A stretch of 64,000 nucleotides of DNA, taken from an uncultured Eubacteriales bacterium (GTDB lineage Bacteria > Bacillota > Clostridia > Peptostreptococcales > Anaerovoracaceae). How positions within the stretch are numbered: the stretch's first letter is position 1; each line of letters begins with the position of its first letter. The stretch lies in the NCBI GenBank assembly GCA_902795135.1, contig CADBJW010000002.1:23529-87528 (forward strand), given 5' to 3'. The position numbers and the translations under genes are program-made. This document shows positions 1 to 64,000 of the stretch, piece by piece. The notes beneath the pieces are model-generated. The model was not told the DNA's origin. It did not search any database and saw nothing but the letters and a program-made list of their open reading frames with translations.

Positions 1-574
1 GCTCAATGAGATCCTTTAACTTTTCACCCTGGTACAGATGCTCCGGAACGATTTTTCTCCGCAAAAGCCCCAGCTTTTGGATCCAGGAGTCCCCTTTGTT
101 GGGATCGACTTTCGAGTGGGTCGTCAGGAAGGACATCATCTTGCCGGTAAACGGGTGGTATCCCGCAAACATGGTGACCCGGATCCAGTTGGCATTGACG
201 CATGCCGCCTCTCTATGGGAGATCATGAATTTGAGAGGGATCCCTGTAGAGCCGCTGGTCCGGAAAACCTCGGTTCTGTCTTCGATGCCCGGATTCTTTT
301 CTATGATGTCCTGCATCCAAAGGCGCATGTCGTTTCGGGTCATGACCGGAAACTTCGCCAAATCTTCTGCTGAGTGGAAATCATCCGGAGTCAGTCCTCT
401 CGACTCAAACCGTTCTCTGTAAAACGGGACTTTGTAGGCCGTCTTCATAATGCTGTGGACTTTTTTATCCTGCTTGGCCTTTGCTTTTTTATAATCCGTT
501 GGCACTTTCTTATCCAGTTTCATCAGATAATACAGTGTCATTACATTCTTAAATTCCTTTTGGATGAATCCCAT
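1..574 (-). CDS. Adenylate-forming enzyme, phenylacetate-CoA ligase / coenzyme F390 synthetase (PaaK/CapK)-like; N-terminal ~191 aa only, 3' end runs off the window
   Basis: Absent from the ORF track because it leaves the window. My own minus-strand translation from ATG 574-572 gives MGFIQKEFKNVMTLYYLMKLDKK...EVFRTSGSTGIPLKFMISHREAA. TSGSTGxPxK is the AMP-binding loop of this family. AGGAGG (rc of 584-589) lies 9 nt upstream. Plus-strand ORFs 6..422 and 38..373 are antisense shadows. Confidence 0.6.
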   Translation of the reverse strand, partial: MGFIQKEFKNVMTLYYLMKLDKKVPTDYKKAKAKQDKKVHSIMKTAYKVPFYRERFESRGLTPDDFHSAEDLAKFPVMTRNDMRLWMQDIIEKNPGIEDRTEVFRTSGSTGIPLKFMISHREAACVNANWIRVTMFAGYHPFTGKMMSFLTTHSKVDPNKGDSWIQKLGLLRRKIVPEHLYQGEKLKDLIE

Positions 575-577
575 GAT

Positions 578-1537
578 CTATAGCCTCCTAAGAGTTTCCT
601 TGAGAATTTCCGCACTGTTCTGCAGTTTCATTCTCTCATCTTTGAGCCACTTTTCTTCGAGTCTGTGTTCCACGCCGTTGACGCCTACGATGGACGGGAT
701 ACTGAGGGCGACGTTTTCAATGCCGTACTCCCCTTCCAGAGGTGAGGTGACCGGCGCGATCGTAAGCCTTTGATTGAGTACTGCATCGGCCAGTGAGCAG
801 ACGCAGGTGGCGATGCCGTAGTGGGTCTTGCCTTTGTCCTTAATGATTTCGGCACCCATGTTCTTGACCTGGTTGTAGAGAAAGTCTTTCTGTTCGTTCC
901 CCCACTCCAATCCAATGTTCGCGCAATACTCCCACATAGGAAGTCCTGCAATGGAAAGCCTGCTCCAAACCGGGAACTGGGAATTACCATGTTCGCCGAC
1001 GATGTTGCATTTGATGGCTTCGATATTCAGATTGGTGTAATTGGCGATGCTCCGGACGAGTCTGGATGTGTCCAGGATACAGCCGGTTCCAAATACCCTG
1101 CCGTTTGGCAACCCCATCCATTCTGCGCATTTGTACGTCAGAATGTCGACCGGGTTCGACACCATGAGGATTACGCCATGGGTATAGTATTTCTGGATTT
1201 CGTTGACAACATCCCGAATGGTATCGATGTTGTCGTAGATCATATCCAGTCGCTCTTCGCCGACTCTCCGGTTTCTACCCGCCGTTACGATAATAAGGTC
1301 GCAGTTTTTGCAATCCGAATAATCGCCGGCTCTGACCGAAGACGTTCCCATATACGGAATGCCGTGCTGGATGTCCAGGGCTTCCCCCATGGCTTTTTGT
1401 TTTTCTGAATCGACCAATACGATTTCACTGGCAAGATCTCGAATCGTCAGGGCGTACGCAATGGATGCTCCAACGAAACCGGAACCTATGATTGCTACTT
1501 TTCTGTTATCGATCGCTGCATATAATTTCCCTGCCAC
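578..1537 (-). CDS. ldh: L-lactate/malate dehydrogenase family 2-hydroxyacid dehydrogenase (LDH-type)
   Basis: 319 aa with a GTG start. Has the Rossmann motif IIGSGFVGASIAYAL, DTSRL, and catalytic GEHGNSQFPVWS (LDH GEHGDS signature). The substrate-loop reads TAGRNRRVGEERLD (see finding). Confidence 0.85.
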   Translation of the reverse strand: MAGKLYAAIDNRKVAIIGSGFVGASIAYALTIRDLASEIVLVDSEKQKAMGEALDIQHGIPYMGTSSVRAGDYSDCKNCDLIIVTAGRNRRVGEERLDMIYDNIDTIRDVVNEIQKYYTHGVILMVSNPVDILTYKCAEWMGLPNGRVFGTGCILDTSRLVRSIANYTNLNIEAIKCNIVGEHGNSQFPVWSRLSIAGLPMWEYCANIGLEWGNEQKDFLYNQVKNMGAEIIKDKGKTHYGIATCVCSLADAVLNQRLTIAPVTSPLEGEYGIENVALSIPSIVGVNGVEHRLEEKWLKDERMKLQNSAEILKETLRRL

Positions 1538-1541
1538 TGTA

Positions 1542-3014
1542 TTAATCCTCCTCCGGATTCATGACTTTCTTAATGTTATTTGAAACTTTCTTTACGGATT
1601 CTTCTTTTGGTACGGAGACGAACAAAGGCCGGTTCATACCCATACTCCAGGTGCCCAGTTCTGCATCATCTCCGTCGATGCACTGACGCTTAATCGTCCA
1701 TTCCGGCATGTCGTCCAGCTGCATTCTGGCCAGCTCTGCCATTTCCTTCTGGCTCATACTCGTCTGCATATCGACTCCGACGGCTTCCAGAATCTCCGTG
1801 TAATTGGCAACCAGCGTCTTCTTGCTGGTGCACTTTTCGAGCAATGCCTTCATGACCTTCTGCTGGTTTCGGATCCTTTGCTCGTCTTCGTCCTTAAAGG
1901 CTTTTCGCTCGCGCAGATACCAAAGGGCATAGGTCCCGTGCATATGGTGCCAGCCCTTGTTAAAGTGCCATCCTTTGACGGAGGAATAGAAATCGATATC
2001 GTTGTAAACATCGATTCCGCCAACGGCATCCACCAGCTTTACGAGCATCTTGAAATTGACCCGGGCATAGTAATTGATATCCACGTTCAGCCAATCTTCA
2101 ATGGTCATAATGGTTTCATCAATTCCATAGACTCCGGAATGGGTCAGCTTATCCATTTCCCCATTCATATGCAGAGGAACGTAAGAATCCCTCGGCATGG
2201 AGGTGAGCAGGATCGTGTGGGTATTTGGATTGACCGTCACGATCATGTTTACGTCACTGCGGGCAACGTCAGAAATCTCGCCTCGGCTGTCGATTCCTGA
2301 AATCAGTACATTGAAGGAATCATGAAGTACGTCGATGTTATCGCTGCTTTCATAAGGCAGTTTCACGGTGATTTTATGGATGACTTTGGTTTCTTTTTTG
2401 AACCCCTGGATGATGTCATCTGTCATATCGTATTCCGGATCACTGATGAAGAGGATGTTGTCCTGCTTGATTCCCGTAAGGGATACCAGCTTTTCTCCGG
2501 CGTCCATACATCCGGTGGTCTCTTCCAGCGTCATATCGACACTGGATTCCAGCTTTTGTTTTGCCTGTGCATAGGTGTCTTTGCCGCTCTTGACGGAGTA
2601 TACGGTCTGCCCTTCGATGTCATCCAGATCCTCGTAGACGCTGTCCTTAAGTACCACCACGTCATAGGTGATGGTCTGGTTCATCTTGGCGCTGATGATT
2701 TCCATTGTCTTATAGGTATCGTACGCGAAGTAACTCCCAACGCAGGAGCAAACAATCATCACGCCACATAGGATGGCTCCAATCAGACGTTTCTTGCTCT
2801 TTGGTTTTCGGTCGTTGATCAGCCAGATCATAAGGCAGTCAATGACAATGATTCCCGCTACCAGGGCGACGATGTATTTGCCCGGCAGGATGTCCAAAGT
2901 CAGGACAAATGCGATCAGCATGATTTCGATGACGAGCACTGCAATCATCAAAATCGAATGACCTGCCGAGGTTGGCATAATATGTAATTTTCTGCTTTTA
3001 GTATTCTCTCTCAT
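1542..3014 (-). CDS. LCP (LytR-CpsA-Psr) family cell-wall glycopolymer transferase, paralog 1
   Basis: 490 aa with an N-terminal TM segment. LCP core: SFNVLISGIDSRG...SDVNMIVTVNPNTHTILLTSMPRDSYV...DKLTHSGVYG...VNFKMLVKLVDAVGGIDV. Confidence 0.85.
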   Translation of the reverse strand: MRENTKSRKLHIMPTSAGHSILMIAVLVIEIMLIAFVLTLDILPGKYIVALVAGIIVIDCLMIWLINDRKPKSKKRLIGAILCGVMIVCSCVGSYFAYDTYKTMEIISAKMNQTITYDVVVLKDSVYEDLDDIEGQTVYSVKSGKDTYAQAKQKLESSVDMTLEETTGCMDAGEKLVSLTGIKQDNILFISDPEYDMTDDIIQGFKKETKVIHKITVKLPYESSDNIDVLHDSFNVLISGIDSRGEISDVARSDVNMIVTVNPNTHTILLTSMPRDSYVPLHMNGEMDKLTHSGVYGIDETIMTIEDWLNVDINYYARVNFKMLVKLVDAVGGIDVYNDIDFYSSVKGWHFNKGWHHMHGTYALWYLRERKAFKDEDEQRIRNQQKVMKALLEKCTSKKTLVANYTEILEAVGVDMQTSMSQKEMAELARMQLDDMPEWTIKRQCIDGDDAELGTWSMGMNRPLFVSVPKEESVKKVSNNIKKVMNPEED

Positions 3015-3022
3015 AGCTATTT

Positions 3023-3051
3023 ATTATATCGTATTCAGCCTTTTTCGTCTA
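3023..3051 (-). promoter_or_regulatory. Candidate sigma-A promoter of LCP paralog 1 (TAGACG-17-TATAAT), only 8 nt upstream of the ATG; possibly a leaderless mRNA
   Basis: rc of 3023-3028 is TATAAT and rc of 3046-3051 is TAGACG, with a 17-nt spacer. No Shine-Dalgarno sequence lies between the -10 and ATG 3014. Confidence 0.35.
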
Positions 3052-3075
3052 TACTTTTGGGGCATGGGCTGGGCT

Positions 3076-3151
3076 GGCTGGGTATTGAGGCAAGGGGCGG
3101 CGGGACTGTGCCCGCGCGCTGTCCTCATCGCCCCTTGCCCATCACCCAGCC
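3076..3151 (+). repeat. G+C-rich hairpin element A, a truncated relative of the 3882-4073 long-hairpin element
   Basis: GGCTGGGT 3076-3083 pairs with ACCCAGCC 3144-3151. GCAAGGGGCG 3090-3099 pairs with CGCCCCTTGC 3129-3138. Loop box 3108-3131 matches 3894-3917 at 23/24 positions. Confidence 0.7.
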
Positions 3152-3230
3152 ACACAAAAAATGAACCGTCTCTTGATATAAAAAATGCTGTTTCTTTAAG
3201 CCTTGCATGGCAAAGCTTTTGCTTTCTTCT
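3131..3230 (+). repeat. Direct-repeat tail, copy 1, ending in a terminator-like hairpin plus T-rich run upstream of the lipoprotein gene
   Basis: By-eye alignment to 4075-4173, roughly three quarters identical. Shared string: TTGATA(T)AAAAAATGCTGTT..TTTAAGCCTTGCAT.GCA..GCTTTT. Hairpin is 3198-3206/3210-3218 with one mismatch, followed by TTGCTTTCTTCTCTTTT. Confidence 0.6.
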
Positions 3231-3274
3231 CTTTTGTGATAAAGTAAAGTCAGTAATGGACGGAGGTGAAGTAT

Positions 3275-3820
3275 ATGAAACGTTTGACATATTTATTGGT
3301 TTCAGGATTGCTCATGATTGGGCTTGTCATTGGTGCCTGCGGATGCGGGTCATCCGGGGACGATAGCGAAAGTGCGGCTTCCCTTAGCGATGCGGCTTCT
3401 ACCGAAGCGGAAGCGAACACAACCAGTCTGGACCATTTCATGGGCGGCTGGGCAACAAGCGACGACCGCAATGGTTGCAACATCGTTGCTTTTGGGGAAG
3501 AGAGCGGCATGATCCGCGTAGAGTTTGCCGGAATCCCGGGCGGTGGATATTATATTATGTTTAATCCGGACGACATCACGTTCGATGGCGACACCATGAC
3601 CTGTGTCAACGGCGTTGCCACTACGGATGGACCCGACGCTACCGATGTGACCTTGACCGCCATTCCTTACGATGGGGTGCCGGGCGACTATCAATTCCAG
3701 CTCGCAAGTGAAACACTGGGATTGGAAAATGATATCCAAAACACCTACCACTACACCAAAGTGACAGACACCGCCGACGAGCTAGACGATTGGATTGATC
3801 AGAACTACAGCTTCGACTAA
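3275..3820 (+). CDS. Small secreted lipoprotein of unknown function
   Basis: GGAGG at 3262-3266 lies 8 nt before ATG 3275 (the ORF track starts at GTG 3266). Signal peptide plus lipobox: MKRLTYLLVSGLLMIGLVIGAC-GCGSSGDD. I recognise no family. Confidence 0.7.
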   Translation: MKRLTYLLVSGLLMIGLVIGACGCGSSGDDSESAASLSDAASTEAEANTTSLDHFMGGWATSDDRNGCNIVAFGEESGMIRVEFAGIPGGGYYIMFNPDDITFDGDTMTCVNGVATTDGPDATDVTLTAIPYDGVPGDYQFQLASETLGLENDIQNTYHYTKVTDTADELDDWIDQNYSFD

Positions 3821-3881
3821 ATGTGCCAAAAGGGGCGGTTCTTTTTGACATATTTTGAGTGCTTCGTGATATGGGCAACAA

Positions 3882-4073
3882 GCTGGCGAAACCGTGCCTG
3901 CGCGCTGTCCTCATCGCTGACGATCACAACGGCTCATTCACAGAGAATCGAACTCCGCCGAAACTCGGGACTACGTCCCTCAGACAGTCGGCGGAGTTTT
4001 GCTATTCTCTTTGCTCGTCTCGCCGGTGATCGTGACAGCTCCTGCGGATGCACCCTGGCACGGTCCCGCCAGC
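3882..4073 (+). repeat. Long-hairpin element copy B1 (~190 nt); candidate structured ncRNA or REPIN/ERIC-like palindromic repeat
   Basis: Nested helices: 3882-3888/4067-4073, 3891-3898/4057-4064, 3916-3919/4036-4039, 3921-3927/4026-4032, 3930-3933/4022-4025, 3942-3948/4004-4010 and 3951-3960/3989-3998. The apical loop is 28 nt. Homologous to rc of 4174-4372. Confidence 0.75.
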
Positions 4074-4074
4074 C

Positions 4075-4173
4075 GCTTCCCCATCGCCCAGCTACTCAAA
4101 AGGAAAAAACCATCCCTATTGATAAAAAAATGCTGTTCATTTAAGCCTTGCATTGCAGGGCTTTTTTATTTTT
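4075..4173 (+). repeat. Direct-repeat tail, copy 2 (homologous to 3131-3230), containing a rho-independent terminator
   Basis: Same conserved string as copy 1. See the terminator feature at 4143-4173. Confidence 0.6.
4143..4173 (+). terminator. Rho-independent terminator, plus strand; probable end of the lipoprotein / B1 transcript
   Basis: AAGCCTTGC 4143-4151 pairs with GCAGGGCTT 4155-4163 (one G-U pair, 3-nt loop). It is followed by TTTTATTTTT. Confidence 0.7.
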
Positions 4174-4372
4174 GCGGGGAGGGGCACGTGATGGCCGGGT
4201 GCATTCCGCAGATGCAGCCGCGGTCAGACGCGATGAGAGCAAGGAGAATCGCAAAGGCCTGGACACTGTCTGAGCGGAGCGAGTTTGTCCAGGTCTCGAT
4301 TCTCTGCGAAGGAGCACAGCTGACCGCCTGCAGCGAGGACAAGCACCCGGCCATCAGGGGCACCTCCCCCGC
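4174..4372 (-). repeat. Long-hairpin element copy B2 (~200 nt), inverted relative to B1
   Basis: Helices: GCGGGGAGG 4174-4182 with CCTCCCCCGC 4363-4372, GATGGCCGGGTGC 4190-4202 with GCACCCGGCCATC 4343-4355, GCGGTCAG 4220-4227 with CTGACCGC 4320-4327, GAGAATCG with CGATTCTC, and GGCCTGGACA 4256-4265 with TGTCCAGGTC 4286-4295. Its reverse complement aligns to B1 with conserved loop motifs. Confidence 0.75.
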
Positions 4373-4464
4373 AGGAAGTAAAAAGGCTGTTCCACCGTCC
4401 ACTGGACGCTTCCACTGACGCCGAGGCCCGTTCGGGTTCGAGTCCCTCCATCTTACGGCTCGTC

Positions 4465-4506
4465 AAAAAAAGAAACAGGCGCCTTGCAGGCGTCTATTTC
4501 TTTTTT
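4465..4506. terminator. Bidirectional rho-independent terminator; ends tRNA-Arg on the minus strand and is usable on the plus strand
   Basis: AGGCGCC 4477-4483 pairs with GGCGTCT 4489-4495 (loop TTGCA). It is flanked by an A-run at 4465-4471 and a T-run at 4497-4506. Confidence 0.8.
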
Positions 4507-4581
4507 GGCGAGGCACCTGGGACTCGAACCCAGAACCAACAGATTCGAAGTCTGGTACTCTATCCGTTGAGCTAGTGCCCC
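4506..4581 (-). tRNA. tRNA-Arg (anticodon TCG)
   Basis: 76 nt by hand folding: GGGGCAC acceptor, D-arm GCTC/GAGT, anticodon loop CTTCGAA, T-arm CTGGG-TTCGAGT-CCCAG, encoded CCA. Confidence 0.9.
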
Positions 4582-4623
4582 GTGTTATACGTCTGTTAAA
4601 ATGATTGTCTCATGGTCAGGACA

Positions 4624-6234
4624 TCAAAGTGCCTGGCCCGTGCTTTCTTCTGTGGTGTCCGTATCCGTTACGTCGGTTGAGTCCGTTTCACCCGTCGCTT
4701 CCGTGGACTCCTGTGTTTCCGAAGCCTTTGATTCTTTCTGCTCCTGCAGAGTCTGCGTGTTGTCTACCGGGAACATGGTGTCGTGGATTGCTTGTTTTGC
4801 CTTCTCTACCGTTTCCTCATCCGGGAATACACAGGATAAGGTCTGACCACCCATACTGAAGCAAGGGGCGCCACCCGTGGTGCCGATAATATTCGTGCGG
4901 GTCACGGTCCACTTCTTCATATCGTGGAGCTGCATTTTCGCCAGCTTCCTGAGATCATTGTCGGTCATATCGGTCTTCATTTCATCCTCTACAACATTGA
5001 GAATGCTTGAATACCTGGTCAGGATAACCTTACTGCTGGTTACCTTCTTGATCAGCGCTTGCAAAACGATTTGCTGGTTTTCATTCCGCTTCATATCGCC
5101 CATGGCGAAGGACTTTCTCTCACGGGCAAACCAAAGGGCGTAGTGCCCGCCCATGTGATGCCAGCCCTTTTTATAGTGCCAGCCTTTGACGGAAGAATAG
5201 AAGTCCTCATCACTGTAAACGTCGATCCCGCCGATGGCGTCAATGAGATCGCAAAGCATGGAGAAGTTGATGCGAATCGTGTAGTTGATATCGATATCGA
5301 GATAATCTTCAATGGTCGCCTTTGTTTCCTCTTCCCCATAAATACCGGAGTGAGTCAGCTTGTCCTTTTCCCCATAGGAATGCAGTGTTACATAACTGTC
5401 TCTCGGAATGGACGTAAGCAGGACCTGCCTGGTCGTCGGGTTGACCGTCATGATCATATTGACGTCACTGAGTCCGCCCTGATCGATGGTGCCCCAGGAG
5501 TCGATTCCGGAAATGAGAACATTAAAGGAATCCTTCGTCACTTCAACACGTTTGCTGTTATCGTTGGCTCTCTTTTGGACTTTGATTTTGTAAATCGCCT
5601 GGGTGTTATCCTTGTAGCCCTCGATGTTCTGCTTTAGAATTTTGTCCTCCGATTTGGAGAGCAAAATCAGTTCGTCATGGGTCTCACCGTTTTCATCAAC
5701 CAGCTTATGCCCTGCTTCCAGGAGGTTGGATGTCTTCACATAGTTCACTTCCTCCTTGGTAACAAGACGTTCCTTTGCCTCGGTAAGCTGCTTGGACCGC
5801 ATGCCCACCACGTTCACATCTTTGCCTTTGATGTCGTGAACATCCTGGTAGCTGCCATCCTTCAGCGCAACGACCTGATAATATTCCCAGGATCCGCGCA
5901 GCGTACTGATCTTTTCCAGGGTATCGTAGGTGTTGTACATATAGTAATCGCCGACCAAAAGCAGATTCATCATGAATACAACGATGATCATTCCGATCAA
6001 AGACTTAATGTCCCGCCGTTTCTTGCTGTTGAACATGATCAGTGCGATCACGTCTACCGCAACAAACAAGGCGATGACCGCCAGCAAATACTTAAACGGC
6101 AGAATGTCCAGTGCCAATAAGAACAGCAAAAACAGTGCCTCAGCGAATAATATCAGCAGAACGAAAATGCTTTGGCTGATCTTATCGGGCAATATATGAA
6201 AATTTCTGAAAAACCTTCTTTTAGAATCTTTCAT
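4624..6234 (-). CDS. LCP (LytR-CpsA-Psr) family protein, paralog 2, with an acidic Thr/Glu-rich C-terminal tail
   Basis: 536 aa with the same architecture as paralog 1: SFNVLISGIDSWG...SDVNMIMTVNPTTRQVLLTSIPRDSYV...DKLTHSGIYG...DAIGGIDV. Its ATG overlaps the thrS stop (TAATG). Confidence 0.85.
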   Translation of the reverse strand: MKDSKRRFFRNFHILPDKISQSIFVLLILFAEALFLLFLLALDILPFKYLLAVIALFVAVDVIALIMFNSKKRRDIKSLIGMIIVVFMMNLLLVGDYYMYNTYDTLEKISTLRGSWEYYQVVALKDGSYQDVHDIKGKDVNVVGMRSKQLTEAKERLVTKEEVNYVKTSNLLEAGHKLVDENGETHDELILLSKSEDKILKQNIEGYKDNTQAIYKIKVQKRANDNSKRVEVTKDSFNVLISGIDSWGTIDQGGLSDVNMIMTVNPTTRQVLLTSIPRDSYVTLHSYGEKDKLTHSGIYGEEETKATIEDYLDIDINYTIRINFSMLCDLIDAIGGIDVYSDEDFYSSVKGWHYKKGWHHMGGHYALWFARERKSFAMGDMKRNENQQIVLQALIKKVTSSKVILTRYSSILNVVEDEMKTDMTDNDLRKLAKMQLHDMKKWTVTRTNIIGTTGGAPCFSMGGQTLSCVFPDEETVEKAKQAIHDTMFPVDNTQTLQEQKESKASETQESTEATGETDSTDVTDTDTTEESTGQAL

Positions 6235-7979
6235 TAGATCGCCTTTGTTTTAATTTCCTCGATCAGTTTCGCGCACAATTCATCCGGTGTCATCTCTGAC
6301 TGATCTCCCGTTTTACCGTTTCTTACGGTCAGGATCTTTCCTTCGACTTCCTTCTCTCCAATGATGCACATGTAAGGAGTTCTTTCGTTTCTGGCTTCAC
6401 GGATCTTGTATCCGATCTTTTCGTTTCGGATATCGCATTCCACTCTCAGTCCTGCCTCTTCAAACTGTGCAGCCACTTCCTGTGCGTAATCCGTAAACTT
6501 CTCGGTTACCGTCATGAGTTTGACCTGAACCGGTGCGAGCCAAAGCGGGAATTTCCCTGCAAAGTGCTCGATCAGAATTCCGATGAATCGTTCTACGGAT
6601 CCAAAGGCTGCTCTATGGATCATGAGTGGTCTATGCTTTTCGCCGTCTGAACCGACGTAGCTGATGTCGAATCTCTGTGGCATCTGCATATCCAGCTGGA
6701 TCGTGCCGCACTGCCATGTTCTGCCGAGGGAATCCTCCAGATGGAAGTCCAGCTTCGGGCCATAAAATGCGCCGTCCCCTTCATTGACCACGTAATCAGC
6801 GCCAACGGATTCAATGGCTTCCTTCAGGGCGTTTTCTGCGGCTGTCCACTCTTCGATCGTTCCCATATGATCTTCCGGCATCGTTGACAGTTCGATGTGA
6901 TACGGCAGGTTGAACAGCTTATATAAATCATCGTAAAGATTGATGATTCCGGTTACTTCATCCTTGGTCTGTTCCGGCAGCATGAAGATGTGTGCATCAT
7001 CCTGTACGAACGTTCTGACTCTCATCAATCCGTGCAGGGCGCCACTCAGCTCATGCCGGTGTACCTGTCCCAGTTCTGCCATTCTAACCGGCAGTTCCCG
7101 ATAGGACCAAAGCTTTCTCTTGTAAGCCAGAATCGATCCCGGACAGTTCATCGGCTTGATGGCGTAGTCTTCGTCATCGATCTTCGTGAAATACATGTTG
7201 TCTTTATAGTGATCCCAGTGGCCCGATGTTCTCCACAGCTGCTCATTAAGAATCAGCGGTGTACGAATCTCATCGTAGCCTCTTCTTCTGTGTTCTTCCT
7301 TCCAGAAGCTTTCGAGTTCGTTTCGGATAATCATGCCCTTTGGCATAAAGAATGGGAAGCCCGGTCCTTCGTCATAAAGAGCGAACAGATCCATTTCCTT
7401 GCCGATCTTACGATGGTCTCTCCGCTTGGCTTCTTCGATCTTCTGCAGGTATTCATCCAGTTCTGCCTGTGAAGGGAAGCAGGTTCCATAGATTCTCTGA
7501 AGCATCTTGCGGTTTGAATCGCCTCTCCAGTACGCACCTGCAACGCTCTGCAGTTTCACAGCCTTGATCTGTCCGGTTCTCTCCATATGAGGGCCTGCAC
7601 AAAGGTCTGTAAAATCTCCCTGCTTATAAAATGAAATCGTTGCGTCTTCCGGAAGATCTTGAATCAGCTCTACCTTATATGGCTCTCCCGCTTCTTCCAT
7701 CAGTTTGATCGCTTCTTCCCGTGGCAGTTCAAACCGTTCCAGAGGATAGTTGGCCTGAATGATTTTTTTCATTTCCTTCTGGATTTTGAGAAGGTCCTGA
7801 TCATTCAGAACGTGTTCCATATCAAAGTCATAGTAAAAACCGTTGTCGATGGATGGTCCGATTGCCAGTTTGGCATCCGGCCATATCCTCTTAACTGCCT
7901 GCGCCAGAATATGAGATGTTGTATGTCTGTAATTCGATCTTACCTGTTCATCTTCAAAATTGATTTTTTCCTTTGCCAT
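6234..7979 (-). CDS. thrS: Threonine--tRNA ligase lacking the N-terminal TGS domain
   Basis: GAGGAG lies 7 nt before ATG 7979 (the ORF track starts 5 codons earlier). Has the editing motif RHTTSHILAQAV, then GPSIDNGFYYDF, and class II motifs including HRHELSGALHGLMRVR. Confidence 0.9.
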   Translation of the reverse strand: MAKEKINFEDEQVRSNYRHTTSHILAQAVKRIWPDAKLAIGPSIDNGFYYDFDMEHVLNDQDLLKIQKEMKKIIQANYPLERFELPREEAIKLMEEAGEPYKVELIQDLPEDATISFYKQGDFTDLCAGPHMERTGQIKAVKLQSVAGAYWRGDSNRKMLQRIYGTCFPSQAELDEYLQKIEEAKRRDHRKIGKEMDLFALYDEGPGFPFFMPKGMIIRNELESFWKEEHRRRGYDEIRTPLILNEQLWRTSGHWDHYKDNMYFTKIDDEDYAIKPMNCPGSILAYKRKLWSYRELPVRMAELGQVHRHELSGALHGLMRVRTFVQDDAHIFMLPEQTKDEVTGIINLYDDLYKLFNLPYHIELSTMPEDHMGTIEEWTAAENALKEAIESVGADYVVNEGDGAFYGPKLDFHLEDSLGRTWQCGTIQLDMQMPQRFDISYVGSDGEKHRPLMIHRAAFGSVERFIGILIEHFAGKFPLWLAPVQVKLMTVTEKFTDYAQEVAAQFEEAGLRVECDIRNEKIGYKIREARNERTPYMCIIGEKEVEGKILTVRNGKTGDQSEMTPDELCAKLIEEIKTKAI

Positions 7980-8002
7980 TTTGCTTCTCCTCAATTCTTT
8001 TT

Positions 8003-9076
8003 CTATTTTTCAAAAGCCAGATCAATCAGCCTGTCTATTAGCTCACTATACGTTACTCCAGATGCCTCCCAAAGCTGTGGGTACATGCTGATGGAAGTGA
8101 ACCCCGGCAGCGTATTGATTTCGTTGAAAACAAGTATACCGTCATCATACCCGCCGCTTTCTCCTTGTTCAAGGAAAAAATCCACTCTGGCCAAACCTTC
8201 ACACCCCATAATTTCGTAGATGCTAACGGCTGCAGTCCGGATTTCCTCTTCCTTTTCCTTTGACAAGTCTTTAACGATTGACGTTCTGGAACCTATATTA
8301 TCATACTTTGCCGTATAATCATAGAACTCATTGGCCGCAAAAATCTCACCGATGCAGGAGGCAATCGGAAGATTCGGTTCTTTGGACGCGCCGGTGTTTC
8401 CTAAAACGGCCACCTCGATTTCCCTTCCTTCGACCGCTTCCTCCACCAGCGCCTTCGTATCTTCTGCAAAAGCAATGGACAGCGCTTCCGGAAGCTGATC
8501 GCGGCTTTTGACCTTGCTGATTCCAACGGAAGACCCTGCATTTGCCGGTTTGACAAAGAGCGGATAGTCTCTGCTGAAGAACCGTTCAATCACGCCCGCG
8601 GCTTCTTCCAAGTCACAGCCTTTGTGCGCCACACAGCATTTCGCCTGGTTGCATGCTCCCGCCTGATCGACCACTGCTTTTGTAATGGCTTTATCCATAC
8701 AGGCCGCGGAAGATGTGGAGTCCGATCCTACGAATGGCAGTCCGGCAATTCGGAGGAACCCCTGCATTCTGCCGTCCTCTCCGTTCTTTCCATGAAGCAC
8801 CGGAAAGACCATATCGACGTCGATGCCCTCAAAACCGCGTCCCGGAACAATGCAAAGGCTTTGATTATTCTCATTTTCTTCCCATGCTCCACTGGCGATG
8901 TCCTCAGCCGGAGCGTTGGTCAGAAACCATTGTCCGTCCTTCGTGATCCCTGTGGTCAGTACGTTATATTTTTCTGTATCGATGTGTTCAATCACGGATG
9001 CGGCAGAAACTCTGGAAACTTCATGCTCCGAAGAAACACCACCAAACAGTATCATAATCGTTTTTTTCTCAGACAT
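8003..9076 (-). CDS. ddl: D-alanine--D-alanine ligase
   Basis: 357 aa. ILFGGVSSEHEVSRVSA at the N-terminus, an ATP-grasp core, and C-terminal NEINTLPGFT. Confidence 0.9.
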   Translation of the reverse strand: MSEKKTIMILFGGVSSEHEVSRVSAASVIEHIDTEKYNVLTTGITKDGQWFLTNAPAEDIASGAWEENENNQSLCIVPGRGFEGIDVDMVFPVLHGKNGEDGRMQGFLRIAGLPFVGSDSTSSAACMDKAITKAVVDQAGACNQAKCCVAHKGCDLEEAAGVIERFFSRDYPLFVKPANAGSSVGISKVKSRDQLPEALSIAFAEDTKALVEEAVEGREIEVAVLGNTGASKEPNLPIASCIGEIFAANEFYDYTAKYDNIGSRTSIVKDLSKEKEEEIRTAAVSIYEIMGCEGLARVDFFLEQGESGGYDDGILVFNEINTLPGFTSISMYPQLWEASGVTYSELIDRLIDLAFEK

Positions 9077-9085
9077 TTTTCCCCC

Positions 9086-10474
9086 TTAATAGAGACCTGT
9101 CAGCTCTGAAATACGTGTGCTGATTTCCTGAACAGTATCCGTCGGCGTGTACCCGCCCTGGTCAAAGAACTGTTCATGGAGTTTTGAAACGTTGTTTGAC
9201 AAATTGATCGGTGGTCCGTACCAGGCATATCCTGCCCCTGCCGAACCGGTCCAACTGCCTACGTCGTACGGGAATCCCGTTGTGCTATCCGTCATATCAT
9301 AGAGTTTGAATTTCAAAACCATCTTCATGATTTCGGAAGAGGACATATTGGTTCCGACCTCTGGCAATACCTTTCGGGTCACCCGGAACATCTTGAAGTA
9401 TCCTGAATGTTTGAGTTTCTTGAATGTCTCGCTAAAGACGACCTTCATTCTCTCATTTCTTCGGTAGTCGCCAGTAGCTGCATCCTTACGGATTCTGGAA
9501 TAGGTAACCGCCTGTACGCCGTTCAGTGTCTGTTTGCCCGGTCCTTTGATCTTGTCATCCGGTCCGCCAACATTTTTGGCGGTTTCCTTGATGTACTTAT
9601 TCATTTCATCGATTTCTGATTCCTTGACATTGATCTCAATGCCGCCGACTGCATCGATGGTATCCGCTACGGTTTTCCAGTTGATGATCACGACCTTATC
9701 GATATTAAGGTCCAGATTCTTGTTCAAAGCGTACAGAGACTGCTGCGCACCGCCATAATGATAGGCGTGGGTGATTTTGTCCAGTCCCTGATCGCCAACA
9801 TCCAGCAATGTGTCTCTAAATACGGAGAACATTTTTACTTCATTGGTTTCGTTATTGATGCTGGCAACGATGATTGCGTCACTTCTGGCCGCCGACTGAT
9901 CGTCATCGGCTCTGGCATCGGTTCCCAGCACTGCGATGTTCGTGTATTTATCCAGCTGGGTCGCAACTTCCGGATTGATGGCGATGGCACTCTTATCGAT
10001 GTCCACATCATCCATACTGATCAAGGTTCCGAACAGAAGCAAGAGTCCTCCCAGGACAACGACGCCTGCTGCCAGTGCCGCGATAACGGTTCCGCGAATC
10101 GTCCTCTTTGCTTTGCTCCCTGGTCCCTTAAATTCAAATTTTGGCCATCTGTTTTTCCCTTTGTTTTTGCGGCCAAAACTGGTTTTATTGTGGGAGCGGT
10201 TTTCCTTAAAGCCGCTTTCTTCACGGGAAAACAGCCTTTCTTTTAAGGAACGTGTCTCAGGTTCTTCCGGTTCGGCTTGCCGTTTTTCACGCATGGCAAG
10301 ATACTCTTCGTGCTCCCGATGTCTCCGCTGCTCCTCCAGCGCTTCCCGGTGCTCCCTTTGAGCCTTCTCGCGGTAGATTCTGCGCATCTCCGACTCGCCG
10401 TAGGTATGCTCCTCGTTATGTTTATGTTCTCTTAAAGAAAGATATTCCTGATACTGCCGTTCTCGTTCGTCCAT
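9086..10474 (-). CDS. LCP (LytR-CpsA-Psr) family protein, paralog 3, with a highly charged cytoplasmic N-terminal extension
   Basis: 462 aa. About 120 aa of Arg/Glu/His-rich sequence precede the TM segment. LCP core: AVLGTDARADD...SDAIIVASIN...FRDT...DKITHAYHYGG...DAVGGIEINV. Confidence 0.8.
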   Translation of the reverse strand: MDERERQYQEYLSLREHKHNEEHTYGESEMRRIYREKAQREHREALEEQRRHREHEEYLAMREKRQAEPEEPETRSLKERLFSREESGFKENRSHNKTSFGRKNKGKNRWPKFEFKGPGSKAKRTIRGTVIAALAAGVVVLGGLLLLFGTLISMDDVDIDKSAIAINPEVATQLDKYTNIAVLGTDARADDDQSAARSDAIIVASINNETNEVKMFSVFRDTLLDVGDQGLDKITHAYHYGGAQQSLYALNKNLDLNIDKVVIINWKTVADTIDAVGGIEINVKESEIDEMNKYIKETAKNVGGPDDKIKGPGKQTLNGVQAVTYSRIRKDAATGDYRRNERMKVVFSETFKKLKHSGYFKMFRVTRKVLPEVGTNMSSSEIMKMVLKFKLYDMTDSTTGFPYDVGSWTGSAGAGYAWYGPPINLSNNVSKLHEQFFDQGGYTPTDTVQEISTRISELTGLY

Positions 10475-10496
10475 AAATGATTCGTGCTCCTATTGT

Positions 10497-12008
10497 TTAT
10501 AAGTCTTTCGTGTATCCTAGATAAACGTAGTAGCCGCTATCCAGCTTGCCCCATCCGTTTTCTTTGGATACGATATACAGATTTTCACCTTCTTCAAAGG
10601 TACCTACTTTCTTATATCTCGATCCCGGACCCGTTCGGTAATTTACGGAGTCGGTGGTTACCGCGTTGTAAGACGCAATTTTCTTCAGGTGCTTGCTCTT
10701 GATAAAGTATCCATTTTTGAGCTTGCTCCAGTCTCCGGACTTGCCGACGACTTCCACCTTCTTGCCTCCCTTATAAGTTCCGACCTTTTCGTAATTGGTT
10801 CCCGGACCCGTTCGATAATTCACTCTTGATTTCGTCTTTGCCCGATATGGGGTGACGGAGGTCAGCGCATAATCCCCTTCTGTGTTCACTTCGGACTTCG
10901 CTTCTGATTTCGCTGCGGTATCGGAAGAGCCCGTAGCCTTTTTGGATCCACCCTGTCCGTTGTCAAAGATGTAGTTCATATCGATGGAACCGCTGAGTCC
11001 ATTGACTTTGCCGCTGGAGCTATACTGCCACATCCAGTACTCTCCCGGATAAGTGGTTGCCGTTCCACGGGTCGTATAATTTGCCAACCAGATCCGGTAC
11101 TGATCCTGCAGCTTGTTGTAGTCCAGATAGTTATTGAGCATCGTATAATTGGCATAAATCATCGGCGTATATCCTGCATCTTCGATCCTGTCGCAGAATG
11201 CCTGACAAATCTTCGTCGATGTTCCATCGGCTGCCAGCTTCCGAAGCTTTGCGGAGTTCAGTCTTCCTGCCGCGTTGGTCTCGTAGTCGAATACGACCGG
11301 AAGGTTGATCTTTGACTTATAGTTTTTCAGGACCTTGATCGTATAGTCGGCTTCTTTCTGGGCCTCTTCTACGGATGTGGCCTGTGAGAAGTGGTAGACA
11401 CCAACCTTGATCCCTGCATTGTAAGCACGGTTTACATTATTGCTGAACTTGCTGTCCATATTCAGACTGAAGTGGCTGAGGCTTGTATATCCTGACCGGA
11501 TGATGACGTGGGTAACGCCTGCTGTCTTAACCTTTTGCCAGGAAGCATCTGAAATATTTCCCTGCCACCATGAAATGTCCAGACAATTGTATCTCTTGAA
11601 TTTGCCGTATTTCTCCGGTGTCTGGGCTTTACCCAGGCCGGAAACACCGCAACCTACCGCATTCATATTGCTGCTCATTTCATCCATGCTGGTGTCACTG
11701 ATGCCTTCCGCGTTTTCATCCATCTTCTGAATGAACTTATCGACTTCATCCTGTTCGACTTCTTTCTCCTGGAGATTGCCGCTGTCATTCACTTCATAGT
11801 AATGATACAGTTCCGGGTCTTCCACCAGTTCTTCTGTGTCGCCTTGGTTCTTGAGTTCTTCGTAGTTCTTGCCTTCCAGATCTTCATAAGACACGATCTC
11901 ATCCGACCCGGCATAAGCTCGTTCCGCGAGAATCGGCATAAACGACATGGAAAAAGCCGTCACGCCTGCCAGTGCGAAAATCATGAATGCTCTGACTGAT
12001 TGTTTCAT
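10497..12008 (-). CDS. Secreted GH25 muramidase (lysozyme) with two C-terminal SH3-like repeats
   Basis: 503 aa with a signal peptide. GH25 core: LDISWWQGNISDASWQKVKTAGVTHVIIRSGYT...VGVYHFSQA. Two repeats match VNYRTGPG..Y.KVGT...W.KL..GY. Confidence 0.8.
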   Translation of the reverse strand: MKQSVRAFMIFALAGVTAFSMSFMPILAERAYAGSDEIVSYEDLEGKNYEELKNQGDTEELVEDPELYHYYEVNDSGNLQEKEVEQDEVDKFIQKMDENAEGISDTSMDEMSSNMNAVGCGVSGLGKAQTPEKYGKFKRYNCLDISWWQGNISDASWQKVKTAGVTHVIIRSGYTSLSHFSLNMDSKFSNNVNRAYNAGIKVGVYHFSQATSVEEAQKEADYTIKVLKNYKSKINLPVVFDYETNAAGRLNSAKLRKLAADGTSTKICQAFCDRIEDAGYTPMIYANYTMLNNYLDYNKLQDQYRIWLANYTTRGTATTYPGEYWMWQYSSSGKVNGLSGSIDMNYIFDNGQGGSKKATGSSDTAAKSEAKSEVNTEGDYALTSVTPYRAKTKSRVNYRTGPGTNYEKVGTYKGGKKVEVVGKSGDWSKLKNGYFIKSKHLKKIASYNAVTTDSVNYRTGPGSRYKKVGTFEEGENLYIVSKENGWGKLDSGYYVYLGYTKDL

Positions 12009-12021
12009 TTCCGTTCTCCCT

Positions 12022-13923
12022 CTACTTCTTTAATACCTTAAGCGGTACCCAATAACCACTGCTGAGTTGTGCCCAGTTATTATAAAGGCCGATTACTTTA
12101 ACTTTCTTTCCTTTTTTGTACGTTTTCTTTTTTATGTAAGAAGTTCCAGGACCGGTTCTGCTCTTATACTTAGAGCGCATCTTGGTCGTGTAACTTTTTT
12201 TGACTGCCGGTTTATAAATCGGGTAAATCTTCTTGGCTTTGGTGCAGCTTTTCTTGATCCAGTAGCCGTTGCTGAGCTGTACCCATTTTTTGGTCTTGTT
12301 GATGACGTAAAGCGTCTTGCCTTTCTTGACTTTCCCCTTCTTCTTGTATTTCTTACCCGGGCCGGTTCTGTAGGATGTCTTTTTCTTTACCTTTACGACT
12401 TTCAGCCATGCACGGCCCTGTCCATCGAAGGAATACTTTTTGACTCCAAACCAGTGGGAGGAGCTTTTGTACATCTCACCATTGCTGCTGAAGCCGTAGA
12501 TGTAGCTGCCGATCTTGGCAATGCCGGTCTGCAGCGCGCCGGTCTTGGTTGCGTAGTATCTCTTACCGTTCAGTGTTACCCAGGCGGACTTGACCGTATT
12601 GCCCTTTTTCGTCTTGATATAATAATAAGTTTTTCCGTCCTTGCCCTTTGCTGTAACGATTTTAGAAGGTACATCCTTGACGACAGGCGCTGCTTTCGTC
12701 GTACCGCGGTTCATATAGGACCGCATGCTGCTGTGGCTGATTACCAGAAGGTTCGTATCAACTCTGGTTTTGATCCCGTCCACACTGCCGCTGCTGCCGC
12801 ACTGCCAGATGCTGTATTTGCTTCCATATCCGTATTTCGTATAGTTGCTGCTGGAAATCGGCCATCTGGCGACCCAAAGGTCGTATCCTTCCTTGTGAAG
12901 ACTGTCCCCGTTGAGGTATTTTTCAAACCAGTTCAGGTTTGCGTAAATGCCCGCTTTGTATCCGCTCGCCGTTACTCTGGAGCAGAATGTACGTGCGAAC
13001 TTTGTGATTTTCGTCTTGCTTTTGGTGGATTTCAGAATGCTATTGTCTTCCAGGTCATAGTACACCGGATAATCCGGATGATGGCCCTTGAGCAGTCTCA
13101 GAGCGTGATTGGCTTCGCTTTTGGCGTCCGATTCGGATTTTGCATAGGAATAGAGATAGACACCATAAGGAATTCCCTTGCTTTCGCAGGCTTTTACATT
13201 TCTTGCGAACTTGCTGTCATCCTTTGAAGTGGTGTTTTTGCCATATCCACACCGAATGATGACAAAGTCCAGCTTGCCGCTCTTAACGACTTTCTTGACT
13301 TTATCCCAATTGATATCGCCCTGCCATACGCTGACATCGATTCCCTTGAGATATCCGCCGCTGCACGTAATGTAACCGTTTGTGTAGCTGGCTTTGAATC
13401 TCCAGGATTTGTTTCTGCTGGTTCCATAGGAAGAAGCTGCTGCAGAAAGGGGATTCCCGTTTTCTTCCATCTGTTCCTCGATGGTCGCGCCCATCTGTGC
13501 ATTGATGTTCTCAGCTTCTTCTGTTAGCTGCCCATCTTTGTACCGCCAACTGTCCGCTGTTTCTTCGGCATATTGCTCCGGATCTTCCGCAAGCAGTTCC
13601 TCGGTCAGAGGAGTTTCTTCGGTTGCCTCTTCACTTCCCAGATTCTCAGTCGGGTCAATGGCCGATTCTTCGGAAGCCTGCGCCGCGTCCTGCGGCTCCG
13701 CTTCCTGCCCGGCAGCTTCCGAGCTGGATGTTTCATCCTGCACTTCGCTGCTCGGCATGGTCGCTTCCGCACCGGACGGCTCCATTTGAACGGTTTCTGT
13801 TTCCTGCGCACTGCTGGTTTCGGTTACTGCTCCAAAGGCGTTCTGTCCAGTGAAAATTGTCGTTGCACACATCATGATCGTTAAAACACAGGCTGTCAGT
13901 TTTTTCATTCCATTAGAATTCAT
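12022..13923 (-). CDS. Secreted GH25 muramidase with cell-wall-binding repeats and two Lys-rich SH3-like repeats
   Basis: 633 aa. Signal peptide, an acidic Ser/Glu-rich linker, then GH25 core GIDVSVWQGDINWDKVKK...FVIIRCGYG...YGVYLYSYA. Has YY-type wall-binding repeats and two RTGPG SH3 repeats. GGAGG lies 9 nt before ATG 13923. Confidence 0.8.
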   Translation of the reverse strand: MNSNGMKKLTACVLTIMMCATTIFTGQNAFGAVTETSSAQETETVQMEPSGAEATMPSSEVQDETSSSEAAGQEAEPQDAAQASEESAIDPTENLGSEEATEETPLTEELLAEDPEQYAEETADSWRYKDGQLTEEAENINAQMGATIEEQMEENGNPLSAAASSYGTSRNKSWRFKASYTNGYITCSGGYLKGIDVSVWQGDINWDKVKKVVKSGKLDFVIIRCGYGKNTTSKDDSKFARNVKACESKGIPYGVYLYSYAKSESDAKSEANHALRLLKGHHPDYPVYYDLEDNSILKSTKSKTKITKFARTFCSRVTASGYKAGIYANLNWFEKYLNGDSLHKEGYDLWVARWPISSSNYTKYGYGSKYSIWQCGSSGSVDGIKTRVDTNLLVISHSSMRSYMNRGTTKAAPVVKDVPSKIVTAKGKDGKTYYYIKTKKGNTVKSAWVTLNGKRYYATKTGALQTGIAKIGSYIYGFSSNGEMYKSSSHWFGVKKYSFDGQGRAWLKVVKVKKKTSYRTGPGKKYKKKGKVKKGKTLYVINKTKKWVQLSNGYWIKKSCTKAKKIYPIYKPAVKKSYTTKMRSKYKSRTGPGTSYIKKKTYKKGKKVKVIGLYNNWAQLSSGYWVPLKVLKK

Positions 13924-14371
13924 AAATCATAACCTCCGGGTAACAACTGATCCCATACTGCGGACAAGTCAGACACTCAAAGAAATTGGGTGCATCTTCT
14001 CTGCGAACTGTCCGAAACCCGTTTTTTCTGAAGAACTCCGGTGCTCTGGCTACCAGATACATTCTGGTTCCACCCAGCCTTTTGGTTTCATCAAGGCCCA
14101 GCTGCAAAAGCTCCGTTCCGATGTCTGAACCACGGTACGTGCGGTCTACTGCGATGCCATCGCAGATAAATTCTCCTTCGCGCTTTGCCAGTACAAAGGC
14201 ACCAATCAGCGCATCCTGCCCGGCTTCACCCTTTCCGGTGACTTTCCAGCACTTGACCAAATCGGTCGGAACTTCCTCCGCATCCTCTTCCGTAAATTCA
14301 AGCTCGTTTTCTATAAAAAACGGGACAAGCGAAGTATATTCTTCTGTTTCTGAAATAATGTACTCTTTCAT
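13913..14371 (-). CDS. GNAT family N-acetyltransferase
   Basis: About 152 aa from ATG 14371 (the ORF-track TTG is at 14383). Acetyl-CoA motif IAVDRTYRGSDIGTELL. C-terminal Cys motif CLTCPQYGISC. Confidence 0.65.
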   Translation of the reverse strand: MKEYIISETEEYTSLVPFFIENELEFTEEDAEEVPTDLVKCWKVTGKGEAGQDALIGAFVLAKREGEFICDGIAVDRTYRGSDIGTELLQLGLDETKRLGGTRMYLVARAPEFFRKNGFRTVRREDAPNFFECLTCPQYGISCYPEVMIYEF

Positions 14372-14383
14372 TCTTTTATCCAA

Positions 14384-15301
14384 TCAATCATATTTCCAGG
14401 TTTCTTCCGAAACGAATACCTGCAATCTTCCTTCCAGAACGCTGAAGTCCAGCGGAAGTTTTTCGCCTTTTTCACCATCGATGTCCGTCGTCAAATCTTC
14501 TTCGGACTCGACTCTGAGTCGTTCTGACTGGAAGTAAATAACGTTTTTATTATTTGGATGTCTTCCGCTGATGACCTCAAACAGCAAAGGCCCGAATTCC
14601 ACAATCGGCATTTTCTTAAAGGCTACGACATCCAGTTTGCCGTCTGCCATCGAGGAACGAGGTGACAGTTTCCGAAATCCCCCGGCAGACTCACCGTTCA
14701 TCACGGTCATGAAATAGATGCTTTCCTCAATGACTTCCTCCGCAGTCGTCAGCCTGACTGGTATTCCATGTACCTGAGGCAGTTCACTAGCCGCTTTCAG
14801 GTAGTACGCCAAAGGCCCCAGCGCGTTTTTGAGCAACGGATCGGTTTTCTGGCTGACATCGACCATGGCGCCCATGGCGCAGACATTGATAAAGCAACGC
14901 CCGTTCACGTAGCCCAGATCCGCCCGGGTCGTCTTATTTCCCAATGCGATGTCCAGCGCCGCGTCGATATCCGAATCGATTTCAAAATAAAATGCAAAAT
15001 CGTTGGCGGTGCCCGACGGCAATATGCCTACCGGAATATCCACATCGTATTTCACCATCGCATTGGCGCACAGATTCATGGTTCCGTCTCCGCCAGCTAC
15101 AATGATTCTTTCACAATCCCTGTTTTCTTCTTTTTCCAATGCGTCAAAGATCGTATAGTCTCTGGAAGCTCTGACCAGCGTCACTGCAAAACCTGCATTC
15201 TGGCATCGTTCGATGATGTGGTCCAAATTATCCTTAAATATGCCGCTCCCTGAATAGGGGTTATAATATAAAAGCAGCTTCCCTCTATCTTCTCTTGCCA
15301 T
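14384..15301 (-). CDS. Diacylglycerol kinase-family lipid kinase (YegS/DagK-like)
   Basis: 305 aa. Has the IIVAGGDGTMN motif typical of the DAGK catalytic domain. Confidence 0.8.
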   Translation of the reverse strand: MAREDRGKLLLYYNPYSGSGIFKDNLDHIIERCQNAGFAVTLVRASRDYTIFDALEKEENRDCERIIVAGGDGTMNLCANAMVKYDVDIPVGILPSGTANDFAFYFEIDSDIDAALDIALGNKTTRADLGYVNGRCFINVCAMGAMVDVSQKTDPLLKNALGPLAYYLKAASELPQVHGIPVRLTTAEEVIEESIYFMTVMNGESAGGFRKLSPRSSMADGKLDVVAFKKMPIVEFGPLLFEVISGRHPNNKNVIYFQSERLRVESEEDLTTDIDGEKGEKLPLDFSVLEGRLQVFVSEETWKYD

Positions 15302-15355
15302 TTCCCTCTTTACCTTTCCTGCTATAGTTTGTGAACGACATCACGTCTATGCATA

Positions 15356-16777
15356 TCATCCGCCATATTTCAACGTTCTGTCAGGGTCATAGTTGTTTTT
15401 TTGAATGATGCTCCGCACTTCTCCAATCAGGTACAAAGACCCGGTAAACAGTACCACATCGTAATCCTGCCAGATTTCAGCGGCCCGTTTTACACTGCCT
15501 GCTACCGTCTGGATCCGGTCGATGATGTGAACATCTTTTCCCCTTTCTTTTGCAACGGTTTCAATGTGCTCCGCTAATTCCTCCACGGACATGGCACGGC
15601 CTTCGTAACTCGGCTTGGTGACAATAAAATCCGTCGTCACATCCAGAAAATGTCCCACGACTTTTTCCGTTTCTTTCTTTTCGACCATTCCCATGACGAT
15701 GAGCGTCTTCCAATCCGGAAAATTCTCCCGCATTGTTCCGGCGATGGCTTCTGCGCCGGCATCGTTATGAGCGCCGTCAATGACAACGATCGGCATTTTC
15801 CCTTCCCGGATATATGGGGAATCCTCATCCTGCAAGGTCAGCCGTTCTCCGCTTGCTGCCAGGTCCCGGCCTCCAATCACTTCAAACCGTCCAGGCTGCA
15901 TTGCTTTTTCGAGACCTGCATAGAGCCTGCTTCGCTCGATTTTCAGTTCTCCCGCCTGACGGAGCACTTCGATGGTCGCCAGAGCCGTCTTCAGATTCTC
16001 AGCCTGGTGTTTTCCAACCATGGAGATGACCACTTCACTGTAATCCGTATACCAAAGCTGCATGCTGACCTGTTGCTGTATGGAGGAGTGCCAATCGATG
16101 CTGCATTTGATCTTGGAAACATCGTATAAACGGCTTCCCATTTCGTACGCCCGCTTTGCGATGACCGCAGCGGGGCCATGCTGACTGACGTTTGAAATGA
16201 CCGGGCAGCCTGCTTTGATGATTCCCGCCTTGTCGGTGGCAATCTCCTCAAGGGTATTTCCCAGTATGTGCATATGGTCAAACGACACGCTGGTAAATAC
16301 GCTGGCCAAAGGCTTCGTAATGACATTGGTCGCATCGCCAATACCACCCATTCCTGCCTCCAAAACAACCAGATCCGGTTCCTTATCCTTAAAGAACAGG
16401 AATGCGGTTGCCATGACGACTTCAAATTCTGTCGGGGACGTAAGTCCTTCGTCGGTCATTTCCGCGGCCTTTGCTAGGGCCTTGTTTCCGTAGATTTCCA
16501 ACTCTTCGTCGGTAATCATCTCGCCGTCAAATTGGATCCTCTCGTTAAATTTCTCGATGTAAGGAGAGGTGTACAGTCCTACTTTATAGCCGCATCCTGC
16601 CAGTCCCTGCTCGATGAATTTGGATACAGAACCTTTGCCGTTTGTCCCGGCAACATGTATGTACCGCATTCCCTCGTGAGGATTGCCCAGTCTGCGCAAA
16701 AGCTCATTGACTCTCTCCAAACCCAGAATGCTGCCAAACCGGTCGAATTCATGAAATTTATCTACTGCTGTGCTCAT
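15356..16777 (-). CDS. folC: Bifunctional folylpolyglutamate synthase / dihydrofolate synthase
   Basis: 473 aa. Mur-ligase P-loop HVAGTNGKGSV and FolC-type middle and C-terminal domains. Confidence 0.85.
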   Translation of the reverse strand: MSTAVDKFHEFDRFGSILGLERVNELLRRLGNPHEGMRYIHVAGTNGKGSVSKFIEQGLAGCGYKVGLYTSPYIEKFNERIQFDGEMITDEELEIYGNKALAKAAEMTDEGLTSPTEFEVVMATAFLFFKDKEPDLVVLEAGMGGIGDATNVITKPLASVFTSVSFDHMHILGNTLEEIATDKAGIIKAGCPVISNVSQHGPAAVIAKRAYEMGSRLYDVSKIKCSIDWHSSIQQQVSMQLWYTDYSEVVISMVGKHQAENLKTALATIEVLRQAGELKIERSRLYAGLEKAMQPGRFEVIGGRDLAASGERLTLQDEDSPYIREGKMPIVVIDGAHNDAGAEAIAGTMRENFPDWKTLIVMGMVEKKETEKVVGHFLDVTTDFIVTKPSYEGRAMSVEELAEHIETVAKERGKDVHIIDRIQTVAGSVKRAAEIWQDYDVVLFTGSLYLIGEVRSIIQKNNYDPDRTLKYGG

Positions 16778-16783
16778 TTTGTC

Positions 16784-19513
16784 TTACTTGATCTTCGCTT
16801 CTACGATTGCGAGTCGGTCGATTACTTTAGCTAACATTTCTTCGTATTTAACCTGCTTTGCACGTTCTTCTTCGACGAGTTTCGCAGGTGCCTTGCTGAC
16901 AAATCCTTCATTGGACAGTTTGCCAACAACGCGTTTTACTTCTCCTTCGAGACGTTTCTTTTCTTTCTGGAGTCTGTCCAGTTCTGCTTCATAGTCCATC
17001 AGATCGTCCATCGGGATATAGACTTCCGCGCCGTCAACGACTGCCGACATGGTTTCTTCCGGTACTTCCTTTTTATCACTGATAAATGTAATCTCTGTGA
17101 TATTTGCCAGTTTCTTGATGTAGCGTTCTCCAGCCTTTACGACAGCGTCTCTGCCTTCTGCGCAAAGAATCACGGCTGTCAGTTTCTTTCCTGGAGATGC
17201 TTCGGCTTCCGCCCGGATATTTCGGATGCTCTTGATAATGGACATGGCCATTTCCAGCTTTTCCGCTTCTGCAGGGAAGGTCAGAGCTTCCTGGTATTCC
17301 GGCCAGTTTGCCTTGATCAGGAAGTTCTCCGGATTTTCTTCACTGGCTTCCTTTTGCGGCAGGTAGCTCCAGATTTCCTCTGTGATAAACGGCATGAACG
17401 GATGCAGCAGTGTCAGCATATTCTTGAGAACTCTGACGAGAACGTATCTGGCGATCTGCTTATCCTCTTCATCATCACCGTAGAGTCTTTCTTTTACGAT
17501 TTCGATGTACCAGTCACAAAATTCATTCCAAATGAGATCGTAGGCTCTCTGTCCGGCAAGAGCCAGATCGTATCGTTCCATGGCCTCGGTTATGTATTTC
17601 GTTGCTTCATTGACCCGGCTGAAGATCCACTTATCTTCATCCCGAAGGTTTCCAGTAAGCGCGATGTCATCACAGCACGCACTGCCGCAGCAGTCGTCGC
17701 AGCATTTTGCAATCGGCAGGAATTCTCCATTGTCATCCTGCAGATTCATGATGACAAATCGGGACGCATTCCACAGTTTGTTTGCAAAGTTTCTGGATGC
17801 TTCCAGACGGTCTTCCTTGAATCGCATGTCGTTGCCCGGTGTGATACCAGTCGTCAACATAAACCGGAGAGCGTCCGCTCCATACTGATCGATGATTTCC
17901 AGCGGATCGATTCCGTTTCCAAGGCTTTTGCTCATCTTGCGGCCCTGTGCGTCACGCACCAGACCGTGAACGTAAACGTCGCTGAACGGAACGCTGCCCG
18001 TTGTTTCCAATGCAGAAAATACCATTCGTACGACCCAGAAGAATATGATGTCATATCCTGTCACGAGAACGGTCGTCGGGTAGAAATATTTAAAGTCTTC
18101 GGTTTCTTCCGGCCAGCCAAGGGTCGAGAACGGCCATAAAGCTGAGGAGAACCAGGTGTCGAGTACGTCTTCATCCTGTTTCAAATTGGTGCTGCCGCAC
18201 TTGGTGCACTTGTGCGGAGTCTCTTCCGAAACGATGATTTCACCACAGTCCTGGCAGTACCAGGCCGGAATTCTGTGTCCCCACCAAAGCTGTCTGGAGA
18301 TACACCAATCGCGAATTTCCTCAAGCCAGTGCATGTATATCTTTTCAAATCTTTCAGGAACGTGTCTCAGGTCGCCCTTTCTGGCGGCTTCCATGGCTGG
18401 CTTTGCCAGATCTTCCATCTTGACAAACCACTGATCGCTGAGCATTGGTTCTACAACCGTATGGCAGCGGTAGCAGGTTCCTGCCGGAATGACCATTTCT
18501 TCGGTTTTTACAAGGTATCCGGCTTCATCCAGATCCTTGACCCATGCCTTACGGCACTCATACCGGTCCATTCCCTGATATTTGCCGGCCAGTTCGTTCA
18601 TGGTCGCATCTTCGTTGATGCAGCAAAGGCTCGGCAAATTATTTCTTTGTCCTACCATAAAGTCATTTTCATCGTGGGCCGGTGTGATCTTTACGGCACC
18701 GGTTCCCTTTTCAGGATCCGGATATGGGTCTGCGATAATCGGAATCTCTTTTCCAACCAGCGGCAGGATCACTTTCGTTCCAACCATATCTTTGTATCGT
18801 TCGTCACTTGGATGTACGGCGATGGCCACATCACCAAACATAGTTTCCGGTCTGGACGTTGCGACCACAACACCTTCACCGCCATCGACAGCCGGATACC
18901 GGAAATACCAGTAGGATCCCATCTTGTCTTCGTGCTCGACTTCTGCGTCACTTAAGGATGTCCCACATTCCGGACACCAGTTGATCAACCGGTTTCCTCT
19001 GTAAATCAGGCCTTTGTTATACAACTGAACGAAGAAGTGTCTGACGGCTTTATTGCAGCCTTCGTCCATGGTGAAGCGCTCACGCTCCCAGTCGCAGGAA
19101 TCGCCGAGCTTACGGCACTGCTTTGTGATTTTACCGCCGTATATGCGCTTCCACTCCCAGGCGCGCCTCAGGAATTCTTCGCGTCCCAGATCTTCTTTTT
19201 CGAGTCCTTCGTCCTCCCGGATCTTTTCAACGACTTTTACCTCCGTAGCAATGGACGCATGGTCACTTCCAGGCAGCCACAATGCGCTGTATCCCTGCAG
19301 TCTCTTAAATCTGGTCAGAACATCCTGCAGGGTCTGATCCAATGCGTGTCCCATATGCAGCTGGCCGGTAATATTCGGCGGCGGCATCACAATACAAAAT
19401 GATTTCTTGTCGGGATCTCTGTCCGCACGGAATGCGCCTTTGCTTTCCCATTCTTCGTAGATTCTATCTTCAAAACTCTTTGGGTCATACGTCTTCGTCA
19501 GATTTCTTTTCAT
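16784..19513 (-). CDS. valS: Valine--tRNA ligase
   Basis: 909 aa. HIGH-type motif PPPNITGQLHMGHA, KMSKS, and a C-terminal coiled coil. Confidence 0.95.
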   Translation of the reverse strand: MKRNLTKTYDPKSFEDRIYEEWESKGAFRADRDPDKKSFCIVMPPPNITGQLHMGHALDQTLQDVLTRFKRLQGYSALWLPGSDHASIATEVKVVEKIREDEGLEKEDLGREEFLRRAWEWKRIYGGKITKQCRKLGDSCDWERERFTMDEGCNKAVRHFFVQLYNKGLIYRGNRLINWCPECGTSLSDAEVEHEDKMGSYWYFRYPAVDGGEGVVVATSRPETMFGDVAIAVHPSDERYKDMVGTKVILPLVGKEIPIIADPYPDPEKGTGAVKITPAHDENDFMVGQRNNLPSLCCINEDATMNELAGKYQGMDRYECRKAWVKDLDEAGYLVKTEEMVIPAGTCYRCHTVVEPMLSDQWFVKMEDLAKPAMEAARKGDLRHVPERFEKIYMHWLEEIRDWCISRQLWWGHRIPAWYCQDCGEIIVSEETPHKCTKCGSTNLKQDEDVLDTWFSSALWPFSTLGWPEETEDFKYFYPTTVLVTGYDIIFFWVVRMVFSALETTGSVPFSDVYVHGLVRDAQGRKMSKSLGNGIDPLEIIDQYGADALRFMLTTGITPGNDMRFKEDRLEASRNFANKLWNASRFVIMNLQDDNGEFLPIAKCCDDCCGSACCDDIALTGNLRDEDKWIFSRVNEATKYITEAMERYDLALAGQRAYDLIWNEFCDWYIEIVKERLYGDDEEDKQIARYVLVRVLKNMLTLLHPFMPFITEEIWSYLPQKEASEENPENFLIKANWPEYQEALTFPAEAEKLEMAMSIIKSIRNIRAEAEASPGKKLTAVILCAEGRDAVVKAGERYIKKLANITEITFISDKKEVPEETMSAVVDGAEVYIPMDDLMDYEAELDRLQKEKKRLEGEVKRVVGKLSNEGFVSKAPAKLVEEERAKQVKYEEMLAKVIDRLAIVEAKIK

Positions 19514-19515
19514 GG

Positions 19516-20262
19516 TTACTTCTCCTCTATCAAATATACTCTCAGACCACCGCGGCCCGTATCTCTCGTTCCTTTTGCTTCCGTCTCAGCTACGATGCTT
19601 CCCATAATGGCAAATCCTTTGTCGGCCGGTTCCGCACCGATTCCGATGATCGCTGCCAGACCGGACGGGGTTACCATCTCTGTGTCAACATCTTCCGCAG
19701 TTCTGAAGTCATAGCCTCTGCCGGGGCCTTTGCTTCCTGCGCATGCATCCATCATAGCCTTGACGGCCGGCACGGGTACGGGGATCCTGCCGTGGGCGCA
19801 GTCTACAAACCCAGTGCCATCGTAAATTGGCGATACAAGGATCCTGCCCGCGGACCTGCCCGGTTCCGGTGAAAAGCCCAGTTTGTCCAGTGCCGCTCCG
19901 ATTCCGGCAGCGTTTTGAATGGCTCTGTCCCGACCGACTTCATGGAAGTGTACCGTTTCCAAAGTCGCACCGTGCACCGAAGCCTCTGCCTTGGCTATGA
20001 CAGCATAGATATTCAGTGCAAAGTCTCTGGCGCCTTCTGTCAAACCGTGTTCTGCCATGTGGTGGATCACTGCTTTCACGTCTTCATAACTTCTGCCGTG
20101 GTGAGCGTGTTCGTGACCATGGTGGTCATGGTCGTGATGCTCATGGCTGTGCCCGCTGTGGACCTGAGGGATATGCAATTTTTCCCCAACGATATCGCTG
20201 AGTGCATCCAAAAGCATGTCTCCGCTGATACCATTGCTACAGTCAATATATAGTGTCTTCAT
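19516..20262 (-). CDS. LarC-family (DUF111) nickel-insertion protein, N-terminal (LarC1-like) portion only
   Basis: 249 aa from ATG 20262 (the ORF-track TTG is at 20319). Motifs: MKTLYIDCSNGISGDMLLDAL, His-rich HSGHSHEHHDHDHHGHEHAHHG, VHFHEVG, AHGRIPVPVPA, VTPSG. It ends where L. plantarum LarC1 ends, and valS follows 2 nt later. Confidence 0.7.
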   Translation of the reverse strand: MKTLYIDCSNGISGDMLLDALSDIVGEKLHIPQVHSGHSHEHHDHDHHGHEHAHHGRSYEDVKAVIHHMAEHGLTEGARDFALNIYAVIAKAEASVHGATLETVHFHEVGRDRAIQNAAGIGAALDKLGFSPEPGRSAGRILVSPIYDGTGFVDCAHGRIPVPVPAVKAMMDACAGSKGPGRGYDFRTAEDVDTEMVTPSGLAAIIGIGAEPADKGFAIMGSIVAETEAKGTRDTGRGGLRVYLIEEK

Positions 20263-20296
20263 ACAAAAAAACCTCTTATTATACTCATACATAGTG

Positions 20297-20305
20297 ATTA
20301 TAACA
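20297..20305 (-). promoter_or_regulatory. Candidate extended -10 promoter (TGTTATAAT) for the larC-like/valS/folC operon
   Basis: rc of 20297-20305 is TGTTATAAT, 35 nt upstream of ATG 20262. It lies just downstream of the aminotransferase terminator. Confidence 0.45.
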
Positions 20306-20335
20306 GATAGAGGGGTCAAAAGGTAGAATCTTATA

Positions 20336-20355
20336 CAATATTAACCAATATTAAC
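20336..20355 (-). repeat. Perfect tandem 10-bp direct repeat (GTTAATATTG x2 on the minus strand) upstream of the promoter; candidate regulator-binding site
   Basis: CAATATTAAC occurs at 20336-20345 and again at 20346-20355. Each unit contains the palindrome AATATT, and the units are one helical turn apart. Confidence 0.6.
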
Positions 20356-20367
20356 AGAGTTTAATGT

Positions 20368-20406
20368 AAAAAAACACACCGCACCGGAATCATCCGGTAC
20401 GGCGTG
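20368..20406 (-). terminator. Rho-independent terminator of the aminotransferase gene
   Basis: On the minus-strand RNA, CACGCCGUACCGGA-UGAU-UCCGGUGCGGUGUG forms a 14-bp stem including G-U pairs. Seven U residues follow. Confidence 0.85.
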
Positions 20407-20441
20407 AATTGATACAAAATCGGTTGTCGTAAATCTATATC

Positions 20442-21797
20442 TTATTTTACTGCTTCTGCCAGTGCTGCTTCGAAGATTTCGAGACCAGCCTGCAGCTGTT
20501 CGTCCGTTGCAACCAGTGGGCAAAGGATTCTGATTACGTTGTTGTAAGTACCAGCTGCTTCGAGCATCAGGCCCTTGTTCATAGCGTTCTGAACGATTGC
20601 GCTTACGAGAGCTGCATCCGGTTCCTTTGTTTCAGGATCCTTAACGAATTCGATACCCATCATTGCGCCAGTTCCTCTAACATCACCGATGCAAGGGTAC
20701 TTCTTCTGCATTTCTTTGAAGCCGTTACCCAGAACTTCAGCAATGTGCAGAGCCTTTGCAGGGAAGTTATCTCTTTCCATAACTTCGATAACCTTCAGTG
20801 CTGATACAGCTGCCAGAGCGTTAGCACCGTAAGTACCGCCGATTGTTCCAGGGTGTACACCTTCCATAACTTCGTCTCTTGCAACGATAGCGGAAAGTGG
20901 AATACCACCAGCGATTGACTTAGCTGTAGTCATGATATCAGGAGCACATCCAGCTTCTTTGTAGTATTCGGAAGCGAACATCTTACCGGATCTTGCCCAG
21001 CCGCACTGTACTTCGTCACATACCATCATGATGCCGTGTTCGTCACAGATCTTTCTAACAGCCTTAACCCATTCCAGTGGAGCAGGGATGAATCCGCCTT
21101 CGCCCTGTACAGGCTCGAACAGGATTGCTGCACATGAATCATATGGAGTTGCTTCGATGAATACGTCTTCCAGTTTGCCAATGTAGTACTGGATAGCTTC
21201 TTCTTCAGTCATGTGACCCGGAGCTCTGTAGAGGTTCGGGAATTCAGCTCTGTAAATACCATCAGGGAAAGGACCCATGCCTACTGCATATGACTTCTTA
21301 GCTGTCATCGTCATAGTCAGGGAAGTTCTTCCGTGGAATGCACCTGTGAATACGATGATGTTAGGTCTGCCAGTGTAGTTTCTAGCTACCTTTACAGCAT
21401 TTTCATCAGCTTCTGAACCGGAGCATACGAAGAATGCTTTCTTGTGGTCACCCTTTACAGGAGCGATTCTTGAGAATTCTTCAGCCAGCTTTACATATGG
21501 TTCATGAGTTGTGATGTTGAACATTGAGTGGAAGTACTTGTCAGCCTGTTCTTTAACAGCTGCAATCAGCTCAGGATGTGAGTATCCAATGTTAAGTACA
21601 CCAACGCCTGCGATCCAGTCGAGGAAGATGTTTCCATCAACGTCTTCGAACATTGCGCCTTCGCCTCTTTCGATAACTGCTTTATATGCAGTTCCGATTG
21701 CGGAAGGTACAGCTGCCTTTCTTCTTTCGATCAGGGCTGCAGCCTTAGGGCCCGGCAGTGGAGTGGTAATTTTTGGTAATGCTTCTCTTAATGCCAT
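20442..21797 (-). CDS. Class-III PLP aminotransferase (4-aminobutyrate / beta-alanine / omega-amino acid transaminase type)
   Basis: 451 aa. GabT-like length and motifs: FLDWIAGVGVLNIGYSHP, DEVQCGWARSGKMFA, TTAKSIAGG with the PLP lysine. Confidence 0.85.
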   Translation of the reverse strand: MALREALPKITTPLPGPKAAALIERRKAAVPSAIGTAYKAVIERGEGAMFEDVDGNIFLDWIAGVGVLNIGYSHPELIAAVKEQADKYFHSMFNITTHEPYVKLAEEFSRIAPVKGDHKKAFFVCSGSEADENAVKVARNYTGRPNIIVFTGAFHGRTSLTMTMTAKKSYAVGMGPFPDGIYRAEFPNLYRAPGHMTEEEAIQYYIGKLEDVFIEATPYDSCAAILFEPVQGEGGFIPAPLEWVKAVRKICDEHGIMMVCDEVQCGWARSGKMFASEYYKEAGCAPDIMTTAKSIAGGIPLSAIVARDEVMEGVHPGTIGGTYGANALAAVSALKVIEVMERDNFPAKALHIAEVLGNGFKEMQKKYPCIGDVRGTGAMMGIEFVKDPETKEPDAALVSAIVQNAMNKGLMLEAAGTYNNVIRILCPLVATDEQLQAGLEIFEAALAEAVK

Positions 21798-21848
21798 AAT
21801 TTTTCCTCCTTGAAATTAATATGGTTTAATGAATAGACCTAGATTAGA

Positions 21849-23639
21849 TCAATTTATATCAAGCTCTGAAAGCTTTCTATACAATGTTGCTCTCGAAAGA
21901 CCAAGTTCTTTAGCGACAACGTCTTTCACCCCGTTATGCTGCTTGAGCTTTCGCGAAATGATCTCCTTCTCGTACAGTTTGACCTGCTCGGCAAGGGACT
22001 GGTCGAGATTCTTGAATTTCACAATTTCTTCTTCCTTCCGCAGAATCCTTGCCGGAACATCATCCATGGTGATCATGTTCCCAAACGCCATATTTGTACC
22101 ATACTCAACGGCGTTCTCAAGTTCTCTGACATTCCCCTTCCAATCGTGCTTCATGTAAAGATCTTCGACTTCTGGCGTAAATCCGACGATTTTACGATTC
22201 ATGTAGGCGTTGTACTTCTTCAGGAAATGATACATAAGCAGCCGGATATCATCACGCCGCTCCCTGAGAGGCGGTATGCTGAGCGGAATCACGCTGAGCC
22301 GGTAATAGAGGTCCTCACGGAATTTGCCCTCTTTGATCAGCTTTTCCAAATCCCGGTTCGTTGCGGCAATGACTCTGACATCAACGATGATTTCCCGATT
22401 GCCGCCAACTCGTTCAAACCGCATATTCTGCAGAACATGAAGTATTTTTACCTGCAGATGCAAAGGCATATCTCCGATTTCATCCAGGAAAATCGTCCCG
22501 CCGTCAGCCTGTTCGAATTTCCCTGCTTTTCCCAAGTCACTTGCTCCCGTAAAAGCTCCTTTTTCGTATCCAAAAAGTTCACTCTCCAGAAGGTTCTCCG
22601 GGATGGCACCGCAGTTCACCGTTACAAAAGGACCATCGGACCTCTTGCTGGCATAATGAATTGCCTTTGCGAACATTTCCTTGCCTGTTCCGCTTTCACC
22701 GGTGATCATAACGGTGGAATTTCCCTTTGCGATCATCAGGGCCTGCCTCTTGGCCGTCATGATTTTTTTGCTTGTTCCTATTATATCATCAACCGTGTTT
22801 TTTATGGTGCGGTTGCTAAAATTATATACGAGTTTTTGCGCCTCTTCGATATCCCGGAAGGAAACAACGATTCCCTGAACCTCATCTCCATTGGTATAAG
22901 GTTTCGCCGTCACGATGAAGTGGTGATGCTTGTCTTCGCCCTTGAAGATTTCTTCATTTTCTGTGTATCCTCTTCCGGTCTCAAGAACCTTGATGGCTGG
23001 GCTTCCAGGCATCAGACTGCTGATATGTCTTCCGATCAGATCACGTTTCGTTGTCCCAAAAAGAACCGCTGCTCTGTGGTTGCAGTGTTTCACGTAACCC
23101 TTCTGATCCAGCGCGAAGATTCCCTCGTGTGCGGTTTCCAGAACCGTTGACATTTCATCTCTGGATACTTCAACGTTTTCCAGAGCTTCCTGCTGTTCGG
23201 ACTTCGCAGCCAAAAGATCGGCCATTCGTTCGACAAACCCGATCATATTTCGATTCGTATCAGCCAGAATCTGCATCTGTTCATCGGTAAAGGCGACCAT
23301 TCCTATGATCCCAATGGACTTGCCTTTGCAGACGATGGGAGTGCAGATTTCCGCACGTTCGCCAAACAAAGTTCCACCGACGCCTTTCTCGTCATAATCT
23401 TTATCTGCAAAAGCATCGGAAACGTAATGGGTCACACCGGTACGCATTACCCGCGCATAGAGATAATTACTATCCAGATCGCCCCGTTCTTCCTTGTAGC
23501 CCAGGCGGTCCGTATAGACGCCCGTGCCGCCGATGATCGTCAGCTCTTCATCAACGATTTCCACTTCGACTTTCAGTGCGATTGCGATAGCTTCTGCTAC
23601 TTGCTGCACGCTTGTTTTGATACCTTGTAATTGAGACAT
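21849..23639 (-). CDS. Sigma-54-dependent transcriptional activator (GAF-like sensor + PAS + AAA+ + Fis-type HTH)
   Basis: GGAAGGAG RBS before ATG 23639. Walker A GESGTGKE, the sigma-54 contact loop GAFTGA, and a C-terminal [15 protein letters not shown]. Confidence 0.85.
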
Positions 23640-23731
23640 GGTTTCTCCTTCCAGTACCATTTTAACACAATCATGGGTACTCGGAGCGGATTTTTTCTCA
23701 ATTTCGATACATTTGTGCCACTTTTGATAAA

Positions 23732-25474
23732 CTATCTTGCTGACTTACTGTGCTTTTCTTTTTCTTTCTCTTCCCGAATCGCTTCCCTGTCTTCCTCGGT
23801 CAGCTGAATGCCTTCCTCTTCGTCTCGTTCTGAAATCGTAGCCCCCAGATTAATGGCAGACTTTTCCAGTTCGAGTATGATGTTGTTGATTTTCGCCAGC
23901 TTTTCAGGATCTGTATTCTGGTCGATGCTCAGGTTTGTATTGTAAATAATGTCCTCCAACCGTCTCCGAATGTTGAACAGATTGTCGCGGGCATCGTTGA
24001 CGGATCGTTCGTCGACCGCTTCCGCCATAGCTTCCTTCATGTCGACCACGGTTCCATCTGTGTTTTCGAGAACGTACTCGGAGTTTACATTGACCGGTAT
24101 CGTGTCGTAGCCGATCGTTTCCTTTACGGTCTTAGCAAAGTCCAGTTTTGCTTCCGGCTCGCCATGAACCAGGAATATCTGCTTCGGCGCCTTCTGGAAT
24201 CCTTTGAGCCATCCCAAAAGACCATCCCGATCCGCATGTCCGGAAAAGCCTTCCAGATTGTGGATCTTCGCATTGACCTGTATCTTTTCCCCAAACAGAG
24301 TTACTTCACTGGCGCCTTCGATCAGCGTACGGCCCAGGGTTCCCTCTGCCTGATATCCTACGAAAATGACGCTGTTTCTGGCATCCCACAGATTGTGTTT
24401 CAGATGATGCCGGATTCTACCTGCTTCGCACATGCCGCTGGCCGAAATAATGACCTTCGGCTCTTTGTCGATATTCAACCACTGTGACTCTTCCGTCGAC
24501 TGGGTGAACTTGAGATTTTCAAATTCGAGAGGATTGTCGCCTTTGCTGATATAATCCTTTGTGGCTTCATCGAATACCTGGGCATTTTTCTTGAACACCT
24601 CGGTGGCTGCGTTTGCCATCGGGCTGTCGATATATACTTTGACATCCTTCAGATCCTTTTGCCGAGGATCTTTCTCGTTGTCGTAAATTTTATTCAGTTC
24701 AAAAATCAGTTCCTGGGTTCTGCCCACAGCGAAGGACGGAATCACCACGTTTCCCCCTCGCTTGGTTGTCTCGCGTATAATGTTGATCAAATTGTTTACA
24801 TCCATCGCGTTTTCCGGATGCAAGCGGTTTCCGTAAGTGGTCTCCATGATGACATAATCGGCCTTCTTGATGATCGTCGGGTTGCGAAGGATTGGTCGTT
24901 CCATCACACCCAGGTCTCCCGAAAATACGATTTTGGATACGTTTTCGTTTTCCGTAACCCATAGTTCGATTTCTCCGGACCCGAGAATGTGCCCCGCATC
25001 ATTAAAGACGATGCGCATCTCATCATTCAATTCCACAAGCTGGTCGTACAAGACCGGTTTCACATATTTGAGTGACGCCTCCGCCTCAAGTTCCGTATAC
25101 AAAGGCTCTACCAGTGGTCTTCCCGCTCTTTCGTTTTTACGGTTTTTCCATTCGGCTTCCTGCTCGTGGATGTGGCCGCTGTCTTTCAGCATGATCTCCA
25201 AAAGATCCGCCGTAGCATCCGTACAGTAGATTTCACCTTTGAATCCCCGCTTCACAAGGAGGGGAATTCTGCCGCAGTGGTCGATGTGCGCATGGCTCAA
25301 AATCAAGTATTCGATTTCAGCAGGATCAAACGGAAATTCCTCGTAATTCAGTTCGTCCTGCGCTTTTCCACCCTGAAACTGTCCGCAATCCAACAATACT
25401 TTATGATTTGCTGTCGTTATAAGATGGCATGAGCCTGTTACACCCGTCGTAGCACCACAAAATTGGATTTTCAT
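23732..25474 (-). CDS. MBL-fold beta-CASP (CPSF/Ysh1-like) putative ribonuclease with an acidic coiled C-terminal extension
   Basis: 580 aa. HAHIDHCG metallo-beta-lactamase motif, a beta-CASP region, and GFSGHAD near the C-terminal end of the core. Confidence 0.75.
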
Positions 25475-25486
25475 GAATGTGTTCTC

Positions 25487-26815
25487 CTATCCTATTATTT
25501 TCTTAATCAACAACCTTGGTTCCGGTCTGATTTGATCTATTGCAAAAGCCTCCGCCGCTTCTCCCGCGGCCCGCTCTGTTTTTTCCAGATCGTTGCCGTA
25601 CAATGTACAGAGAATATCCCCCCTGCGGACTTCATCACCGCATTTACGACGCAGCACAATGCCTGCTGACAGGTCCACGGAATCTTCTTTTTTCTCTCTT
25701 CCTGCACCGGTATGCTGGGAGGCTAGACCAATTTTCATGGCATCCAGCCCGTGGATGTATCCATCCGCTTTTGCCGGAACATCGATCGCGATTCCTGCCT
25801 GCGGAAGCAGCCCGTAATCGTCTGCGATCGCAGGATTTCCACCCTGACCGCTGACAAAGCTTTTGAATCGCTCCAAAGCATCTCCGCTGGCCAAAGCCTT
25901 GGCTGCCGCTTCGCGGCCCTTTGCCATACCTTCTTCCATATCAAGACCTGCGGTTCCCGCTGCGCCTCCTAAATAGACCATCATGCCGGCGAGCTGAAGG
26001 GACAGTTCGGTAATGTCCTCCGGTCCCTTTCCCTTGAGAACGTCAATGGCTTCCATCACTTCGAGAGCATTGCCAACGGCATTTCCCAGTGGCTGTTCCA
26101 TGTCGGAAATGATTGCCATGGTTTTTTTGCCGCTGCTGTTTCCGATTTCGACCATAAGCCGTCCCAGCTTCTCTGCCTCTTCTTCCGTCTTCATAAAGGC
26201 GCCGCTGCCGCATTTGACGTCCAGCAGTATGGCGTCCGAACCGGAGGCTAGTTTTTTGCTCATGATACTGGATGTGATCAGGCTGAGATTTTCCACGGTC
26301 CCGGTAACATCACGCAGAGCATAGATCTTTTTGTCCGCCGGTGCGATGTGACCGGTCTGTCCGATCACCGCGATGCCTCGCTGGTTAACCTGGTTAATAA
26401 AATCACATTCTTCCATAGAAGTATGAAACCCCGGTATGGACTCCAGCTTATCGACGGTTCCGCCGGTAAAGCCAAGTCCCCGGCCGCTCATCTTGGCAAC
26501 CGGTACGCCGCATGCCGACGCAAGGGGTCCTACGATCAGCGTCGTTTTATCACCGACACCACCTGTGCTGTGTTTGTCTACTTTGATTCCCTCAATACCG
26601 CTCAAATCAACGGTATCACCGGATCTGCGCATGAAATCCGTCAGGGCAATGGTTTCTTCTTTGTTCATGCCCTGAAAGTATACAGCCATAAGAAAAGCGG
26701 CCATTTGATAATCCGGAATGCTTCCATCCGTATATCCATTGACCATGTATCGGATTTCTTCATCGGATAAAATAATGCCGTTTCTTTTTTTCGTTATTAC
26801 TTCAACTGTGTTCAT
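25487..26815 (-). CDS. pdp: Pyrimidine-nucleoside (thymidine) phosphorylase
   Basis: About 442 aa from ATG 26815 (GAGG upstream). Motifs: KKRNG..LSDEEI, DKHSTGGVGDKTTL, SGRGLGFTGGT. Confidence 0.9.
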   Translation of the reverse strand: MNTVEVITKKRNGIILSDEEIRYMVNGYTDGSIPDYQMAAFLMAVYFQGMNKEETIALTDFMRRSGDTVDLSGIEGIKVDKHSTGGVGDKTTLIVGPLASACGVPVAKMSGRGLGFTGGTVDKLESIPGFHTSMEECDFINQVNQRGIAVIGQTGHIAPADKKIYALRDVTGTVENLSLITSSIMSKKLASGSDAILLDVKCGSGAFMKTEEEAEKLGRLMVEIGNSSGKKTMAIISDMEQPLGNAVGNALEVMEAIDVLKGKGPEDITELSLQLAGMMVYLGGAAGTAGLDMEEGMAKGREAAAKALASGDALERFKSFVSGQGGNPAIADDYGLLPQAGIAIDVPAKADGYIHGLDAMKIGLASQHTGAGREKKEDSVDLSAGIVLRRKCGDEVRRGDILCTLYGNDLEKTERAAGEAAEAFAIDQIRPEPRLLIKKIIG

Positions 26816-26840
26816 GATGGACCTCGTCAAATATATATCA

Positions 26841-26868
26841 ATTATATCATTGAATCGAAAGATTTGAA
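26841..26868 (-). promoter_or_regulatory. Candidate sigma-A promoter of pdp (TTCAAA-16-TATAAT)
   Basis: rc of 26841-26846 is TATAAT and rc of 26863-26868 is TTCAAA. It sits between the preA terminator and the pdp start. Confidence 0.4.
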
Positions 26869-26902
26869 CTCAATCCCATAAAAATAATGCAAAAAAGCAA
26901 AC

Positions 26903-26945
26903 AAAAAAAGCGTTTGCGCTATGAGTCTCCCCACAGCGCAAACGC
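26903..26945 (-). terminator. Rho-independent terminator after preA
   Basis: GCGTTTGCGCT 26910-26920 pairs with AGCGCAAACGC 26935-26945. On the minus strand the hairpin is followed by TTTTTTT (26903-26909). Confidence 0.85.
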
Positions 26946-26981
26946 ATGCCATTATATACGAAAGTGTAGCCTTAGAAATTC

Positions 26982-28340
26982 TTACTCATACTGAGCCTTC
27001 AGGGCCAACTTCTTTTCTTTTCTGGCATCCTTCTTGAACTTGATGTGTGTTGCATCGTTTGCTTCACGAACGGCTACGCCGTTTTCGTCACGAACCTTCC
27101 ACTTGATTTCTCCCGGAGTAATGCATCCCTGTACAGGACATACATTCAGGCAGAGGTGGCATCCAACACAATTATCGTTCAGTTCCGGTCTTCTCTTCTT
27201 TTCGTTCCAGTCAATTGCCTGGTGAGCTGCATCGTAGCAGGAGATGTAGCATCTGCCGCATCCGATACATTTCTTTTCGTCAAAGGCAGGCAGAACCTTG
27301 TAGTCACGGTTCAGGTCTTCTGCCGGAATCAGGTTCGGCAGAGCGCATCCGATGAATTCATCAAGGTGATCATATCCCTTTTCATCCATGAAGTGCATCA
27401 GACCAGATGCCATATCTTCGACGATTCTGTATCCATACTGCATGATGGCTGTGGTTACCTGGATGTTTCTGCATCCAATTGCCAGGAATTCCGCAACGTC
27501 TCTCCAGGTTTCGATCCCGCCGATACCGGACATTTCGTGTCCATGCCCGAAGTTCCACTTGCCTTCCTTCGCCATTCTCTGGATTTCTTCATCCTGCTGT
27601 ACCTGCGTACAGAATCTGAGAGCAATTGGCTTTACAGCAGCTCCGGAGTAACCGGAAATGGATGACTTACCATCAACAACCGGCATACCTGTGTTGTTTT
27701 CAAAATCGATATTGGTAATCGATTTGATCGTATTGATGGCAGATACTGCAGCCGCTCCACCCTTGAGAGCTGCTCTGGCATGTTCTTCCATGTTCTTGCA
27801 GTTTGGTGTCATTTTAGCAACGAACGGAATATGAGGAACGGTTTCTGCAACAGCTCTGGAATAGGATTCTACCAGTTCGTTGTTTGTACCAACGTCAGAA
27901 CCCATGTCGTGGGAAGTCATCTGAGGACATGAGAAGTTACCTTCAATGATCTTTGCACCTGCTTCATCAGCCATCTTAGCCAGCTTCTTCCATTCATCAA
28001 CGGAAGAACCCATGATGGAAGCAACTGTAATGTGTTCCGGATAATCTCTGATCAGTCTGTACATGTATTCAAAGTTCAGTTCTGTCGGTTTATCGGAAAT
28101 CTGTTCCATGTTCTTAAAACCAACCCAAGGGAGACCTTCTTTGTTTGTCTGGTCAAATCTTGGTGAACATTCATCTGCTACGAAGATTCCGACGGTCTTA
28201 AAGAAGCAGCCGCCCCATCCTGTTTCATAGCACTTTGCAACCATGTCGTAATTTCCGCCTACCGGTGATGATGAAAGGAAGAACGGATTCAGACAATCAA
28301 CACCCAGATATTTCAATGATAAATCTTTCTTAACTGCCAT
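26982..28340 (-). CDS. preA: Dihydropyrimidine dehydrogenase PreA-like subunit (DHOD-family FMN domain + 2x[4Fe-4S])
   Basis: 452 aa. Active-site string NFSCPQM. C-terminal CIGCGRCYISC and CVGCHLCLNVCP ferredoxin motifs. Confidence 0.8.
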   Translation of the reverse strand: MAVKKDLSLKYLGVDCLNPFFLSSSPVGGNYDMVAKCYETGWGGCFFKTVGIFVADECSPRFDQTNKEGLPWVGFKNMEQISDKPTELNFEYMYRLIRDYPEHITVASIMGSSVDEWKKLAKMADEAGAKIIEGNFSCPQMTSHDMGSDVGTNNELVESYSRAVAETVPHIPFVAKMTPNCKNMEEHARAALKGGAAAVSAINTIKSITNIDFENNTGMPVVDGKSSISGYSGAAVKPIALRFCTQVQQDEEIQRMAKEGKWNFGHGHEMSGIGGIETWRDVAEFLAIGCRNIQVTTAIMQYGYRIVEDMASGLMHFMDEKGYDHLDEFIGCALPNLIPAEDLNRDYKVLPAFDEKKCIGCGRCYISCYDAAHQAIDWNEKKRRPELNDNCVGCHLCLNVCPVQGCITPGEIKWKVRDENGVAVREANDATHIKFKKDARKEKKLALKAQYE

Positions 28341-28341
28341 T

Positions 28342-29604
28342 CTATTTCACTCCTTTCTTTTCCAGATAAGCAATGATCGATGCTGCAGCTTCTTTACCTT
28401 CTGCTACCGCTTCAACGACTGTCTTTCCGCCGTTAACGATATCGCCTGCTGCGAAGAACTTGCCGCCGGCTTTGCCGCCTTTCTTAACTTTTACGAAGCC
28501 CTTTTCGTTAACGTCTACGCCGTATGCACTCTGGTCTTCCGGTTTCTGTCCGGTTGCAAATACCAATGCATCACAGCTGAATTCTGCCTTTGCTTTCTTG
28601 TCATAGAATCCAACTGCTTCAACCTTGTTCATCTTTGTCTTTGTTCCGATTGCTGCTACAGGATACAGTCCTGTTGTGATTCCAATGCCAAGTGACAGAG
28701 CATAGTGGAATTCATTGATGTTTGCCGGAGCTTCTTCGATGGTTCTTCTGTAGAGGATTCTAACATCCTCTGCGCCCAGCAGTTTTGCTGTAACGGCACA
28801 GTCGATTGCTACGTCACCACCGCCGACTACGATAACTCTCTTGCCAGGATCGAAGTCCTTTTTCTTCGTTCTTGCCTGTTTCAGATAGTCAACTGCGGAA
28901 TAAACGCCCTTGAGTTCTGCGCCCTTCAGTTTCGGAAGGTTTGCGTCCCAAAGTCCTGTTCCTACAAATACTGCGTCGAATGCTTCCAGATCTTCAGCCT
29001 TTGCTTCTGTGTTGAATACGAACTTTACGCCAAGGCCCTTTACCTGAGCGATATCGTGATCAACGACTGACTGCGGGAGTCTGGATGGAACGATTCCATA
29101 GGTCAGCATTCCGCCTGCTTTTTCTTCTCTTTCAAAGATCGTTACTTTGTAACCAGCCTTTGCCAGTTCTGCTGCACATGCCAGGGATGCAGGGCCTGCA
29201 CCAACACATGCAACCTTTTCAGCCTGCTTCTTTGAAGGAGCTTTGAGGGTCTTCATCTTAAACAGCTTTTCCTGTTCGATTGCGTATCTCTGTAACTTAC
29301 CGATTTCGATAGGTCTGTCAATGCCGCATCTTGAGCATGCTTCTTCGCAAAGATTGTCATAAGGACATACTCTAGCGCATGATCCGCCGAGAACGTTGTT
29401 TTCACGAATGGTCTCTGCAGCGCCTTTTACGTTCCTGAACCGGATCGATCTTATGAATTTAGCAGGATCCGTTCCAGCGGGACATCCCTTACTGCAAGGT
29501 GCATCGTGGCAGAGCAGACATCTTGCTGCTTCTTCGAGAGCTGTTCTGTGAGTGAAACCAGGAACAGCTTCAGCAGTGTACTTTGCTTTTACTACTTTAC
29601 TCAA
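28342..29604 (-). CDS. preT: Dihydropyrimidine dehydrogenase PreT-like subunit (glutamate-synthase small-chain-like FAD/NAD oxidoreductase with N-terminal Fe-S motifs)
   Basis: 420 aa with a TTG start 7 nt after AGGAGG. Motifs: CLLCHDAPCSKGCP, VACVGAGPASLACA and VIVVGGGDVAIDCA dinucleotide folds. A 1-nt gap separates it from preA. Confidence 0.75.
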   Translation of the reverse strand: MSKVVKAKYTAEAVPGFTHRTALEEAARCLLCHDAPCSKGCPAGTDPAKFIRSIRFRNVKGAAETIRENNVLGGSCARVCPYDNLCEEACSRCGIDRPIEIGKLQRYAIEQEKLFKMKTLKAPSKKQAEKVACVGAGPASLACAAELAKAGYKVTIFEREEKAGGMLTYGIVPSRLPQSVVDHDIAQVKGLGVKFVFNTEAKAEDLEAFDAVFVGTGLWDANLPKLKGAELKGVYSAVDYLKQARTKKKDFDPGKRVIVVGGGDVAIDCAVTAKLLGAEDVRILYRRTIEEAPANINEFHYALSLGIGITTGLYPVAAIGTKTKMNKVEAVGFYDKKAKAEFSCDALVFATGQKPEDQSAYGVDVNEKGFVKVKKGGKAGGKFFAAGDIVNGGKTVVEAVAEGKEAAASIIAYLEKKGVK

Positions 29605-29654
29605 TTTAATTCCTCCTTTTCAGGTGCTACCCTTAGCGTTTCAGCCGCAGATAG

Positions 29655-29693
29655 CAAACTGGCGGGAAAGGATTTCCCGTCAGTTTGATTATA
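29655..29693 (-). promoter_or_regulatory. TATAAT -10 box abutting a 33-bp near-perfect palindrome upstream of preT; candidate operator or leader hairpin
   Basis: rc of 29688-29693 is TATAAT. CAAACTGGCGGGAAA 29655-29669 pairs with TTTCCCGTCAGTTTG 29673-29687 (14/15 complementary, 3-nt centre). Confidence 0.45.
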
Positions 29694-29713
29694 GCCTTTT
29701 AAGTTCGCTCCGA

Positions 29714-31015
29714 CTAAAATTCAGGTGATGCGTCGCACTTCAGAACAGCGTTCAGAGTTGCAGTAGCAGCAGCTGTGCAGTCTTCGTCTGATACGTGTTC
29801 AGGTTCGCAGTGTGACAGACCATCCTTTGTTCTTGAGAAGATCATGGTTGTAGGGATCATGTATGCGCAGAACTGTGCGTCATGGCCAGCGCCTGACAGG
29901 ATCTTCTGCCACTTAGCTCCCATTTCTTCCATGGATTCTTCTACGAATCCGATCAGTCTGGAATCGAATGGAACTGGATCTCTCTTCCACTGTTCTTCGA
30001 TGTCGCATGTGCACTGCTGATACATTTCGCCAGCCATTTCCTTCAGGATTTCCATGCACTTGTCCAGAACTTTCTGATCAGGGTGTCTTACATCCAGTGA
30101 GAATTCTGCTTCGTCAGGAATGCAAGTGTGGATGCAAGGGTGTACATAAATTTCACCAGTTGTGAATACGAATTCATATTCGCTTTCGCCGCTTTCAATC
30201 AGTTCCTTGTTGTAAGCGTCATATCTCTCATGCAGCTTGCAGAGGAATTCTGCTGCAGCGTGCAGAGCGTCATGTCTCTTAGCCATTGGGAATGTACCAG
30301 CATGAGCAGTGAATCCGTGGAATCTTACTCTGTAGTTGAACATACCCATTACGAGCTGTACAGCACCGATTTCATTGCCGTTGTCTTCAAGGATAGGGCC
30401 CTGTTCCAGATGAGTTTCGAACATAGCGCAATATTTGTCAGGGCTGATTCTGTTAGCCTTGTCGCCTTTGTACTTGGATGCTGCCAGAGCTTCACCAAAG
30501 TTTGCGAATTCTGACTTATCCATTGGCTTTGAAGCCATCATGTTGTCATATTCGAAGTTTGGCTTCAGATAATCAGGCAGATAGTCATAGCAAATGATAC
30601 CGGATACCATCATTGCAGGCGGATACAGGGATCCTTCTTCGTTTGTCCAGATCATAGCTGTGAGCGGGTGCTTATGAGGAATGTTTTCAGCAGCTACTGT
30701 TTCCAGTACTTCCATACCAGTCATAACACCTTCGATACCGTCGTAGTTACCACCGTTCTTTACGGAGTCACAGTGGGAACCCATAACGATTCTCTTAGCG
30801 TTAGGATCGGAACCTTCCAGTGTTGCATACAGGCATGCACAGTCGTCGCATTCGATCTTAGCGCCAATGGCTTCCATACGTCTAACGAATTCGTCTCTCG
30901 CCATGTGTGCTTCTGGTGACAGGGAATATCTTGTGATTCCACCGTGACCTGCATCACCAAACTGAGCAAAAGTTTTGATTTTGTCAGACATTCTCTCTAA
31001 ACTACACTTATACAT
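29714..31015 (-). CDS. M20-family Zn amidohydrolase (N-carbamoyl-beta-alanine / N-carbamoyl-L-amino acid / allantoate amidohydrolase type)
   Basis: 433 aa. AGGAGG before ATG 31015. Family signature MGSHCDSVKNGGNYDGIEGV. Confidence 0.8.
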   Translation of the reverse strand: MYKCSLERMSDKIKTFAQFGDAGHGGITRYSLSPEAHMARDEFVRRMEAIGAKIECDDCACLYATLEGSDPNAKRIVMGSHCDSVKNGGNYDGIEGVMTGMEVLETVAAENIPHKHPLTAMIWTNEEGSLYPPAMMVSGIICYDYLPDYLKPNFEYDNMMASKPMDKSEFANFGEALAASKYKGDKANRISPDKYCAMFETHLEQGPILEDNGNEIGAVQLVMGMFNYRVRFHGFTAHAGTFPMAKRHDALHAAAEFLCKLHERYDAYNKELIESGESEYEFVFTTGEIYVHPCIHTCIPDEAEFSLDVRHPDQKVLDKCMEILKEMAGEMYQQCTCDIEEQWKRDPVPFDSRLIGFVEESMEEMGAKWQKILSGAGHDAQFCAYMIPTTMIFSRTKDGLSHCEPEHVSDEDCTAAATATLNAVLKCDASPEF

Positions 31016-31050
31016 AACTCATCCTCCTTTTTGAATGAAAATTTATTATC

Positions 31051-31074
31051 GTAATCGGTTGTGAAACCAGTTAC
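31051..31074 (-). promoter_or_regulatory. Imperfect inverted repeat in the 5' leader of the M20 gene; candidate LacI-family operator
   Basis: GTAATCGGTT-GTGA-AACCAGTTAC, with arms complementary at 8/10 positions. It lies between the -10 (31089-31094) and the RBS. Confidence 0.3.
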
Positions 31075-31088
31075 ATACATCTATTTTT

Positions 31089-31116
31089 ATTATATTGTAT
31101 TTTCTGAAAATTACAA
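31089..31116 (-). promoter_or_regulatory. Candidate sigma-A promoter of the M20 gene (TTGTAA-16-TATAAT)
   Basis: rc of 31111-31116 is TTGTAA and rc of 31089-31094 is TATAAT. Confidence 0.5.
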
Positions 31117-31139
31117 GCCTTTTCCATAAAAAAAAGGCT
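31105..31139 (-). terminator. Weak terminator-like hairpin after the DHOD-like gene
   Basis: AGCCTTTT 31116-31123 pairs with AAAAGGCT 31132-31139. On the minus strand it is followed by UGUAAUUUUCA. The stem is AU-rich, so confidence is low. Confidence 0.35.
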
Positions 31140-31141
31140 GT

Positions 31142-32251
31142 TTACCAGCCTAATTTTAACTTATTTGCGGGACAAATCGATACACACAATCCACATCCAG
31201 TACATTTTCCCTTATCAATGCTTATTTTCCCGCTTGTTCTAGTGACCGCCTTATAGATGCACAAATCGATGCATTTACTGCAGTTTTCCGTGCAAAGCGT
31301 GCTGTTTACAGTGCTGATCGACGGTTCATACTTCATTTCATCAAAGGATTTCAGATTTTTAAGTGCAGCTCCCCTGATATCTGAGATGTTCTTCAGGTTA
31401 TGATTTTGTGCCCAAACTTCTAATTCTTGTACAATCTTGCGGATTATACCATATCCCTCCGTTATGACACTAGTTCCAACCTGAACCACGTTTGCACCCA
31501 GCATCATATATTCCACAGCATGACGGCCTGTGCTGACCCCGCCTACACCGCAGATCGGAATGTCCACAGTCTGCGCGATGGTAGCTACGGATGCCAGCCC
31601 CAAAGGCCTGATATATTCCCCGGAAATCCCTCCATAGGTAAACAGTGCCGGTGAGGCGGACTCGATGTCCACGCCGAGAATGCCTCTTACCGTATTAATG
31701 GCCGTGACCCCGGATCCATTTGCCGCTTTTACAGCCTTTGCAACTTTCGCAATATTGGTGGTGTTCTGTGACAATTTCACGGTAACCGGTATTTTTACTG
31801 CCGAAACGACTGCTTTTGTCATATCGTAAATGGTATTCGCATCCGATGCGACGACTTCCAGCGATTCAACAGCCGGATTGGAAACGCTGAGTTCAATGCC
31901 ATCAGCTCCAAATTTTTCCATTTTACTTGCCATATAGGCGAGTTCCGAAGGAGAATGGCCTGAAATGCTGGCGATGACCACACCGCCCTTTGCCTTGGCG
32001 ATGCGCATTTCACGCTCCCAGCCTTCAATCTGTATATCGCTGTAAAGCCGAATGTTTTGGGCTCCCATTTCATCTGCGGCAATGCGCGGGCGTACATCCA
32101 TTACCGTATCGCTTACGATACTCTCTGTTACGACGGCACCTGCACCGCTGTCAAGAGATGCGCGGATACTTGCCCCATCCCGGTTCCATGGACCAGCAGC
32201 GACGACAATGGGATTCTCCAGTTCTATTCCCAGAAAATTTGTTTTTAGCAT
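31142..32251 (-). CDS. DHOD/DPD-family flavoprotein paralog with a C-terminal ferredoxin-like domain; substrate unknown
   Basis: 369 aa from ATG 32251 (AGGAGAG RBS; TAATG overlap with the lacI-family stop). MLKTNFLGIELENPIVVAAGPW is PyrD/PreA-like. The aligned active-site string is ELSVSNP, not NFSCP. Cys motifs: CTENCSKCIDLC and CTGCGLCVSICP. Confidence 0.7.
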   Translation of the reverse strand: MLKTNFLGIELENPIVVAAGPWNRDGASIRASLDSGAGAVVTESIVSDTVMDVRPRIAADEMGAQNIRLYSDIQIEGWEREMRIAKAKGGVVIASISGHSPSELAYMASKMEKFGADGIELSVSNPAVESLEVVASDANTIYDMTKAVVSAVKIPVTVKLSQNTTNIAKVAKAVKAANGSGVTAINTVRGILGVDIESASPALFTYGGISGEYIRPLGLASVATIAQTVDIPICGVGGVSTGRHAVEYMMLGANVVQVGTSVITEGYGIIRKIVQELEVWAQNHNLKNISDIRGAALKNLKSFDEMKYEPSISTVNSTLCTENCSKCIDLCIYKAVTRTSGKISIDKGKCTGCGLCVSICPANKLKLGW

Positions 32252-33309
32252 TAGAACATCTCTCCTATTCTTTCCTTGTGACCACATGATTTTCGAATGC
32301 GCATCTTTGTTTTTAATATGATATGCTTCGGCGTTGATTCCTCGCCGTTTTTTTCTTTTTCCTCAATCAGGTCGAATAGAATTCGCGCGCCATAAATGCC
32401 CATGAGCCGGTACGGCTCCTCAACCGTCGTCAATTTTGGTTCCATGAGATTTGACATTTTGTAGTTCCCGAACCCTACGATTGCTATGTCATCCGGTATG
32501 CAAAGGCCGCAGTCTTTGACGGCATCCATTGCGCCGTAAGCGATTTCATCGCTGGAAGCAAAAATGGCATCCAGCTGATCTCCCGGCACATCGCTTCCCG
32601 GGCTTGTAAACTCAGAAATCATTCTCTTCGCACCGATATAGCCGCCTTCAATACTGTTTTCTACGTCGTAGACATTCTTCGACGAAAGCTTTTTCCCGCT
32701 TGCCTTCATCACATTCTTATATCCCTGCAGTATGGAATTCGCTTCGTTTTCGGGAGCGTTCCCGCAGAGCATCCCAATGGTTTCATGTCCACATTCAACC
32801 AGATGGGCCGTCATCTTCACTGCCCCGTCACGGCAATCGGCTTTTACAGAATCCCAATCGGGACGGAGCTCGTTTTCTCCGATCAAAACGGCTGGAATCT
32901 TTTCTTCCCGGATCCATGACATATATTCATCGGACAGGGAGGAATACATGAGTATGATTCCATCCACCTTCCTGGTAATGAGATGATTGATGTATTCCTT
33001 TTCGATATCCGGATCCCGCTCCATGTTGCACATAAAGGTGATATATCCCTTCTGTCTGGCAACTTCCTCGACGCCGCCTGCGATTTCCATATAGCAGGAG
33101 CCGACGGTGTGCGGTGTGACCAGCCCTATGGTTCTTGTCTTATTAAAGTTCAGCCCACGGGCAAACCAGTTTGGAGTATATTCCTCCTGGTCTATGATTT
33201 TCTGTATCCGTTCCCTTGTGGCAGGTGCTACATTCTCAGGGTGATTGAGGACCCTGGATACGGTAGCAACGGAAACGCCTGCTTTTTTTGCGATTTGTTT
33301 GATATTCAT
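32251..33309 (-). CDS. LacI-family transcriptional regulator
   Basis: 352 aa from ATG 33309 (ATGA overlap with the MFS stop). HTH MNIKQIAKKAGVSVATVSRVLN and a periplasmic-binding-protein-like effector domain. Confidence 0.85.
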   Translation of the reverse strand: MNIKQIAKKAGVSVATVSRVLNHPENVAPATRERIQKIIDQEEYTPNWFARGLNFNKTRTIGLVTPHTVGSCYMEIAGGVEEVARQKGYITFMCNMERDPDIEKEYINHLITRKVDGIILMYSSLSDEYMSWIREEKIPAVLIGENELRPDWDSVKADCRDGAVKMTAHLVECGHETIGMLCGNAPENEANSILQGYKNVMKASGKKLSSKNVYDVENSIEGGYIGAKRMISEFTSPGSDVPGDQLDAIFASSDEIAYGAMDAVKDCGLCIPDDIAIVGFGNYKMSNLMEPKLTTVEEPYRLMGIYGARILFDLIEEKEKNGEESTPKHIILKTKMRIRKSCGHKERIGEMF

Positions 33310-34664
33310 TCCCGTTTCCTCTTTAATGATATGAATATACCAATTACGCACATGATAGCAAAAATGATAAACGCTTTATGAATCACGCTGACCAGAACAT
33401 CCGGCGATGCTTCTGTGATCTGCATTCCCGGAATCGTCATAGCCACTATAATCGTTACAATGACCATACTGGATGTCTGTCCGATGGTCCGCATGGTGTT
33501 CAATACCGACGTGGCGACCCCGTAATCCTTCTTCTCAACGCAGGACATAATCGCATTGGTATTAGGCGATGAGAAGAATGAGAATCCAATTCCCGTGATG
33601 ACCAGCGCGCATAGGATGACTGCGAGATTCGTTTCTGCATTTATAAAAACAAAGAACAGAATGCCGACCGCACAAATCCCCATACCGATGGAGGATAACA
33701 CGAAAGGCGAACGTTTATCCGACAGTTTCCCCATAAAAGGTGTCAAAATCGCCATGACCGCTGGCTGGGTAATCAGTATGAGCCCAGCGGTCTGGGAGGT
33801 ATAATCCATGACCACCTGAAGGTATATAGATGTAAGATAACCGATTGCAAATGTCGCCCCATAATTCATCAATGCGGCAACATTGGAAAGGGTGTATCCG
33901 ATGTTTGATTTGAACAGGCTGATGTTCAGTGCCGGATCCTCAGCCTTCAGTTCACGCGTCACAAAAGCAATGCCAAAAATCACACCGGCCACTGTAATCC
34001 ACACAGCACGTTGGCTGCCTCCGATTCCCGACAATCCATACATGAACGCCACGATGAAACAGGAATACAAGAGATTGCCCGGAAGATCAAAAGATCGGCC
34101 TCTGCCCTCGGATTCCTCAGCGGGCAGCCCCCGAATCGCTATCAAAAGCGCCGCAACCGCCAGCACTCCGGAAACGACAAAAATGGACCTCCATCCAAAA
34201 TTCTGATTCAGAATACCGCCTATGACGGGTCCCAATGAAAGACCGATGTACACAGAACCGATGGAATATCCAATGGCCTGACCCCGCATGTTTGGCGGAT
34301 AAGCACTGATCAGAATCGGCGTGTTCGTGCTGAGCACCATGGCACCGCCAATTCCCTGCACCACTCTCATAGCCAGAAGAAACGGCATGGATGGGGAAAA
34401 CACCGCGCCGACGCATCCCGCAATAAAAACAAGGATTCCCAGCACCAGTTCCCGTTCTCTGCTCCAAATATCGGCCAGCCTTCCAAAAGGCACGCTCAAA
34501 GCTGCGATCGTCAGCATGTACCCGGTAATGAGCCATCCAACCACCGATGCTTCGACGGAAAATTCCATACTGATCGATGGAACCGATAGATTTAATGCGC
34601 TGCCGATCAACGACATGGTAAAGGCTGTAATCACCGCTACAGCTGTTGCTGCTTTTCTTCTCAT
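33306..34664 (-). CDS. MFS transporter (multi-TM, drug/metabolite:H+ antiporter-like)
   Basis: 452 aa, hydrophobic throughout. MFS motif GRLADIWSRE. ATGA overlap with the miaB stop. Confidence 0.8.
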   Translation of the reverse strand: MRRKAATAVAVITAFTMSLIGSALNLSVPSISMEFSVEASVVGWLITGYMLTIAALSVPFGRLADIWSRERELVLGILVFIAGCVGAVFSPSMPFLLAMRVVQGIGGAMVLSTNTPILISAYPPNMRGQAIGYSIGSVYIGLSLGPVIGGILNQNFGWRSIFVVSGVLAVAALLIAIRGLPAEESEGRGRSFDLPGNLLYSCFIVAFMYGLSGIGGSQRAVWITVAGVIFGIAFVTRELKAEDPALNISLFKSNIGYTLSNVAALMNYGATFAIGYLTSIYLQVVMDYTSQTAGLILITQPAVMAILTPFMGKLSDKRSPFVLSSIGMGICAVGILFFVFINAETNLAVILCALVITGIGFSFFSSPNTNAIMSCVEKKDYGVATSVLNTMRTIGQTSSMVIVTIIVAMTIPGMQITEASPDVLVSVIHKAFIIFAIMCVIGIFISLKRKRE

Positions 34665-36097
34665 TCTATTAATGCACCTTTTAAGCTAAAGGTGTTCGCG
34701 TCCGTAATTCGGACACCCCGAATCTGTCCGATCAAAGATGCGTCTCCCGGGAAATCAACGAGTTTGAAGGAATCGGTTCTACCGGAAAGCATATCGGAGC
34801 CCTTCTTGCTCAGTCCTTCGATCAGCACGCGTTCGGTGCGGCCAATATAGGCCGCATTTTTTTCACTGCTGCACCGGTTGATCACGTCCACCAGTCGGTT
34901 AAACCGTTCGTGTTTGACCAGTTCCGGAATCTGGTCTTCGTATTCTGCGGCCGGCGTCCCTTTACGAATCGAATAGAGGAACGTAAAGGCCGAATCGTAC
35001 TGCACTTTTTCTGCCAAAGTCAGGGTGTCTTCAAATTCTTCCTCGGTCTCGCCAGGAAAACCTACTATAATATCCGTGCTGATGGCAATGCCCGGAGCCG
35101 CTTCTCGGAGCCTTTGCACCAGATCCAGATACTGCTCTCTGGTGTAACGGCGGTTCATTCGCTTTAGAACTTCTGTACTGCCTGACTGTACCGGAAGATG
35201 GATGTACTTACACAGCTTGCTGCAGTTTGCAAAAGCACCAATCAATCGGTCTGACAGGTCCTTTGGGTGAGACGTCATAAACCGGATACGTTCCAGACCA
35301 TCGATTTCGTTCAGCGCTTCGATAAGATCTGTGAAATCCCACGTAGCGCCATTGGAAGAAAGGCCTTTGTAGGAATTTACGTTCTGACCGAGCAGGGTTA
35401 CTTCCTTTACCTCATCGCGGACCAGATTTTTGATTTCCTCGATGATATCTTCCGGTTTCCGGCTCTTTTCACGTCCTCTCGTATAAGGAACGATGCAGTA
35501 AGAACAGAAATTGTTGCAGCCAAACATAATGTTGACGAAGCTCTTATGGCGATAGAGCCGCTTCGCCGGCAATCCTTCTACGATTTCTGTTTTATCGTCG
35601 TACACCTGTATGACCCGGGTGTTCTTCGCGCTCCGCACGTCATGCTTGGCGATGTTGTACTGCTGCCGGTCTCGCATTTCCTGCTCTGACAGGTGCCGCT
35701 GTTCTTCCTTTCGCTGAAGGGTTCTCGCCTCAAAAAGCTGATCGAGCATATCCGGGAATTCATGAATGTTATGGGTCCCGAAAATAATATCCACCCACGG
35801 ATATTTCTGTTTGACTTCCTGTATAATATGCTCCTGCTGCATCATGCACCCGCACACGCAGGCCACAAAGTCTGGGTTTTTCACTTTGATTTTTTTGAGC
35901 TGACCCAGGGTGCCAAAGAACCGCTTATCCGCGTTTTCTCTGACGCTGCATGTGTTGATGATGGCGATGTCGCTGTCGCCCCGCTCAGGTACCTGAATGT
36001 AGCCCCTTTGCTGCAGCATTCCCGATATGGTTTCGGAGTCATGTTCGTTCATCTGACATCCGAAGGTTGTAATATGATACGTTTTGTTCTCTGCCAT
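34661..36097 (-). CDS. miaB: tRNA-i6A37 methylthiotransferase
   Basis: HITTFGCQMNEHDSE (UPF0004 Cys triad), radical-SAM motif GCNNFCSYCIVP, and a TRAM C-terminus. The start is ATG 36097 or TTG 36109 (uncertain). Confidence 0.85.
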   Translation of the reverse strand: MAENKTYHITTFGCQMNEHDSETISGMLQQRGYIQVPERGDSDIAIINTCSVRENADKRFFGTLGQLKKIKVKNPDFVACVCGCMMQQEHIIQEVKQKYPWVDIIFGTHNIHEFPDMLDQLFEARTLQRKEEQRHLSEQEMRDRQQYNIAKHDVRSAKNTRVIQVYDDKTEIVEGLPAKRLYRHKSFVNIMFGCNNFCSYCIVPYTRGREKSRKPEDIIEEIKNLVRDEVKEVTLLGQNVNSYKGLSSNGATWDFTDLIEALNEIDGLERIRFMTSHPKDLSDRLIGAFANCSKLCKYIHLPVQSGSTEVLKRMNRRYTREQYLDLVQRLREAAPGIAISTDIIVGFPGETEEEFEDTLTLAEKVQYDSAFTFLYSIRKGTPAAEYEDQIPELVKHERFNRLVDVINRCSSEKNAAYIGRTERVLIEGLSKKGSDMLSGRTDSFKLVDFPGDASLIGQIRGVRITDANTFSLKGALIE

Positions 36098-36101
36098 TCT
36101 A

Positions 36102-37106
36102 TCAGTCAAGTTCGTGACGTTTATCTCTTCCCATGAGCATTTCGGCCGCTTCAGACGCGCCGATCTGCCCTTTTGTTACTTTATATATAGCGTCGGTGAT
36201 TGGCATTTCCACGCCGGCGATCTTAGCCAGTTCGTACGCCGCTTCTGCGGTAAACATGCCTTCTACGACCATGCCGACTTTTTCGATGGCTTCTTCCGGT
36301 GCCATACCTTCGCCCATCATAATACCGCAGCGGCGGTTCCTCGAATGCATACTCGTACACGTAACGATCAAATCTCCGGTTCCCGTCAGTCCGGAGAAGG
36401 TTTCCGGCCGTGCACCGAGTTTTACTCCCAGCCTTGTGATTTCGGCCAGACCTCTGGTCATGAGCGCGGCTTTTGCATTGTCGCCAAATCCCATGCCGTC
36501 CGAGATGCCGGCGCCAAGTGCGATGATGTTTTTCAGAGCGCCCCCAAGTTCCACACCGACAACATCGTCTGCGGTATAGACACGGAATCGTCCCGTCATA
36601 AACAGATCCTGGATCTTGCTGGCAGCCTCCATGTTTCTGGAAGCTGTGGCTACTGTGGTCGGCATTCTCCTGCCCACTTCTTCCGCGTGGGACGGTCCGG
36701 ACAGTACCACGTACCGATCCATCACCGCGTCTCCCATAACCTCAACGGCGATTTCCGACATTCTCTTATGAGTGCCCTTCTCGATGCCCTTTGCCACATT
36801 GATGATCAGGGCGTCCTCAGGAATAAAATCCTTCGCTGCTGTGAGGGCGCTTCGGAAATGCTGCGCCGGTGCCGAAAACAGTACGACATCTGCCGACTGG
36901 AGCGCCTCTTCGCTGGAATAAACCATGGTAATGTTATCACTCAAGGAGACCCCCGGAAGATAGTCAACATTTTCACGGTATTTTTCCATGGACTTCAAGT
37001 GCTTTTCGTCAACATCGAAGATTTTGACTTTGTTGCCTTTGTCCGCCACGACGGTAGCTAAGGCCGTCCCCCAACTGCCTGCTCCTATTACGCCTATGTT
37101 ACTCAT
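36102..37106 (-). CDS. gpsA: NAD(P)H-dependent glycerol-3-phosphate dehydrogenase
   Basis: GAAGGAGG RBS before ATG 37106. Has IGVIGAGSWGTALA and the GLKNI-type motif GGALKNIIALGAG. Confidence 0.9.
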   Translation of the reverse strand: MSNIGVIGAGSWGTALATVVADKGNKVKIFDVDEKHLKSMEKYRENVDYLPGVSLSDNITMVYSSEEALQSADVVLFSAPAQHFRSALTAAKDFIPEDALIINVAKGIEKGTHKRMSEIAVEVMGDAVMDRYVVLSGPSHAEEVGRRMPTTVATASRNMEAASKIQDLFMTGRFRVYTADDVVGVELGGALKNIIALGAGISDGMGFGDNAKAALMTRGLAEITRLGVKLGARPETFSGLTGTGDLIVTCTSMHSRNRRCGIMMGEGMAPEEAIEKVGMVVEGMFTAEAAYELAKIAGVEMPITDAIYKVTKGQIGASEAAEMLMGRDKRHELD

Positions 37107-37758
37107 TTCCAAGTCCTCCTTCATCGGTTTCTGTTTGCTCTTCTTGATCTTTTTTATCTTTCTTTTCGAATATTCCCATAATCGGCTCTTCGCCGTGTAT
37201 CAACCTGACGATATTTGCCCGGTGCTTCACGATCATGATAATCGCCATGACACAGGCAAATAGGAAAAATCCCGGTTCCAGAAATATGGACAGTACCGCA
37301 AACGCTACGGCACCGATTATCGACCCCAGAGACATTCTCTTTGATGTGAATACGATAATGGCCACGATCACCAGTGAAATCAGCGCCAACAGCGGATTGA
37401 CCGCAAGCACTGCCCCAAAGGCTGTCGCGACGCCTTTGCCGCCCTTGAATTTGTACACGATGGGCCACACGTGTCCCAGGAATACGCAAAGGGCACAAAG
37501 ATAGGCGCCTGCGTTGCCGAGAACCAGTGTCCCGATCAGTACGGCGACTACGCCTTTGAGAATGTCCACGATGCAGGTGATCGCGCCGGCTTTTTTACCC
37601 ATGACACGCAGGGCGTTGGTCGTTCCGGCATTGCCGCTTCCTTCTTTTTTGATGTCCAGACCCTGTCGTTTCGCCATGATCGTCGATGGTGAAATATTGC
37701 CGATCAAATAGGCAATCACTCCCAGGATCCCCAGCCAGAGATAATACGTCATAGCCAT
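37099..37758 (-). CDS. plsY: Glycerol-3-phosphate acyltransferase PlsY
   Basis: 219 aa membrane protein. Motifs: GSGNAGTTN, FKGGKGVAT. Confidence 0.9.
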   Translation of the reverse strand: MAMTYYLWLGILGVIAYLIGNISPSTIMAKRQGLDIKKEGSGNAGTTNALRVMGKKAGAITCIVDILKGVVAVLIGTLVLGNAGAYLCALCVFLGHVWPIVYKFKGGKGVATAFGAVLAVNPLLALISLVIVAIIVFTSKRMSLGSIIGAVAFAVLSIFLEPGFFLFACVMAIIMIVKHRANIVRLIHGEEPIMGIFEKKDKKDQEEQTETDEGGLGNE

Positions 37759-37759
37759 C

Positions 37760-39088
37760 TTAAAATTCCTCTTCTTTCTCGCCTTTTTCTCTGAATACGA
37801 ATTTCAGAGAAGTCCCTTCAAACCCAAACGCTTCTCGAATTTTGTTCTCCAGATATCTGGAATAAGAAAAGTGCATCAAAGGCCTTGCGTTGATTTTGAA
37901 TGAAAACAGCGGCGGCTTAACGCCAACCTGGGTGACGTAGTAAATTTTTAATCTCTTACCTTTATCCGCCGGCGGCTGCTTCATCATCGTTGCGTCGGTA
38001 ATCAGGGTATTGAGCTGTCCAGTCGGTACACGCATAGCACGGTTTTCTGCTACGTATTTCGCCATGTCAATGACCTGATTGACCCGCTGTCCCGTAAGGG
38101 CAGAAATAAAGACCGACGGTGCGTAGGACATAAAGCCCAATTCTCTAGCAATGTCTTTTTTGAAGGCATTCATGGTTCCCGTCTCTTTTTCGATCAGATC
38201 CCATTTGTTTACTACGATGACAATGCCTTTGCCCGCCTCGTGGGCGATGCCTGCGATTTTCTTATCCTGCTCCGTCACGCCTTCCTGGGCGTCGATCATG
38301 AGCAGACAGACGTCACACCGCTCGATGGCCGCAACGGCTCTAAGAACACTGAATTTCTCAATGTTTTCGTTGACTTTGCTTTTGCGCCGGATCCCGGCGG
38401 TGTCGATCAGGATGTACTTTTCTCCGTCGTGCTCAAAGGGTGTATCGATGGAATCCCGGGTCGTTCCCGCAATGGGCGATACGATGACGCGGTTTTCCCC
38501 GAGGATCTTATTGATCAGGGATGACTTGCCCACATTCGGTTTGCCGATCATGGCGATCTTAATGGACTCCTCTTCTTCCTGACCAGCACCTTCCGGAAAA
38601 CTAGCGACGATTTCGTCCAGCAGGTCTCCCAGATTCAGCATATTGGATGAAGAAATGGGAATTGGTTCTCCCAATCCCAATTCATAAAAATCATAAAAAT
38701 CATCCGGCAGCTCCGGCTTATCGATTTTGTTGACGGCAAGAACGACTTTTTTACCGGTCTTCATCAACATTTCACCCACTTCCCGGTCCGCTGCAGTGAG
38801 TCCTTCTTTCCCATCTACCATAAACAGAATCACGTCCGACGTATCCATGGCCATCTCCGCCTGCTCCCGCATCTGCGAAAGGATGACATCTTTGCTGTCC
38901 GGTTCTATGCCGCCTGTATCGATCAGGGCAAAGTGCACCCCGCACCATTCGGCTTCGGCGTAGATCCGATCCCGCGTAACGCCCGGCGTGTCTTCGACGA
39001 TGGAAACTCTTCTTCCTACGATCTTATTAAAAAATGTCGATTTCCCTACGTTCGGTCTGCCAACTACGGCAACTAGTGGTGTGCTCAT
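37760..39088 (-). CDS. der: Ribosome-biogenesis GTPase Der/EngA (tandem GTPase domains + KH-like)
   Basis: 442 aa. Two P-loops: GRPNVGKST and GKPNVGKSS. Confidence 0.9.
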
Positions 39089-39978
39089 TGAAATATTCCT
39101 TCCGCAAAATCAACCGGATCGAATTCCTTCAGATCCTCGATTCCTTCTCCAAGTCCTACAAACTTTACCGGCAGATCAAACTCATCGGCTATGGTCAGGA
39201 CGATACCTCCCTTCGCCGTTCCGTCCAGTTTCGTCAGAACGATGCCCGTCACATCGGCCGTTTCTCCGAATTCGGCAACCTGTGAAACGGCATTCTTGCC
39301 CGTTGTGGCATCCAGGACGAGCAGGTTTTCCCGCGAGGCTTCCGGCCATTCTCTGCCGATGACTTTGTTCATTTTGTTCAGTTCGTCCATCAGGTTCTTT
39401 TTGTTCTGCAGACGACCGGCTGTATCGCAAATCAGAACATCAATGTTCTTCGCCTTTGCGGACTGTATGGCGTCGTAAATAACGGCCGATGGATCGGCTC
39501 CTTCCGCATGCCGGATCACGTTGACTCCCACGCGTTCTCCCCAAATGCAAAGCTGCTCACTGGCCGCTGCACGGAAGGTGTCCGCGGCAGCCATCATGAC
39601 TGTCTTGCCCTGTTTCTTAAGCATGTATGCAATCTTTCCGATGGACGTGGTTTTGCCCCCGCCGTTGATGCCGATCATGAGAATGACCAGTGGATACTCC
39701 TGACAGAGCTTTTGCTTGTCGCCCTTGTTTATGAAATCCGCAATGATCTTCCCAAGTCTGATCTTGATGACGGATGGTTTTGTCATGTTGTTCGCCTGGA
39801 CTTCCGATCGCAGGGTCTCTACGATTTTCACGGTCGTTTCCATTCCGATGTCCGATGTGATGAGTATCTCTTCGAGTTCGTCAAAAAAGTCTTCATCGAT
39901 GGTTGGCCGCATCGCCAGGGCGTCACTGACTCTCTGTGACAGTTTTCCGAAAAATCCTTTTTTCTCCTGTGTTATCAT
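39085..39978 (-). CDS. ftsY: Signal recognition particle receptor FtsY (NG domain only)
   Basis: 297 aa. Motifs: [28 protein letters not shown]. Confidence 0.9.
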
Positions 39979-39995
39979 GTTTCCTCCAAAGTCTG

Positions 39996-42900
39996 CTAAT
40001 TTTCAAGATCCAGTGAAAGGATCTTTGATACACCCTTTTCCGGCATCGTCACTCCATAGAGCACGTCTGCGTGTTCCATGGTTGCCTTTTGGTGCGTTAC
40101 TAATGCGAACTGTATGTTTCTAAACTGTCTGAGACAATCGATAAACCGATCGATGTTCGCATCGTCCAGGGCTGCCTCAACCTCATCCAAAATGCAGAAT
40201 GGGGTCGGTTTCGCCTGCAGTACTGCGAACATGAGGGCGATTGCCGTCAATGTTTTCTCTCCACCGGATAAAAGATTGATGGTCTGCAGTTTCTTGCCCG
40301 GCGGCTGTGCTACGATATCGATATTTGATTCCAGAGGATTCTCTTCATCGGAAAGCCTGAGTTCCGCATGTCCTCCTCCAAAGAGGCGTTGGAACTGTTC
40401 CTCGAAATTGACGACGATCTCATCGAAGCTGCTCTTGAAGCGCTGGCGAATGGTTTTGTCCATATCGGAGATGATACCGTTCAGCTGATCCATGGCTTCC
40501 TGAATGTCCGCCTGCTGCGTTGTCAAAAATTCATACCGTTCACGAACCGTTTCGTATTCTTCAATGGCACCGACATTGACTTCGCCCAGCTCCTTGATCC
40601 GGTTCTTGATTTGCCGGTTCTCCTTGACCGCGGAAGACATGACAAATTCGTCGGATTTGAACTCCATGGCCTGAATATAGGAAACTTCGAAGTCTTCCCA
40701 CAGTTTTTCCTTTAAGGATTCCAACTGGGTTTCGTTCTTCGCCTTTCGCACATCCAAATCGTACTTCTGATCCTGCAGAGTCTGAAGTTTCTGCGACAGC
40801 CGCTCCCGTTCTTCATTGATCCGGTTGATTTCAGCAGTCAGCGTCGCTTTCTCTTCTGTAATATCGCGAAGGTATTCGTCGGCGTTGTTTCGGATTTCTT
40901 CTTTTTCCCGAATCAGTCCGTCAATATCTGTATGTCCGGAAGTCAGTTCGGCCTTTTCTTCGGCCATGGATTGCAGGCTGCTGTCTTTGGTCTTGATATC
41001 CTGGTCGATTTCAAGAATGGTTTCTGTGATCCTGCCAACGATATCCTCGGCGTGACTCTTTCTCTGACTGCAGCTTGTCACCGCGATTCTGGCTTTTGTA
41101 ATTTCCTCACTGATCTGATCAAACTCTGCCTTTTTCGCGTCGCATTCTTCCAGCTTGCGTTCGCTGAGCTGCTTCGTTTCTTCGATTTCCTGTTCGCTTG
41201 CAAGAATCTTTTCTTTCAGTTCTTCGACCATGTGGACCGAACGATCGTGTTCTTCCCGAATGCTGGCAAGTTCTTTTTCAACTTTTTCGCTGCTACTTTT
41301 GATATCCTTAAGCGCCGTTTCCGCGAAAACGATTTCGTTATCCTTTGCGATCAGCGCATGCTCGGCAGCACGGATTTCTCCTTCGATTCGGCCGATGTCA
41401 CTGGTAAAGGTACGGATGTTTTCCCGGAGTGTTCCCAAACGGTCCTCGTTTTTTGCCTGCTTTGCAGACAACTCGGTAATCTGTGTCTGCAGCTGGGCGA
41501 TTTCCGTCTTTCTCTCGAGAATATTCGCCGTTTTATTTTTGTATTTGCCGCCTGTGATCGCGCCGCCGGAATTGATGATTTCCCCTTCCAGCGTAACGAC
41601 CCGCATTCCGGAAAGCTTCTTCGAGATCCGGACCGCGTGATCCATGTTGTCTACGATGACGACTCTGCCCAACAGGTATTTGACCACTTCCTCATATCTG
41701 CCGTCGTAGTCGACACACTCCGGTCCAAACCCGGTGAATCCGGCTTCCGTCCGCAGTTTGTCGTCCATGTAGCTTCCTGAACGAATGGATTTCAAAGGCA
41801 GGAAGGTCATCCTGCCGGCCTTGTTTTCTTTTAGAGAGCGAATCGCACCCTTTGCGCTTTCATCGTCTTCACATACGATGTTCTGCAGCGCTGCTCCAAG
41901 AGCCGTCTCGATGGCGATTTCATAGCCCTTTGGCACTTGGATCAGATCCGCCACAACACCGTGGATTCCGGAAAGCCCAGATTTCATAATATGCTTGACG
42001 GCGTAATTGTAGCCCTCGTAATTGCTTTCCATTTCCTCGATGGTCTTTTTTCTCGCAGAAAGCCGGCCCATTTGGATTCTCAATTCTTCCGATGCTTTTG
42101 CAAGGGCCCGTTCCTCTTCCTGGTCTGCGTGATACGCTTCACGCATTTTCTCCGCCCGGGTTTTCTTTTCTTCCAGATCCTCTTCCAGTTCTTTGCGCTC
42201 ATTTCTCGCCGCATTGAGACCGTCCATAGTTTCCCGGTTACTGGAATCGCCGCTGGTTTTCTCGTTGATCAGAGCCTCTTTTCTCTTTTCGAGGGTTTCC
42301 TGCAAAAGCTCCAGACTATTGATTTCAGCTTTCCCGGAATTGATTTCTGTGGACAGCTCAAAGACCTTGCTCCGGTATTCATCGGCTTCTTCCGTCAGGC
42401 GGGCAACCTCCTCGGTCAGGCGGTCGTATTCTCCCGTCTTCTCTGCCAGCACGGCTTCTGCCTGTGCCGTTTCTTCATCGATTTCTTTTTTCTCCACCGC
42501 AAAGGCTTCTGCGTTGGAAAGCTCCCGTTCCTTTCGTTCCTGAAGCTCTGCGATTTCTGCATGCAGACGCTGGGAACTGCTTTCTATGGCAGCCAGCCGT
42601 TCCTTGTCCACTTCGCCCTTATTCACGGCCGCATTCAAGTCGTCGACCGCTTTCAAAAGCTTTTCTCTGGACTCAACGGACAGTGCTTCCAATGCCTCGT
42701 TTCTGGTAATGGATTCGTTATACTTCTCGTCCAGAGACTGTTTGTTTTCTTTCACATCATCGATGGAACAGGTGACTTCCATCAAATCGTCTTTGGCATA
42801 TTCGTTTTTTAATTCCAGATTCTCAACGTTTTTCAGGATAATGTTGATTTCCAGTTCTTTATGCCGGTCCCGAAGCTTCAGGTATTCCTTCGCCTTAACG

Positions 42901-43526
42901 CTGTCTTCCCGAAGTCCATCAATACGGCCTTCGATTTCGCCGATGATATCCTGCACGCGGTCCATATTCAGCGTCGTAGACTGAAGTTTTCGCTCTGCCT
43001 CGGCTTTCTTGGTCCTGTAAGCCACGACTCCGGCCGCTTCTTCAAAGATCTCACGTCGGGATTCTGTTTTATTGCTGATAATGTCGGAGATTTTACCCTG
43101 ACCGATCAGGGAATATCCATCCACTCCGATTCCTGTATCCATAATCAGTTTCCGGATGTCTCTGAGCCGACACTGGTTTCCGTTTATGTGATATTCACTT
43201 TCCCCGGACCGGAACATCCGTCTGGTGATAGCAACTTCTTTATAGTCGATCGGCAAAACATCGTCATTGTTGTCAATAACCAGTGTGACTTCCGCCATCC
43301 CTCTTGATTTACGGCTGGACGTTCCGTTAAAAATCACGTCCTCCATCTTGCCGCCTCTGAGCATAGACGGGCTCTGTTCTCCCAAAACCCACCGTATGGC
43401 GTCACTGATATTGCTCTTACCGCTTCCATTCGGTCCGACAATGCCGGTGATTCCGTCATTGAATTCTATTGTTACAGGTTCCGCGAAGGACTTGAATCCT
43501 TGCATCTCGATTCTCTTAAAAAACAT
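39996..43526 (-). CDS. smc: Chromosome segregation protein SMC
   Basis: AAGGAG RBS before ATG 43526. Has GPNGSGKSN, long coiled coils, a hinge, LSGGEKTLTAIAL and a Walker B ILDEVEAALD. Confidence 0.9.
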   Translation of the reverse strand: MFFKRIEMQGFKSFAEPVTIEFNDGITGIVGPNGSGKSNISDAIRWVLGEQSPSMLRGGKMEDVIFNGTSSRKSRGMAEVTLVIDNNDDVLPIDYKEVAITRRMFRSGESEYHINGNQCRLRDIRKLIMDTGIGVDGYSLIGQGKISDIISNKTESRREIFEEAAGVVAYRTKKAEAERKLQSTTLNMDRVQDIIGEIEGRIDGLREDSVKAKEYLKLRDRHKELEINIILKNVENLELKNEYAKDDLMEVTCSIDDVKENKQSLDEKYNESITRNEALEALSVESREKLLKAVDDLNAAVNKGEVDKERLAAIESSSQRLHAEIAELQERKERELSNAEAFAVEKKEIDEETAQAEAVLAEKTGEYDRLTEEVARLTEEADEYRSKVFELSTEINSGKAEINSLELLQETLEKRKEALINEKTSGDSSNRETMDGLNAARNERKELEEDLEEKKTRAEKMREAYHADQEEERALAKASEELRIQMGRLSARKKTIEEMESNYEGYNYAVKHIMKSGLSGIHGVVADLIQVPKGYEIAIETALGAALQNIVCEDDESAKGAIRSLKENKAGRMTFLPLKSIRSGSYMDDKLRTEAGFTGFGPECVDYDGRYEEVVKYLLGRVVIVDNMDHAVRISKKLSGMRVVTLEGEIINSGGAITGGKYKNKTANILERKTEIAQLQTQITELSAKQAKNEDRLGTLRENIRTFTSDIGRIEGEIRAAEHALIAKDNEIVFAETALKDIKSSSEKVEKELASIREEHDRSVHMVEELKEKILASEQEIEETKQLSERKLEECDAKKAEFDQISEEITKARIAVTSCSQRKSHAEDIVGRITETILEIDQDIKTKDSSLQSMAEEKAELTSGHTDIDGLIREKEEIRNNADEYLRDITEEKATLTAEINRINEERERLSQKLQTLQDQKYDLDVRKAKNETQLESLKEKLWEDFEVSYIQAMEFKSDEFVMSSAVKENRQIKNRIKELGEVNVGAIEEYETVRERYEFLTTQQADIQEAMDQLNGIISDMDKTIRQRFKSSFDEIVVNFEEQFQRLFGGGHAELRLSDEENPLESNIDIVAQPPGKKLQTINLLSGGEKTLTAIALMFAVLQAKPTPFCILDEVEAALDDANIDRFIDCLRQFRNIQFALVTHQKATMEHADVLYGVTMPEKGVSKILSLDLEN

Positions 43527-44211
43527 CTTTTCTCCTTTTGAGGGCAGCTTCCGCCGCATTCTGCTCCGCCTGCTTTATGGACTTGCCCGTGCCCTCTGCC
43601 TCGTAATTGCCGTCTATCATCAGGTCAACGCGAAACGTTTTATTATGATCCGGACCGGATTCTCCTGCCAGCACGTATTTGATCGCAACATTTCCCTCCT
43701 GTTGCAAAAGCTCCTGCAGCGCGGTCTTGTAATCCGTCACGATGTACTTACCGTGTCTTGCATCCTCCAGTACATCGGCGAATTGCTGGAGCACCATTTT
43801 CCGGGCAGCCTCAAAGCCTCCGTCAAGGTATACCGCGCCGATGATTGCTTCCATGGCATCGGCAAGAATCGAAGGCTTGCTTCTGCCTCCGGTCTTTTCC
43901 TCGCCCCTTCCCAGAAGCAGATACTGCCCCAATCCGAGCTCCTCCGCCTTTATGGAAAGAGATTTTTCACACACGATGGTTGCTCTTATGCGTGACAAAA
44001 AACCTTCCTCTTGATCAGGAAAGCTTTTGAATAATTCTTCTCCGATGATTGCATCAAAAAACGCATCACCCAGAAACTCCAGTCTCTCATTGCACTTAAG
44101 ACTTCGGTTCTTTTCTCTTGTATAGGAACTGTGAGTCACCGCTGTTTCAAGAAGATGGATCTCCTTGAATGAATAGCCTAGCTTGCTCTCAAGTTCTTTG
44201 ATTTCATTCAT
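43516..44211 (-). CDS. rnc: Ribonuclease III
   Basis: 231 aa. NERLEFLGDA signature and a C-terminal dsRBD. Confidence 0.9.
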   Translation of the reverse strand: MNEIKELESKLGYSFKEIHLLETAVTHSSYTREKNRSLKCNERLEFLGDAFFDAIIGEELFKSFPDQEEGFLSRIRATIVCEKSLSIKAEELGLGQYLLLGRGEEKTGGRSKPSILADAMEAIIGAVYLDGGFEAARKMVLQQFADVLEDARHGKYIVTDYKTALQELLQQEGNVAIKYVLAGESGPDHNKTFRVDLMIDGNYEAEGTGKSIKQAEQNAAEAALKRRKDVF

Positions 44212-44213
44212 GA

Positions 44214-45236
44214 TTATTCCTCATCATCTTCGATGAATTCCTGTATTTTGAGCATTTCGCTGCGAATGATGTCAACGACATTTTCCTCTGCGTAAGGCAG
44301 CCCTTTGATAATGGCATTTTTCACAGCCGTTGCCGTGGAGGATCCATGCATTTTGATGACCGGTCCATTGACACCGAGAACCGGCGCGCCGCCGTATTCT
44401 TCGTAATCGAATTCGTTCTTGAGGGCCGTGAGCTGCGGTTTGATCAACGCACCGGCGACTTTGCTCTTTAGGGATTCCATAAGCTTGCCTTTGATCAGCT
44501 TGAAAATGCTCAGGGAGACGCCTTCCGTTAGCTTTAAGATAACGTTTCCTACAAATCCATCGCAGACGATAACATCGCAGGCGTGTTTCGGAACATCTCT
44601 TCCTTCAACGTTTCCTATAAAGTTTAGATGTGATGCCTTCAGTTTCTGATAGGCGTCTTTTGTAACGCTGGTGCCTTTGCCCTCTTCCACACCCAGATTG
44701 ACCAGACCCACTTCCGGATTTGGCCGGTTCCAAACCTTTTCTACATAAATGCTCCCCATCAAACCATATTCGAGGAGATTGTTTGCCTTGGATTCCGAGC
44801 TGGCCCCTGCATCAACGAGGAGACACGGGTCTCCACCGGTCATGTCCGGATAAATACTTGCCAGAGTTGGCCGGTCAATGCCTCTGATTCTGCCGAGAAT
44901 CAGTCTCGATCCAACGATCAGCGCGCCTGTATTCCCTGCTGATACGAACATGTCGCCCTGCCCGTCCTTAAGCATATTCAGTCCTACCACAAGGGTGGAG
45001 TCGGTTTTTCTACGGATGGCCTTTACCGGACTGTCGTCCATGGTGATCACATCATTGGCCTCCTGGATCGTAATCTGTTCGCCCTTGTACTTGTTCTTTT
45101 TGAGCTCTGCCTTTATGGTGTCTACCGGACCAACGATCACGATCTCATGATTCGTCAATTCCGCTGCCTGAACAGCTCCCTTCACGATTTCTTTTGGGGC
45201 GTGATCTCCGCCCATTCCATCAAGTACGATCCTCAT
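44214..45236 (-). CDS. plsX: Phosphate acyltransferase PlsX
   Basis: 340 aa. MRIVLDGMGGDHAP and VCDGFVGNV motifs. Confidence 0.9.
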   Translation of the reverse strand: MRIVLDGMGGDHAPKEIVKGAVQAAELTNHEIVIVGPVDTIKAELKKNKYKGEQITIQEANDVITMDDSPVKAIRRKTDSTLVVGLNMLKDGQGDMFVSAGNTGALIVGSRLILGRIRGIDRPTLASIYPDMTGGDPCLLVDAGASSESKANNLLEYGLMGSIYVEKVWNRPNPEVGLVNLGVEEGKGTSVTKDAYQKLKASHLNFIGNVEGRDVPKHACDVIVCDGFVGNVILKLTEGVSLSIFKLIKGKLMESLKSKVAGALIKPQLTALKNEFDYEEYGGAPVLGVNGPVIKMHGSSTATAVKNAIIKGLPYAEENVVDIIRSEMLKIQEFIEDDEE

Positions 45237-45896
45237 CTATATTTCTCCTATCAATTTCATGAATTCTCTTGTACGGGCTTCGATGTCGTCTGCCTTGAAC
45301 ACAGCGGAACCGGCAACGACGATTTCAACGCCTGCATCTACGACTTCAATAACATTATCGAGCTTGACTCCACCGTCGATTTCGATTTTGAAGTCCAGCC
45401 CTTCTGCTCTTTTTATCTCAGCGAGTTCTCTCGTTTTTTCCATAATCTGCGGAATGAAGCTCTGTCCGCCAAACCCCGGATTCACGGACATGAGCAGTAC
45501 CATATCCAAATCACCCAGTACGTAATCCAACGTATCCAATGACGTTGCCGGGTTCAGCGAAACACCGGCTTTTACCCCCGCCTGCTTAATGTGTTGTATC
45601 GTCCTGTGCAGATGGGTGCAGGCTTCCTGGTGCACCGTAATGTATTCTGTCTGCGGTGTTACAAAGTCCTCAATGTACTGATCCGGGTTTTCGATCATAA
45701 GGTGTACATCAAAGGGCAAGGCGGTCTTCCCCAGAAGGCATTTCATGACCGGTGCCCCGAAGGAGATGTTCGGAACGAAGTGGCCGTCCATGACATCCAC
45801 ATGGATCAGCTGTGCCCCTCCCTCTTCAATGGCCTTAACGTCTTCTGCCAACCTGGAAAAATCAGCGGATAAAATGGACGGTGCTAACTGAATCAT
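45237..45896 (-). CDS. rpe: Ribulose-phosphate 3-epimerase
   Basis: 219 aa. LAPSILSADF, HVDVMDGHFVPN, MSVNPGFGGQ. Confidence 0.9.
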   Translation of the reverse strand: MIQLAPSILSADFSRLAEDVKAIEEGGAQLIHVDVMDGHFVPNISFGAPVMKCLLGKTALPFDVHLMIENPDQYIEDFVTPQTEYITVHQEACTHLHRTIQHIKQAGVKAGVSLNPATSLDTLDYVLGDLDMVLLMSVNPGFGGQSFIPQIMEKTRELAEIKRAEGLDFKIEIDGGVKLDNVIEVVDAGVEIVVAGSAVFKADDIEARTREFMKLIGEI

Positions 45897-46786
45897 TTTC
45901 TTATTTCCTCCATGAGTGCTTTATAGGATTCGTATCGCTTCGGATGAATGAGCCCTTTGTCAACGGCTTCCTTAACGCCGCAGTCCGGCTCTGCCATGTG
46001 TCTGCAGTTATCGTATCGGCAATGGCCGATGTATTTCGCAATGTCCGGATAGAGGTGATGCAGTTCCTCTTCATCGGCTTCTAAAATATCAAAGGATGTG
46101 AACCCGGGCGTATCAAATATCATCGTGTTGGAATCGTCCAGAGTGAACAGTTCTGAGTGCCGGGTCGTATGTTTGCCCCGCTGCGATTTTTCGCTGATGT
46201 GGCCTGTTTCCATCTCTGCTTTTGGAATCAACCGGTTTAGTATGGTCGATTTGCCGACCCCTGAGGCGCCTGCCAAGGCGGCTGTTTTGCCCCGAATCAG
46301 TTCCGTCAGCTGCTGCAGCCCCCCTTCGTCTTTGTTATCGAGACAAAGGACCGGGTAGACGGATCCGTAGATTTCCAAAAGCTCACTCTTCGTTTCTGCG
46401 GCTTTTCTCTGGGACCGGCTGCCATCTTCGGAGGCCAGATCACACTTATTGATACATAGAACAATATCGGTCTGGGCTTTTTCTGCCATAACCAGAAAAC
46501 GGTCAATGGTCGGAAGAATCGGCGCCGGTTTCGTGACCGCCGTCACGATTACAAAACAATCTACATTTGAGATAAAGGGCCTTATAAAACAATTTCGCCG
46601 CGGAAGAATCTCTGTGATCAGGCTATCGTCGTTATCTTCTATGACCTCTACCTGAACAGAATCCCCCACTGCCGGCCGAATCCCGCGTTCCTTGAAAATC
46701 CCGCGGGCTTTGCATCTATATACTTTATCGCCGGATTTCACATAATAAAATCCGGCGATACCTTTTATGATTTTTCCTTGCAGCAT
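45893..46786 (-). CDS. rsgA: Ribosome small-subunit-dependent GTPase A
   Basis: 297 aa from ATG 46786; the ORF-track N-terminal extension overlaps prkC and is unlikely to be real. Has GASGVGKSTILN and a C-terminal zinc knuckle CRYDNCRHMAEPDC. Confidence 0.85.
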   Translation of the reverse strand: MLQGKIIKGIAGFYYVKSGDKVYRCKARGIFKERGIRPAVGDSVQVEVIEDNDDSLITEILPRRNCFIRPFISNVDCFVIVTAVTKPAPILPTIDRFLVMAEKAQTDIVLCINKCDLASEDGSRSQRKAAETKSELLEIYGSVYPVLCLDNKDEGGLQQLTELIRGKTAALAGASGVGKSTILNRLIPKAEMETGHISEKSQRGKHTTRHSELFTLDDSNTMIFDTPGFTSFDILEADEEELHHLYPDIAKYIGHCRYDNCRHMAEPDCGVKEAVDKGLIHPKRYESYKALMEEIRK

Positions 46787-46787
46787 A

Positions 46788-48596
46788 TTACAATTCCGGT
46801 TCTTCTGGATCCGTTGCCTGAGTGGTCGTTTCGACAGCCTTCGTCGTAGTTGTCTGTGGCTGCGTTGTTGTAGTCGTTTGAGGTTCTTCCTTTTGTCCCG
46901 CACTCACAACAATCTTAACCGAGCTTCCTTTCTTGAGCTGGGAGTTGCCGCCCGGGCTCTGTGAAATGACTTCACCTTCGGTTGCCGAGCTGAATTCATA
47001 AGAGACAGAAGCACTAAATCCTGCTTCGGACAATATGGATTTTGCCTGGGACAGAGTTTTTCCTTCCACGTATGGAACCGTTGCTTCGTTCATGGTGCCG
47101 TCACTTACAACAACATCGACCTTGCTGCCCTTTTCTGCCGTCTCTCCGGCCTTCGGGCTCTGGCTGATTACCGTTCCGGCTTCCTTATCGCTGGATTCCG
47201 TGGAAACTTTACCCAAACTCAGTCCTGCAGCCTGAAGATACTCACTCAATTCAGACTCCGACTTTCCTACTAAATTCGGAACGCTGACGTCTCCCGGCCC
47301 TTTGCTGATGTTGACCGTAATGGTGCTGCCCTCTTTGACCTTTTCTTCTGCGGATGGATCCTGTGAAACGATGTGCCCTTCTTCGACCTCATCGCTGATC
47401 ACATCTTTGCCTTCTTTGATCTTGAGGTTAATATCATTGTCTTCCAGATACTGTTCTGCTTCCTCTATGGTCATCGTCCGGAAGTTCGGTACTTTGACCT
47501 CTTCCCGATTTGCAAATACCGCCGCCAGAATGACCCCCAGAAGAATCGCAGCAACGATTGCCGCAATCAGAATGATGGACCGTTTTTTGTTGTTTTTATT
47601 TGACTTGGATGATTTCTTTTTCTTGCCCTTTCGTTTCTTGTCTTTTTTCTCATCCCGTTCGCCGCCGTTCTCATCGCCATTGTCGAAATCCGTTTCGGCA
47701 ATCGGTCCGACCGGTGGTCGGACTGCCTCCTGCTTGGTCGTCTGTCTTCCCATCAGAATATCTTTACCGACTACGCTTCCAACGAACTCCAGATTGTTCA
47801 GCGCTTCAATCAGCTCATCTGCCGATGCAAACCGGTTGACTGGATATTTATCGGTGCACTTGAGAATAATATGCTCCAGTGCAGGCGGAACGCCAGGCAC
47901 CAGTTTGGATGGAGGCGTCATCTCTCCGTTGATGTGCTGCAACGCGATATTAACCGGATTGTCCCCGTCAAAAGGAACCTGTCCCGTCAGCATTTCATAC
48001 ATGACGATTCCCAGGGAATAAATATCGGATTTTTCGTCCACGTATCCGCCTCTGGCCTGCTCCGGCGAGAAGTAATGCACGGAGCCGACAATCCCATCGG
48101 TATTATCCACGATGGTTGCCGCATTCACAGCCTTTGCAATACCGAAGTCTGTGATTTTTGCCGTTCCGTTCGGCGTAATCATTACATTGTGCGGCTTTAC
48201 ATCGCGATGTATGATGTGATTTTTGTGGGCAAAGGACAGTGCTGCGGCAATTTGCTTCGAAAGGGCTATGACCTTCGGATAGGCCATCGGTCCCTGCTCC
48301 TTGATGTAATCGCTGAGCGCTCTGCCTTCAATCAACTCCATAACAATGTAATGGATATTGCCTTCTCTGCCAACATCGTAAATGTTTACGATGTTGGGAT
48401 GAGTCATACTTGCAGCATTTTGAGATTCTCTCCTGAAACTGTCAATGAACTTAGGGTCATTGATGAATTCAGGTTTCAATATTTTTATAGCTACAAATCG
48501 GTTGAGCAGTTTGTCTTTAGCTTTATATACAACGGACATTCCGCCTTCGCCAACTCTTTCAAACAGTTCATACCTGCCTGCGAGTACTTTACTCAT
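46788..48596 (-). CDS. prkC: Ser/Thr protein kinase with extracellular PASTA repeats (PrkC type)
   Basis: 602 aa. Hanks kinase motifs (HRDVKPHN, DFGIA), a TM segment, three PASTA-like repeats and a Thr-rich tail. Confidence 0.9.
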   Translation of the reverse strand: MSKVLAGRYELFERVGEGGMSVVYKAKDKLLNRFVAIKILKPEFINDPKFIDSFRRESQNAASMTHPNIVNIYDVGREGNIHYIVMELIEGRALSDYIKEQGPMAYPKVIALSKQIAAALSFAHKNHIIHRDVKPHNVMITPNGTAKITDFGIAKAVNAATIVDNTDGIVGSVHYFSPEQARGGYVDEKSDIYSLGIVMYEMLTGQVPFDGDNPVNIALQHINGEMTPPSKLVPGVPPALEHIILKCTDKYPVNRFASADELIEALNNLEFVGSVVGKDILMGRQTTKQEAVRPPVGPIAETDFDNGDENGGERDEKKDKKRKGKKKKSSKSNKNNKKRSIILIAAIVAAILLGVILAAVFANREEVKVPNFRTMTIEEAEQYLEDNDINLKIKEGKDVISDEVEEGHIVSQDPSAEEKVKEGSTITVNISKGPGDVSVPNLVGKSESELSEYLQAAGLSLGKVSTESSDKEAGTVISQSPKAGETAEKGSKVDVVVSDGTMNEATVPYVEGKTLSQAKSILSEAGFSASVSYEFSSATEGEVISQSPGGNSQLKKGSSVKIVVSAGQKEEPQTTTTTQPQTTTTKAVETTTQATDPEEPEL

Positions 48597-48615
48597 ACCA
48601 TCCTCCTAATAACAT

Positions 48616-49347
48616 CTATATTCTAACGCAGACGACGGTAATATTATCTCTGCCGCCCGCCCGTATTGCTTCATCAACAAGTCTGGAGCTGAGATCATTC
48701 ATGCTGTTGCTGTACTTCATCAGGCTTGCCATTTTTTCCTCTCCGACTTCTCCATAGAGACCGTCTGAGCAAAGCACAATGATATCATCGCTCTTGAGAT
48801 CGACTTTATAAAAATCAGGTTCTGCGCCTTTCTCCGCTCCCAATGCTTTTGTGATCACATTCTTCTGGCGGTGGTTTTCCGCTTCCCCTGCGGTGATCAT
48901 GCCTTTATCGATCAGCTCGTTTACGTAGGTATGATCTTTGGTGATCCGCTTCAGCCCGCCATCCCGGTACAAATAGGCTCTGCTGTCACCAATGTTCGTG
49001 ATATAAGTGCTGCCGTTATAGATATATGCCATGACGATGGTGGTTGCCATGCCCCGGTTCATGGAATTCTTCTGTCCCTGAAGGTAGATGCTTTCGTTGG
49101 CAATGTCGATGGCTTCTGTGAAGAATGCGAAAATTTCGTCTGGAGTTTCACATTCTTCCAGGTCGTTGTCTTTGACAAACTGCGCCAGCTGCTCTACGGC
49201 TGTATTGCTGGCGATTTCTCCGGAATTGTTTCCGCCAACGCCATCCGCTACGATGTAAACATCTTTGCTCGGTATGACAAAGCACGCATCCTCATTATTC
49301 TTTCTTACAACACCTCTATTGCATTTAAAACCAATTTGTCTGGCCAT
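48616..49347 (-). CDS. stp: PP2C-family Ser/Thr phosphatase (Stp/PrpC)
   Basis: 243 aa. NEDA, VADGVGG, and a C-terminal GGRDNITVV. Confidence 0.85.
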   Translation of the reverse strand: MARQIGFKCNRGVVRKNNEDACFVIPSKDVYIVADGVGGNNSGEIASNTAVEQLAQFVKDNDLEECETPDEIFAFFTEAIDIANESIYLQGQKNSMNRGMATTIVMAYIYNGSTYITNIGDSRAYLYRDGGLKRITKDHTYVNELIDKGMITAGEAENHRQKNVITKALGAEKGAEPDFYKVDLKSDDIIVLCSDGLYGEVGEEKMASLMKYSNSMNDLSSRLVDEAIRAGGRDNITVVCVRI

Positions 49348-49349
49348 AC

Positions 49350-50660
49350 TTAACCTTTCTCAACTTCCTCCAATACATCTTCTCTCTTCATAATGCAAAT
49401 GAAGAATCCGTCTGTTCCGTTTACGTTCGGGAGAAGAAGCGTTCTCTCGACCTTTTGGAATCTGCGGTTCTTTTTCAGGAATTCGCTTACAACTCTTTCG
49501 TTTTCCTCCGGATTGATCGTGCATGTGCTGTAAACAAGCGTGCCACCCGGTTTTACATAAGATGATGATGCTGATAAAATCGCAAGTTGCTTCTTTGGAA
49601 GGAGCTGCAATTCATCGGTGTATTCCTTGTATTTGATTTCCGGCTTTCTTCGGACAACGCCGAGACCCGAACATGGAACATCCACCAATACCTTATCCGC
49701 CTTTTGAACCATGTTGGAGTCCACTCTGGTTGCATCCCAGGAGCGGGTTTCAATGTTGGTGATTCCAAGTCTCTTCGCTTCTTTGTCCACCTGATCCAGT
49801 TTTCTTCTGTAAATGTCAGAAGCTATGATCTTGCCGGTGTTGTTCATTCTTTCCGCAATGGCCGTCGTCTTGCCACCCGGTGCGGCGCAGACGTCCATAA
49901 CGATATCGCCGTGTTTCGGATTGAGCTTTTCGGCAACCAGCATGGAGCTTTCGTCCTGTGGTGTAAACAGGCCCATTTCATACAGGTCGGAATCCAGCAG
50001 TCCGCTGCCCTTTACGTTGATTGCGTTCTGACAGATCTTGCCGTTTTGGACCTTGAATCCTCTCTCTTTGAGCGCTCTGATCAGGTCTTCTTTGACGACC
50101 TTGAGCCAGTTGATCCGAACCGTTAATGGCGGACGTTCATTTCCGGCAGCCAGCAAGGCTTCCACAAACTCTTTGTTGTAGTATTTGAGCCAAAGTTCAA
50201 TGATCCATGGCGCATAGGAATACTTTACGGATAAGAATTTGACTTCATCTACGTCCCGTTCCGGAAGTCTGAGACTGATTTTTCTGTTCTGATACTCTCT
50301 CAAAACACCGTTGACAAGACCCGCCTTGCCTTTGCAGTATTTCTTGGCAAGAACAACGCTTTCATTGACTGCCGCATACTCAGGAACGGAATCCATGTAA
50401 CCCAGTTGATAGATTCCCATTCTCAATATAATCAGTTCCGGATTTTTCAGGCTGTCGATTCCTTCCTTTACCAGTGAATCGATATAATAATCCAGTTTCA
50501 GCTTGTTCTCCAAAACACCATATACCAGTTCGCGTACAAAGGCAGGAGAACCCGGCTTCGACAATGCGATCTTATGGTTCAGTGCTAAATTCGAATAGGC
50601 TCTTTTTGCTTCTACATCGACCAACGTCAAGTAAGCTGTTTTTCTGTTTACGTCCATCAA
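49350..50660 (-). CDS. rsmB: 16S rRNA (cytosine967-C5)-methyltransferase
   Basis: 436 aa. NusB-like N-terminus, DVCAAPGGKT, DVPCSGLGV, YSTCT. Confidence 0.85.
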   Translation of the reverse strand: MMDVNRKTAYLTLVDVEAKRAYSNLALNHKIALSKPGSPAFVRELVYGVLENKLKLDYYIDSLVKEGIDSLKNPELIILRMGIYQLGYMDSVPEYAAVNESVVLAKKYCKGKAGLVNGVLREYQNRKISLRLPERDVDEVKFLSVKYSYAPWIIELWLKYYNKEFVEALLAAGNERPPLTVRINWLKVVKEDLIRALKERGFKVQNGKICQNAINVKGSGLLDSDLYEMGLFTPQDESSMLVAEKLNPKHGDIVMDVCAAPGGKTTAIAERMNNTGKIIASDIYRRKLDQVDKEAKRLGITNIETRSWDATRVDSNMVQKADKVLVDVPCSGLGVVRRKPEIKYKEYTDELQLLPKKQLAILSASSSYVKPGGTLVYSTCTINPEENERVVSEFLKKNRRFQKVERTLLLPNVNGTDGFFICIMKREDVLEEVEKG

Positions 50661-51361
50661 TTATGCCCCCTAATCAAAAGGATCCTTATAAGATTAACTA
50701 TAGAAGTTGCCAGTGCCGCCACATACGTCATCGCTGCTGCTGACAAAACTTTTCTCGCTCCTGCTGCTTCATCGTCATATATGATTCCCAGCTCGGAAAG
50801 CTGCAGCATCGCTCTCCTGCTGGCATTCAGTTCGACCGGCAATGTAACCGTGTGAAAAAGCACTACCACCACAAACATAATGACACCAATGTTAAAGATC
50901 AAATTGCCTGTGGATGCATTCCCGGCAGCGATCAATATGATTCCAAGCACCATAAGAGGCCATGATGCCCCTGATGTTAGGTTAACAGCCGGAACCATAG
51001 CTACCCTGAATTTCAGAAACCCGTAATTTCTCTCATCCTGAATCGCATGACCCGATTCATGAGCGGCGATACTGACTGCCGCTACCGAATTACTGTAGGC
51101 CGTTCCTTCGGAGAGATGCATCACGTCTTTCGTCGGATCGTAGTTGTCTGTGAGTTCCCCAGGGATTATCTCAATGGGTACATCCTGCATGCCGTTTTTA
51201 TCCAGAATCATTCTGGCAGCCTGCATCCCGGTAATACCATTTCGGTTCGGGATCTGTGCGTATCTGCTATATGCGCTTTTTACTTTTGACTGAGCAAAAA
51301 TCGTAAAAAGAATTGCAGGTATAAGCAAGATAAACGTGGGGTCATTCATTCCGAAATACAT
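50657..51361 (-). CDS. Membrane zinc metallopeptidase (YugP / Zn_peptidase_2-like)
   Basis: 234 aa. HESGHAIQ zinc motif flanked by TM segments. Confidence 0.75.
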   Translation of the reverse strand: MYFGMNDPTFILLIPAILFTIFAQSKVKSAYSRYAQIPNRNGITGMQAARMILDKNGMQDVPIEIIPGELTDNYDPTKDVMHLSEGTAYSNSVAAVSIAAHESGHAIQDERNYGFLKFRVAMVPAVNLTSGASWPLMVLGIILIAAGNASTGNLIFNIGVIMFVVVVLFHTVTLPVELNASRRAMLQLSELGIIYDDEAAGARKVLSAAAMTYVAALATSIVNLIRILLIRGHN

Positions 51362-51383
51362 GTAATCACTCCTAACGGATATT

Positions 51384-52307
51384 TTATCCTAAAACCATAC
51401 CAATTTCAATGGAATTGCCCTTTAAATATTCCTTCACCGCAGTTCGTTTCTTGCCTGGAGCCTGAATCTCCGTAACACGCAAAATGCCCTTGCCGCAAGC
51501 AATATCGATGTGATCGTTTTTTGCCTCGACGATTGTTCCGGCGGGAGCTTCTGCGGTCCGATCCAAAACCTCTGCCTTCCAGAACTTCAGCATCTTTTCC
51601 TTCGCGTAAGCAAAGGTCCCCGGCCATGGATCAAAGGCTCTGATCCTGCGTTCGATCCTCGCCGCATCTTCACTGAAATCAATGTGCCCGTCCTGCTTGG
51701 ATATCATCGGCGCATACGTAGACAGGGCATCGTCCTGTGGCTGGCCTTTGATCGTTGGAAGCGCAGGTAGCGTCTGGATCAGCAGTTCAGCCCCAAGTGA
51801 CGCCAGCTCATCATGGAGCTGCTGTCCTGTTTTCCCATCGGTCAGGGTCGTCGCTTTTGCCAGCATGTCCCCTGTATCAAGACCTTCCGCCATTTTCATG
51901 ATCGTGATCCCGGTTTCCTCATCTCCTTCGATGATTGCCGCCTGAATCGGAGCGGCTCCCCGAAACCGCGGAAGCAACGACCCATGAATATTGATGCAGC
52001 CAAGAGGCGGCAGCTCCAGCACAGTTTTCGGAAGGATTTTCCCATAAGCGGCAACCACAATCACATCCGGCTTCGCCTGGCGTATCGTCTCCAAAAATTC
52101 CTGATTTTTTCGTATTTTTTCCGGCTGCAGTACCGGTATTCCCAGTTCCAATGCTTTTGCTTTTACCGGAGAAAAGTGGACCTTTTTACCGCGTCCACTG
52201 ACTGCATCCGGTTGCGTCACCACGTAGACAATTTCGTGTCCCGCCTGGTGCATCGCTGTTAATGGAGGAACTGCAAAATCCGGTGTTCCCATGTAAATCA
52301 CACGCAT
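51384..52307 (-). CDS. fmt: Methionyl-tRNA formyltransferase
   Basis: 307 aa. MGTPDFAVP and HGSLLPRFRGAAPIQ. Confidence 0.9.
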   Translation of the reverse strand: MRVIYMGTPDFAVPPLTAMHQAGHEIVYVVTQPDAVSGRGKKVHFSPVKAKALELGIPVLQPEKIRKNQEFLETIRQAKPDVIVVAAYGKILPKTVLELPPLGCINIHGSLLPRFRGAAPIQAAIIEGDEETGITIMKMAEGLDTGDMLAKATTLTDGKTGQQLHDELASLGAELLIQTLPALPTIKGQPQDDALSTYAPMISKQDGHIDFSEDAARIERRIRAFDPWPGTFAYAKEKMLKFWKAEVLDRTAEAPAGTIVEAKNDHIDIACGKGILRVTEIQAPGKKRTAVKEYLKGNSIEIGMVLG

Positions 52308-52325
52308 GCTGGACTCCTTACCTGC

Positions 52326-52793
52326 TTACAGTTCTTCCCTGACAGGATGAACGTCGGATGCTTTATCGGTATATAGTATGCCTTCCAGATGGTCGAATTC
52401 GTGACACATCACGACGGCATGGAACCCTTCAAACGTATAGACTTTTTCTTTGCCATAACGATCCAGTCCCTTTATTTTGATTCGTTCAGGACGCACCACC
52501 GTTCCGGCCATTCCCGGAACCGAAAGACATCCTTCTTCCCCTTCCTGTTCGCCTTCTACGGATATGATCTCCGGATTGACGAAACAGTAAACTTCTTCCG
52601 GCGTCGGCTCCGCAACGAACATTCTCCGCATGATGCCAACCTGCGGCGCAGCCAGACCAACGCCCTGGGCGCTGCGCATTGTTTCGACCATGTCGTCCAG
52701 GATCATCTGGATTCGTTCATTTACTTCCCCAACTTCTCTGCATTTCTTTCTCAGTATTGGGTCTCCTTCTTCAACGATGTTTCTTAATGCCAT
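52326..52793 (-). CDS. def: Peptide deformylase
   Basis: 155 aa. GVGLAAPQ, EGCLSVPG, HEFDHLEG. Confidence 0.9.
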   Translation of the reverse strand: MALRNIVEEGDPILRKKCREVGEVNERIQMILDDMVETMRSAQGVGLAAPQVGIMRRMFVAEPTPEEVYCFVNPEIISVEGEQEGEEGCLSVPGMAGTVVRPERIKIKGLDRYGKEKVYTFEGFHAVVMCHEFDHLEGILYTDKASDVHPVREEL

Positions 52794-52809
52794 TTTTTGA
52801 GTCTCCTTT

Positions 52810-54846
52810 TTATGAAAAGCTGTAAGGATTGATATCGATTACAGCAACATATTTTTTTCTGCCTTTTTTATTCGAATGTTCCTGCTTGACTGCCCAGAGA
52901 AGCCGGGCATAGGCGTGCCGTTTTCCCTTCGGGCATTTTATGATCAGCGAATACCGGTACGTATCCCGGATTTTGCTCATGTAAGCCTGCTGCGGCGGAA
53001 ATACGTTGACACGTTCCTCCGGCGGCATCTTTGCCAATATACTTTCATGCCACGCTTCCGCTCCGGCTTTTGCATCTCCATCGGTCTCCGCGGTGAACAG
53101 AATTTGGATGATATCGCTGTACGGCGGATAGGTCATGTACTTGCGAAATTTGATTTCGCTCTGGTAAAACCCTTCGTAGTCATGGCTTGCCGCGAGCTCA
53201 ATGGCGTAATGTTCCGGATCGTAGGTCTGAATGATGACCTTGCCTTCCCGTTCTCCCCGGCCAGCTCTGCCCGATGCCTGGGTGATAAGCTGAAAAGCCC
53301 GTTCCGGCGACCGGAAGTCCGGAATGTTGAGGGAAACGTCCGCTGATACAATGCCCACAAGACCCACATTTCTGAAATCGAGGCCTTTGGCAATCAGCTG
53401 GGTACCAATCAGAATTCTGGTGCGCCCCTTCTCAAAATCTTTTAACCGTTTCTTCAGTTCGCCCTTTTTCTTAATGGAATCCAGATCCACTCTGGCTGCC
53501 GCATACTCAGGAAACATCTCCCGGACACAATCTTCCACCTTTTCGGTCCCGCTGCCAAAGTACCGAACGTATTTGCTCCCGCATTCCGGGCACTTTTTGG
53601 GTGCCAGTTCGGAATGTCCGCAATAGTGGCACGTGAGGGTTCCGTCATTTTTGTGGTACGTCAGCGACAGTCCGCAGGTCGGACACTTGGCGACAAACCC
53701 GCATTCACGGCAGGAAACAAAGGTCGAATAGCCCCGCCGGTTCAGAAACAGCATGACCTGACGGCCGGCTTTTAATTCCGCTGACATCTCCTCGCAGAGC
53801 CTGCGGCTGAGAATCGATCGGTTTCCTTCTTTCAGCTCCTGCCTCATATCGACAATCTCTGCACGGGGCATATCTACGTCGTTATACCGTTTTGTCAGCC
53901 GAATCAGTTTGTAGATACCTTCCTGACTCCGGCTGTATGAAACGACCGAAGGCGTTGCGCTGCCAAGAATCAAAACCCCTTGGCTGTCTTTGTCCTGCAG
54001 CCGCTTGATCGCGACTTCCGCCGTATCGTATTTGGGTGTGAAATCCGACTTGTACGTCGACTCATGTTCTTCGTCAATGACGATCAGACCGAGGTCTTCC
54101 ACCGGTGCAAAGACTGCCGACCTGGCGCCGATCACGATTCGAACGTCTCCTCTGCGGATCTTCATCCACTGATCATACCGTTCTCCTGCAGAAAGTCTGC
54201 TGTGCAGAATCGCCACCGTATCCCTGCCGAATTTTCCCAGAAACCGTTCGGTGATCTGACCGGTCAGTGATATTTCCGGAACCAGAATAATGACGCCCCG
54301 ACCTTGTTGGAGTGCCAGCTCTGCCGCCCGGATATACACCTCTGTTTTACCGCTGCCCGTTACGCCGTGAATCAGAAACCGGTCATGCTCATGATTTTGG
54401 ATCGGCTTCGAGATTCGCGCCAGGGCTTCTTCCTGTTCATCGGTCAACGTTTCTATAAAACTGGCGCTTCCCGTATCTCCTGCCAGAGAATCCTGTATCT
54501 CACGCCGTTTTGCCTTGTTACCTGCCGGGGTAAAGCACTTGATCGCATCGATGTATCTGCAAAGGTACCTTCCCTTCATCCAGAAGGCCGTCCGCACCAT
54601 TTCTTCCGTGAGAGAAACGTCCGGATCAACATGATCGACGGATTTGAGTTTGCCGCGCAGTTTCTCATCGATCATCTCCTCGTCTTCAAAAGCCGATACC
54701 ACGTACCCTTCCCGCAATTTCTTGCTCCGTGCAAAGGGCAGGAATACTTTGCTCCCTGTTTTGACGCTGTCATCGTCGCAATGGTATGTAAAAAAGCTGT
54801 CTGTACTATCGCTTTTATTGTCAATTACAACGTTCAAATAGCTCAT
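52810..54846 (-). CDS. priA: Primosomal replication-restart helicase PriA
   Basis: 678 aa. GVTGSGKTEVY, DEEH, and a Cys-rich zinc insert CRECGFVAKCPTCG...CHYCGH...CPECG. Confidence 0.9.
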   Translation of the reverse strand: MSYLNVVIDNKSDSTDSFFTYHCDDDSVKTGSKVFLPFARSKKLREGYVVSAFEDEEMIDEKLRGKLKSVDHVDPDVSLTEEMVRTAFWMKGRYLCRYIDAIKCFTPAGNKAKRREIQDSLAGDTGSASFIETLTDEQEEALARISKPIQNHEHDRFLIHGVTGSGKTEVYIRAAELALQQGRGVIILVPEISLTGQITERFLGKFGRDTVAILHSRLSAGERYDQWMKIRRGDVRIVIGARSAVFAPVEDLGLIVIDEEHESTYKSDFTPKYDTAEVAIKRLQDKDSQGVLILGSATPSVVSYSRSQEGIYKLIRLTKRYNDVDMPRAEIVDMRQELKEGNRSILSRRLCEEMSAELKAGRQVMLFLNRRGYSTFVSCRECGFVAKCPTCGLSLTYHKNDGTLTCHYCGHSELAPKKCPECGSKYVRYFGSGTEKVEDCVREMFPEYAAARVDLDSIKKKGELKKRLKDFEKGRTRILIGTQLIAKGLDFRNVGLVGIVSADVSLNIPDFRSPERAFQLITQASGRAGRGEREGKVIIQTYDPEHYAIELAASHDYEGFYQSEIKFRKYMTYPPYSDIIQILFTAETDGDAKAGAEAWHESILAKMPPEERVNVFPPQQAYMSKIRDTYRYSLIIKCPKGKRHAYARLLWAVKQEHSNKKGRKKYVAVIDINPYSFS

Positions 54847-54854
54847 GTTTCAGC

Positions 54855-55865
54855 TTACAGCAGGAAAATGTCGTGCTCCGCGCATTCCCGGATCATATCT
54901 TCCGGCCAGATTGCCGCCTGTACTTCCCCGATGTGCGCCTTTCGGAGGAAATACATACACAGCCGACTCTGGCCGATTCCTCCGCCAATGGTATATGGAA
55001 GTTCTCCATTTAGGATTTTTTTGTGGAATTCCAGTTCTCTGCGGTCGTTGGCCCCTGCGATATTCAGCTGTCGGTCCATGGCCTCTTCATCGACGCGTAT
55101 TCCCATGGAAGAAATCTCAAAGGAACGCTGGAGAATATCATTCCAAAGCAAAATATCTCCATTCAGCTCCCAGTCATCATAGTCCGGAGCTCTGCCGTCA
55201 TGCGGCTTCCCTGATTTTAATGCACCACCGATTTTTTCGATGAACACAGCCCGTTTCTCTTTACAAATGGCATCTTCCCGTTCCTTCGGTGTCATGTCCG
55301 GATACATATCTTCCAGTTCCTGAGAGGTTATAAAAAAGATTTCATTCGGAAGATCTGTCTTCAGTTCGTTGTAATGACGATTTACAAAGTCATTGAGATT
55401 CTTCAGTGCATTGTAAAGCGTTACGACGACTTCATGGAGATATTCCTGGGTCCGATCCTCTTTATGGATCACCTTTTCCCAATCCCACTGATCGACATAG
55501 ATCGAATGAAGGTTATCCAATTCTTCGTCTCTTCTTATGGCGTTCATATCTGTATACAGACCGCTTCCCGGTTTGAAGTCGTATCTTCCCAGAGCCATTC
55601 TCTTCCACTTGGCCAGAGACTGTACGATCTCGACTTCCTTTTCGCCCAGGTCTTTGACCGAAAATTTGACGGTCCGCTCCACGCCGTTCAGATTATCATT
55701 CAATCCGGTTTCCGGAGCGACGAACAGCGGGGCGGATACCCGGCGCAGTTTCAATCCGTAAGCAAGTTCCTGCTGAAAGAAGTCTTTGATTTTTTTGATT
55801 GCACGCTGGCTCTCTTTGTAATCGATTTCCGGCGCATAGTCTTTAGGGATATATAAGTTTGGCAT
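54855..55865 (-). CDS. asnA: Aspartate--ammonia ligase (asparagine synthetase A)
   Basis: 336 aa, AsnA-type class II aaRS-like. Strings: [29 protein letters not shown]. Confidence 0.9.
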
Positions 55866-55900
55866 TAGTTCCTCCTGTATCTATAATTCACTCTTATTAT

Positions 55901-56575
55901 TTACCTTTTACTGAACACACAGCCGCAGTAATTCTGACGATAAAGGCCGTATTGTTTTGAAAGCTCAATGGATCTCTTGAAACCGTTTTTCTTTTTGAAA
56001 TCCCGGTCAAGGAATGAAAGGCCGTACCGGATCGCGATTTCATTGCCGATCTCAGAAATCAGCTTGTAGTTTTTGTGCGGACTCACGGTCAATGTCGTAC
56101 CGAACAAGTCGCATCCGGCCAGGCCAGCCATTTCGGCGGTTTTCTCAAGCCGCTGCCGGAAGCAGATGGTGCACCGGCTTCCGCCTTCCGGTTCCTGTTC
56201 AAAGCCTTTGCACAAATCAAAAAACGTTCCCGGATTGTAAGGGCCTTCCATGAAATGAATGACCCCGCGATCCGTGATCTGTTCCGGATCCAGCCGCTCA
56301 TTGTTATAGGCTTCGATGAATTTGATCTGCGATGCCCGGCGCTTTTTATATTCCTCTTCATCCGTAATGCACGGGTTGTAAAAAAACACCGTAATATTGA
56401 ATTCCTCTGCCAATCTCTCGATGACAGCCGTGCTGCAAGGACCGCAGCAGCTGTGCAGCAACAGGGATGGTTTTTCTGTCCGTACCGATCGGATGTTGTC
56501 AGGAACAAAGGCTCCGTCAGACTCCAAATCGTTCAGCAGGAATCCATTGCATTTTTTATCTTCGATTCCAGACAT
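55901..56575 (-). CDS. queH: Epoxyqueuosine reductase QueH (DUF208)
   Basis: LLHSCCGPCS and CTICF...YCGC Cys motifs. I prefer the start at ATG 56575; the ORF-track TTG is at 56596. Confidence 0.75.
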   Translation of the reverse strand: MSGIEDKKCNGFLLNDLESDGAFVPDNIRSVRTEKPSLLLHSCCGPCSTAVIERLAEEFNITVFFYNPCITDEEEYKKRRASQIKFIEAYNNERLDPEQITDRGVIHFMEGPYNPGTFFDLCKGFEQEPEGGSRCTICFRQRLEKTAEMAGLAGCDLFGTTLTVSPHKNYKLISEIGNEIAIRYGLSFLDRDFKKKNGFKRSIELSKQYGLYRQNYCGCVFSKR

Positions 56576-56638
56576 ATCAATACTCTCTTTTACCAATAAA
56601 ATAACATCTTATTATACAATAAAAAGCATCTCCCCGCA

Positions 56639-57637
56639 ATGAAACCGGAAAATGTATGTTATGATATAGCCATGATGAAAAACAACGAACCAATTATTTT
56701 TGATACTGCTGACGGGCAGGAACTGCGCATCAACATGATCGGTTCCTGGCTCAAACGACACTTCGGATCTAAAATCGTCAAGCTCAGTCTTGACGGTGGT
56801 TTCACGTGTCCAAACAGAGATGGAAGCAAAGGCACCGGTGGATGTCTTTTTTGTTCTGCCTCAGGTTCCGGAGACATGGCTTCTGACGCAGCGGACAATA
56901 TTACAAAAGCGCTCAAGGATCAGATCCGGCTTCTTTCGGCAAAGTGGCCCGAAGCCAGGTACATGGCTTATTTCCAAAGCCATACCAATACCTATGCTTC
57001 GGTGGATGTTTTGAGAAAAACCTTTGATCCCGTTCTGGATCATCCAGACGTAATGGGAATCGCCATTGCGACCAGACCGGACTGTCTGCCGGACGATGTT
57101 TTGGATTATCTGGGAGAGCTGAACGAAAAAACCTTTCTGTGGACGGAGCTGGGTCTTCAGACCATTCACGATGAAACCGCCAAAGCCATGAATCTCTGCC
57201 ACAACCGGAAGGATTACGATAATGCGGTGCAAAAGCTTCGAAGCCGCGGCATCCGCACGGTGACCCATTTGATTTTAGGTCTTCCGGGAGAAACGCCTGA
57301 AATGATGCGGGAATCGCTGCAGTACGTCTGCCGCAGCGAATCCTGTGAGCCAGCGATTTTTGGTTTGAAACTGCACATGCTCAATGTGGTTCGCGGGTCC
57401 GGTCTGCCGGAACGTTATCCGGGCTACGTTCCTTATGGGACCATGGAAGAATACATCCATCAGCTGATCGATCTCATTGAGATCATTCCACCTGAGATAA
57501 CCCTTCACAGGATTTCGGGAGATGCTCCGCGGCAAACACTGATCGCGCCGGAATGGAGCTATAAAAAAAGGACCATTCTGAACAGCATCCATCGGGAAAT
57601 GCGCCTGCGAAACACATGGCAGGGAAAAGCCCTGTAA
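56639..57637 (+). CDS. TIGR01212-family radical SAM protein
   Basis: 332 aa. KLSLDGGFTCPNRDGSKGTGGCLFC is diagnostic of this family. The exact start is uncertain because no clear SD is present. Confidence 0.8.
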   Translation: MKPENVCYDIAMMKNNEPIIFDTADGQELRINMIGSWLKRHFGSKIVKLSLDGGFTCPNRDGSKGTGGCLFCSASGSGDMASDAADNITKALKDQIRLLSAKWPEARYMAYFQSHTNTYASVDVLRKTFDPVLDHPDVMGIAIATRPDCLPDDVLDYLGELNEKTFLWTELGLQTIHDETAKAMNLCHNRKDYDNAVQKLRSRGIRTVTHLILGLPGETPEMMRESLQYVCRSESCEPAIFGLKLHMLNVVRGSGLPERYPGYVPYGTMEEYIHQLIDLIEIIPPEITLHRISGDAPRQTLIAPEWSYKKRTILNSIHREMRLRNTWQGKAL

Positions 57638-57645
57638 AAACAAAA

Positions 57646-57671
57646 CAGCGGATCAAATCCGCTGCTTTTTT
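57646..57671. terminator. Bidirectional rho-independent terminator; ends the radical-SAM gene (+) and the tRNA operon (-)
   Basis: CAGCGGAT 57646-57653 pairs with ATCCGCTG 57657-57664. T-runs follow on both strands. Confidence 0.85.
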
Positions 57672-57676
57672 ATAAG

Positions 57677-57752
57677 TGGTGCCCAGACTCGGAATCGAAC
57701 CAAGGACACGGGGATTTTCAGTCCCCTGCTCTACCAACTGAGCTATCTGGGC
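57677..57752 (-). tRNA. tRNA-Phe (GAA)
   Basis: 76 nt by hand folding. Acceptor GCCCAGA, anticodon loop CTGAAAA, T-loop TTCGATT, CCA encoded. Confidence 0.9.
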
Positions 57753-57777
57753 ATACTTACGATTTCTATTTAGTTTA

Positions 57778-57854
57778 TGGTGGGCCATCGGGGACTCGAA
57801 CCCAGGACCTGCCGGTTATGAGCCGGACGCTCTAACCAACTGAGCTAATGGCCC
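57778..57854 (-). tRNA. tRNA with CAT anticodon; probably tRNA-Ile2 (lysidine) rather than Met
   Basis: 77 nt. Anticodon loop CTCATAA. The GGGCCAT...ATGGCCC-A-CCA acceptor and the body resemble Firmicute tRNA-Ile. It lacks the initiator-type three G-C pairs in the anticodon stem. Confidence 0.8.
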
Positions 57855-57885
57855 ACATTAGACCTGACGAGCAGGTCAGAAATAA

Positions 57886-57962
57886 TGGTCGGGGTGGCAG
57901 GATTTGAACCCGCGGCCCACTGGTCCCAAACCAGTTGCGCTACCAAACTGCGCTACACCCCG
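57886..57962 (-). tRNA. tRNA-Pro (TGG)
   Basis: 77 nt. Acceptor CGGGGTG, anticodon loop TTTGGGA, CCA encoded. Confidence 0.9.
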
Positions 57963-58001
57963 ATATTAAATTATTTCGTGAAAGACACGATTGAAACAAA
58001 T

Positions 58002-58077
58002 TGGCAGGGGCAGTAGGAATCGAACCCACGGCACGCGGTTTTGGAGACCGCTGCTCTACCAGCTGAGCTATACCCCT
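58002..58077 (-). tRNA. tRNA-Trp (CCA)
   Basis: 76 nt. Acceptor AGGGGTA, anticodon loop CTCCAAA. Confidence 0.9.
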
Positions 58078-58079
58078 AT

Positions 58080-58172
<93 letters not shown>

Positions 58173-58185
58173 AAACTAACAACAA

Positions 58186-58273
58186 TGGCGGAGAGGGTGG
58201 GATTCGAACCCACGGAGGTTTGACCCTCACTGGTTTTCAAGACCAGCACCATAAACCGCTCGGACACCTCTCC
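58186..58273 (-). tRNA. tRNA-Ser (TGA)
   Basis: 88 nt with a long variable arm. Anticodon loop CTTGAAA. Confidence 0.9.
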
Positions 58274-58328
58274 TCATGCTATACGTTTTGCAGTGTTCTC
58301 AGCCCTTCAGTCCCCAACCTGTAAAAAA

Positions 58329-58404
58329 TGGTGACCCATCGGAGATTCGAACTCCGGACACCTTGATTAAAAGTCAAGTGCTCTGCCGACTGAGCTAATG
58401 GGTC
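58329..58404 (-). tRNA. tRNA-Lys (TTT)
   Basis: 76 nt. Anticodon loop CTTTTAA. Confidence 0.9.
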
Positions 58405-58408
58405 ATAA

Positions 58409-58483
58409 TGGCTGGGGTAGCAGGACTCGAACCTACGCATGACGGAGTCAAAGTCCGTTGCCTTACCGCTTGGCTATACCCCA
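58409..58483 (-). tRNA. tRNA-Gln (TTG)
   Basis: 75 nt. 5' end TGGGGTATAGCCAAGCGGTAAGGCA, anticodon loop CTTTGAC. Confidence 0.9.
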
Positions 58484-58522
58484 TCGTGTTTTTATATAAA
58501 TTGTAAAAAATGTCAAAAAAAT

Positions 58523-58599
58523 TGGCGAGCCCACAGGGATTCGAACCCCGGACACACGGCTTAGAAGGCCGTTGCTCTATCCAGCTGAGCTATGAGCCC
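58523..58599 (-). tRNA. tRNA-Arg (TCT)
   Basis: 77 nt. Anticodon loop CTTCTAA. Confidence 0.9.
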
Positions 58600-58607
58600 G
58601 CAACTGT

Positions 58608-58681
<74 letters not shown>

Positions 58682-58686
58682 AAAAT

Positions 58687-58761
58687 TGGAGCGGAAGACG
58701 AGATTCGAACTCGCGACCCTCGCCTTGGCAAGGCGATGCTCTACCCCTGAGCCACTTCCGC
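58687..58761 (-). tRNA. tRNA-Gly (GCC)
   Basis: 75 nt. Anticodon loop TTGCCAA. Confidence 0.9.
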
Positions 58762-58779
58762 ATATCATATTTATTATAT

Positions 58780-58864
58780 TGGTCGAGGGAGATGGATTCG
58801 AACCATCGAAAGCTCAGCTAACGGATTTACAGTCCGCCCCCTTTGGCCACTCGGGAATCCCTCG
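58780..58864 (-). tRNA. tRNA-Tyr (GTA)
   Basis: 85 nt with a long variable arm. Anticodon loop CTGTAAA. Confidence 0.9.
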
Positions 58865-58885
58865 ACATTCTTTCGCGCATTGAGT

Positions 58886-58914
58886 ATTCTACCACATCTG
58901 TTTCAAATATTCAA
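58886..58914 (-). promoter_or_regulatory. Candidate internal sigma-A promoter inside the tRNA operon (TTGAAT-17-TGgTAGAAT), upstream of tRNA-Tyr
   Basis: rc of 58909-58914 is TTGAAT and rc of 58886-58891 is TAGAAT, preceded by TGG (extended -10). It lies in the 86-nt Thr-Tyr spacer, 22 nt before the tRNA-Tyr 5' end. Confidence 0.5.
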
Positions 58915-58950
58915 TGACATTTTTGGTAAGAACTGAAACCTTACCGTTTA

Positions 58951-59025
58951 TGGAGCTGGCGGAGGGAATCGAACCCCCAACCTGCTGATTACAAATCAGC
59001 TGCTCTACCGTTGAGCCACGCCAGC
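58951..59025 (-). tRNA. tRNA-Thr (TGT)
   Basis: 75 nt. Anticodon loop TTTGTAA. Confidence 0.9.
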
Positions 59026-59043
59026 ACGTTTTGTCGGTTTTTA

Positions 59044-59119
59044 TGGTGGGCGCTACAGGGCTCGAACCTGTGACCCCCTGCTTGTAAGGCAGGTGCTCTC
59101 CCAGCTGAGCTAAGCGCCC
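59044..59119 (-). tRNA. tRNA-Val (TAC)
   Basis: 76 nt. Anticodon loop CTTACAA. Confidence 0.9.
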
Positions 59120-59153
59120 TCTTTCGTTCCCAATTCACCCGACGCACTTATAA

Positions 59154-59182
59154 AGGATACAGCAATAACTATTCTATGTCAA
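59154..59182 (-). promoter_or_regulatory. Candidate sigma-A promoter of the tRNA operon (A-tract, TTGACA-17-TATCCT)
   Basis: rc of 59177-59182 is TTGACA, inside the last codons of yigZ and preceded by AAAAAAA. rc of 59154-59159 is TATCCT. It is about 35 nt upstream of tRNA-Val. Confidence 0.5.
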
Positions 59183-59804
59183 GAGGTTTTTTTGCAAGAA
59201 TTTTCTCTTCTTTTTTTATGACTGCAGAGCCGGAAGTGATGTTGTTGATCATGCCTTTCACGGTCTCGATCTTTTCCGTCATCGCGTGAATCGTCATGGT
59301 GATTTTCTCTCCATATTGCACATCGGCGATTTCAAAATCACCGCCTGCCAGCTTCTGAAATTTCGACAAATAGGTATAGTCGATTTCCATTTCCATGCTG
59401 CACATTTCCAGCACACCGCATATTCCGGCTTCCTCCAGCGCCAACTGGGCACTGGACGTGTAGGCCCTGACCAGTCCGCCGGTTCCCAGCTTGATTCCGC
59501 CAAAATACCGGGTAACCACGATGACGATATTGGTGATCCCCCGCTTCGTAAGCATTTGAACCATGGGTGCTCCCGAGGTCCCCTGAGGCTCCCCGTCATC
59601 ACTGGCCCACTGAATCTGTGATTTCTCACCGATTACCATGGCCGGCACGTTGTGGGTCGCGTCCCGGTACCCGGCCTTGATTTCCGCAATGAATTCTTCC
59701 GCTTCTTCTCTTGTATCTACCGGTTTTGCGTGGGCAATAAATCTGGATCGTTCAATGACCTGCTCCGCTACGGCCTCCTTCATGATTGTTCTATATATTT
59801 CCAT
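59169..59804 (-). CDS. yigZ: YigZ / IMPACT-family protein (UPF0029)
   Basis: 211 aa. VIERSRFIAH...ATHNVPA...SDDGEPQGTSGAPM is typical of YigZ. AAGAGG lies before ATG 59804. Confidence 0.8.
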   Translation of the reverse strand: MEIYRTIMKEAVAEQVIERSRFIAHAKPVDTREEAEEFIAEIKAGYRDATHNVPAMVIGEKSQIQWASDDGEPQGTSGAPMVQMLTKRGITNIVIVVTRYFGGIKLGTGGLVRAYTSSAQLALEEAGICGVLEMCSMEMEIDYTYLSKFQKLAGGDFEIADVQYGEKITMTIHAMTEKIETVKGMINNITSGSAVIKKEEKILAKKPLDIE

Positions 59805-61084
59805 GCGTGCCTCTTAATATCCTCCGTCTTAAATTTGCCTTTGATTCGTGTTCCGGTCGCAACATATTCCATCGATTCGATCTGCCCGTTTTCACAGAGA
59901 TAGGATGTAATATTTCCCTTGTCATATGGAATCAAAACACAGATTTCCTCCATATCACCAAAAATCACTTCGCAGATCTTCTCGGACAATTCCCCGACGC
60001 CCTCTCCTGTTTTGGCTGACAGGAAGACCGCTTCATTGCCGGTCGCATCGATGGGCCGTTCTTCTGCAATGTCCATTTTATTGTACGCCATAATGGTGGG
60101 CGTCCCCTTGGAGGTCAGCTGCCGGATTACATTTTCTGTTACTTCGATTTGGAAATCCCGGTTTTCGTAGGATGCATCCACTACATGCACCAGCAGATCC
60201 GCGTCGCGAACTTCTTCCAGCGTCGACTTGAATGCTTCTACGAGACTGTGGGGAAGGCCGCTAACAAACCCAACCGTATCGATCAAAACGAAATCCTTGC
60301 CCTTTCCCAGAGATATTCTGCGGTGCTGGGCGTCTAAGGTTGCAAAAAGCATGTCTCTGGATTCTACGGATTTGTTCGCATCGCTGGAGTTCTGCAGCTG
60401 CGCCGCCTCAGAAAGCAGGGCGTTCATAATGGCGGACTTCCCGGAATTGGTGTACCCCATAAGCGCAACCACCGGTATTTCATTTCGCTCCCGTTCCGCG
60501 CGCTGTATCTTTCTGTTTTTTACGATCTTTTCCAGTTCCGACTTGATGTCATCAATGCGCCCGGCGATATGGCGCCGGTCGGTCTCCAGCTTTTTCTCCC
60601 CAGGACCTCTGGTTCCGATCCCGCCGCCAAGTCTGGATAAGGACTTCCCAAATCCGGTCAAACGCGGCATCCTGTACTGGAGCTGCGCCAGTTCGACCTG
60701 GAGTTTCCCTTCCGGCGATGTGGCTCGATCCGCAAAAATGTCCAGAATCAGAATGGTTCGGTCAATGACCCGCACATTCAGTGCTTCCTCTAGATTTCTG
60801 ATTTGGACCCCGCTCAGTTCATCGTTGAAAACGACCGTATCCACATCCATATTCGCGCACAGTTCCGCTAATTCTTTGACCTTTCCGCTGCCAATCAGCG
60901 TCGCGTTATCCGGCCGTTTCAGGCTCTGTTCCACGCGCCCCTCAACGGTGATCCCGTCTGCCTCACAAAGGCCTTCCAGTTCATCCATGGATCTGGAAAT
61001 GTCTTCTTTCCATTGCAGGCCAACAACGATTGCCCGGTATGCGTCTTCTCTTATGATTTCGTTGTGTTCATTAAATCTGATCAT
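59780..61084 (-). CDS. hflX: GTPase HflX
   Basis: 434 aa. HflX N-domain, GGGIGTRGPGEKKLE, GYTNSGKS, DTVGF. Confidence 0.9.
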   Translation of the reverse strand: MIRFNEHNEIIREDAYRAIVVGLQWKEDISRSMDELEGLCEADGITVEGRVEQSLKRPDNATLIGSGKVKELAELCANMDVDTVVFNDELSGVQIRNLEEALNVRVIDRTILILDIFADRATSPEGKLQVELAQLQYRMPRLTGFGKSLSRLGGGIGTRGPGEKKLETDRRHIAGRIDDIKSELEKIVKNRKIQRAERERNEIPVVALMGYTNSGKSAIMNALLSEAAQLQNSSDANKSVESRDMLFATLDAQHRRISLGKGKDFVLIDTVGFVSGLPHSLVEAFKSTLEEVRDADLLVHVVDASYENRDFQIEVTENVIRQLTSKGTPTIMAYNKMDIAEERPIDATGNEAVFLSAKTGEGVGELSEKICEVIFGDMEEICVLIPYDKGNITSYLCENGQIESMEYVATGTRIKGKFKTEDIKRHAWKYIEQS

Positions 61085-61095
61085 GGTTACAATTA

Positions 61096-61122
61096 ATGCC
61101 GGAGGTCACAGGCCTCCGGCAT
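61096..61122 (-). terminator. Probable terminator hairpin after codY
   Basis: ATGCCGGAGG 61096-61105 pairs with CCTCCGGCAT 61113-61122. The trailing U-tract on the minus strand is weak (UUAAUUGU). Confidence 0.5.
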
Positions 61123-61153
61123 TTCATCCATTGTTCTTCAAAAGCGCCAGCTG

Positions 61154-61930
61154 TTAAACGATCATTTTTTCAAGTTCTTCTTTGAATTTCGGATTCGTGA
61201 TTTTGATTCTCGTTCCTTTCATTCCCAGAGATCTCGATTCTATGACCCCGGCACTTTCCAGTTTTCTGAGTGCATTCACAATAACAGATCTGGTAATGCC
61301 GGACCGGTCTGCAATTTTACTTGCAACAAGCAATCCTTCATCACCGTCAAGCTCTGAAAAAATCTGCTGAACCGCTTCTACTTCTGAATAGGACAGTGTG
61401 CCGATCGCCATCTGGACCATGGATACCTGACGGTTGTTTTCTTCTTCTTCCACCGTCTTCTGTCTTTGGATTTCAAGCCCGACAATGGTTGCACCGTATT
61501 CTCCCAGAACCAGATCCTCATCGGAAAACATCGGCTCGTACCTGGTCATAATCAGCGTTCCCCATCTGGTTCCGCCGCCGATGATCGGAATGACCGTGTG
61601 GAGCTTATCCGAAGTATCATAATCGTACTTGAATATGGAAAGAGCTTTTTCCCCTTGCATGTTCGCGGTCGTCTCTTTGACGTTCATAAGCCCTTCGTTA
61701 TATTCGCCCGGAAAAGCTTCGATCCCCGTTTCCTGATCTTTGATCGTTGAGCTGTCCGACTTGATCTTGTAATTGACTCCAATTACCTTTCCTCTGACAT
61801 TAGCTACATACACATTGGCGTCCATCAAATCACTTAAAATCGCGCACATTTCATTGAAAGAAAATGCGCCTGTTGGACTTTCCTGCAGCATCCAATTCAG
61901 CTTTCGGACCTTCGTCAGTATATCACTCAT
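61154..61930 (-). CDS. codY: GTP/BCAA-sensing pleiotropic repressor CodY
   Basis: 258 aa. GAF-like N-domain and a C-terminal wHTH ASKIADRSGITRSVIVNALRKLESAG. Confidence 0.9.
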   Translation of the reverse strand: MSDILTKVRKLNWMLQESPTGAFSFNEMCAILSDLMDANVYVANVRGKVIGVNYKIKSDSSTIKDQETGIEAFPGEYNEGLMNVKETTANMQGEKALSIFKYDYDTSDKLHTVIPIIGGGTRWGTLIMTRYEPMFSDEDLVLGEYGATIVGLEIQRQKTVEEEENNRQVSMVQMAIGTLSYSEVEAVQQIFSELDGDEGLLVASKIADRSGITRSVIVNALRKLESAGVIESRSLGMKGTRIKITNPKFKEELEKMIV

Positions 61931-61976
61931 GTTACACCTCGTCTTTACGCTTGATACAATTCTTTCTGTCGCACAT

Positions 61977-62005
61977 ATTATAAGGTGTTTTGACTCTTGT
62001 TACAA
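61977..62005 (-). promoter_or_regulatory. Candidate sigma-A promoter of codY (TTGTAA-17-TATAAT)
   Basis: rc of 62000-62005 is TTGTAA and rc of 61977-61982 is TATAAT, with an exact 17-nt spacer. Confidence 0.6.
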
Positions 62006-62016
62006 CTAATATTTTG

Positions 62017-62031
62017 ATTTTTCAAAAAAGT
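62017..62031. promoter_or_regulatory. CodY-box-like sequence upstream of the codY promoter
   Basis: ATTTTTCAAAAAAGT matches the published CodY consensus AATTTTCWGAAAATT at 12/15 positions. Confidence 0.4.
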
Positions 62032-62066
62032 TTCATTATACAGAACAATTGACACAATTCACTCAA

Positions 62067-63503
62067 TTACAGAATGTATTTGTCCAGATCCTGCGGATGA
62101 ATCTTTTCTTCGAACTTCTCTTTTACGTACTGACGGTCGATGATGATCTTTTCCTCTTCCATGTCTGCAATATTAAAGGAAATGTCCTCCAGCAGTTTCT
62201 CGAGAATCGTGTGAAGTCTTCTCGCTCCAATGTTTTCGGTCTGTTCGTTCATGAGAAATGCCATGGTCGCGATTTCGTCGATCGATTCGTCCGTAAATTC
62301 GATTTCAATTCCCTCGGTTTCCAAAAGCGCCTTGTGCTGTTTGATCAATGCGTTTTCCGGAACCGTCAGAATCTTTACGAAGGTATCCTTGTCCAGATTC
62401 TCCAGTTCTACGCGAATCGGAAATCTTCCCTGAAGCTCCGGAATCAGATCCGTTGGCTTTGCAGTATGGAATGCACCGGCGCCGATAAAGAGAATATGGT
62501 CGGTCTTGACCGGACCGTGCTTCGTATTTACGACACTTCCTTCTACGATTGGCAGAATGTCTCTTTGGACACCTTCCCGTGAAACATCGGCGCCGCTCCT
62601 ATATCCGGATCCGGAAGCGATCTTGTCGATTTCGTCGATAAAGATAATGCCGTTTTGTTCCGCATTATTGAGCGCATCTTCTGTGACCTGATCCATATCG
62701 ATCAGATTCTGAGCCTCTTCTTCCCTCAATATTTTTCTGGCGTCTTTTACCTTTACCTTTTTATTCTTCTTTTTCTTCGGAGCCATGTCGCCAAAGATGT
62801 TGCCAATCTGGATCATTCCGCCATCGCCAACATCCAGGTTATTCTGCTTCGGCGCCTCTGTAACCTGAATTTCAATATACTGCTCTTCCAGAAGGCCATC
62901 TCTCAGCTGCTGTCTGACCTGCTCCCGAGCAAGTCCCGTATCGTTGCCGGCGTCTTCTTCTGCCGCTTGCTGTGCCTGCTGCTGTTCGTACTGTTCCTTC
63001 TGGCTCACGTAACCGCTGTTTCCTAAAATAAAATCAAAAGGCCCCCGGTTCTGTTCGGAATGGAGTTTTCCCTTCTTTCCCGGAATGATTGCCTCTACGA
63101 TTCTCTCTTCTACGATTTCATCGGCAATCGAATACTTCTCCTCCAGCATTTGCTGTTTGGTGATTCGAATGGATGCTTCCGCCAGATCCCGAATCATGGA
63201 ATCCACGTCACGGCCTACATATCCAACCTCTGTGAACTTCGTCGCTTCTACTTTTACAAAGGGCGCGTCCATCAGTTTCGCAAGACGTCTTGCGATTTCC
63301 GTTTTACCACATCCGGTCGGTCCCATCATCAATATGTTTTTTGGTGTGATTTCTTCTCTCATTTCCTCCGAGAGAAGGCTTCTGCGGTATCTGTTTCTGA
63401 GTGCGATCGCGACGGATTTCTTCGCTTCATCCTGTCCGATAATATATTTGTCGAGTTCACCAACGATTTCTTTAGGTGTCATCTGATACAGTTTGTTTGC
63501 CAT
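62067..63503 (-). CDS. hslU: ATP-dependent protease ATPase subunit HslU
   Basis: AGGAGG RBS before ATG 63503; the ORF-track N-terminal extension is unlikely to be real. MTPKEIVGELDKYIIGQ, GPTGCGKTEIARRLA, and Walker B IIFIDEIDK. Confidence 0.9.
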   Translation of the reverse strand: MANKLYQMTPKEIVGELDKYIIGQDEAKKSVAIALRNRYRRSLLSEEMREEITPKNILMMGPTGCGKTEIARRLAKLMDAPFVKVEATKFTEVGYVGRDVDSMIRDLAEASIRITKQQMLEEKYSIADEIVEERIVEAIIPGKKGKLHSEQNRGPFDFILGNSGYVSQKEQYEQQQAQQAAEEDAGNDTGLAREQVRQQLRDGLLEEQYIEIQVTEAPKQNNLDVGDGGMIQIGNIFGDMAPKKKKNKKVKVKDARKILREEEAQNLIDMDQVTEDALNNAEQNGIIFIDEIDKIASGSGYRSGADVSREGVQRDILPIVEGSVVNTKHGPVKTDHILFIGAGAFHTAKPTDLIPELQGRFPIRVELENLDKDTFVKILTVPENALIKQHKALLETEGIEIEFTDESIDEIATMAFLMNEQTENIGARRLHTILEKLLEDISFNIADMEEEKIIIDRQYVKEKFEEKIHPQDLDKYIL

Positions 63504-63513
63504 GTCACACCTC

Positions 63514-64000
63514 CTATAACTTTTCCACAGAAATGTGGTCGTTCGTATAAACGCAAATTGAAGCTGCAATTGCTAAGGATTTTCTCACGATTTCCTCTGC
63601 ACTCAGATCTGTATTGTTATAGAGTGCATTCGCCGCAGCATATGCATAGTTTCCACCGGAACCAATGGCCACAAATGGCTGATCCGGCTCAATGACTTCA
63701 CCGGTTCCTGATATGATCAGTAAATCTTCTTTGTCCGCTACGATCATCAGGGCTTCCAGATTTCTCACAGCTTTATCACTTCTCCAAAGCTGCGCCAAAG
63801 CCACGGCCGCTCTCTTCAGGTTGCCACCGTGCTCGTCCAGCTTGCTTTCGAATTTTTCTGTCAGTGAAAAGGCATCTGCTACAGAGCCTGCAAAACCTGT
63901 TACGATGGAATTCTTGTAAATTTTCTTAACTTTTTTTGCTCCGTTTTTCATGATGGCCGTTTCACCCATCGTGACCTGACCATCGCCGCCAATGCAAACA
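63514..64000 (-). CDS. hslV: ATP-dependent protease subunit HslV (5' end outside the window)
   Basis: The reading frame stays open to the window edge (..[23 protein letters not shown]...). [10 protein letters not shown] and IGSGGNYA are HslV motifs. Confidence 0.85.

What the first reader, a model, noticed from the sequence alone, without database searches (positions are those of the whole stretch)
3882..4372. Two inverted copies of a ~190-nt long-hairpin element with helix-preserving substitutions, in a G+C-rich non-coding island
About 685 nt between the lipoprotein stop (3820) and tRNA-Arg (4506) contain no credible CDS. The stretch is G+C rich: 112/180 over 4201-4380 by hand count. 3882-4073 folds into one long imperfect hairpin, with seven nested helices listed in the feature. 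4174-4372 folds into a second long hairpin, and its reverse complement aligns with the first. Four kinds of motif are conserved between the copies. One is CTGTCCTC(AT)CGCTG. The second is CTGCGGA(A)TGCACCC. The third is the helix AGAGAATCG/CGATTCTC. The fourth is the apical loop AAACTCG...CTCAGACAG. The apical 10-bp helix differs completely in sequence but pairs in both copies: AACTCCGCCG/CGGCGGAGTT versus GGCCTGGACA/TGTCCAGGTC. Likewise CGATCAC/GTGATCG is replaced by GCGGTCAG/CTGACCGC. Conserved loops combined with compensatory helix replacement indicate a selected secondary structure. That could be a structured RNA, or a REPIN/ERIC-like hairpin repeat mobilised or bound as DNA. I do not recognise it as RNase P, SRP, 6S, tmRNA, a T-box or any riboswitch I know.
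Basis: seen in the sequence. Interest (0 to 1): 0.72.

Follow-up and report, generated by a model that had tools for sequence, protein, structure and literature searches.

The report
New family of long rod hairpins
Two (really three) copies of a roughly 200-base sequence that folds into one long hairpin lie between a lipoprotein gene and a tRNA gene of an uncultured rumen bacterium; relatives in other gut bacteria keep the fold by paired mutations, so the shape is under selection, but it matches no catalogued RNA or mobile element and I could not tell whether it acts as RNA or as DNA.

Summary
Hairpin A (3866-4087, +) and hairpin B (4176-4369, read on the - strand) are homologous, about 100-bp imperfect rods (z -7.3 and -7.6). 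Every motif, coordinate and the 112/180 G+C count were verified. C is an internal-deletion derivative; another strain still has it full length.

I found independent relatives in a metagenome contig (L005) and a goat-gut Bacillota MAG (L039). They keep the same spacing (TGTCCTC-N29-AGAGAATCGA-N9-AAACTCG) and the same loops, but have different stem sequences. Of 63 pairs, 25 carry compensatory changes, against 8.6 in shuffles (0/500).

The apical module (stem-AAACTCG-small hairpin-CTCAGACAGT-stem) recurs in two viral or prophage contigs, on different scaffolds.

It is not protein-coding, has no Rfam hit, and fails the tests for MITE, REPIN, attC, 6S and sso. The ends are the least conserved part.

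RNA versus single-stranded DNA is unresolved. G.U-type and A.C-type mismatches are equal (7:7), and no promoter or terminator arrangement is consistent across copies. The copies sit beside intrinsic terminators, and some sit near mobile elements.

Best reading: a new, rare family of selected hairpin elements that behaves like ERIC-type intergenic hairpin repeats. Its conserved apex is probably a protein recognition site.

The parts
3866..4087 (+). Rod hairpin A, full length (about 100 bp imperfect helix).
   Evidence: MFE -105.5 kcal/mol, z -7.29. Covariance-model hit 3871-4084, 216 bits.
3951..3998 (+). Apical module of A. It consists of a 10-bp variable helix (3951-3960 / 3989-3998) closing AAACTCG (3961-3967), a small GGGAC/GTCCC cap, and CTCAGACAGT (3979-3988).
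   Evidence: AAACTCG and CTCAGACAGT are invariant in A, B, L004, L005, L039, L062 and L086, while the closing helix differs in every copy.
3905..3950 (+). Conserved 5'-arm blocks of A: CTGTCCTCATCGC (3905-3917) and AGAGAATCG (3942-3950, pairs with 4003-4011). The spacing TGTCCTC-N29-AGAGAATCGA-N9-AAACTCG is fixed.
   Evidence: The spacing is identical in A, B and L005. L039 has a one-base gap in the N29 spacer and a compensated helix variant.
4042..4055 (+). Conserved 3'-arm block CTGCGGATGCACCC of A (it faces the TGTCCTC block).
4088..4175 (+). A-rich linker plus intrinsic terminator (stem 4143-4163, T-run to 4175). It lies downstream of A and abuts B.
   Evidence: Terminator scan. It is 80% identical to the module after copy C.
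4176..4369 (-). Rod hairpin B. It is homologous to A when read on the - strand. Its apical helix is 4256-4265 / 4286-4295.
   Evidence: MFE -110.5 kcal/mol, z -7.58. Covariance-model hit 4170-4376 (-), 186 bits.
3075..3152 (+). Short copy C. It has the basal stem and the TGTCCTC block of a rod, with the interior and part of the 3' arm deleted.
   Evidence: Fold z -5.49. It is homologous to both ends of A. Strain contig L004 has a full-length rod at this position, 86% identical to A.
3153..3225 (+). Linker plus terminator-like hairpin (3198-3220) after C, directly upstream of the lipoprotein RBS.
   Evidence: Direct repeat D1, blastn. 22 nt of it (3201-3222) are deleted in strain L004.
3035..3045 (+). 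Flank block TCAGCCTTTTT (a terminator 3'-half plus T-run) facing rod C. Mirror-image blocks lie at 3181-3191 (-), 4126-4136 (-) and 4380-4390 (-).
   Evidence: 4 of the 8 near-matches in the 64 kb lie at this locus, against 1.3 expected by chance. The related block AGTAAAAAGG(A)CTGT adjoins the rods in L005 and L039, where it is part of a complete bidirectional terminator.
3275..3820 (+). Orphan lipoprotein gene bracketed by the C module and the A module (context).
   Evidence: No Pfam family. Homologues occur only in the same species.

Best explanation
The locus holds three copies (A, B, and the deletion derivative C) of a previously uncatalogued family of quasi-palindromic 'rod' elements about 200 nt long, from uncultured rumen or gut Bacillota.

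Shown:
- The rod fold, the positions of its internal loops and bulges, a sequence-conserved 9-bp helix (AGAGAATCG/CGATTCTCT), and an apical module are all maintained across copies, while the other helices are replaced by compensatory changes. The apical module is a 3x3 loop AAC/CAG, a 2-bp step, a UCA bulge and a variable cap.
- The element therefore works as a folded single strand, not as linear duplex sequence and not as a coding sequence.

Inferred:
- It behaves like ERIC-, Correia- or REPIN-type intergenic hairpin repeats. It is copied at the DNA level as a segment (rod plus neighbouring terminator pieces), in either orientation, into terminator-proximal intergenic DNA.
- It is then carried into read-through or 3'-UTR transcripts.
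- The conserved apex and 9-bp helix serve as the docking site for an unidentified trans-acting protein, which could be a nuclease, recombinase or RNA-binding protein.
- The cluster in this window arose by local duplication and inversion. C arose by slipped deletion inside the palindrome.
For: Structure and covariation: (93% paired against 80%; 25 compensated pairs against 8.6; 0/500 shuffles).

Independent members in other organisms and other loci:
- L005, next to an IS transposase and a group II intron.
- L039, after rpmF and its terminator in the goat-gut MAG RGIG2569.

Fixed spacing and conserved loops.

The apical module recurs on other scaffolds. In L062 it sits in a multi-branched structure (z -8.3). 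In L086 it tops an A+T-rich 120-nt rod (z -5.9) about 390 nt beyond a phage integrase gene.

Non-coding.

Behaviour at the DNA level:
- No strand bias in wobble-type mismatches (7 G.U-type against 7 A.C-type).
- Both strands fold.
- Copies occur in both orientations beside terminators.
- Terminator-half blocks flank the rods symmetrically.
- Three different indels were seen among about seven strain contigs: the C deletion, loss of the terminator in L004, and a 411-bp deletion in L051 that ends exactly at the base of A.
- Several assemblies break inside rods.
- REPINs show that compensatory change is also common in DNA-propagated hairpins (PMC3116915).
Against: - No empty site, target-site duplication or conserved terminus was found. 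The basal stems are the most variable part, the opposite of MITE, ERIC and REPIN elements, so transposase-type mobility is not supported.
- Copy number is low: 3 copies, all within 1.3 kb, and none elsewhere in the 64 kb.
- A and B are only about 70% identical, so nothing points to recent spread.
- No transposase, integrase, RAYT or reverse-transcriptase gene was found in the window stretch that was scanned (1-24 kb).
- Conserved interior motifs on a variable closing stem are the classic signature of a stand-alone structured RNA.
- The multi-branched L062 relative looks more like RNA than DNA.
- No expression data were available.
- The partner protein is pure inference.
Confidence: 0.4

Rival explanations
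1. A stand-alone structured non-coding RNA gene: a rod-shaped, protein-binding small RNA comparable in shape to 6S, SRP or Y RNA. It would be transcribed from one strand. The window copies would be paralogues, some of them decaying.
For: - Conserved internal loops and apex on variable, covarying helices, with a variable closing stem.
- Read on the strand opposite to A, the rods in L005, L039 and L062 are followed within about 10-55 nt (L005 7, L039 about 16, L062 about 50 nt) by a strong intrinsic terminator. That strand also folds 8-18 kcal/mol better and has purine-rich loops.
- Read on the strand of A, copies A and C each have their own downstream terminator. Five of six copies are co-directional with the upstream gene.
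- The L062 relative is multi-branched.
Against: - The two strand assignments contradict each other. Neither gives a consistent promoter-rod-terminator unit across copies.
- The promoter scan is at background level.
- G.U-type and A.C-type mismatches are equal, 7:7. The probability is about 0.004-0.04 if A.C made up only 1/6 to 1/4 of such mismatches, as I assume for single-strand RNAs.
- No Rfam family matches, even at E<=10.
- The family is very rare in 596 Gb of genomes and in the JGI metagenomes.
Confidence: 0.33
2. A site that works as folded single-stranded DNA for a mobile or formerly integrated element. Comparable sites are integron attC sites, the CTX-phage attP hairpin, single-strand origins (sso) of rolling-circle replicons, and the packaging signal of filamentous phages. 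On this reading the lipoprotein gene bracketed by C and A is a cassette-like cargo next to a tRNA integration hotspot.
For: - Symmetric wobble use.
- An orphan gene flanked by directly repeated rod modules.
- The locus adjoins tRNA-Arg and an inverted tRNA 3'-half remnant.
- The L086 rod lies just beyond a phage integrase gene.
- L005 lies among an IS and a group II intron.
- The overall sso and attC logic fits: conserved short boxes on a structure-conserved, sequence-variable hairpin.
Against: - No integrase, relaxase or Rep gene in the part of the window that was scanned (1-24 kb).
- No attC R/L boxes and no sso CS-6 (TAGCGT/A).
- No promoter-like hexamers in the stem.
- No match in the plasmid or phage collections.
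- Conservation is strongest at the apex, not at the base, where attC-type recombination happens.
Confidence: 0.15
3. Functionless palindromes. On this reading they arose by inverted duplication next to terminators and are kept self-complementary by arm-to-arm templated correction (quasi-palindrome repair), not by selection.
For: - The palindromy extends into the flanks: T-run and CAGCC on one side, GGCTG and A-run on the other.
- Within-species changes turn G.T and A.C mismatches into perfect pairs on both strands.
- The locus is structurally unstable.
Against: Templated correction should erase asymmetries. Instead, the same asymmetric internal loops, bulges and non-palindromic motifs are kept at fixed spacing in copies about 30% diverged and from different organisms: TGTCCTC opposite CTGCGGA, the AAC/CAG loop, and the UCA bulge. 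The apical module is also kept on unrelated scaffolds.
Confidence: 0.08

Closest known systems
ERIC / IRU elements (127-bp imperfect palindromes of Enterobacteria) and similar transcribed hairpin repeats (Correia, RUP, BOX)
   Same: - Intergenic, imperfect long palindrome that folds as one hairpin.
- Found in either orientation near gene ends.
- Size variants made by internal deletion or insertion (C against L004).
- Secondary structure preserved by paired changes.
- Plausibly co-transcribed with neighbouring genes.
(General features of this class: PMC2229807, PMC3184786, listed, not read; otherwise my own knowledge.)
   Different: - No sequence similarity.
- Firmicutes, not Enterobacteria.
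- About 200 nt, not 127.
- Low copy number and clustered.
- The termini are the least conserved part and the apex the most conserved.
- No TA or other target duplication.
REPINs (REP doublets mobilised by RAYT transposases)
   Same: Hairpin-forming inverted doublet. Compensatory changes are common on the two sides of the hairpin, and the fold is proposed for ssDNA or mRNA (PMC3116915).
   Different: - REPINs have two highly conserved REP sequences near the ends and a variable spacer. Here it is the reverse.
- REPINs occur in tens to hundreds of dispersed, near-identical copies with a RAYT gene in the genome.
- Here there are 3 local copies at 70% identity, and no RAYT in the part of the window that was scanned.
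Rod-shaped protein-binding RNAs (6S RNA, SRP RNA, Y RNA)
   Same: Irregular hairpin of about 200 nt with conserved internal loops and apex, and a variable closing stem.
   Different: - No Rfam hit to any of them.
- No large central bubble: the largest loop is about 6x7 nt.
- Several copies at one locus.
- Extremely patchy distribution.
- No strand bias in wobble pairs.
Folded single-strand DNA sites (integron attC, ssoA-type single-strand origins)
   Same: Structure is conserved while most of the sequence is free. Short conserved boxes and extra-helical bases sit at fixed places. An orphan gene is bracketed by two copies in direct orientation.
   Different: - No R''/L''/L'/R' boxes and no CS-6.
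- No integron integrase or Rep nearby.
- Conservation is concentrated at the apex.
- The rods are longer than attC sites.
Group IIC introns (as a parallel in location only)
   Same: IIC introns sit just downstream of intrinsic terminator hairpins (PMC1702495). In L005 a group II intron lies on one side of a bidirectional terminator and the rod lies on the other. (Its class was not determined; the IIC-like label rests only on its position just after the terminator.)
   Different: The rod has no group II domains (Rfam D1-D4 and D5-D6 models hit only the true intron), no ORF, and is far too small to splice.

Membership tests
Any Rfam 15 family (including 6S, SRP, tmRNA, RNase P, T-box, riboswitches, HEARO, ROOL, GOLLD) | Covariance-model match at or near the gathering score | tested here: not met
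   cmscan of 2500-5200 at E<=10 gives only tRNA-Arg plus noise (miRNA models at 18-21 bits on copy C). The whole window at gathering thresholds gives tRNAs only. The L005 and L062 rods have no hit.
MITE (non-autonomous IS derivative) | Conserved terminal inverted repeats shared by copies | tested here: not met
   The basal stems of A, B, L005 and L039 share no sequence and differ in length. Conservation is interior.
MITE (non-autonomous IS derivative) | Target-site duplication flanking the element | tested here: not met
   No direct repeat at the rod boundaries in A, B, C or L005. The flanks are mirror-image (T-run on one side, A-run on the other), not direct.
REPIN / BIME | Two conserved REP units (GTAG- or CGTC-tagged) in inverted orientation, many dispersed copies | tested here: not met
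   Only 3 copies, all within 3035-4390. Neither blastn, the covariance model nor the inverted-repeat scan finds others in the 64 kb. The ends are not conserved.
REPIN / BIME | A RAYT (Y1 transposase) gene in the genome | not testable with these tools
   Only the 64-kb window is available, of which 1-24 kb was scanned with Pfam. No transposase was seen there.
ERIC / IRU | Sequence similarity to the 127-bp ERIC consensus, in Enterobacteria or Vibrio | not tested
   No ERIC consensus or ERIC-bearing record was compared here. The plasmid and phage collections give no match to the rod. Different phylum. The resemblance is in behaviour only.
Integron attC site | R''(RYYYAAC)...R'(GTTRRRY) boxes at the base of the hairpin, with an IntI integrase or a same-orientation array | tested here: not met
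   No such boxes at the bases of A, B or C on reading the sequence. B is inverted relative to A and C. No integrase in 1-24 kb.
ssoA-type single-strand origin | CS-6 (TAGCGT/A) in the terminal loop | tested here: not met
   TAGCGT and TAGCGA are absent from 3800-4400 on both strands.
6S RNA | Large central bubble flanked by long helices; match to the 6S models; one or two genes per genome | tested here: not met
   No 6S hit at E<=10. The largest internal loop is about 6x7 nt. There are three clustered copies.
Protein-coding gene / small ORF | Conserved reading frame, with substitutions concentrated at third codon positions | tested here: not met
   L005 has an in-frame stop, and its loop length differs by 8 nt relative to B and L039 and by 2 nt relative to A. 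Variable columns by phase are 21/20/25 (p=0.76). The mis-called 75-aa ORF has relatives only in its own cluster.
New 'rod hairpin' family defined here | TGTCCTC-N29-AGAGAATCGA-N9-AAACTCG-(cap)-CTCAGACAGT ... CGATTCTC ... CTGCGGR on a rod of about 100 bp, with covarying helices | tested here: met
   A, B, L004-up, L005 and L039 score 134-216 bits with model R1. With only 5 distinct members, the definition is provisional.

The most novel reading that the evidence does not exclude
The rods, together with the L062 and L086 structures, are scaffolds for a new protein-recognised RNA (or single-stranded DNA) module: stem-AAACUCG-cap-CUCAGACAG-stem. The module is shared between chromosomes of uncultured rumen Bacillota and prophage or viral contigs. 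It could be a phage-host interaction element (a decoy, an immunity or packaging signal, or a recombination signal). It could also be a protein-less mobile element that, like group IIC introns, settles next to intrinsic terminators.
Probability: 0.22. Interest if true: 0.7.

Novelty: new variant of a known kind. Interest (0 to 1): 0.45.

Why it matters
If the rods are a real functional class, they add a well-supported structured element from the poorly studied uncultured rumen Bacillota. Support already includes 25 compensated base pairs from only three divergent sequences. The conserved apical module is shared with phage-derived contigs.

The family is also a clean test case for a recurring problem: telling a structured RNA from a DNA-propagated hairpin repeat when both show compensatory change. 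Practically, such 200-bp palindromes break assemblies (several contigs end inside them) and attract spurious ORF calls, such as the 75-aa 'protein' P0001. The element would not change any major concept unless a partner protein or a mobility mechanism is found.

Tried and rejected
Searches that found nothing or only chance hits:
1. The genome-contig scan for GAATCGA..AAACTCG..CTCAGACAG found 0. A second, looser scan gave 44 loci, about the number expected by chance. Only L039 was real by covariance-model score.
2. The metagenome scan gave one real locus (L005) and one chance hit in coding DNA (L006).
3. Four viral scans were run. Only L062 and L086 carry the apical module inside a hairpin. L087 is coding DNA. 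L089 and L090 are chance hits.
4. blastn against the plasmid and phage collections found no match.
5. I fished for mis-called ORFs over family members. The 75-aa ORF found only its own cluster. A six-frame concatenated profile drowned in 8000 low-complexity candidates and returned nothing.

Ideas considered and rejected:
6. A coding or type-I-toxin reading: no conserved ORF.
7. A link to the neighbouring proteins. The lipoprotein is unrelated to the ORF upstream of L005, and that ORF lies inside a group II intron.
8. A promoter inside or upstream of the rods. The scan is at background level. Hand-read -10-like hexamers (TATACT, TTTACT) lack -35 partners.
9. A K-turn reading of the apex. The non-bulged strand lacks the G.A step.
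10. Insertion of the rod into a terminator loop. The order of the terminator halves around the rods is the reverse of what that predicts.
11. Using MFE asymmetry to pick a strand. The strand opposite to A is 8-18 kcal/mol more stable. This is not driven by G.U pairs, and it conflicts with the gene-orientation evidence.
Full report
**1. The observation**

The stretch from 3821 to 4505 has no credible gene. None of the ORFs in it has a Pfam family. tRNA-Arg lies at 4506-4581 on the - strand. The lipoprotein gene really starts at the ATG at 3275 and ends at 3820.

The hand count of 112/180 G+C for 4201-4380 is exact. The rods are 61-65% G+C in a window that averages 48.6%.

As single strands, 3865-4090 (+) folds into one long irregular hairpin at -105.5 kcal/mol (z = -7.29). 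4165-4385 (-) folds at -110.5 kcal/mol (z = -7.58). None of 200 dinucleotide shuffles folds as well in either case. The reverse complement of B aligns with A at about 70% identity, and the only length difference lies in the apical cap.

**2.

There is a third copy, C.
- It is a 78-nt hairpin at 3075-3152 (z = -5.5), upstream of the lipoprotein gene.
- blastn shows that C equals A with the interior removed. 3099-3131 matches 3885-3917 (88%), and 3130-3220 matches 4072-4165 (80%).
- The second match extends well beyond the hairpin. A and C are both followed by the same A-rich linker and the same terminator-like hairpin (3198-3220 and 4143-4163). The repeated unit is therefore rod + linker + terminator, and two such units bracket the lipoprotein gene in direct orientation.
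- B abuts the A terminator from the other side in inverted orientation.

No other copy, and no other long inverted repeat, exists in the 64 kb. Rfam finds only tRNAs in the window.

Over 1-24 kb the neighbourhood is housekeeping cell-wall and translation genes: three LytR-CpsA-Psr paralogues, LDH, ThrRS, Ddl, GH25 lysozymes, a Mur ligase and ValRS. No transposase, integrase or reverse transcriptase was seen there.

**3. Strain variation**

Contigs of the same species were recovered through the exact lipoprotein sequence and its near relatives. These are L001-L004 and L051-L053, from rumen and other metagenomes. They show three structural polymorphisms.
- **L004.** It has a full-length rod where the window has the short C. 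That rod is 86% identical to A, with two compensated changes in the apical helix (AACTCCGCCG/CGGCGGAGTT becomes AAATCCACCG/CGGTGGATTT). L004 also lacks 22 nt of the terminator in front of the lipoprotein gene. C is therefore a deletion derivative, not a designed short form.
- **L051.** It lacks 3461-3871. The deletion lies between two 12-nt direct repeats, TGGGCAACAAGC, and the second repeat is the first 12 nt of rod A.
- **Point differences in B.** They convert a G.T and an A.C opposition into perfect pairs, one on each strand.

Several assemblies end inside a rod (L002, L003, L004, L039, L086).

The lipoprotein itself is an orphan. Only same-species sequences were found among 5.8 billion proteins.

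**4. Relatives elsewhere**

- A strict pattern found nothing in 185,579 species genomes.
- The same pattern found one true relative in the JGI metagenomes. This is L005, 1915-2105 on the - strand.
- A second, looser genome scan gave 44 loci, about the number expected by chance. Covariance model R1 accepted only L039 (134 bits). L039 is from Bacillota bacterium RGIG2569, a goat-jejunum MAG.

The contexts differ. L039 follows rpmF and its bidirectional terminator and is cut by the contig end. L005 follows a strong bidirectional terminator. On the other side of that terminator sits a group II intron (Rfam D1-D4 models, RVT_1 and GIIM domains). Group IIC introns are known to settle just after terminators (PMC1702495). 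Downstream of the L005 rod is a DDE transposase gene.

Both relatives keep the following:
- TGTCCTC, AGAGAATCGA (AGCGAATCG in L039, compensated on the other arm), AAACTCG, CTCAGACAGT, CGATTCTC and CTGCGGR.
- The spacing TGTCCTC-N29-AGAGAATCGA-N9-AAACTCG. It is identical in A, B and L005; L039 has a one-base gap in the N29 spacer.
- The pairing of the other helices, although their sequences are entirely different. The apical helix is GTCCTGCGCA/TGCGCAGGAC in L005 and GGACCCGAAC/GTTCGGGTCC in L039.

**5. Covariation**

The test used the alignment of A, B and L005 with the RNAalifold structure (63 pairs).
- 93.0% of cells are standard pairs, against 80.1 +/- 1.9% after shuffling the partners.
- 25 pairs carry changes on both sides, against 8.6 +/- 2.2 in shuffles. 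None of 500 shuffles reaches the observed value on any measure.
- Sliding the partners by 1-3 columns drops pairing to 32-44% and double changes to 1-4.
- Adding L039 and L004 gives 20 compensated pairs among the 42 core pairs.

The fold is selected or otherwise actively maintained. Three sequences from three loci are few, so the exact numbers are provisional. The signal is not marginal.

**6. Not coding**

Two or three frames are open across each rod, as expected for 60% G+C DNA. In L005 the frame that is open in A, B and L039 carries a TAG, and the cap length differs by 8 nt. Variable columns are spread evenly over the three phases (21/20/25, p = 0.76). The 75-aa ORF that gene callers place on B (P0001) has no relative outside its own 90% cluster.

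**7. Anatomy**

From base to apex, on the strand of A:
- A variable basal stem, 20-35 bp, with no sequence conservation.
- An internal loop with YTGTCCTCRYYGC facing CTGCGGR.
- A covarying helix of 16 bp.
- A pyrimidine-rich 6x7 internal loop (TCNYTC / TCNNYTC).
- The sequence-conserved 9-bp helix AGAGAATCG/CGATTCTCT, followed by a 3-nt bulge on the 3' strand.
- A 10-bp helix that differs in every copy.

Invariant columns are about equally frequent in paired (51%) and unpaired (48%) positions.

The apical module alone recurs in two IMG/VR contigs.
- In L062 it caps one arm of a multi-branched structure of about 260 nt that follows a terminator (z = -8.3; no Rfam hit).
- In L086 it caps an A+T-rich 120-nt rod (z = -5.9). 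That rod lies 390 nt beyond the integrase gene at the end of a temperate-phage contig, whose other genes include a repressor, a Sak recombinase, NinB and RusA.

A chance 17-base match would not be framed by complementary stems of 8-16 bp. I take these two as genuine instances of the module on other scaffolds. A third candidate, L087, lies in coding DNA and I reject it.

**8. RNA or DNA?**

The evidence conflicts.

For RNA on the strand of A:
- A and C have a proper terminator 45-60 nt downstream.
- Five of six copies are co-directional with the upstream gene.

For RNA on the opposite strand:
- In L005, L039 and L062 the rod is followed within about 10-55 nt (L005 7, L039 about 16, L062 about 50 nt) by a strong bidirectional terminator.
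- The block next to the rod base, AGTAAAAAGG(A)CTGT, is shared by B, C, L005 and L039. It is only a decayed half-terminator in the window copies.
- That strand folds 8-18 kcal/mol better.

Against any single-strand RNA:
- Neither orientation gives a consistent unit, and no promoter stands out.
- On the model-guided alignment of eight distinct sequences, G.U-type and A.C-type oppositions number 7 and 7 distinct events. In RNAs read from one strand, G.U normally far outnumbers A.C (my own knowledge). If A.C were 1/6 to 1/4 of such events, the chance of seeing 7 or more out of 14 is 0.004-0.04. The events are few and not fully independent.
- The rods are framed by mirror-image blocks (CAGCC-TTTTT ... 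AAAAA-GCTG). Four of the eight near-matches to ACAGCCTTTTT in the 64 kb lie at this locus, against 1.3 expected. The same stem type also occurs in ordinary terminators (31131 in the window; L005 13-64), so part of this may simply reflect the local terminator vocabulary.

REPINs show that compensatory change is common in hairpins that spread as DNA (PMC3116915). Covariation alone therefore does not prove an RNA.

**9. Interpretation**

I commit to the following with modest confidence (0.4). This is a new, rare family of selected hairpin elements that behaves like ERIC-, Correia- or REPIN-type intergenic repeats.
- It is copied as DNA segments into terminator-proximal intergenic space in either orientation.
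- It is structurally unstable.
- It acts in a folded single-stranded state, as read-through or UTR RNA and/or as transient ssDNA.
- The conserved apex and 9-bp helix are the docking site of an unidentified protein.

What is shown: the fold, the covariation, the fixed anatomy, the non-coding nature, the multiple contexts, and the strain-level indels. What is inferred: DNA-level copying, co-transcription, and the protein partner.

The main rival is a stand-alone rod-shaped sRNA gene (0.33). It is favoured by the 'conserved interior, variable closing stem' pattern and by the multi-branched L062 relative. A folded-ssDNA site of a mobile or integrated element gets 0.15. It is suggested by the cassette-like orphan gene, the adjacent tRNA and tRNA remnant, the integrase next to L086, and the IS and intron next to L005. 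No diagnostic box or enzyme was found. Neutral palindromes kept by templated repair (0.08) do not explain the conserved asymmetric loops.

**10. Comparison with known families**

The element fails the tested defining features of these classes:
- MITEs (conserved termini, target duplication).
- REPINs (conserved REP ends, many dispersed copies).
- attC sites (R and L boxes, integrase).
- ssoA origins (CS-6).
- 6S RNA (central bubble, model match).
- Every Rfam 15 family.

It works most like ERIC-type hairpin repeats but is not a member of any of them. I rate it a new variant of a known kind (structured intergenic hairpin elements). Interest is moderate. The structural evidence is unusually clean for so few sequences, and the phage-shared apical module is intriguing. 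However, the family is tiny, the function is unknown, and orphan hairpin motifs are common.

**11. Limits**

- Both genome scans, the single metagenome scan and all three indexed protein searches are spent, so the family could not be enlarged further.
- The window's organism is not among the GTDB representative genomes that were searched: the first pattern, which matches the window itself, found nothing.
- No expression data could be consulted.
- The rest of the genome could not be checked for partner genes or further copies.

Noticed in passing
window 4425-4466 (+), next to terminator 4477-4495 and tRNA-Arg 4506-4581 (-): A diverged tRNA 3' half lies on the + strand: T-arm GGGTTCGAGTCCC plus an acceptor-like ...GGCTCGTCA. 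It is a mirror image of the 3' end of tRNA-Arg across the bidirectional terminator. ARAGORN and Rfam do not call it. It could be a remnant of a second tRNA gene or of an old integration (att) site.
   Followed up: partly
window 3449-3460 and 3872-3883; locus L051: A 12-nt direct repeat, TGGGCAACAAGC, occurs inside the lipoprotein gene and again at the first bases of rod A. One strain contig (L051) has lost the 411 bp between the two repeats. This truncates the lipoprotein to 148 aa and fuses it to the rod.
   Followed up: yes
window 3201-3222; locus L004 1-275: In strain contig L004 the terminator hairpin just upstream of the lipoprotein RBS is deleted (22 nt), and the upstream rod is full length. 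In the window the rod is truncated and the terminator is intact. Expression of the lipoprotein may therefore differ between strains.
   Followed up: partly
window 3275-3820 (+): The lipoprotein (signal peptide with lipobox IGAC) is a species-restricted orphan. It is one of the few genes on the + strand in a window where almost all long ORFs are on the - strand.
   Followed up: partly
window 1542-3014, 4624-6234, 9086-10474 (all -): Three LytR-CpsA-Psr paralogues lie within 9 kb. The first two are about 70% identical at the DNA level over about 425 nt and flank the rod/tRNA/lipoprotein insert. Two GH25 lysozyme-like genes follow at 10497-13923.
   Followed up: no
L005 2113-2158 and 2165-3989 (+): A group II intron (RT/maturase ORF 2645-3928; Rfam D1-D4 and D5-D6 hits) begins right after a 20-bp bidirectional terminator hairpin, the typical IIC-type location. 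The ORF of 173 aa called on the opposite strand (2175-2696) lies inside the intron RNA and is probably spurious.
   Followed up: partly
L062 245-500 (+): A multi-branched structure of about 260 nt (z -8.3) with no Rfam match lies in an IMG/VR contig, between a terminator and a nitroreductase-like gene. It contains the rod family's apical module and a second hairpin with an AAACTCG loop. It may be a separate uncatalogued structured RNA.
   Followed up: partly
window 4191-4418 (+); protein P0001: Public gene calls place a 75-aa 'protein' on the + strand of rod B. It exists only in this species' cluster and is almost certainly a false ORF in G+C-rich palindromic DNA.
   Followed up: yes
window 57677-59119 (-): A cluster of 14 tRNA genes lies on the - strand (Val, Thr, Tyr, Gly x2, Arg, Gln, Lys, Ser x2, Trp, Pro, Met, Phe). 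It is unrelated to the finding.
   Followed up: no

Follow-up and report, generated by a model that had tools for sequence, protein, structure and literature searches.

The lacI-family gene of this locus and the flavoprotein gene directly behind it, here called X, are proposed to work together: with a probability of about 0.6, X is a pseudoenzyme that serves as sensor or co-regulator of the LacI protein. The significance of the locus lies in this lacI-X module, and the catabolic pathway encoded beside it is itself ordinary.

Seven open reading frames occupy positions 25487-34664 of the window (the whole stretch of 64,000 nucleotides analysed), all on the minus strand, as an earlier, sequence-only reading had stated; its family assignments were upheld as well. 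In order of transcription they encode a DHA2-type MFS transporter that follows miaB (33306..34664), a CcpA-like LacI repressor of 352 aa with a conserved C-terminal tail (32251..33309), X, a 369-aa PreA/DPD paralog with DHO_dh and 4Fe-4S domains (31142..32251), an M20 carbamoylase, here a PydC-like N-carbamoyl-beta-alanine amidohydrolase (29714..31015), PreT/PydA1, the FAD, NAD(P)H and Fe-S subunit (28342..29604; TTG start with a ribosome-binding site), PreA/PydA2 with an intact active site (26982..28340), and the pyrimidine-nucleoside phosphorylase Pdp (25487..26815; 575.7 bits against PRK06078, cut-off 559). The likely starts of lacI, X and pdp (33309, 32251 and 26815) were chosen from ribosome-binding sites and relatives, and the X start overlaps the lacI stop by 1 base.

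The grouping of all seven genes into a single unit did not hold. Terminator-like hairpins on the coding strand follow X (31135..31151, a pattern match, at the end of the lacI-X unit) and preA (26910..26945, with a 16-bp stem), and promoter-like sites precede the M20 gene (31089..31116, minus strand, sigma70-like, 10 of 12, placed to serve M20-preT-preA) and pdp (26868-26841), so that the genes look like three transcription units. A further minus-strand site with an extended -10 (33334..33361, 9 of 12, chance level) lies within the 3' end of the MFS gene and could drive lacI-X. The overall promoter and terminator scan returned no more sites than shuffled sequence; the two hairpins and the M20 and pdp promoter-like sites are favoured by their intergenic position, and the M20 promoter also by its conservation in relatives. 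When the co-occurrence of the seven genes was compared across genomes, lacI-X-M20-preT-preA proved recurrent, but the MFS gene (12/39 loci) and pdp (10/32 loci) were variable neighbours. The MFS gene lies outside the conserved module and is not supported as a pyrimidine transporter, the conserved transporter being of the NCS1 family; nor is pdp supported as a fixed member of the cluster.

Structurally, X is an FMN TIM barrel followed by a C-terminal two-cluster ferredoxin domain (model pLDDT 80), with pig DPD as the top Foldseek match (E about 1e-25). Its scores fall below the curated cut-offs of both PRK08318 (215 vs 335) and PRK07259 (193 vs 269). Databases name it tRNA-dihydrouridine synthase, nitronate monooxygenase or dihydroorotate dehydrogenase, annotations that the present analysis corrects, and the ESM Atlas holds only automatic DPD/DHOD names for it.

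The earlier description of this second DHOD-family protein as a reductase was not upheld, as key catalytic residues have been lost. In pig DPD numbering, followed here for X and PreA, X carries K574E, E611R, N668S and C671N and retains N609, S670, K709, N736, T737, the FMN-phosphate motifs and 8 C-terminal Cys, the number usual among X proteins. Lys574 contacts the flavin. Glu stands at this position in 79/79 X sequences (Glu43 here) and Lys in 29/29 outgroup proteins; C671 is lost from 75/79 X sequences (Asn125 here), and the neighbouring PreA proteins have both K574 and C671 in 41/41 (one gap). In DPD, C671 is the essential proton donor, and a C671A variant binds pyrimidine without reducing it (PMC8097209). 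The residues that contact the pyrimidine ring, N609, S670, N736 and T737 (PMC10970046), are mostly retained across X sequences. A literature search found no published source on a K574/K43 mutant. From these residue changes we infer that X appears disabled as an enzyme. The E574 proteins form one clade (support 100/100; SH-aLRT 100).

The association of X with lacI is close. All 32 LacI-ortholog matches (27/151 genomes of the family, related to one another, so that linkage counts are not independent) lie directly upstream of an X match, mostly with touching stop and start codons, and both genes are missing from 23/50 preA genomes. Elsewhere the pair is found next to cytosine- and purine-deaminase operons, and second lacI-X copies sit behind codB-codA without preTA. 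A search of 400 genomes belonging to other families in this phylum found no X ortholog at 41% or more. Six more distant E574 proteins, at 34-41% identity, were recovered by a profile search alone; they come from about five lineages, with Christensenella contributing one, and each follows a LacI gene and flanks nucleobase permeases or deaminases. By comparison, none of 39 outgroup loci of the K574 type has a LacI gene nearby. The lacI-X-M20-preTA layout is present in the cultured gut isolates Hominibacterium faecale, Zhenpiania hominis and Anaerovorax odorimutans SL.3.17. Regulator genes are also ordinarily found in tight linkage with the enzyme genes that they control.

No LacI-family gene other than this one was found in the genome. 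The best PDB matches of its product are CcpA proteins (E 1.5e-48), and the protein was rejected as a true CcpA: it reaches 203 bits against TIGR01481 (cut-off 442), and neither HPr nor HPr kinase was found in the genome assembly, which is 91% complete. Across the family, HPr kinase exceeds its cut-off in only 3/151 genomes. LacI proteins normally bind small molecules themselves; this one is without the Arg and Asn that usually bind sugars (positions 193 and 253). Its R309, conserved in 74/74 sequences, aligns with CcpA R303, which we take to be R304 of B. subtilis with a one-residue offset, and Arg or Lys is found at this position in unrelated LacI proteins too. B. subtilis CcpA R304 contacts Ser46-P of HPr (PMC4591507).

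A complex model supports binding between the two proteins. The LacI core dimer with X scored 0.72, against 0.00 for the best of 3 controls, the mark for this score being reached by 58/80 solved complexes and 2/110 mismatched pairs and applying only roughly to LacI-X. At least 82% of contacts are shared between model runs, and the partner pLDDT is at least 85. X is docked on the LacI surface where CcpA binds HPr, including the residue that matches R303/R304; this surface is known from CcpA-HPr structures, which the model may partly recall. On the X side, the predicted interface residues E76, S102, E103 and Y106 are invariant, and S102 and Y106 differ in PreA. Conservation of the polar residues of this interface is 0.93, whereas randomly drawn polar sets reach 0.72 (p about 0.001).

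A predicted 14-bp, cre-like palindromic operator, TGWAACYRGTTWCA, lies at 31062..31075, just 3' of the -10 box of the M20 promoter. It is the only exact match in the genome, where 0.14 would be expected from base composition. In 65/81 X loci the operator is found between X and M20/preT, which places X outside the repressed unit, and it stays before preT even where genes have been inserted (L251, L254). No operator was seen at 12 preTA or hydA loci from genomes that lack lacI-X. The codBA clade differs in that lacI-X follows downstream of an operator-like site, inside the operon. Operator-like sites number only a handful in this genome, and a degenerate copy precedes the NCS1-hydA genes on contig C24. 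A wider regulon drawn from one-mismatch matches was not established, since in five genomes these were no more numerous than matches to a reversed control pattern; the exact sites at preTA alone stand out.

Taken as a switch, LacI would bind the palindrome and repress M20-preT-preA, probably acting also at the degenerate site before NCS1-hydA. X, a putative DPD-derived pseudoenzyme made from the same transcript, would occupy the site on the LacI N-subdomain that corresponds to the HPr-Ser46-P docking site of CcpA. We infer that the retained pyrimidine pocket of X switches the repressor, perhaps together with the redox state of its FMN and Fe-S clusters. By analogy with CcpA, the favoured direction is that ligand-free X acts as co-repressor and is released by uracil or thymine.

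A broader formulation, to which we give even odds, is that anaerobic Bacillota possess a two-protein nucleobase sensor in which a CcpA-like LacI has exchanged HPr for a dedicated, disabled DPD paralog. One module would be set over preTA, codBA or purine-deaminase operons by retuning the pocket, with Asn736 for uracil and thymine and Asp or Glu for amino-substituted bases, and might also read redox state through FMN/Fe-S. Consistent with such retuning, preTA-linked X copies keep Asn at position 736, which contacts O4, and Asp replaces it in 7/8 copies that have codB or codA visible as neighbours or belong to that clade. The argument is weakened by one Glu736 copy that adjoins a uracil permease (L280).

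Alternatively, X could be catalytically active, an FMN/Fe-S oxidoreductase acting on a new substrate such as a modified pyrimidine or purine, and LacI its cognate small-molecule-sensing regulator. The FMN-binding motifs, K709, S670 and both Fe-S motifs are indeed retained, K574E/E611R could be a charge swap, the catalytic Cys persists in X copies of the codBA clade and of Chakrabartyella, PydA paralogs can acquire new substrates, as UacX shows (PMC12507026), and regulators commonly adjoin enzymes. This reading is nevertheless unlikely: the catalytic position drifts (N, T, S, C, with F and L also seen) while the predicted LacI-binding patch is invariant, and the distant copy L280 has wholly lost the Fe-S domain. 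Moreover, X lies upstream of the operator, its neighbours vary among uracil, cytosine and purine operons with LacI as the sole constant, and the LacI protein lacks the sugar-binding pair noted above.

It is improbable that X is instead a non-catalytic accessory subunit of PreT-PreA, in an asymmetric PreT2-PreA-X complex or as an electron relay, with a merely positional tie to LacI. In its favour, preT and preA follow X in 35/35 loci with enough flank, and Chakrabartyella piscis has X in front of preT-preA but encodes LacI elsewhere in the genome. The C-terminal Fe-S domain is also retained, which in DPD serves the FMN of the other subunit (PMC7332683). Against this, X is absent from 23/50 preA genomes, preTA does not adjoin its codBA-linked or distant copies, and a terminator, a promoter and an operator separate X from preTA in this locus.

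The surrounding genes, identified by family and motif, encode the established pathway of reductive pyrimidine catabolism, as the sequence-only reading proposed. That reading was also right that the window holds no dihydropyrimidinase (no amidohydrolase was found on contig C2), but the conclusion that the ring-opening step is lacking is refuted. A genome search for dihydropyrimidinase, hydantoinase and dihydroorotase genes recovered a dihydropyrimidinase at G000:C24:9932-11362, behind an NCS1 transporter gene, which bears out the suggested reliance on a distant hydantoinase-type gene. It scores 460 bits against TIGR02033 (cut-off 393), a model that probably also covers HyuA-type hydantoinases, and its metal ligands are intact (HxH, carbamylated Lys, two His, Asp). 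Its identity as PydB is favoured by 36% identity to E. coli HyuA, the absence of a ygeX match and co-occurrence with preA; a uric-acid HyuA is unlikely, as ygeX was not found and ygeW/ygeY matches are weak, and the genome yielded no uric-acid cluster of the yge type. Four more amidohydrolases are encoded in the genome: HutI (C5), PyrC (C9), a deaminase of the TRZ/ATZ type (C7) and an unassigned protein on C12. Because the enzyme is present here and in 48/50 preA-bearing family genomes, inside the preTA cluster itself in G081 and G122, the uracil/thymine breakdown pathway is ordinary and complete.

The remaining enzymes fit this assignment. PreA (549.6 bits against PRK08318, cut-off 335) retains K574, N609, E611, N668, S670, C671, K709, N736 and T737 and is 57% identical to its E. 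coli counterpart (PreT, 44%). In PreT a Tyr-Arg-Arg motif, as in GltD/NfnB, which use NADPH, stands in place of the Ala-Arg-Glu of E. coli PreT and makes NADPH the likelier cofactor. The M20 enzyme (301 bits against TIGR01879, cut-off 204) carries GSHxDxVxxGGxxDG at residues 79-93, and its best PDB match is an N-carbamoyl-beta-alanine amidohydrolase (8c46, E 5e-61). Uracil or thymine would be imported by NCS1, reduced by PreT-PreA, opened by the C24 dihydropyrimidinase and converted by the M20 enzyme with release of beta-alanine or aminoisobutyrate; an omega-aminotransferase and an acylating aldehyde dehydrogenase on C11 probably carry out the final steps. A variant pathway finds no support, given the C24 enzyme and an X that looks non-catalytic. 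Orotate breakdown by the cluster, or a route around dihydropyrimidinase, with X in either case the second reductase, is very improbable: the window's want of an amidohydrolase and an Arg at 611 that could suit a carboxylate are outweighed by the C24 enzyme, by the genome's only pyrD and pyrC lying on C9 in their own pyrB/pyrC/pyrD operon for de novo synthesis (X was therefore rejected as PyrD), by a PreA that keeps every uracil-binding residue, and by an X without the Lys and Cys common to PyrD and PreA; nor did the genome search find a catabolic DHOD, dihydroorotase and ureidosuccinase in one unit.

If the proposed partnership is correct, a DPD paralog was recruited once (one clade) as the sensing subunit of a repressor, which would clearly exemplify the evolution of a sensor from an enzyme and offers a defined operator and interface for testing. 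Among the known protein partners of LacI-family regulators (HPr/Crh, CRP), we know of no enzyme-derived sensor. A literature search that reached few subscription journals found no description of a DPD/PyrD paralog partnering a LacI. The module would explain preTA induction in Anaerovoracaceae, cultured gut isolates included. Reduction of 5-FU by PreTA is plausible by homology, and the switch would bear on whether 5-FU could induce its own inactivation in those isolates; in one cohort study, four other taxa were credited with >99% of the preTA in the human gut (PMC11185696).

Compared with the Pyd pathway PydA1A2-PydB-PydC (PMC7332683) and E. coli PreTA, the same enzymes are present, with the active site intact and both dihydropyrimidinase and M20 ureidopropionase encoded. 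Anaerostipes hadrus preTA-hydA (PMC11036815) lacks the M20 step that is present here, and unlike all these systems the genes are split over C2, C24 and probably C11. Clostridial PydAc (PMC7332683) and UacX (PMC12507026) are, like X, stand-alone PydA-family FMN/Fe-S proteins without the FAD domain from anaerobic Bacillota. Both are active reductases, whereas X is without K574 and usually without C671; PydAc also has an N-terminal ferredoxin domain that X lacks. The likeness to CcpA/HPr-Ser46-P/cre (PMC3074128, PMC4591507) consists of the cre-like operator and the predicted partner site with its R303/R304 match. Unlike CcpA, the LacI protein scores far below the CcpA cut-off, comes with no HPr or HPr kinase found, and has a handful of sites. 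CcpA partners with HPr, whereas the predicted partner here is a dedicated 369-aa flavoprotein paralog from the next gene. The closest conceptual parallels are trigger enzymes and enzyme-derived co-regulators, RocG/GudB-GltC, CysK-CymR and MalY-MalT, in which a metabolic-enzyme fold reports on its substrate by binding a transcription factor. RocG/GudB, CysK and MalY are active enzymes that act on LysR, Rrf2 or MalT regulators; in the present case, a duplicated and apparently disabled DPD subunit is paired with a LacI.

The sequence-only reading had assigned seven open reading frames to named families; all lie on the minus strand of contig C2 of the studied genome (2.08 Mb, 91% complete), and family matches agree. 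Start codons were corrected for lacI (33309), the DHOD-like gene, here called X (32251), and pdp (26815), all on the minus strand. The closest named relatives of the genome are Anaerovoracaceae, the nearest of these coming from gut assemblies of goats and other ruminants. The seven genes do not look like a single operon. In X-bearing loci with enough flank, preT and preA are constant (35/35), lacI is found in 38 of 39 and the M20 amidohydrolase gene in 31 of 35; the MFS transporter gene is present in only 12 of 39 and pdp in 10 of 32. Pattern matching places terminator-like hairpins after X and after preA, and promoter-like sites ahead of M20 and of pdp, in a scan that was overall at chance level; the M20 promoter is additionally backed by conservation in relatives. 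The likely transcription units are lacI-X, M20-preT-preA, and pdp with a beta-CASP nuclease gene, possibly with read-through into lacI-X from miaB-MFS.

Several neighboring features were recorded. After the beta-CASP gene come a sigma-54 activator with PAS and AAA domains and a class III aminotransferase of the GABA type (20442-23660, minus), possibly serving beta-alanine or GABA use; they accompany the cluster in 14/32 and 12/32 loci, respectively. A His-rich LarC N-terminal-type protein (19516-20319, minus; TIGR00299, 99.8 bits against a cut-off of 90) stands alone between the aminotransferase and valS. PreA (26982-28340, minus) has 452 aa versus 417-429 in most relatives; it has a short insertion within the chain and is extended at the C terminus.

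X (31142-32251, minus) shares 26% identity with E. coli PreA, versus 57% for the cluster's real PreA, and falls outside the PreA and PyrD family definitions. The best structural match of its model (pLDDT 80) is pig DPD, whose numbering is used here. Relative to DPD, X of this genome carries K574E, E611R, N668S and C671N. Among 79 X sequences, E574 is universal (79/79), R611 is present in 75 and Cys671 is lost in 75, with N609, K709, the Gly/Ser FMN motifs and, in 78, N736 retained. In DPD, C671 is the proton donor, and the C671A variant binds pyrimidine without reducing it (PMC8097209); the ring is held by N609, N668, S670, N736 and T737 (PMC10970046). Because C671 is mostly lost while the pyrimidine- and FMN-binding residues mostly stay, X looks, from its residues, like a protein capable of binding but not of turnover. 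A single clade holds all E574 proteins, and its neighbors are Lys- and Cys-bearing PydA-like enzymes; one distant X copy has no Fe-S domain. Separately, 15 PydA-like proteins from other families of the phylum (loci L210-L238) keep K574, have a shortened active-site loop that lacks Cys, and form another uncharacterized PydA subfamily with no LacI neighbor.

We favor, at a probability of roughly 0.6, the reading that X is a pseudoenzyme sensor of LacI, the CcpA-like repressor encoded directly upstream (32251-33309, minus). Such a sensor might act either by repressing or by relieving repression, and its FMN and Fe-S might contribute a redox signal. Cys671 is still present in some X copies, and X could instead be an enzyme with a new substrate beside an ordinary LacI regulator; we regard this as unlikely.

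The pseudoenzyme sensor reading draws on a close genomic linkage. Across 151 family genomes, X occurs in 28 and the LacI ortholog in 27; all 32 LacI matches lie directly upstream of an X match, and in the sole X genome without a LacI match X sits at a contig edge. Two intact lacI-X pairs occur in 5 genomes, the second following a cytosine permease and deaminase where context is visible. More distant E574 proteins came from a profile search. Six of these were inspected, and each is preceded by a LacI that shares the recognition helix and the Arg and has a similar tail at the C terminus. These six loci are flanked by codB/codA, by genes for a xanthine permease and an 8-oxoguanine-deaminase-like protein, or by those for a uracil permease and a nitrilase-family protein; a seventh, closer E574 protein likewise follows such a LacI and flanks such genes. 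No LacI was found near two close K574 relatives or 37 other outgroup loci, most of the latter spanning only 1.5 kb. Exceptions to the pairing are a truncated X in one genome (G103) and the case of Chakrabartyella piscis, whose LacI ortholog is encoded at a separate genomic location, yet the operator is present. The lacI-X-operator module is a real, conserved genomic feature. X as an accessory subunit of PreTA would accord with its constant preT-preA company, and appears more doubtful still beside the codBA-associated pairs and the 23 preA genomes with neither lacI nor X. Beside deaminase operons, Asn736 of X becomes Asp or Glu, a shift that fits a pocket tuned to the substrate of its operon, in a pattern drawn from few independent lineages with one exception (L280).

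In another genome (G097:C12, L182), two paralogous modules adjoin, codB-codA-lacI-X then lacI-X-operator-preT-preA, a tandem that suits a partner-swap test. In a Christensenella record (L272), codB and codA bracket lacI-X; operator-like palindromes stand ahead of codB and ahead of a xanthine-dehydrogenase-like operon.

The candidate operator is a palindrome, TGWAACYRGTTWCA, at 31062-31075 between X and M20, just after the -10 box. This is its only exact match in the genome; of 81 distinct X loci, 65 have it within 230 bases. It keeps its place before preT where M20 has moved or another gene has come in between, and 12 preTA or dihydropyrimidinase (hydA) loci of genomes without lacI-X lack it. 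Since no other LacI was found in the genome, the cluster LacI probably binds this palindrome. Variants of it lie before codB and also in 3 of the 6 distant loci. The second- and third-best operator-like sites of the genome, C19:27190 (L239; with a GltD-like flavoprotein operon on one side and cobT on the other) and C22:46201 (before an NhaC-family transporter gene), may be due to chance.

Folded together, the LacI core dimer and X scored 0.72 (0.72, 0.70, 0.73), versus 0.00 for the best of three controls; the score mark was reached by 58/80 solved complexes and 2/110 mismatched pairs, figures that carry over to this job only approximately. With contacts agreeing at 82% or more and partner pLDDT of at least 85, the model supports LacI-X binding as a prediction. 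The modeled LacI interface (83-87, 158, 301-309, 328-333) includes R309, which is invariant in 74 sequences and aligns with CcpA R303; the residue contacting HPr-Ser46-P is R304 in B. subtilis CcpA (PMC4591507). The model may partly recall the known CcpA-HPr surface, yet X and HPr are unrelated proteins, and none of the controls docked. HPr and HPr kinase were not found in this 91% complete genome (the kinase occurs in 3/151 family genomes), so the conserved LacI patch needs another partner. On X, the modeled interface (47-48, 74-77, 99-106) lies on the flanks of the substrate loop 66-69, and its conservation exceeds that of random polar residues (0.93 vs 0.72). Every X sequence keeps S102 and Y106, two positions that vary in PreA and the outgroups.

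The dihydropyrimidinase step, reported as lacking from the sequence alone, is encoded on contig C24 (TIGR02033, 460 bits; cut-off 393), and the variant pathway proposed on that basis, to which the second DHOD-like gene had lent itself, is very improbable. The C24 hydrolase gives a full-length alignment to hydantoinases and dihydropyrimidinases of solved structure (E 2e-106), has intact metal ligands and follows directly on an NCS1 nucleobase transporter gene. Orthologs of preA and of the hydrolase each occur in 50 of 151 family genomes, 48 having both, and the hydrolase is mostly unlinked (in 0/59 X loci). G081 carries NCS1, hydrolase, preT, preA and M20 in one cluster, as does G122 similarly; beside the G081 cluster lie aldehyde dehydrogenase and omega-aminotransferase genes whose orthologs (57% and 63%, respectively) are on contig C11 of the studied genome. 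Taking the reductive pyrimidine (Pyd) pathway as the reference for completeness (PMC7332683), this hydrolase, its co-occurrence with preA and the G081 cluster with its C11 orthologs therefore indicate a complete but dispersed pathway. Nothing supports the orotate fermentation also raised earlier, since pyrB, pyrC and pyrD on contig C9 are the de novo set. The pathway is already known, and the gene cluster as first posed is ordinary.

In the studied genome a degenerate site (12/14 positions matching) lies about 80 bases before NCS1; a site was present in 9/9 examined genomes with the preTA-clade LacI versus 0/6 without. Although the site coincides in part with the -35 position and the compared genomes are related, co-regulation of the C24 hydrolase is likely. 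The 5-FU relevance of the preTA locus is plausible from homology, though human-gut preTA is dominated by other taxa (PMC11185696). The C11 locus (41271-45876, L240) encodes an acylating aldehyde dehydrogenase and an omega-aminotransferase, the two orthologs mentioned, and a sigma-54 activator; an operator-like site before its genes ranks 5 of 1566 upstream regions. The single-locus Pyd clusters L171 (G081:C75) and L170 (G122:C75) are complete, have no lacI-X or operator, and can thus act as the module's natural controls. In L076, L078, L079 and L081, from Hominibacterium, Anaerovorax and relatives, another hydantoinase-M20 pair, non-orthologous (36% and 29%, respectively), is encoded 4-8 kb upstream of lacI-X.

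Within incomplete literature coverage, no published description of a LacI paired with an X-type paralog was found, and the proposed function of the lacI-X-operator module is testable. The regulator is proposed to work like CcpA, although it falls outside the CcpA family definition. Both LacI repressors under protein control and co-regulators derived from enzymes are known kinds of system.
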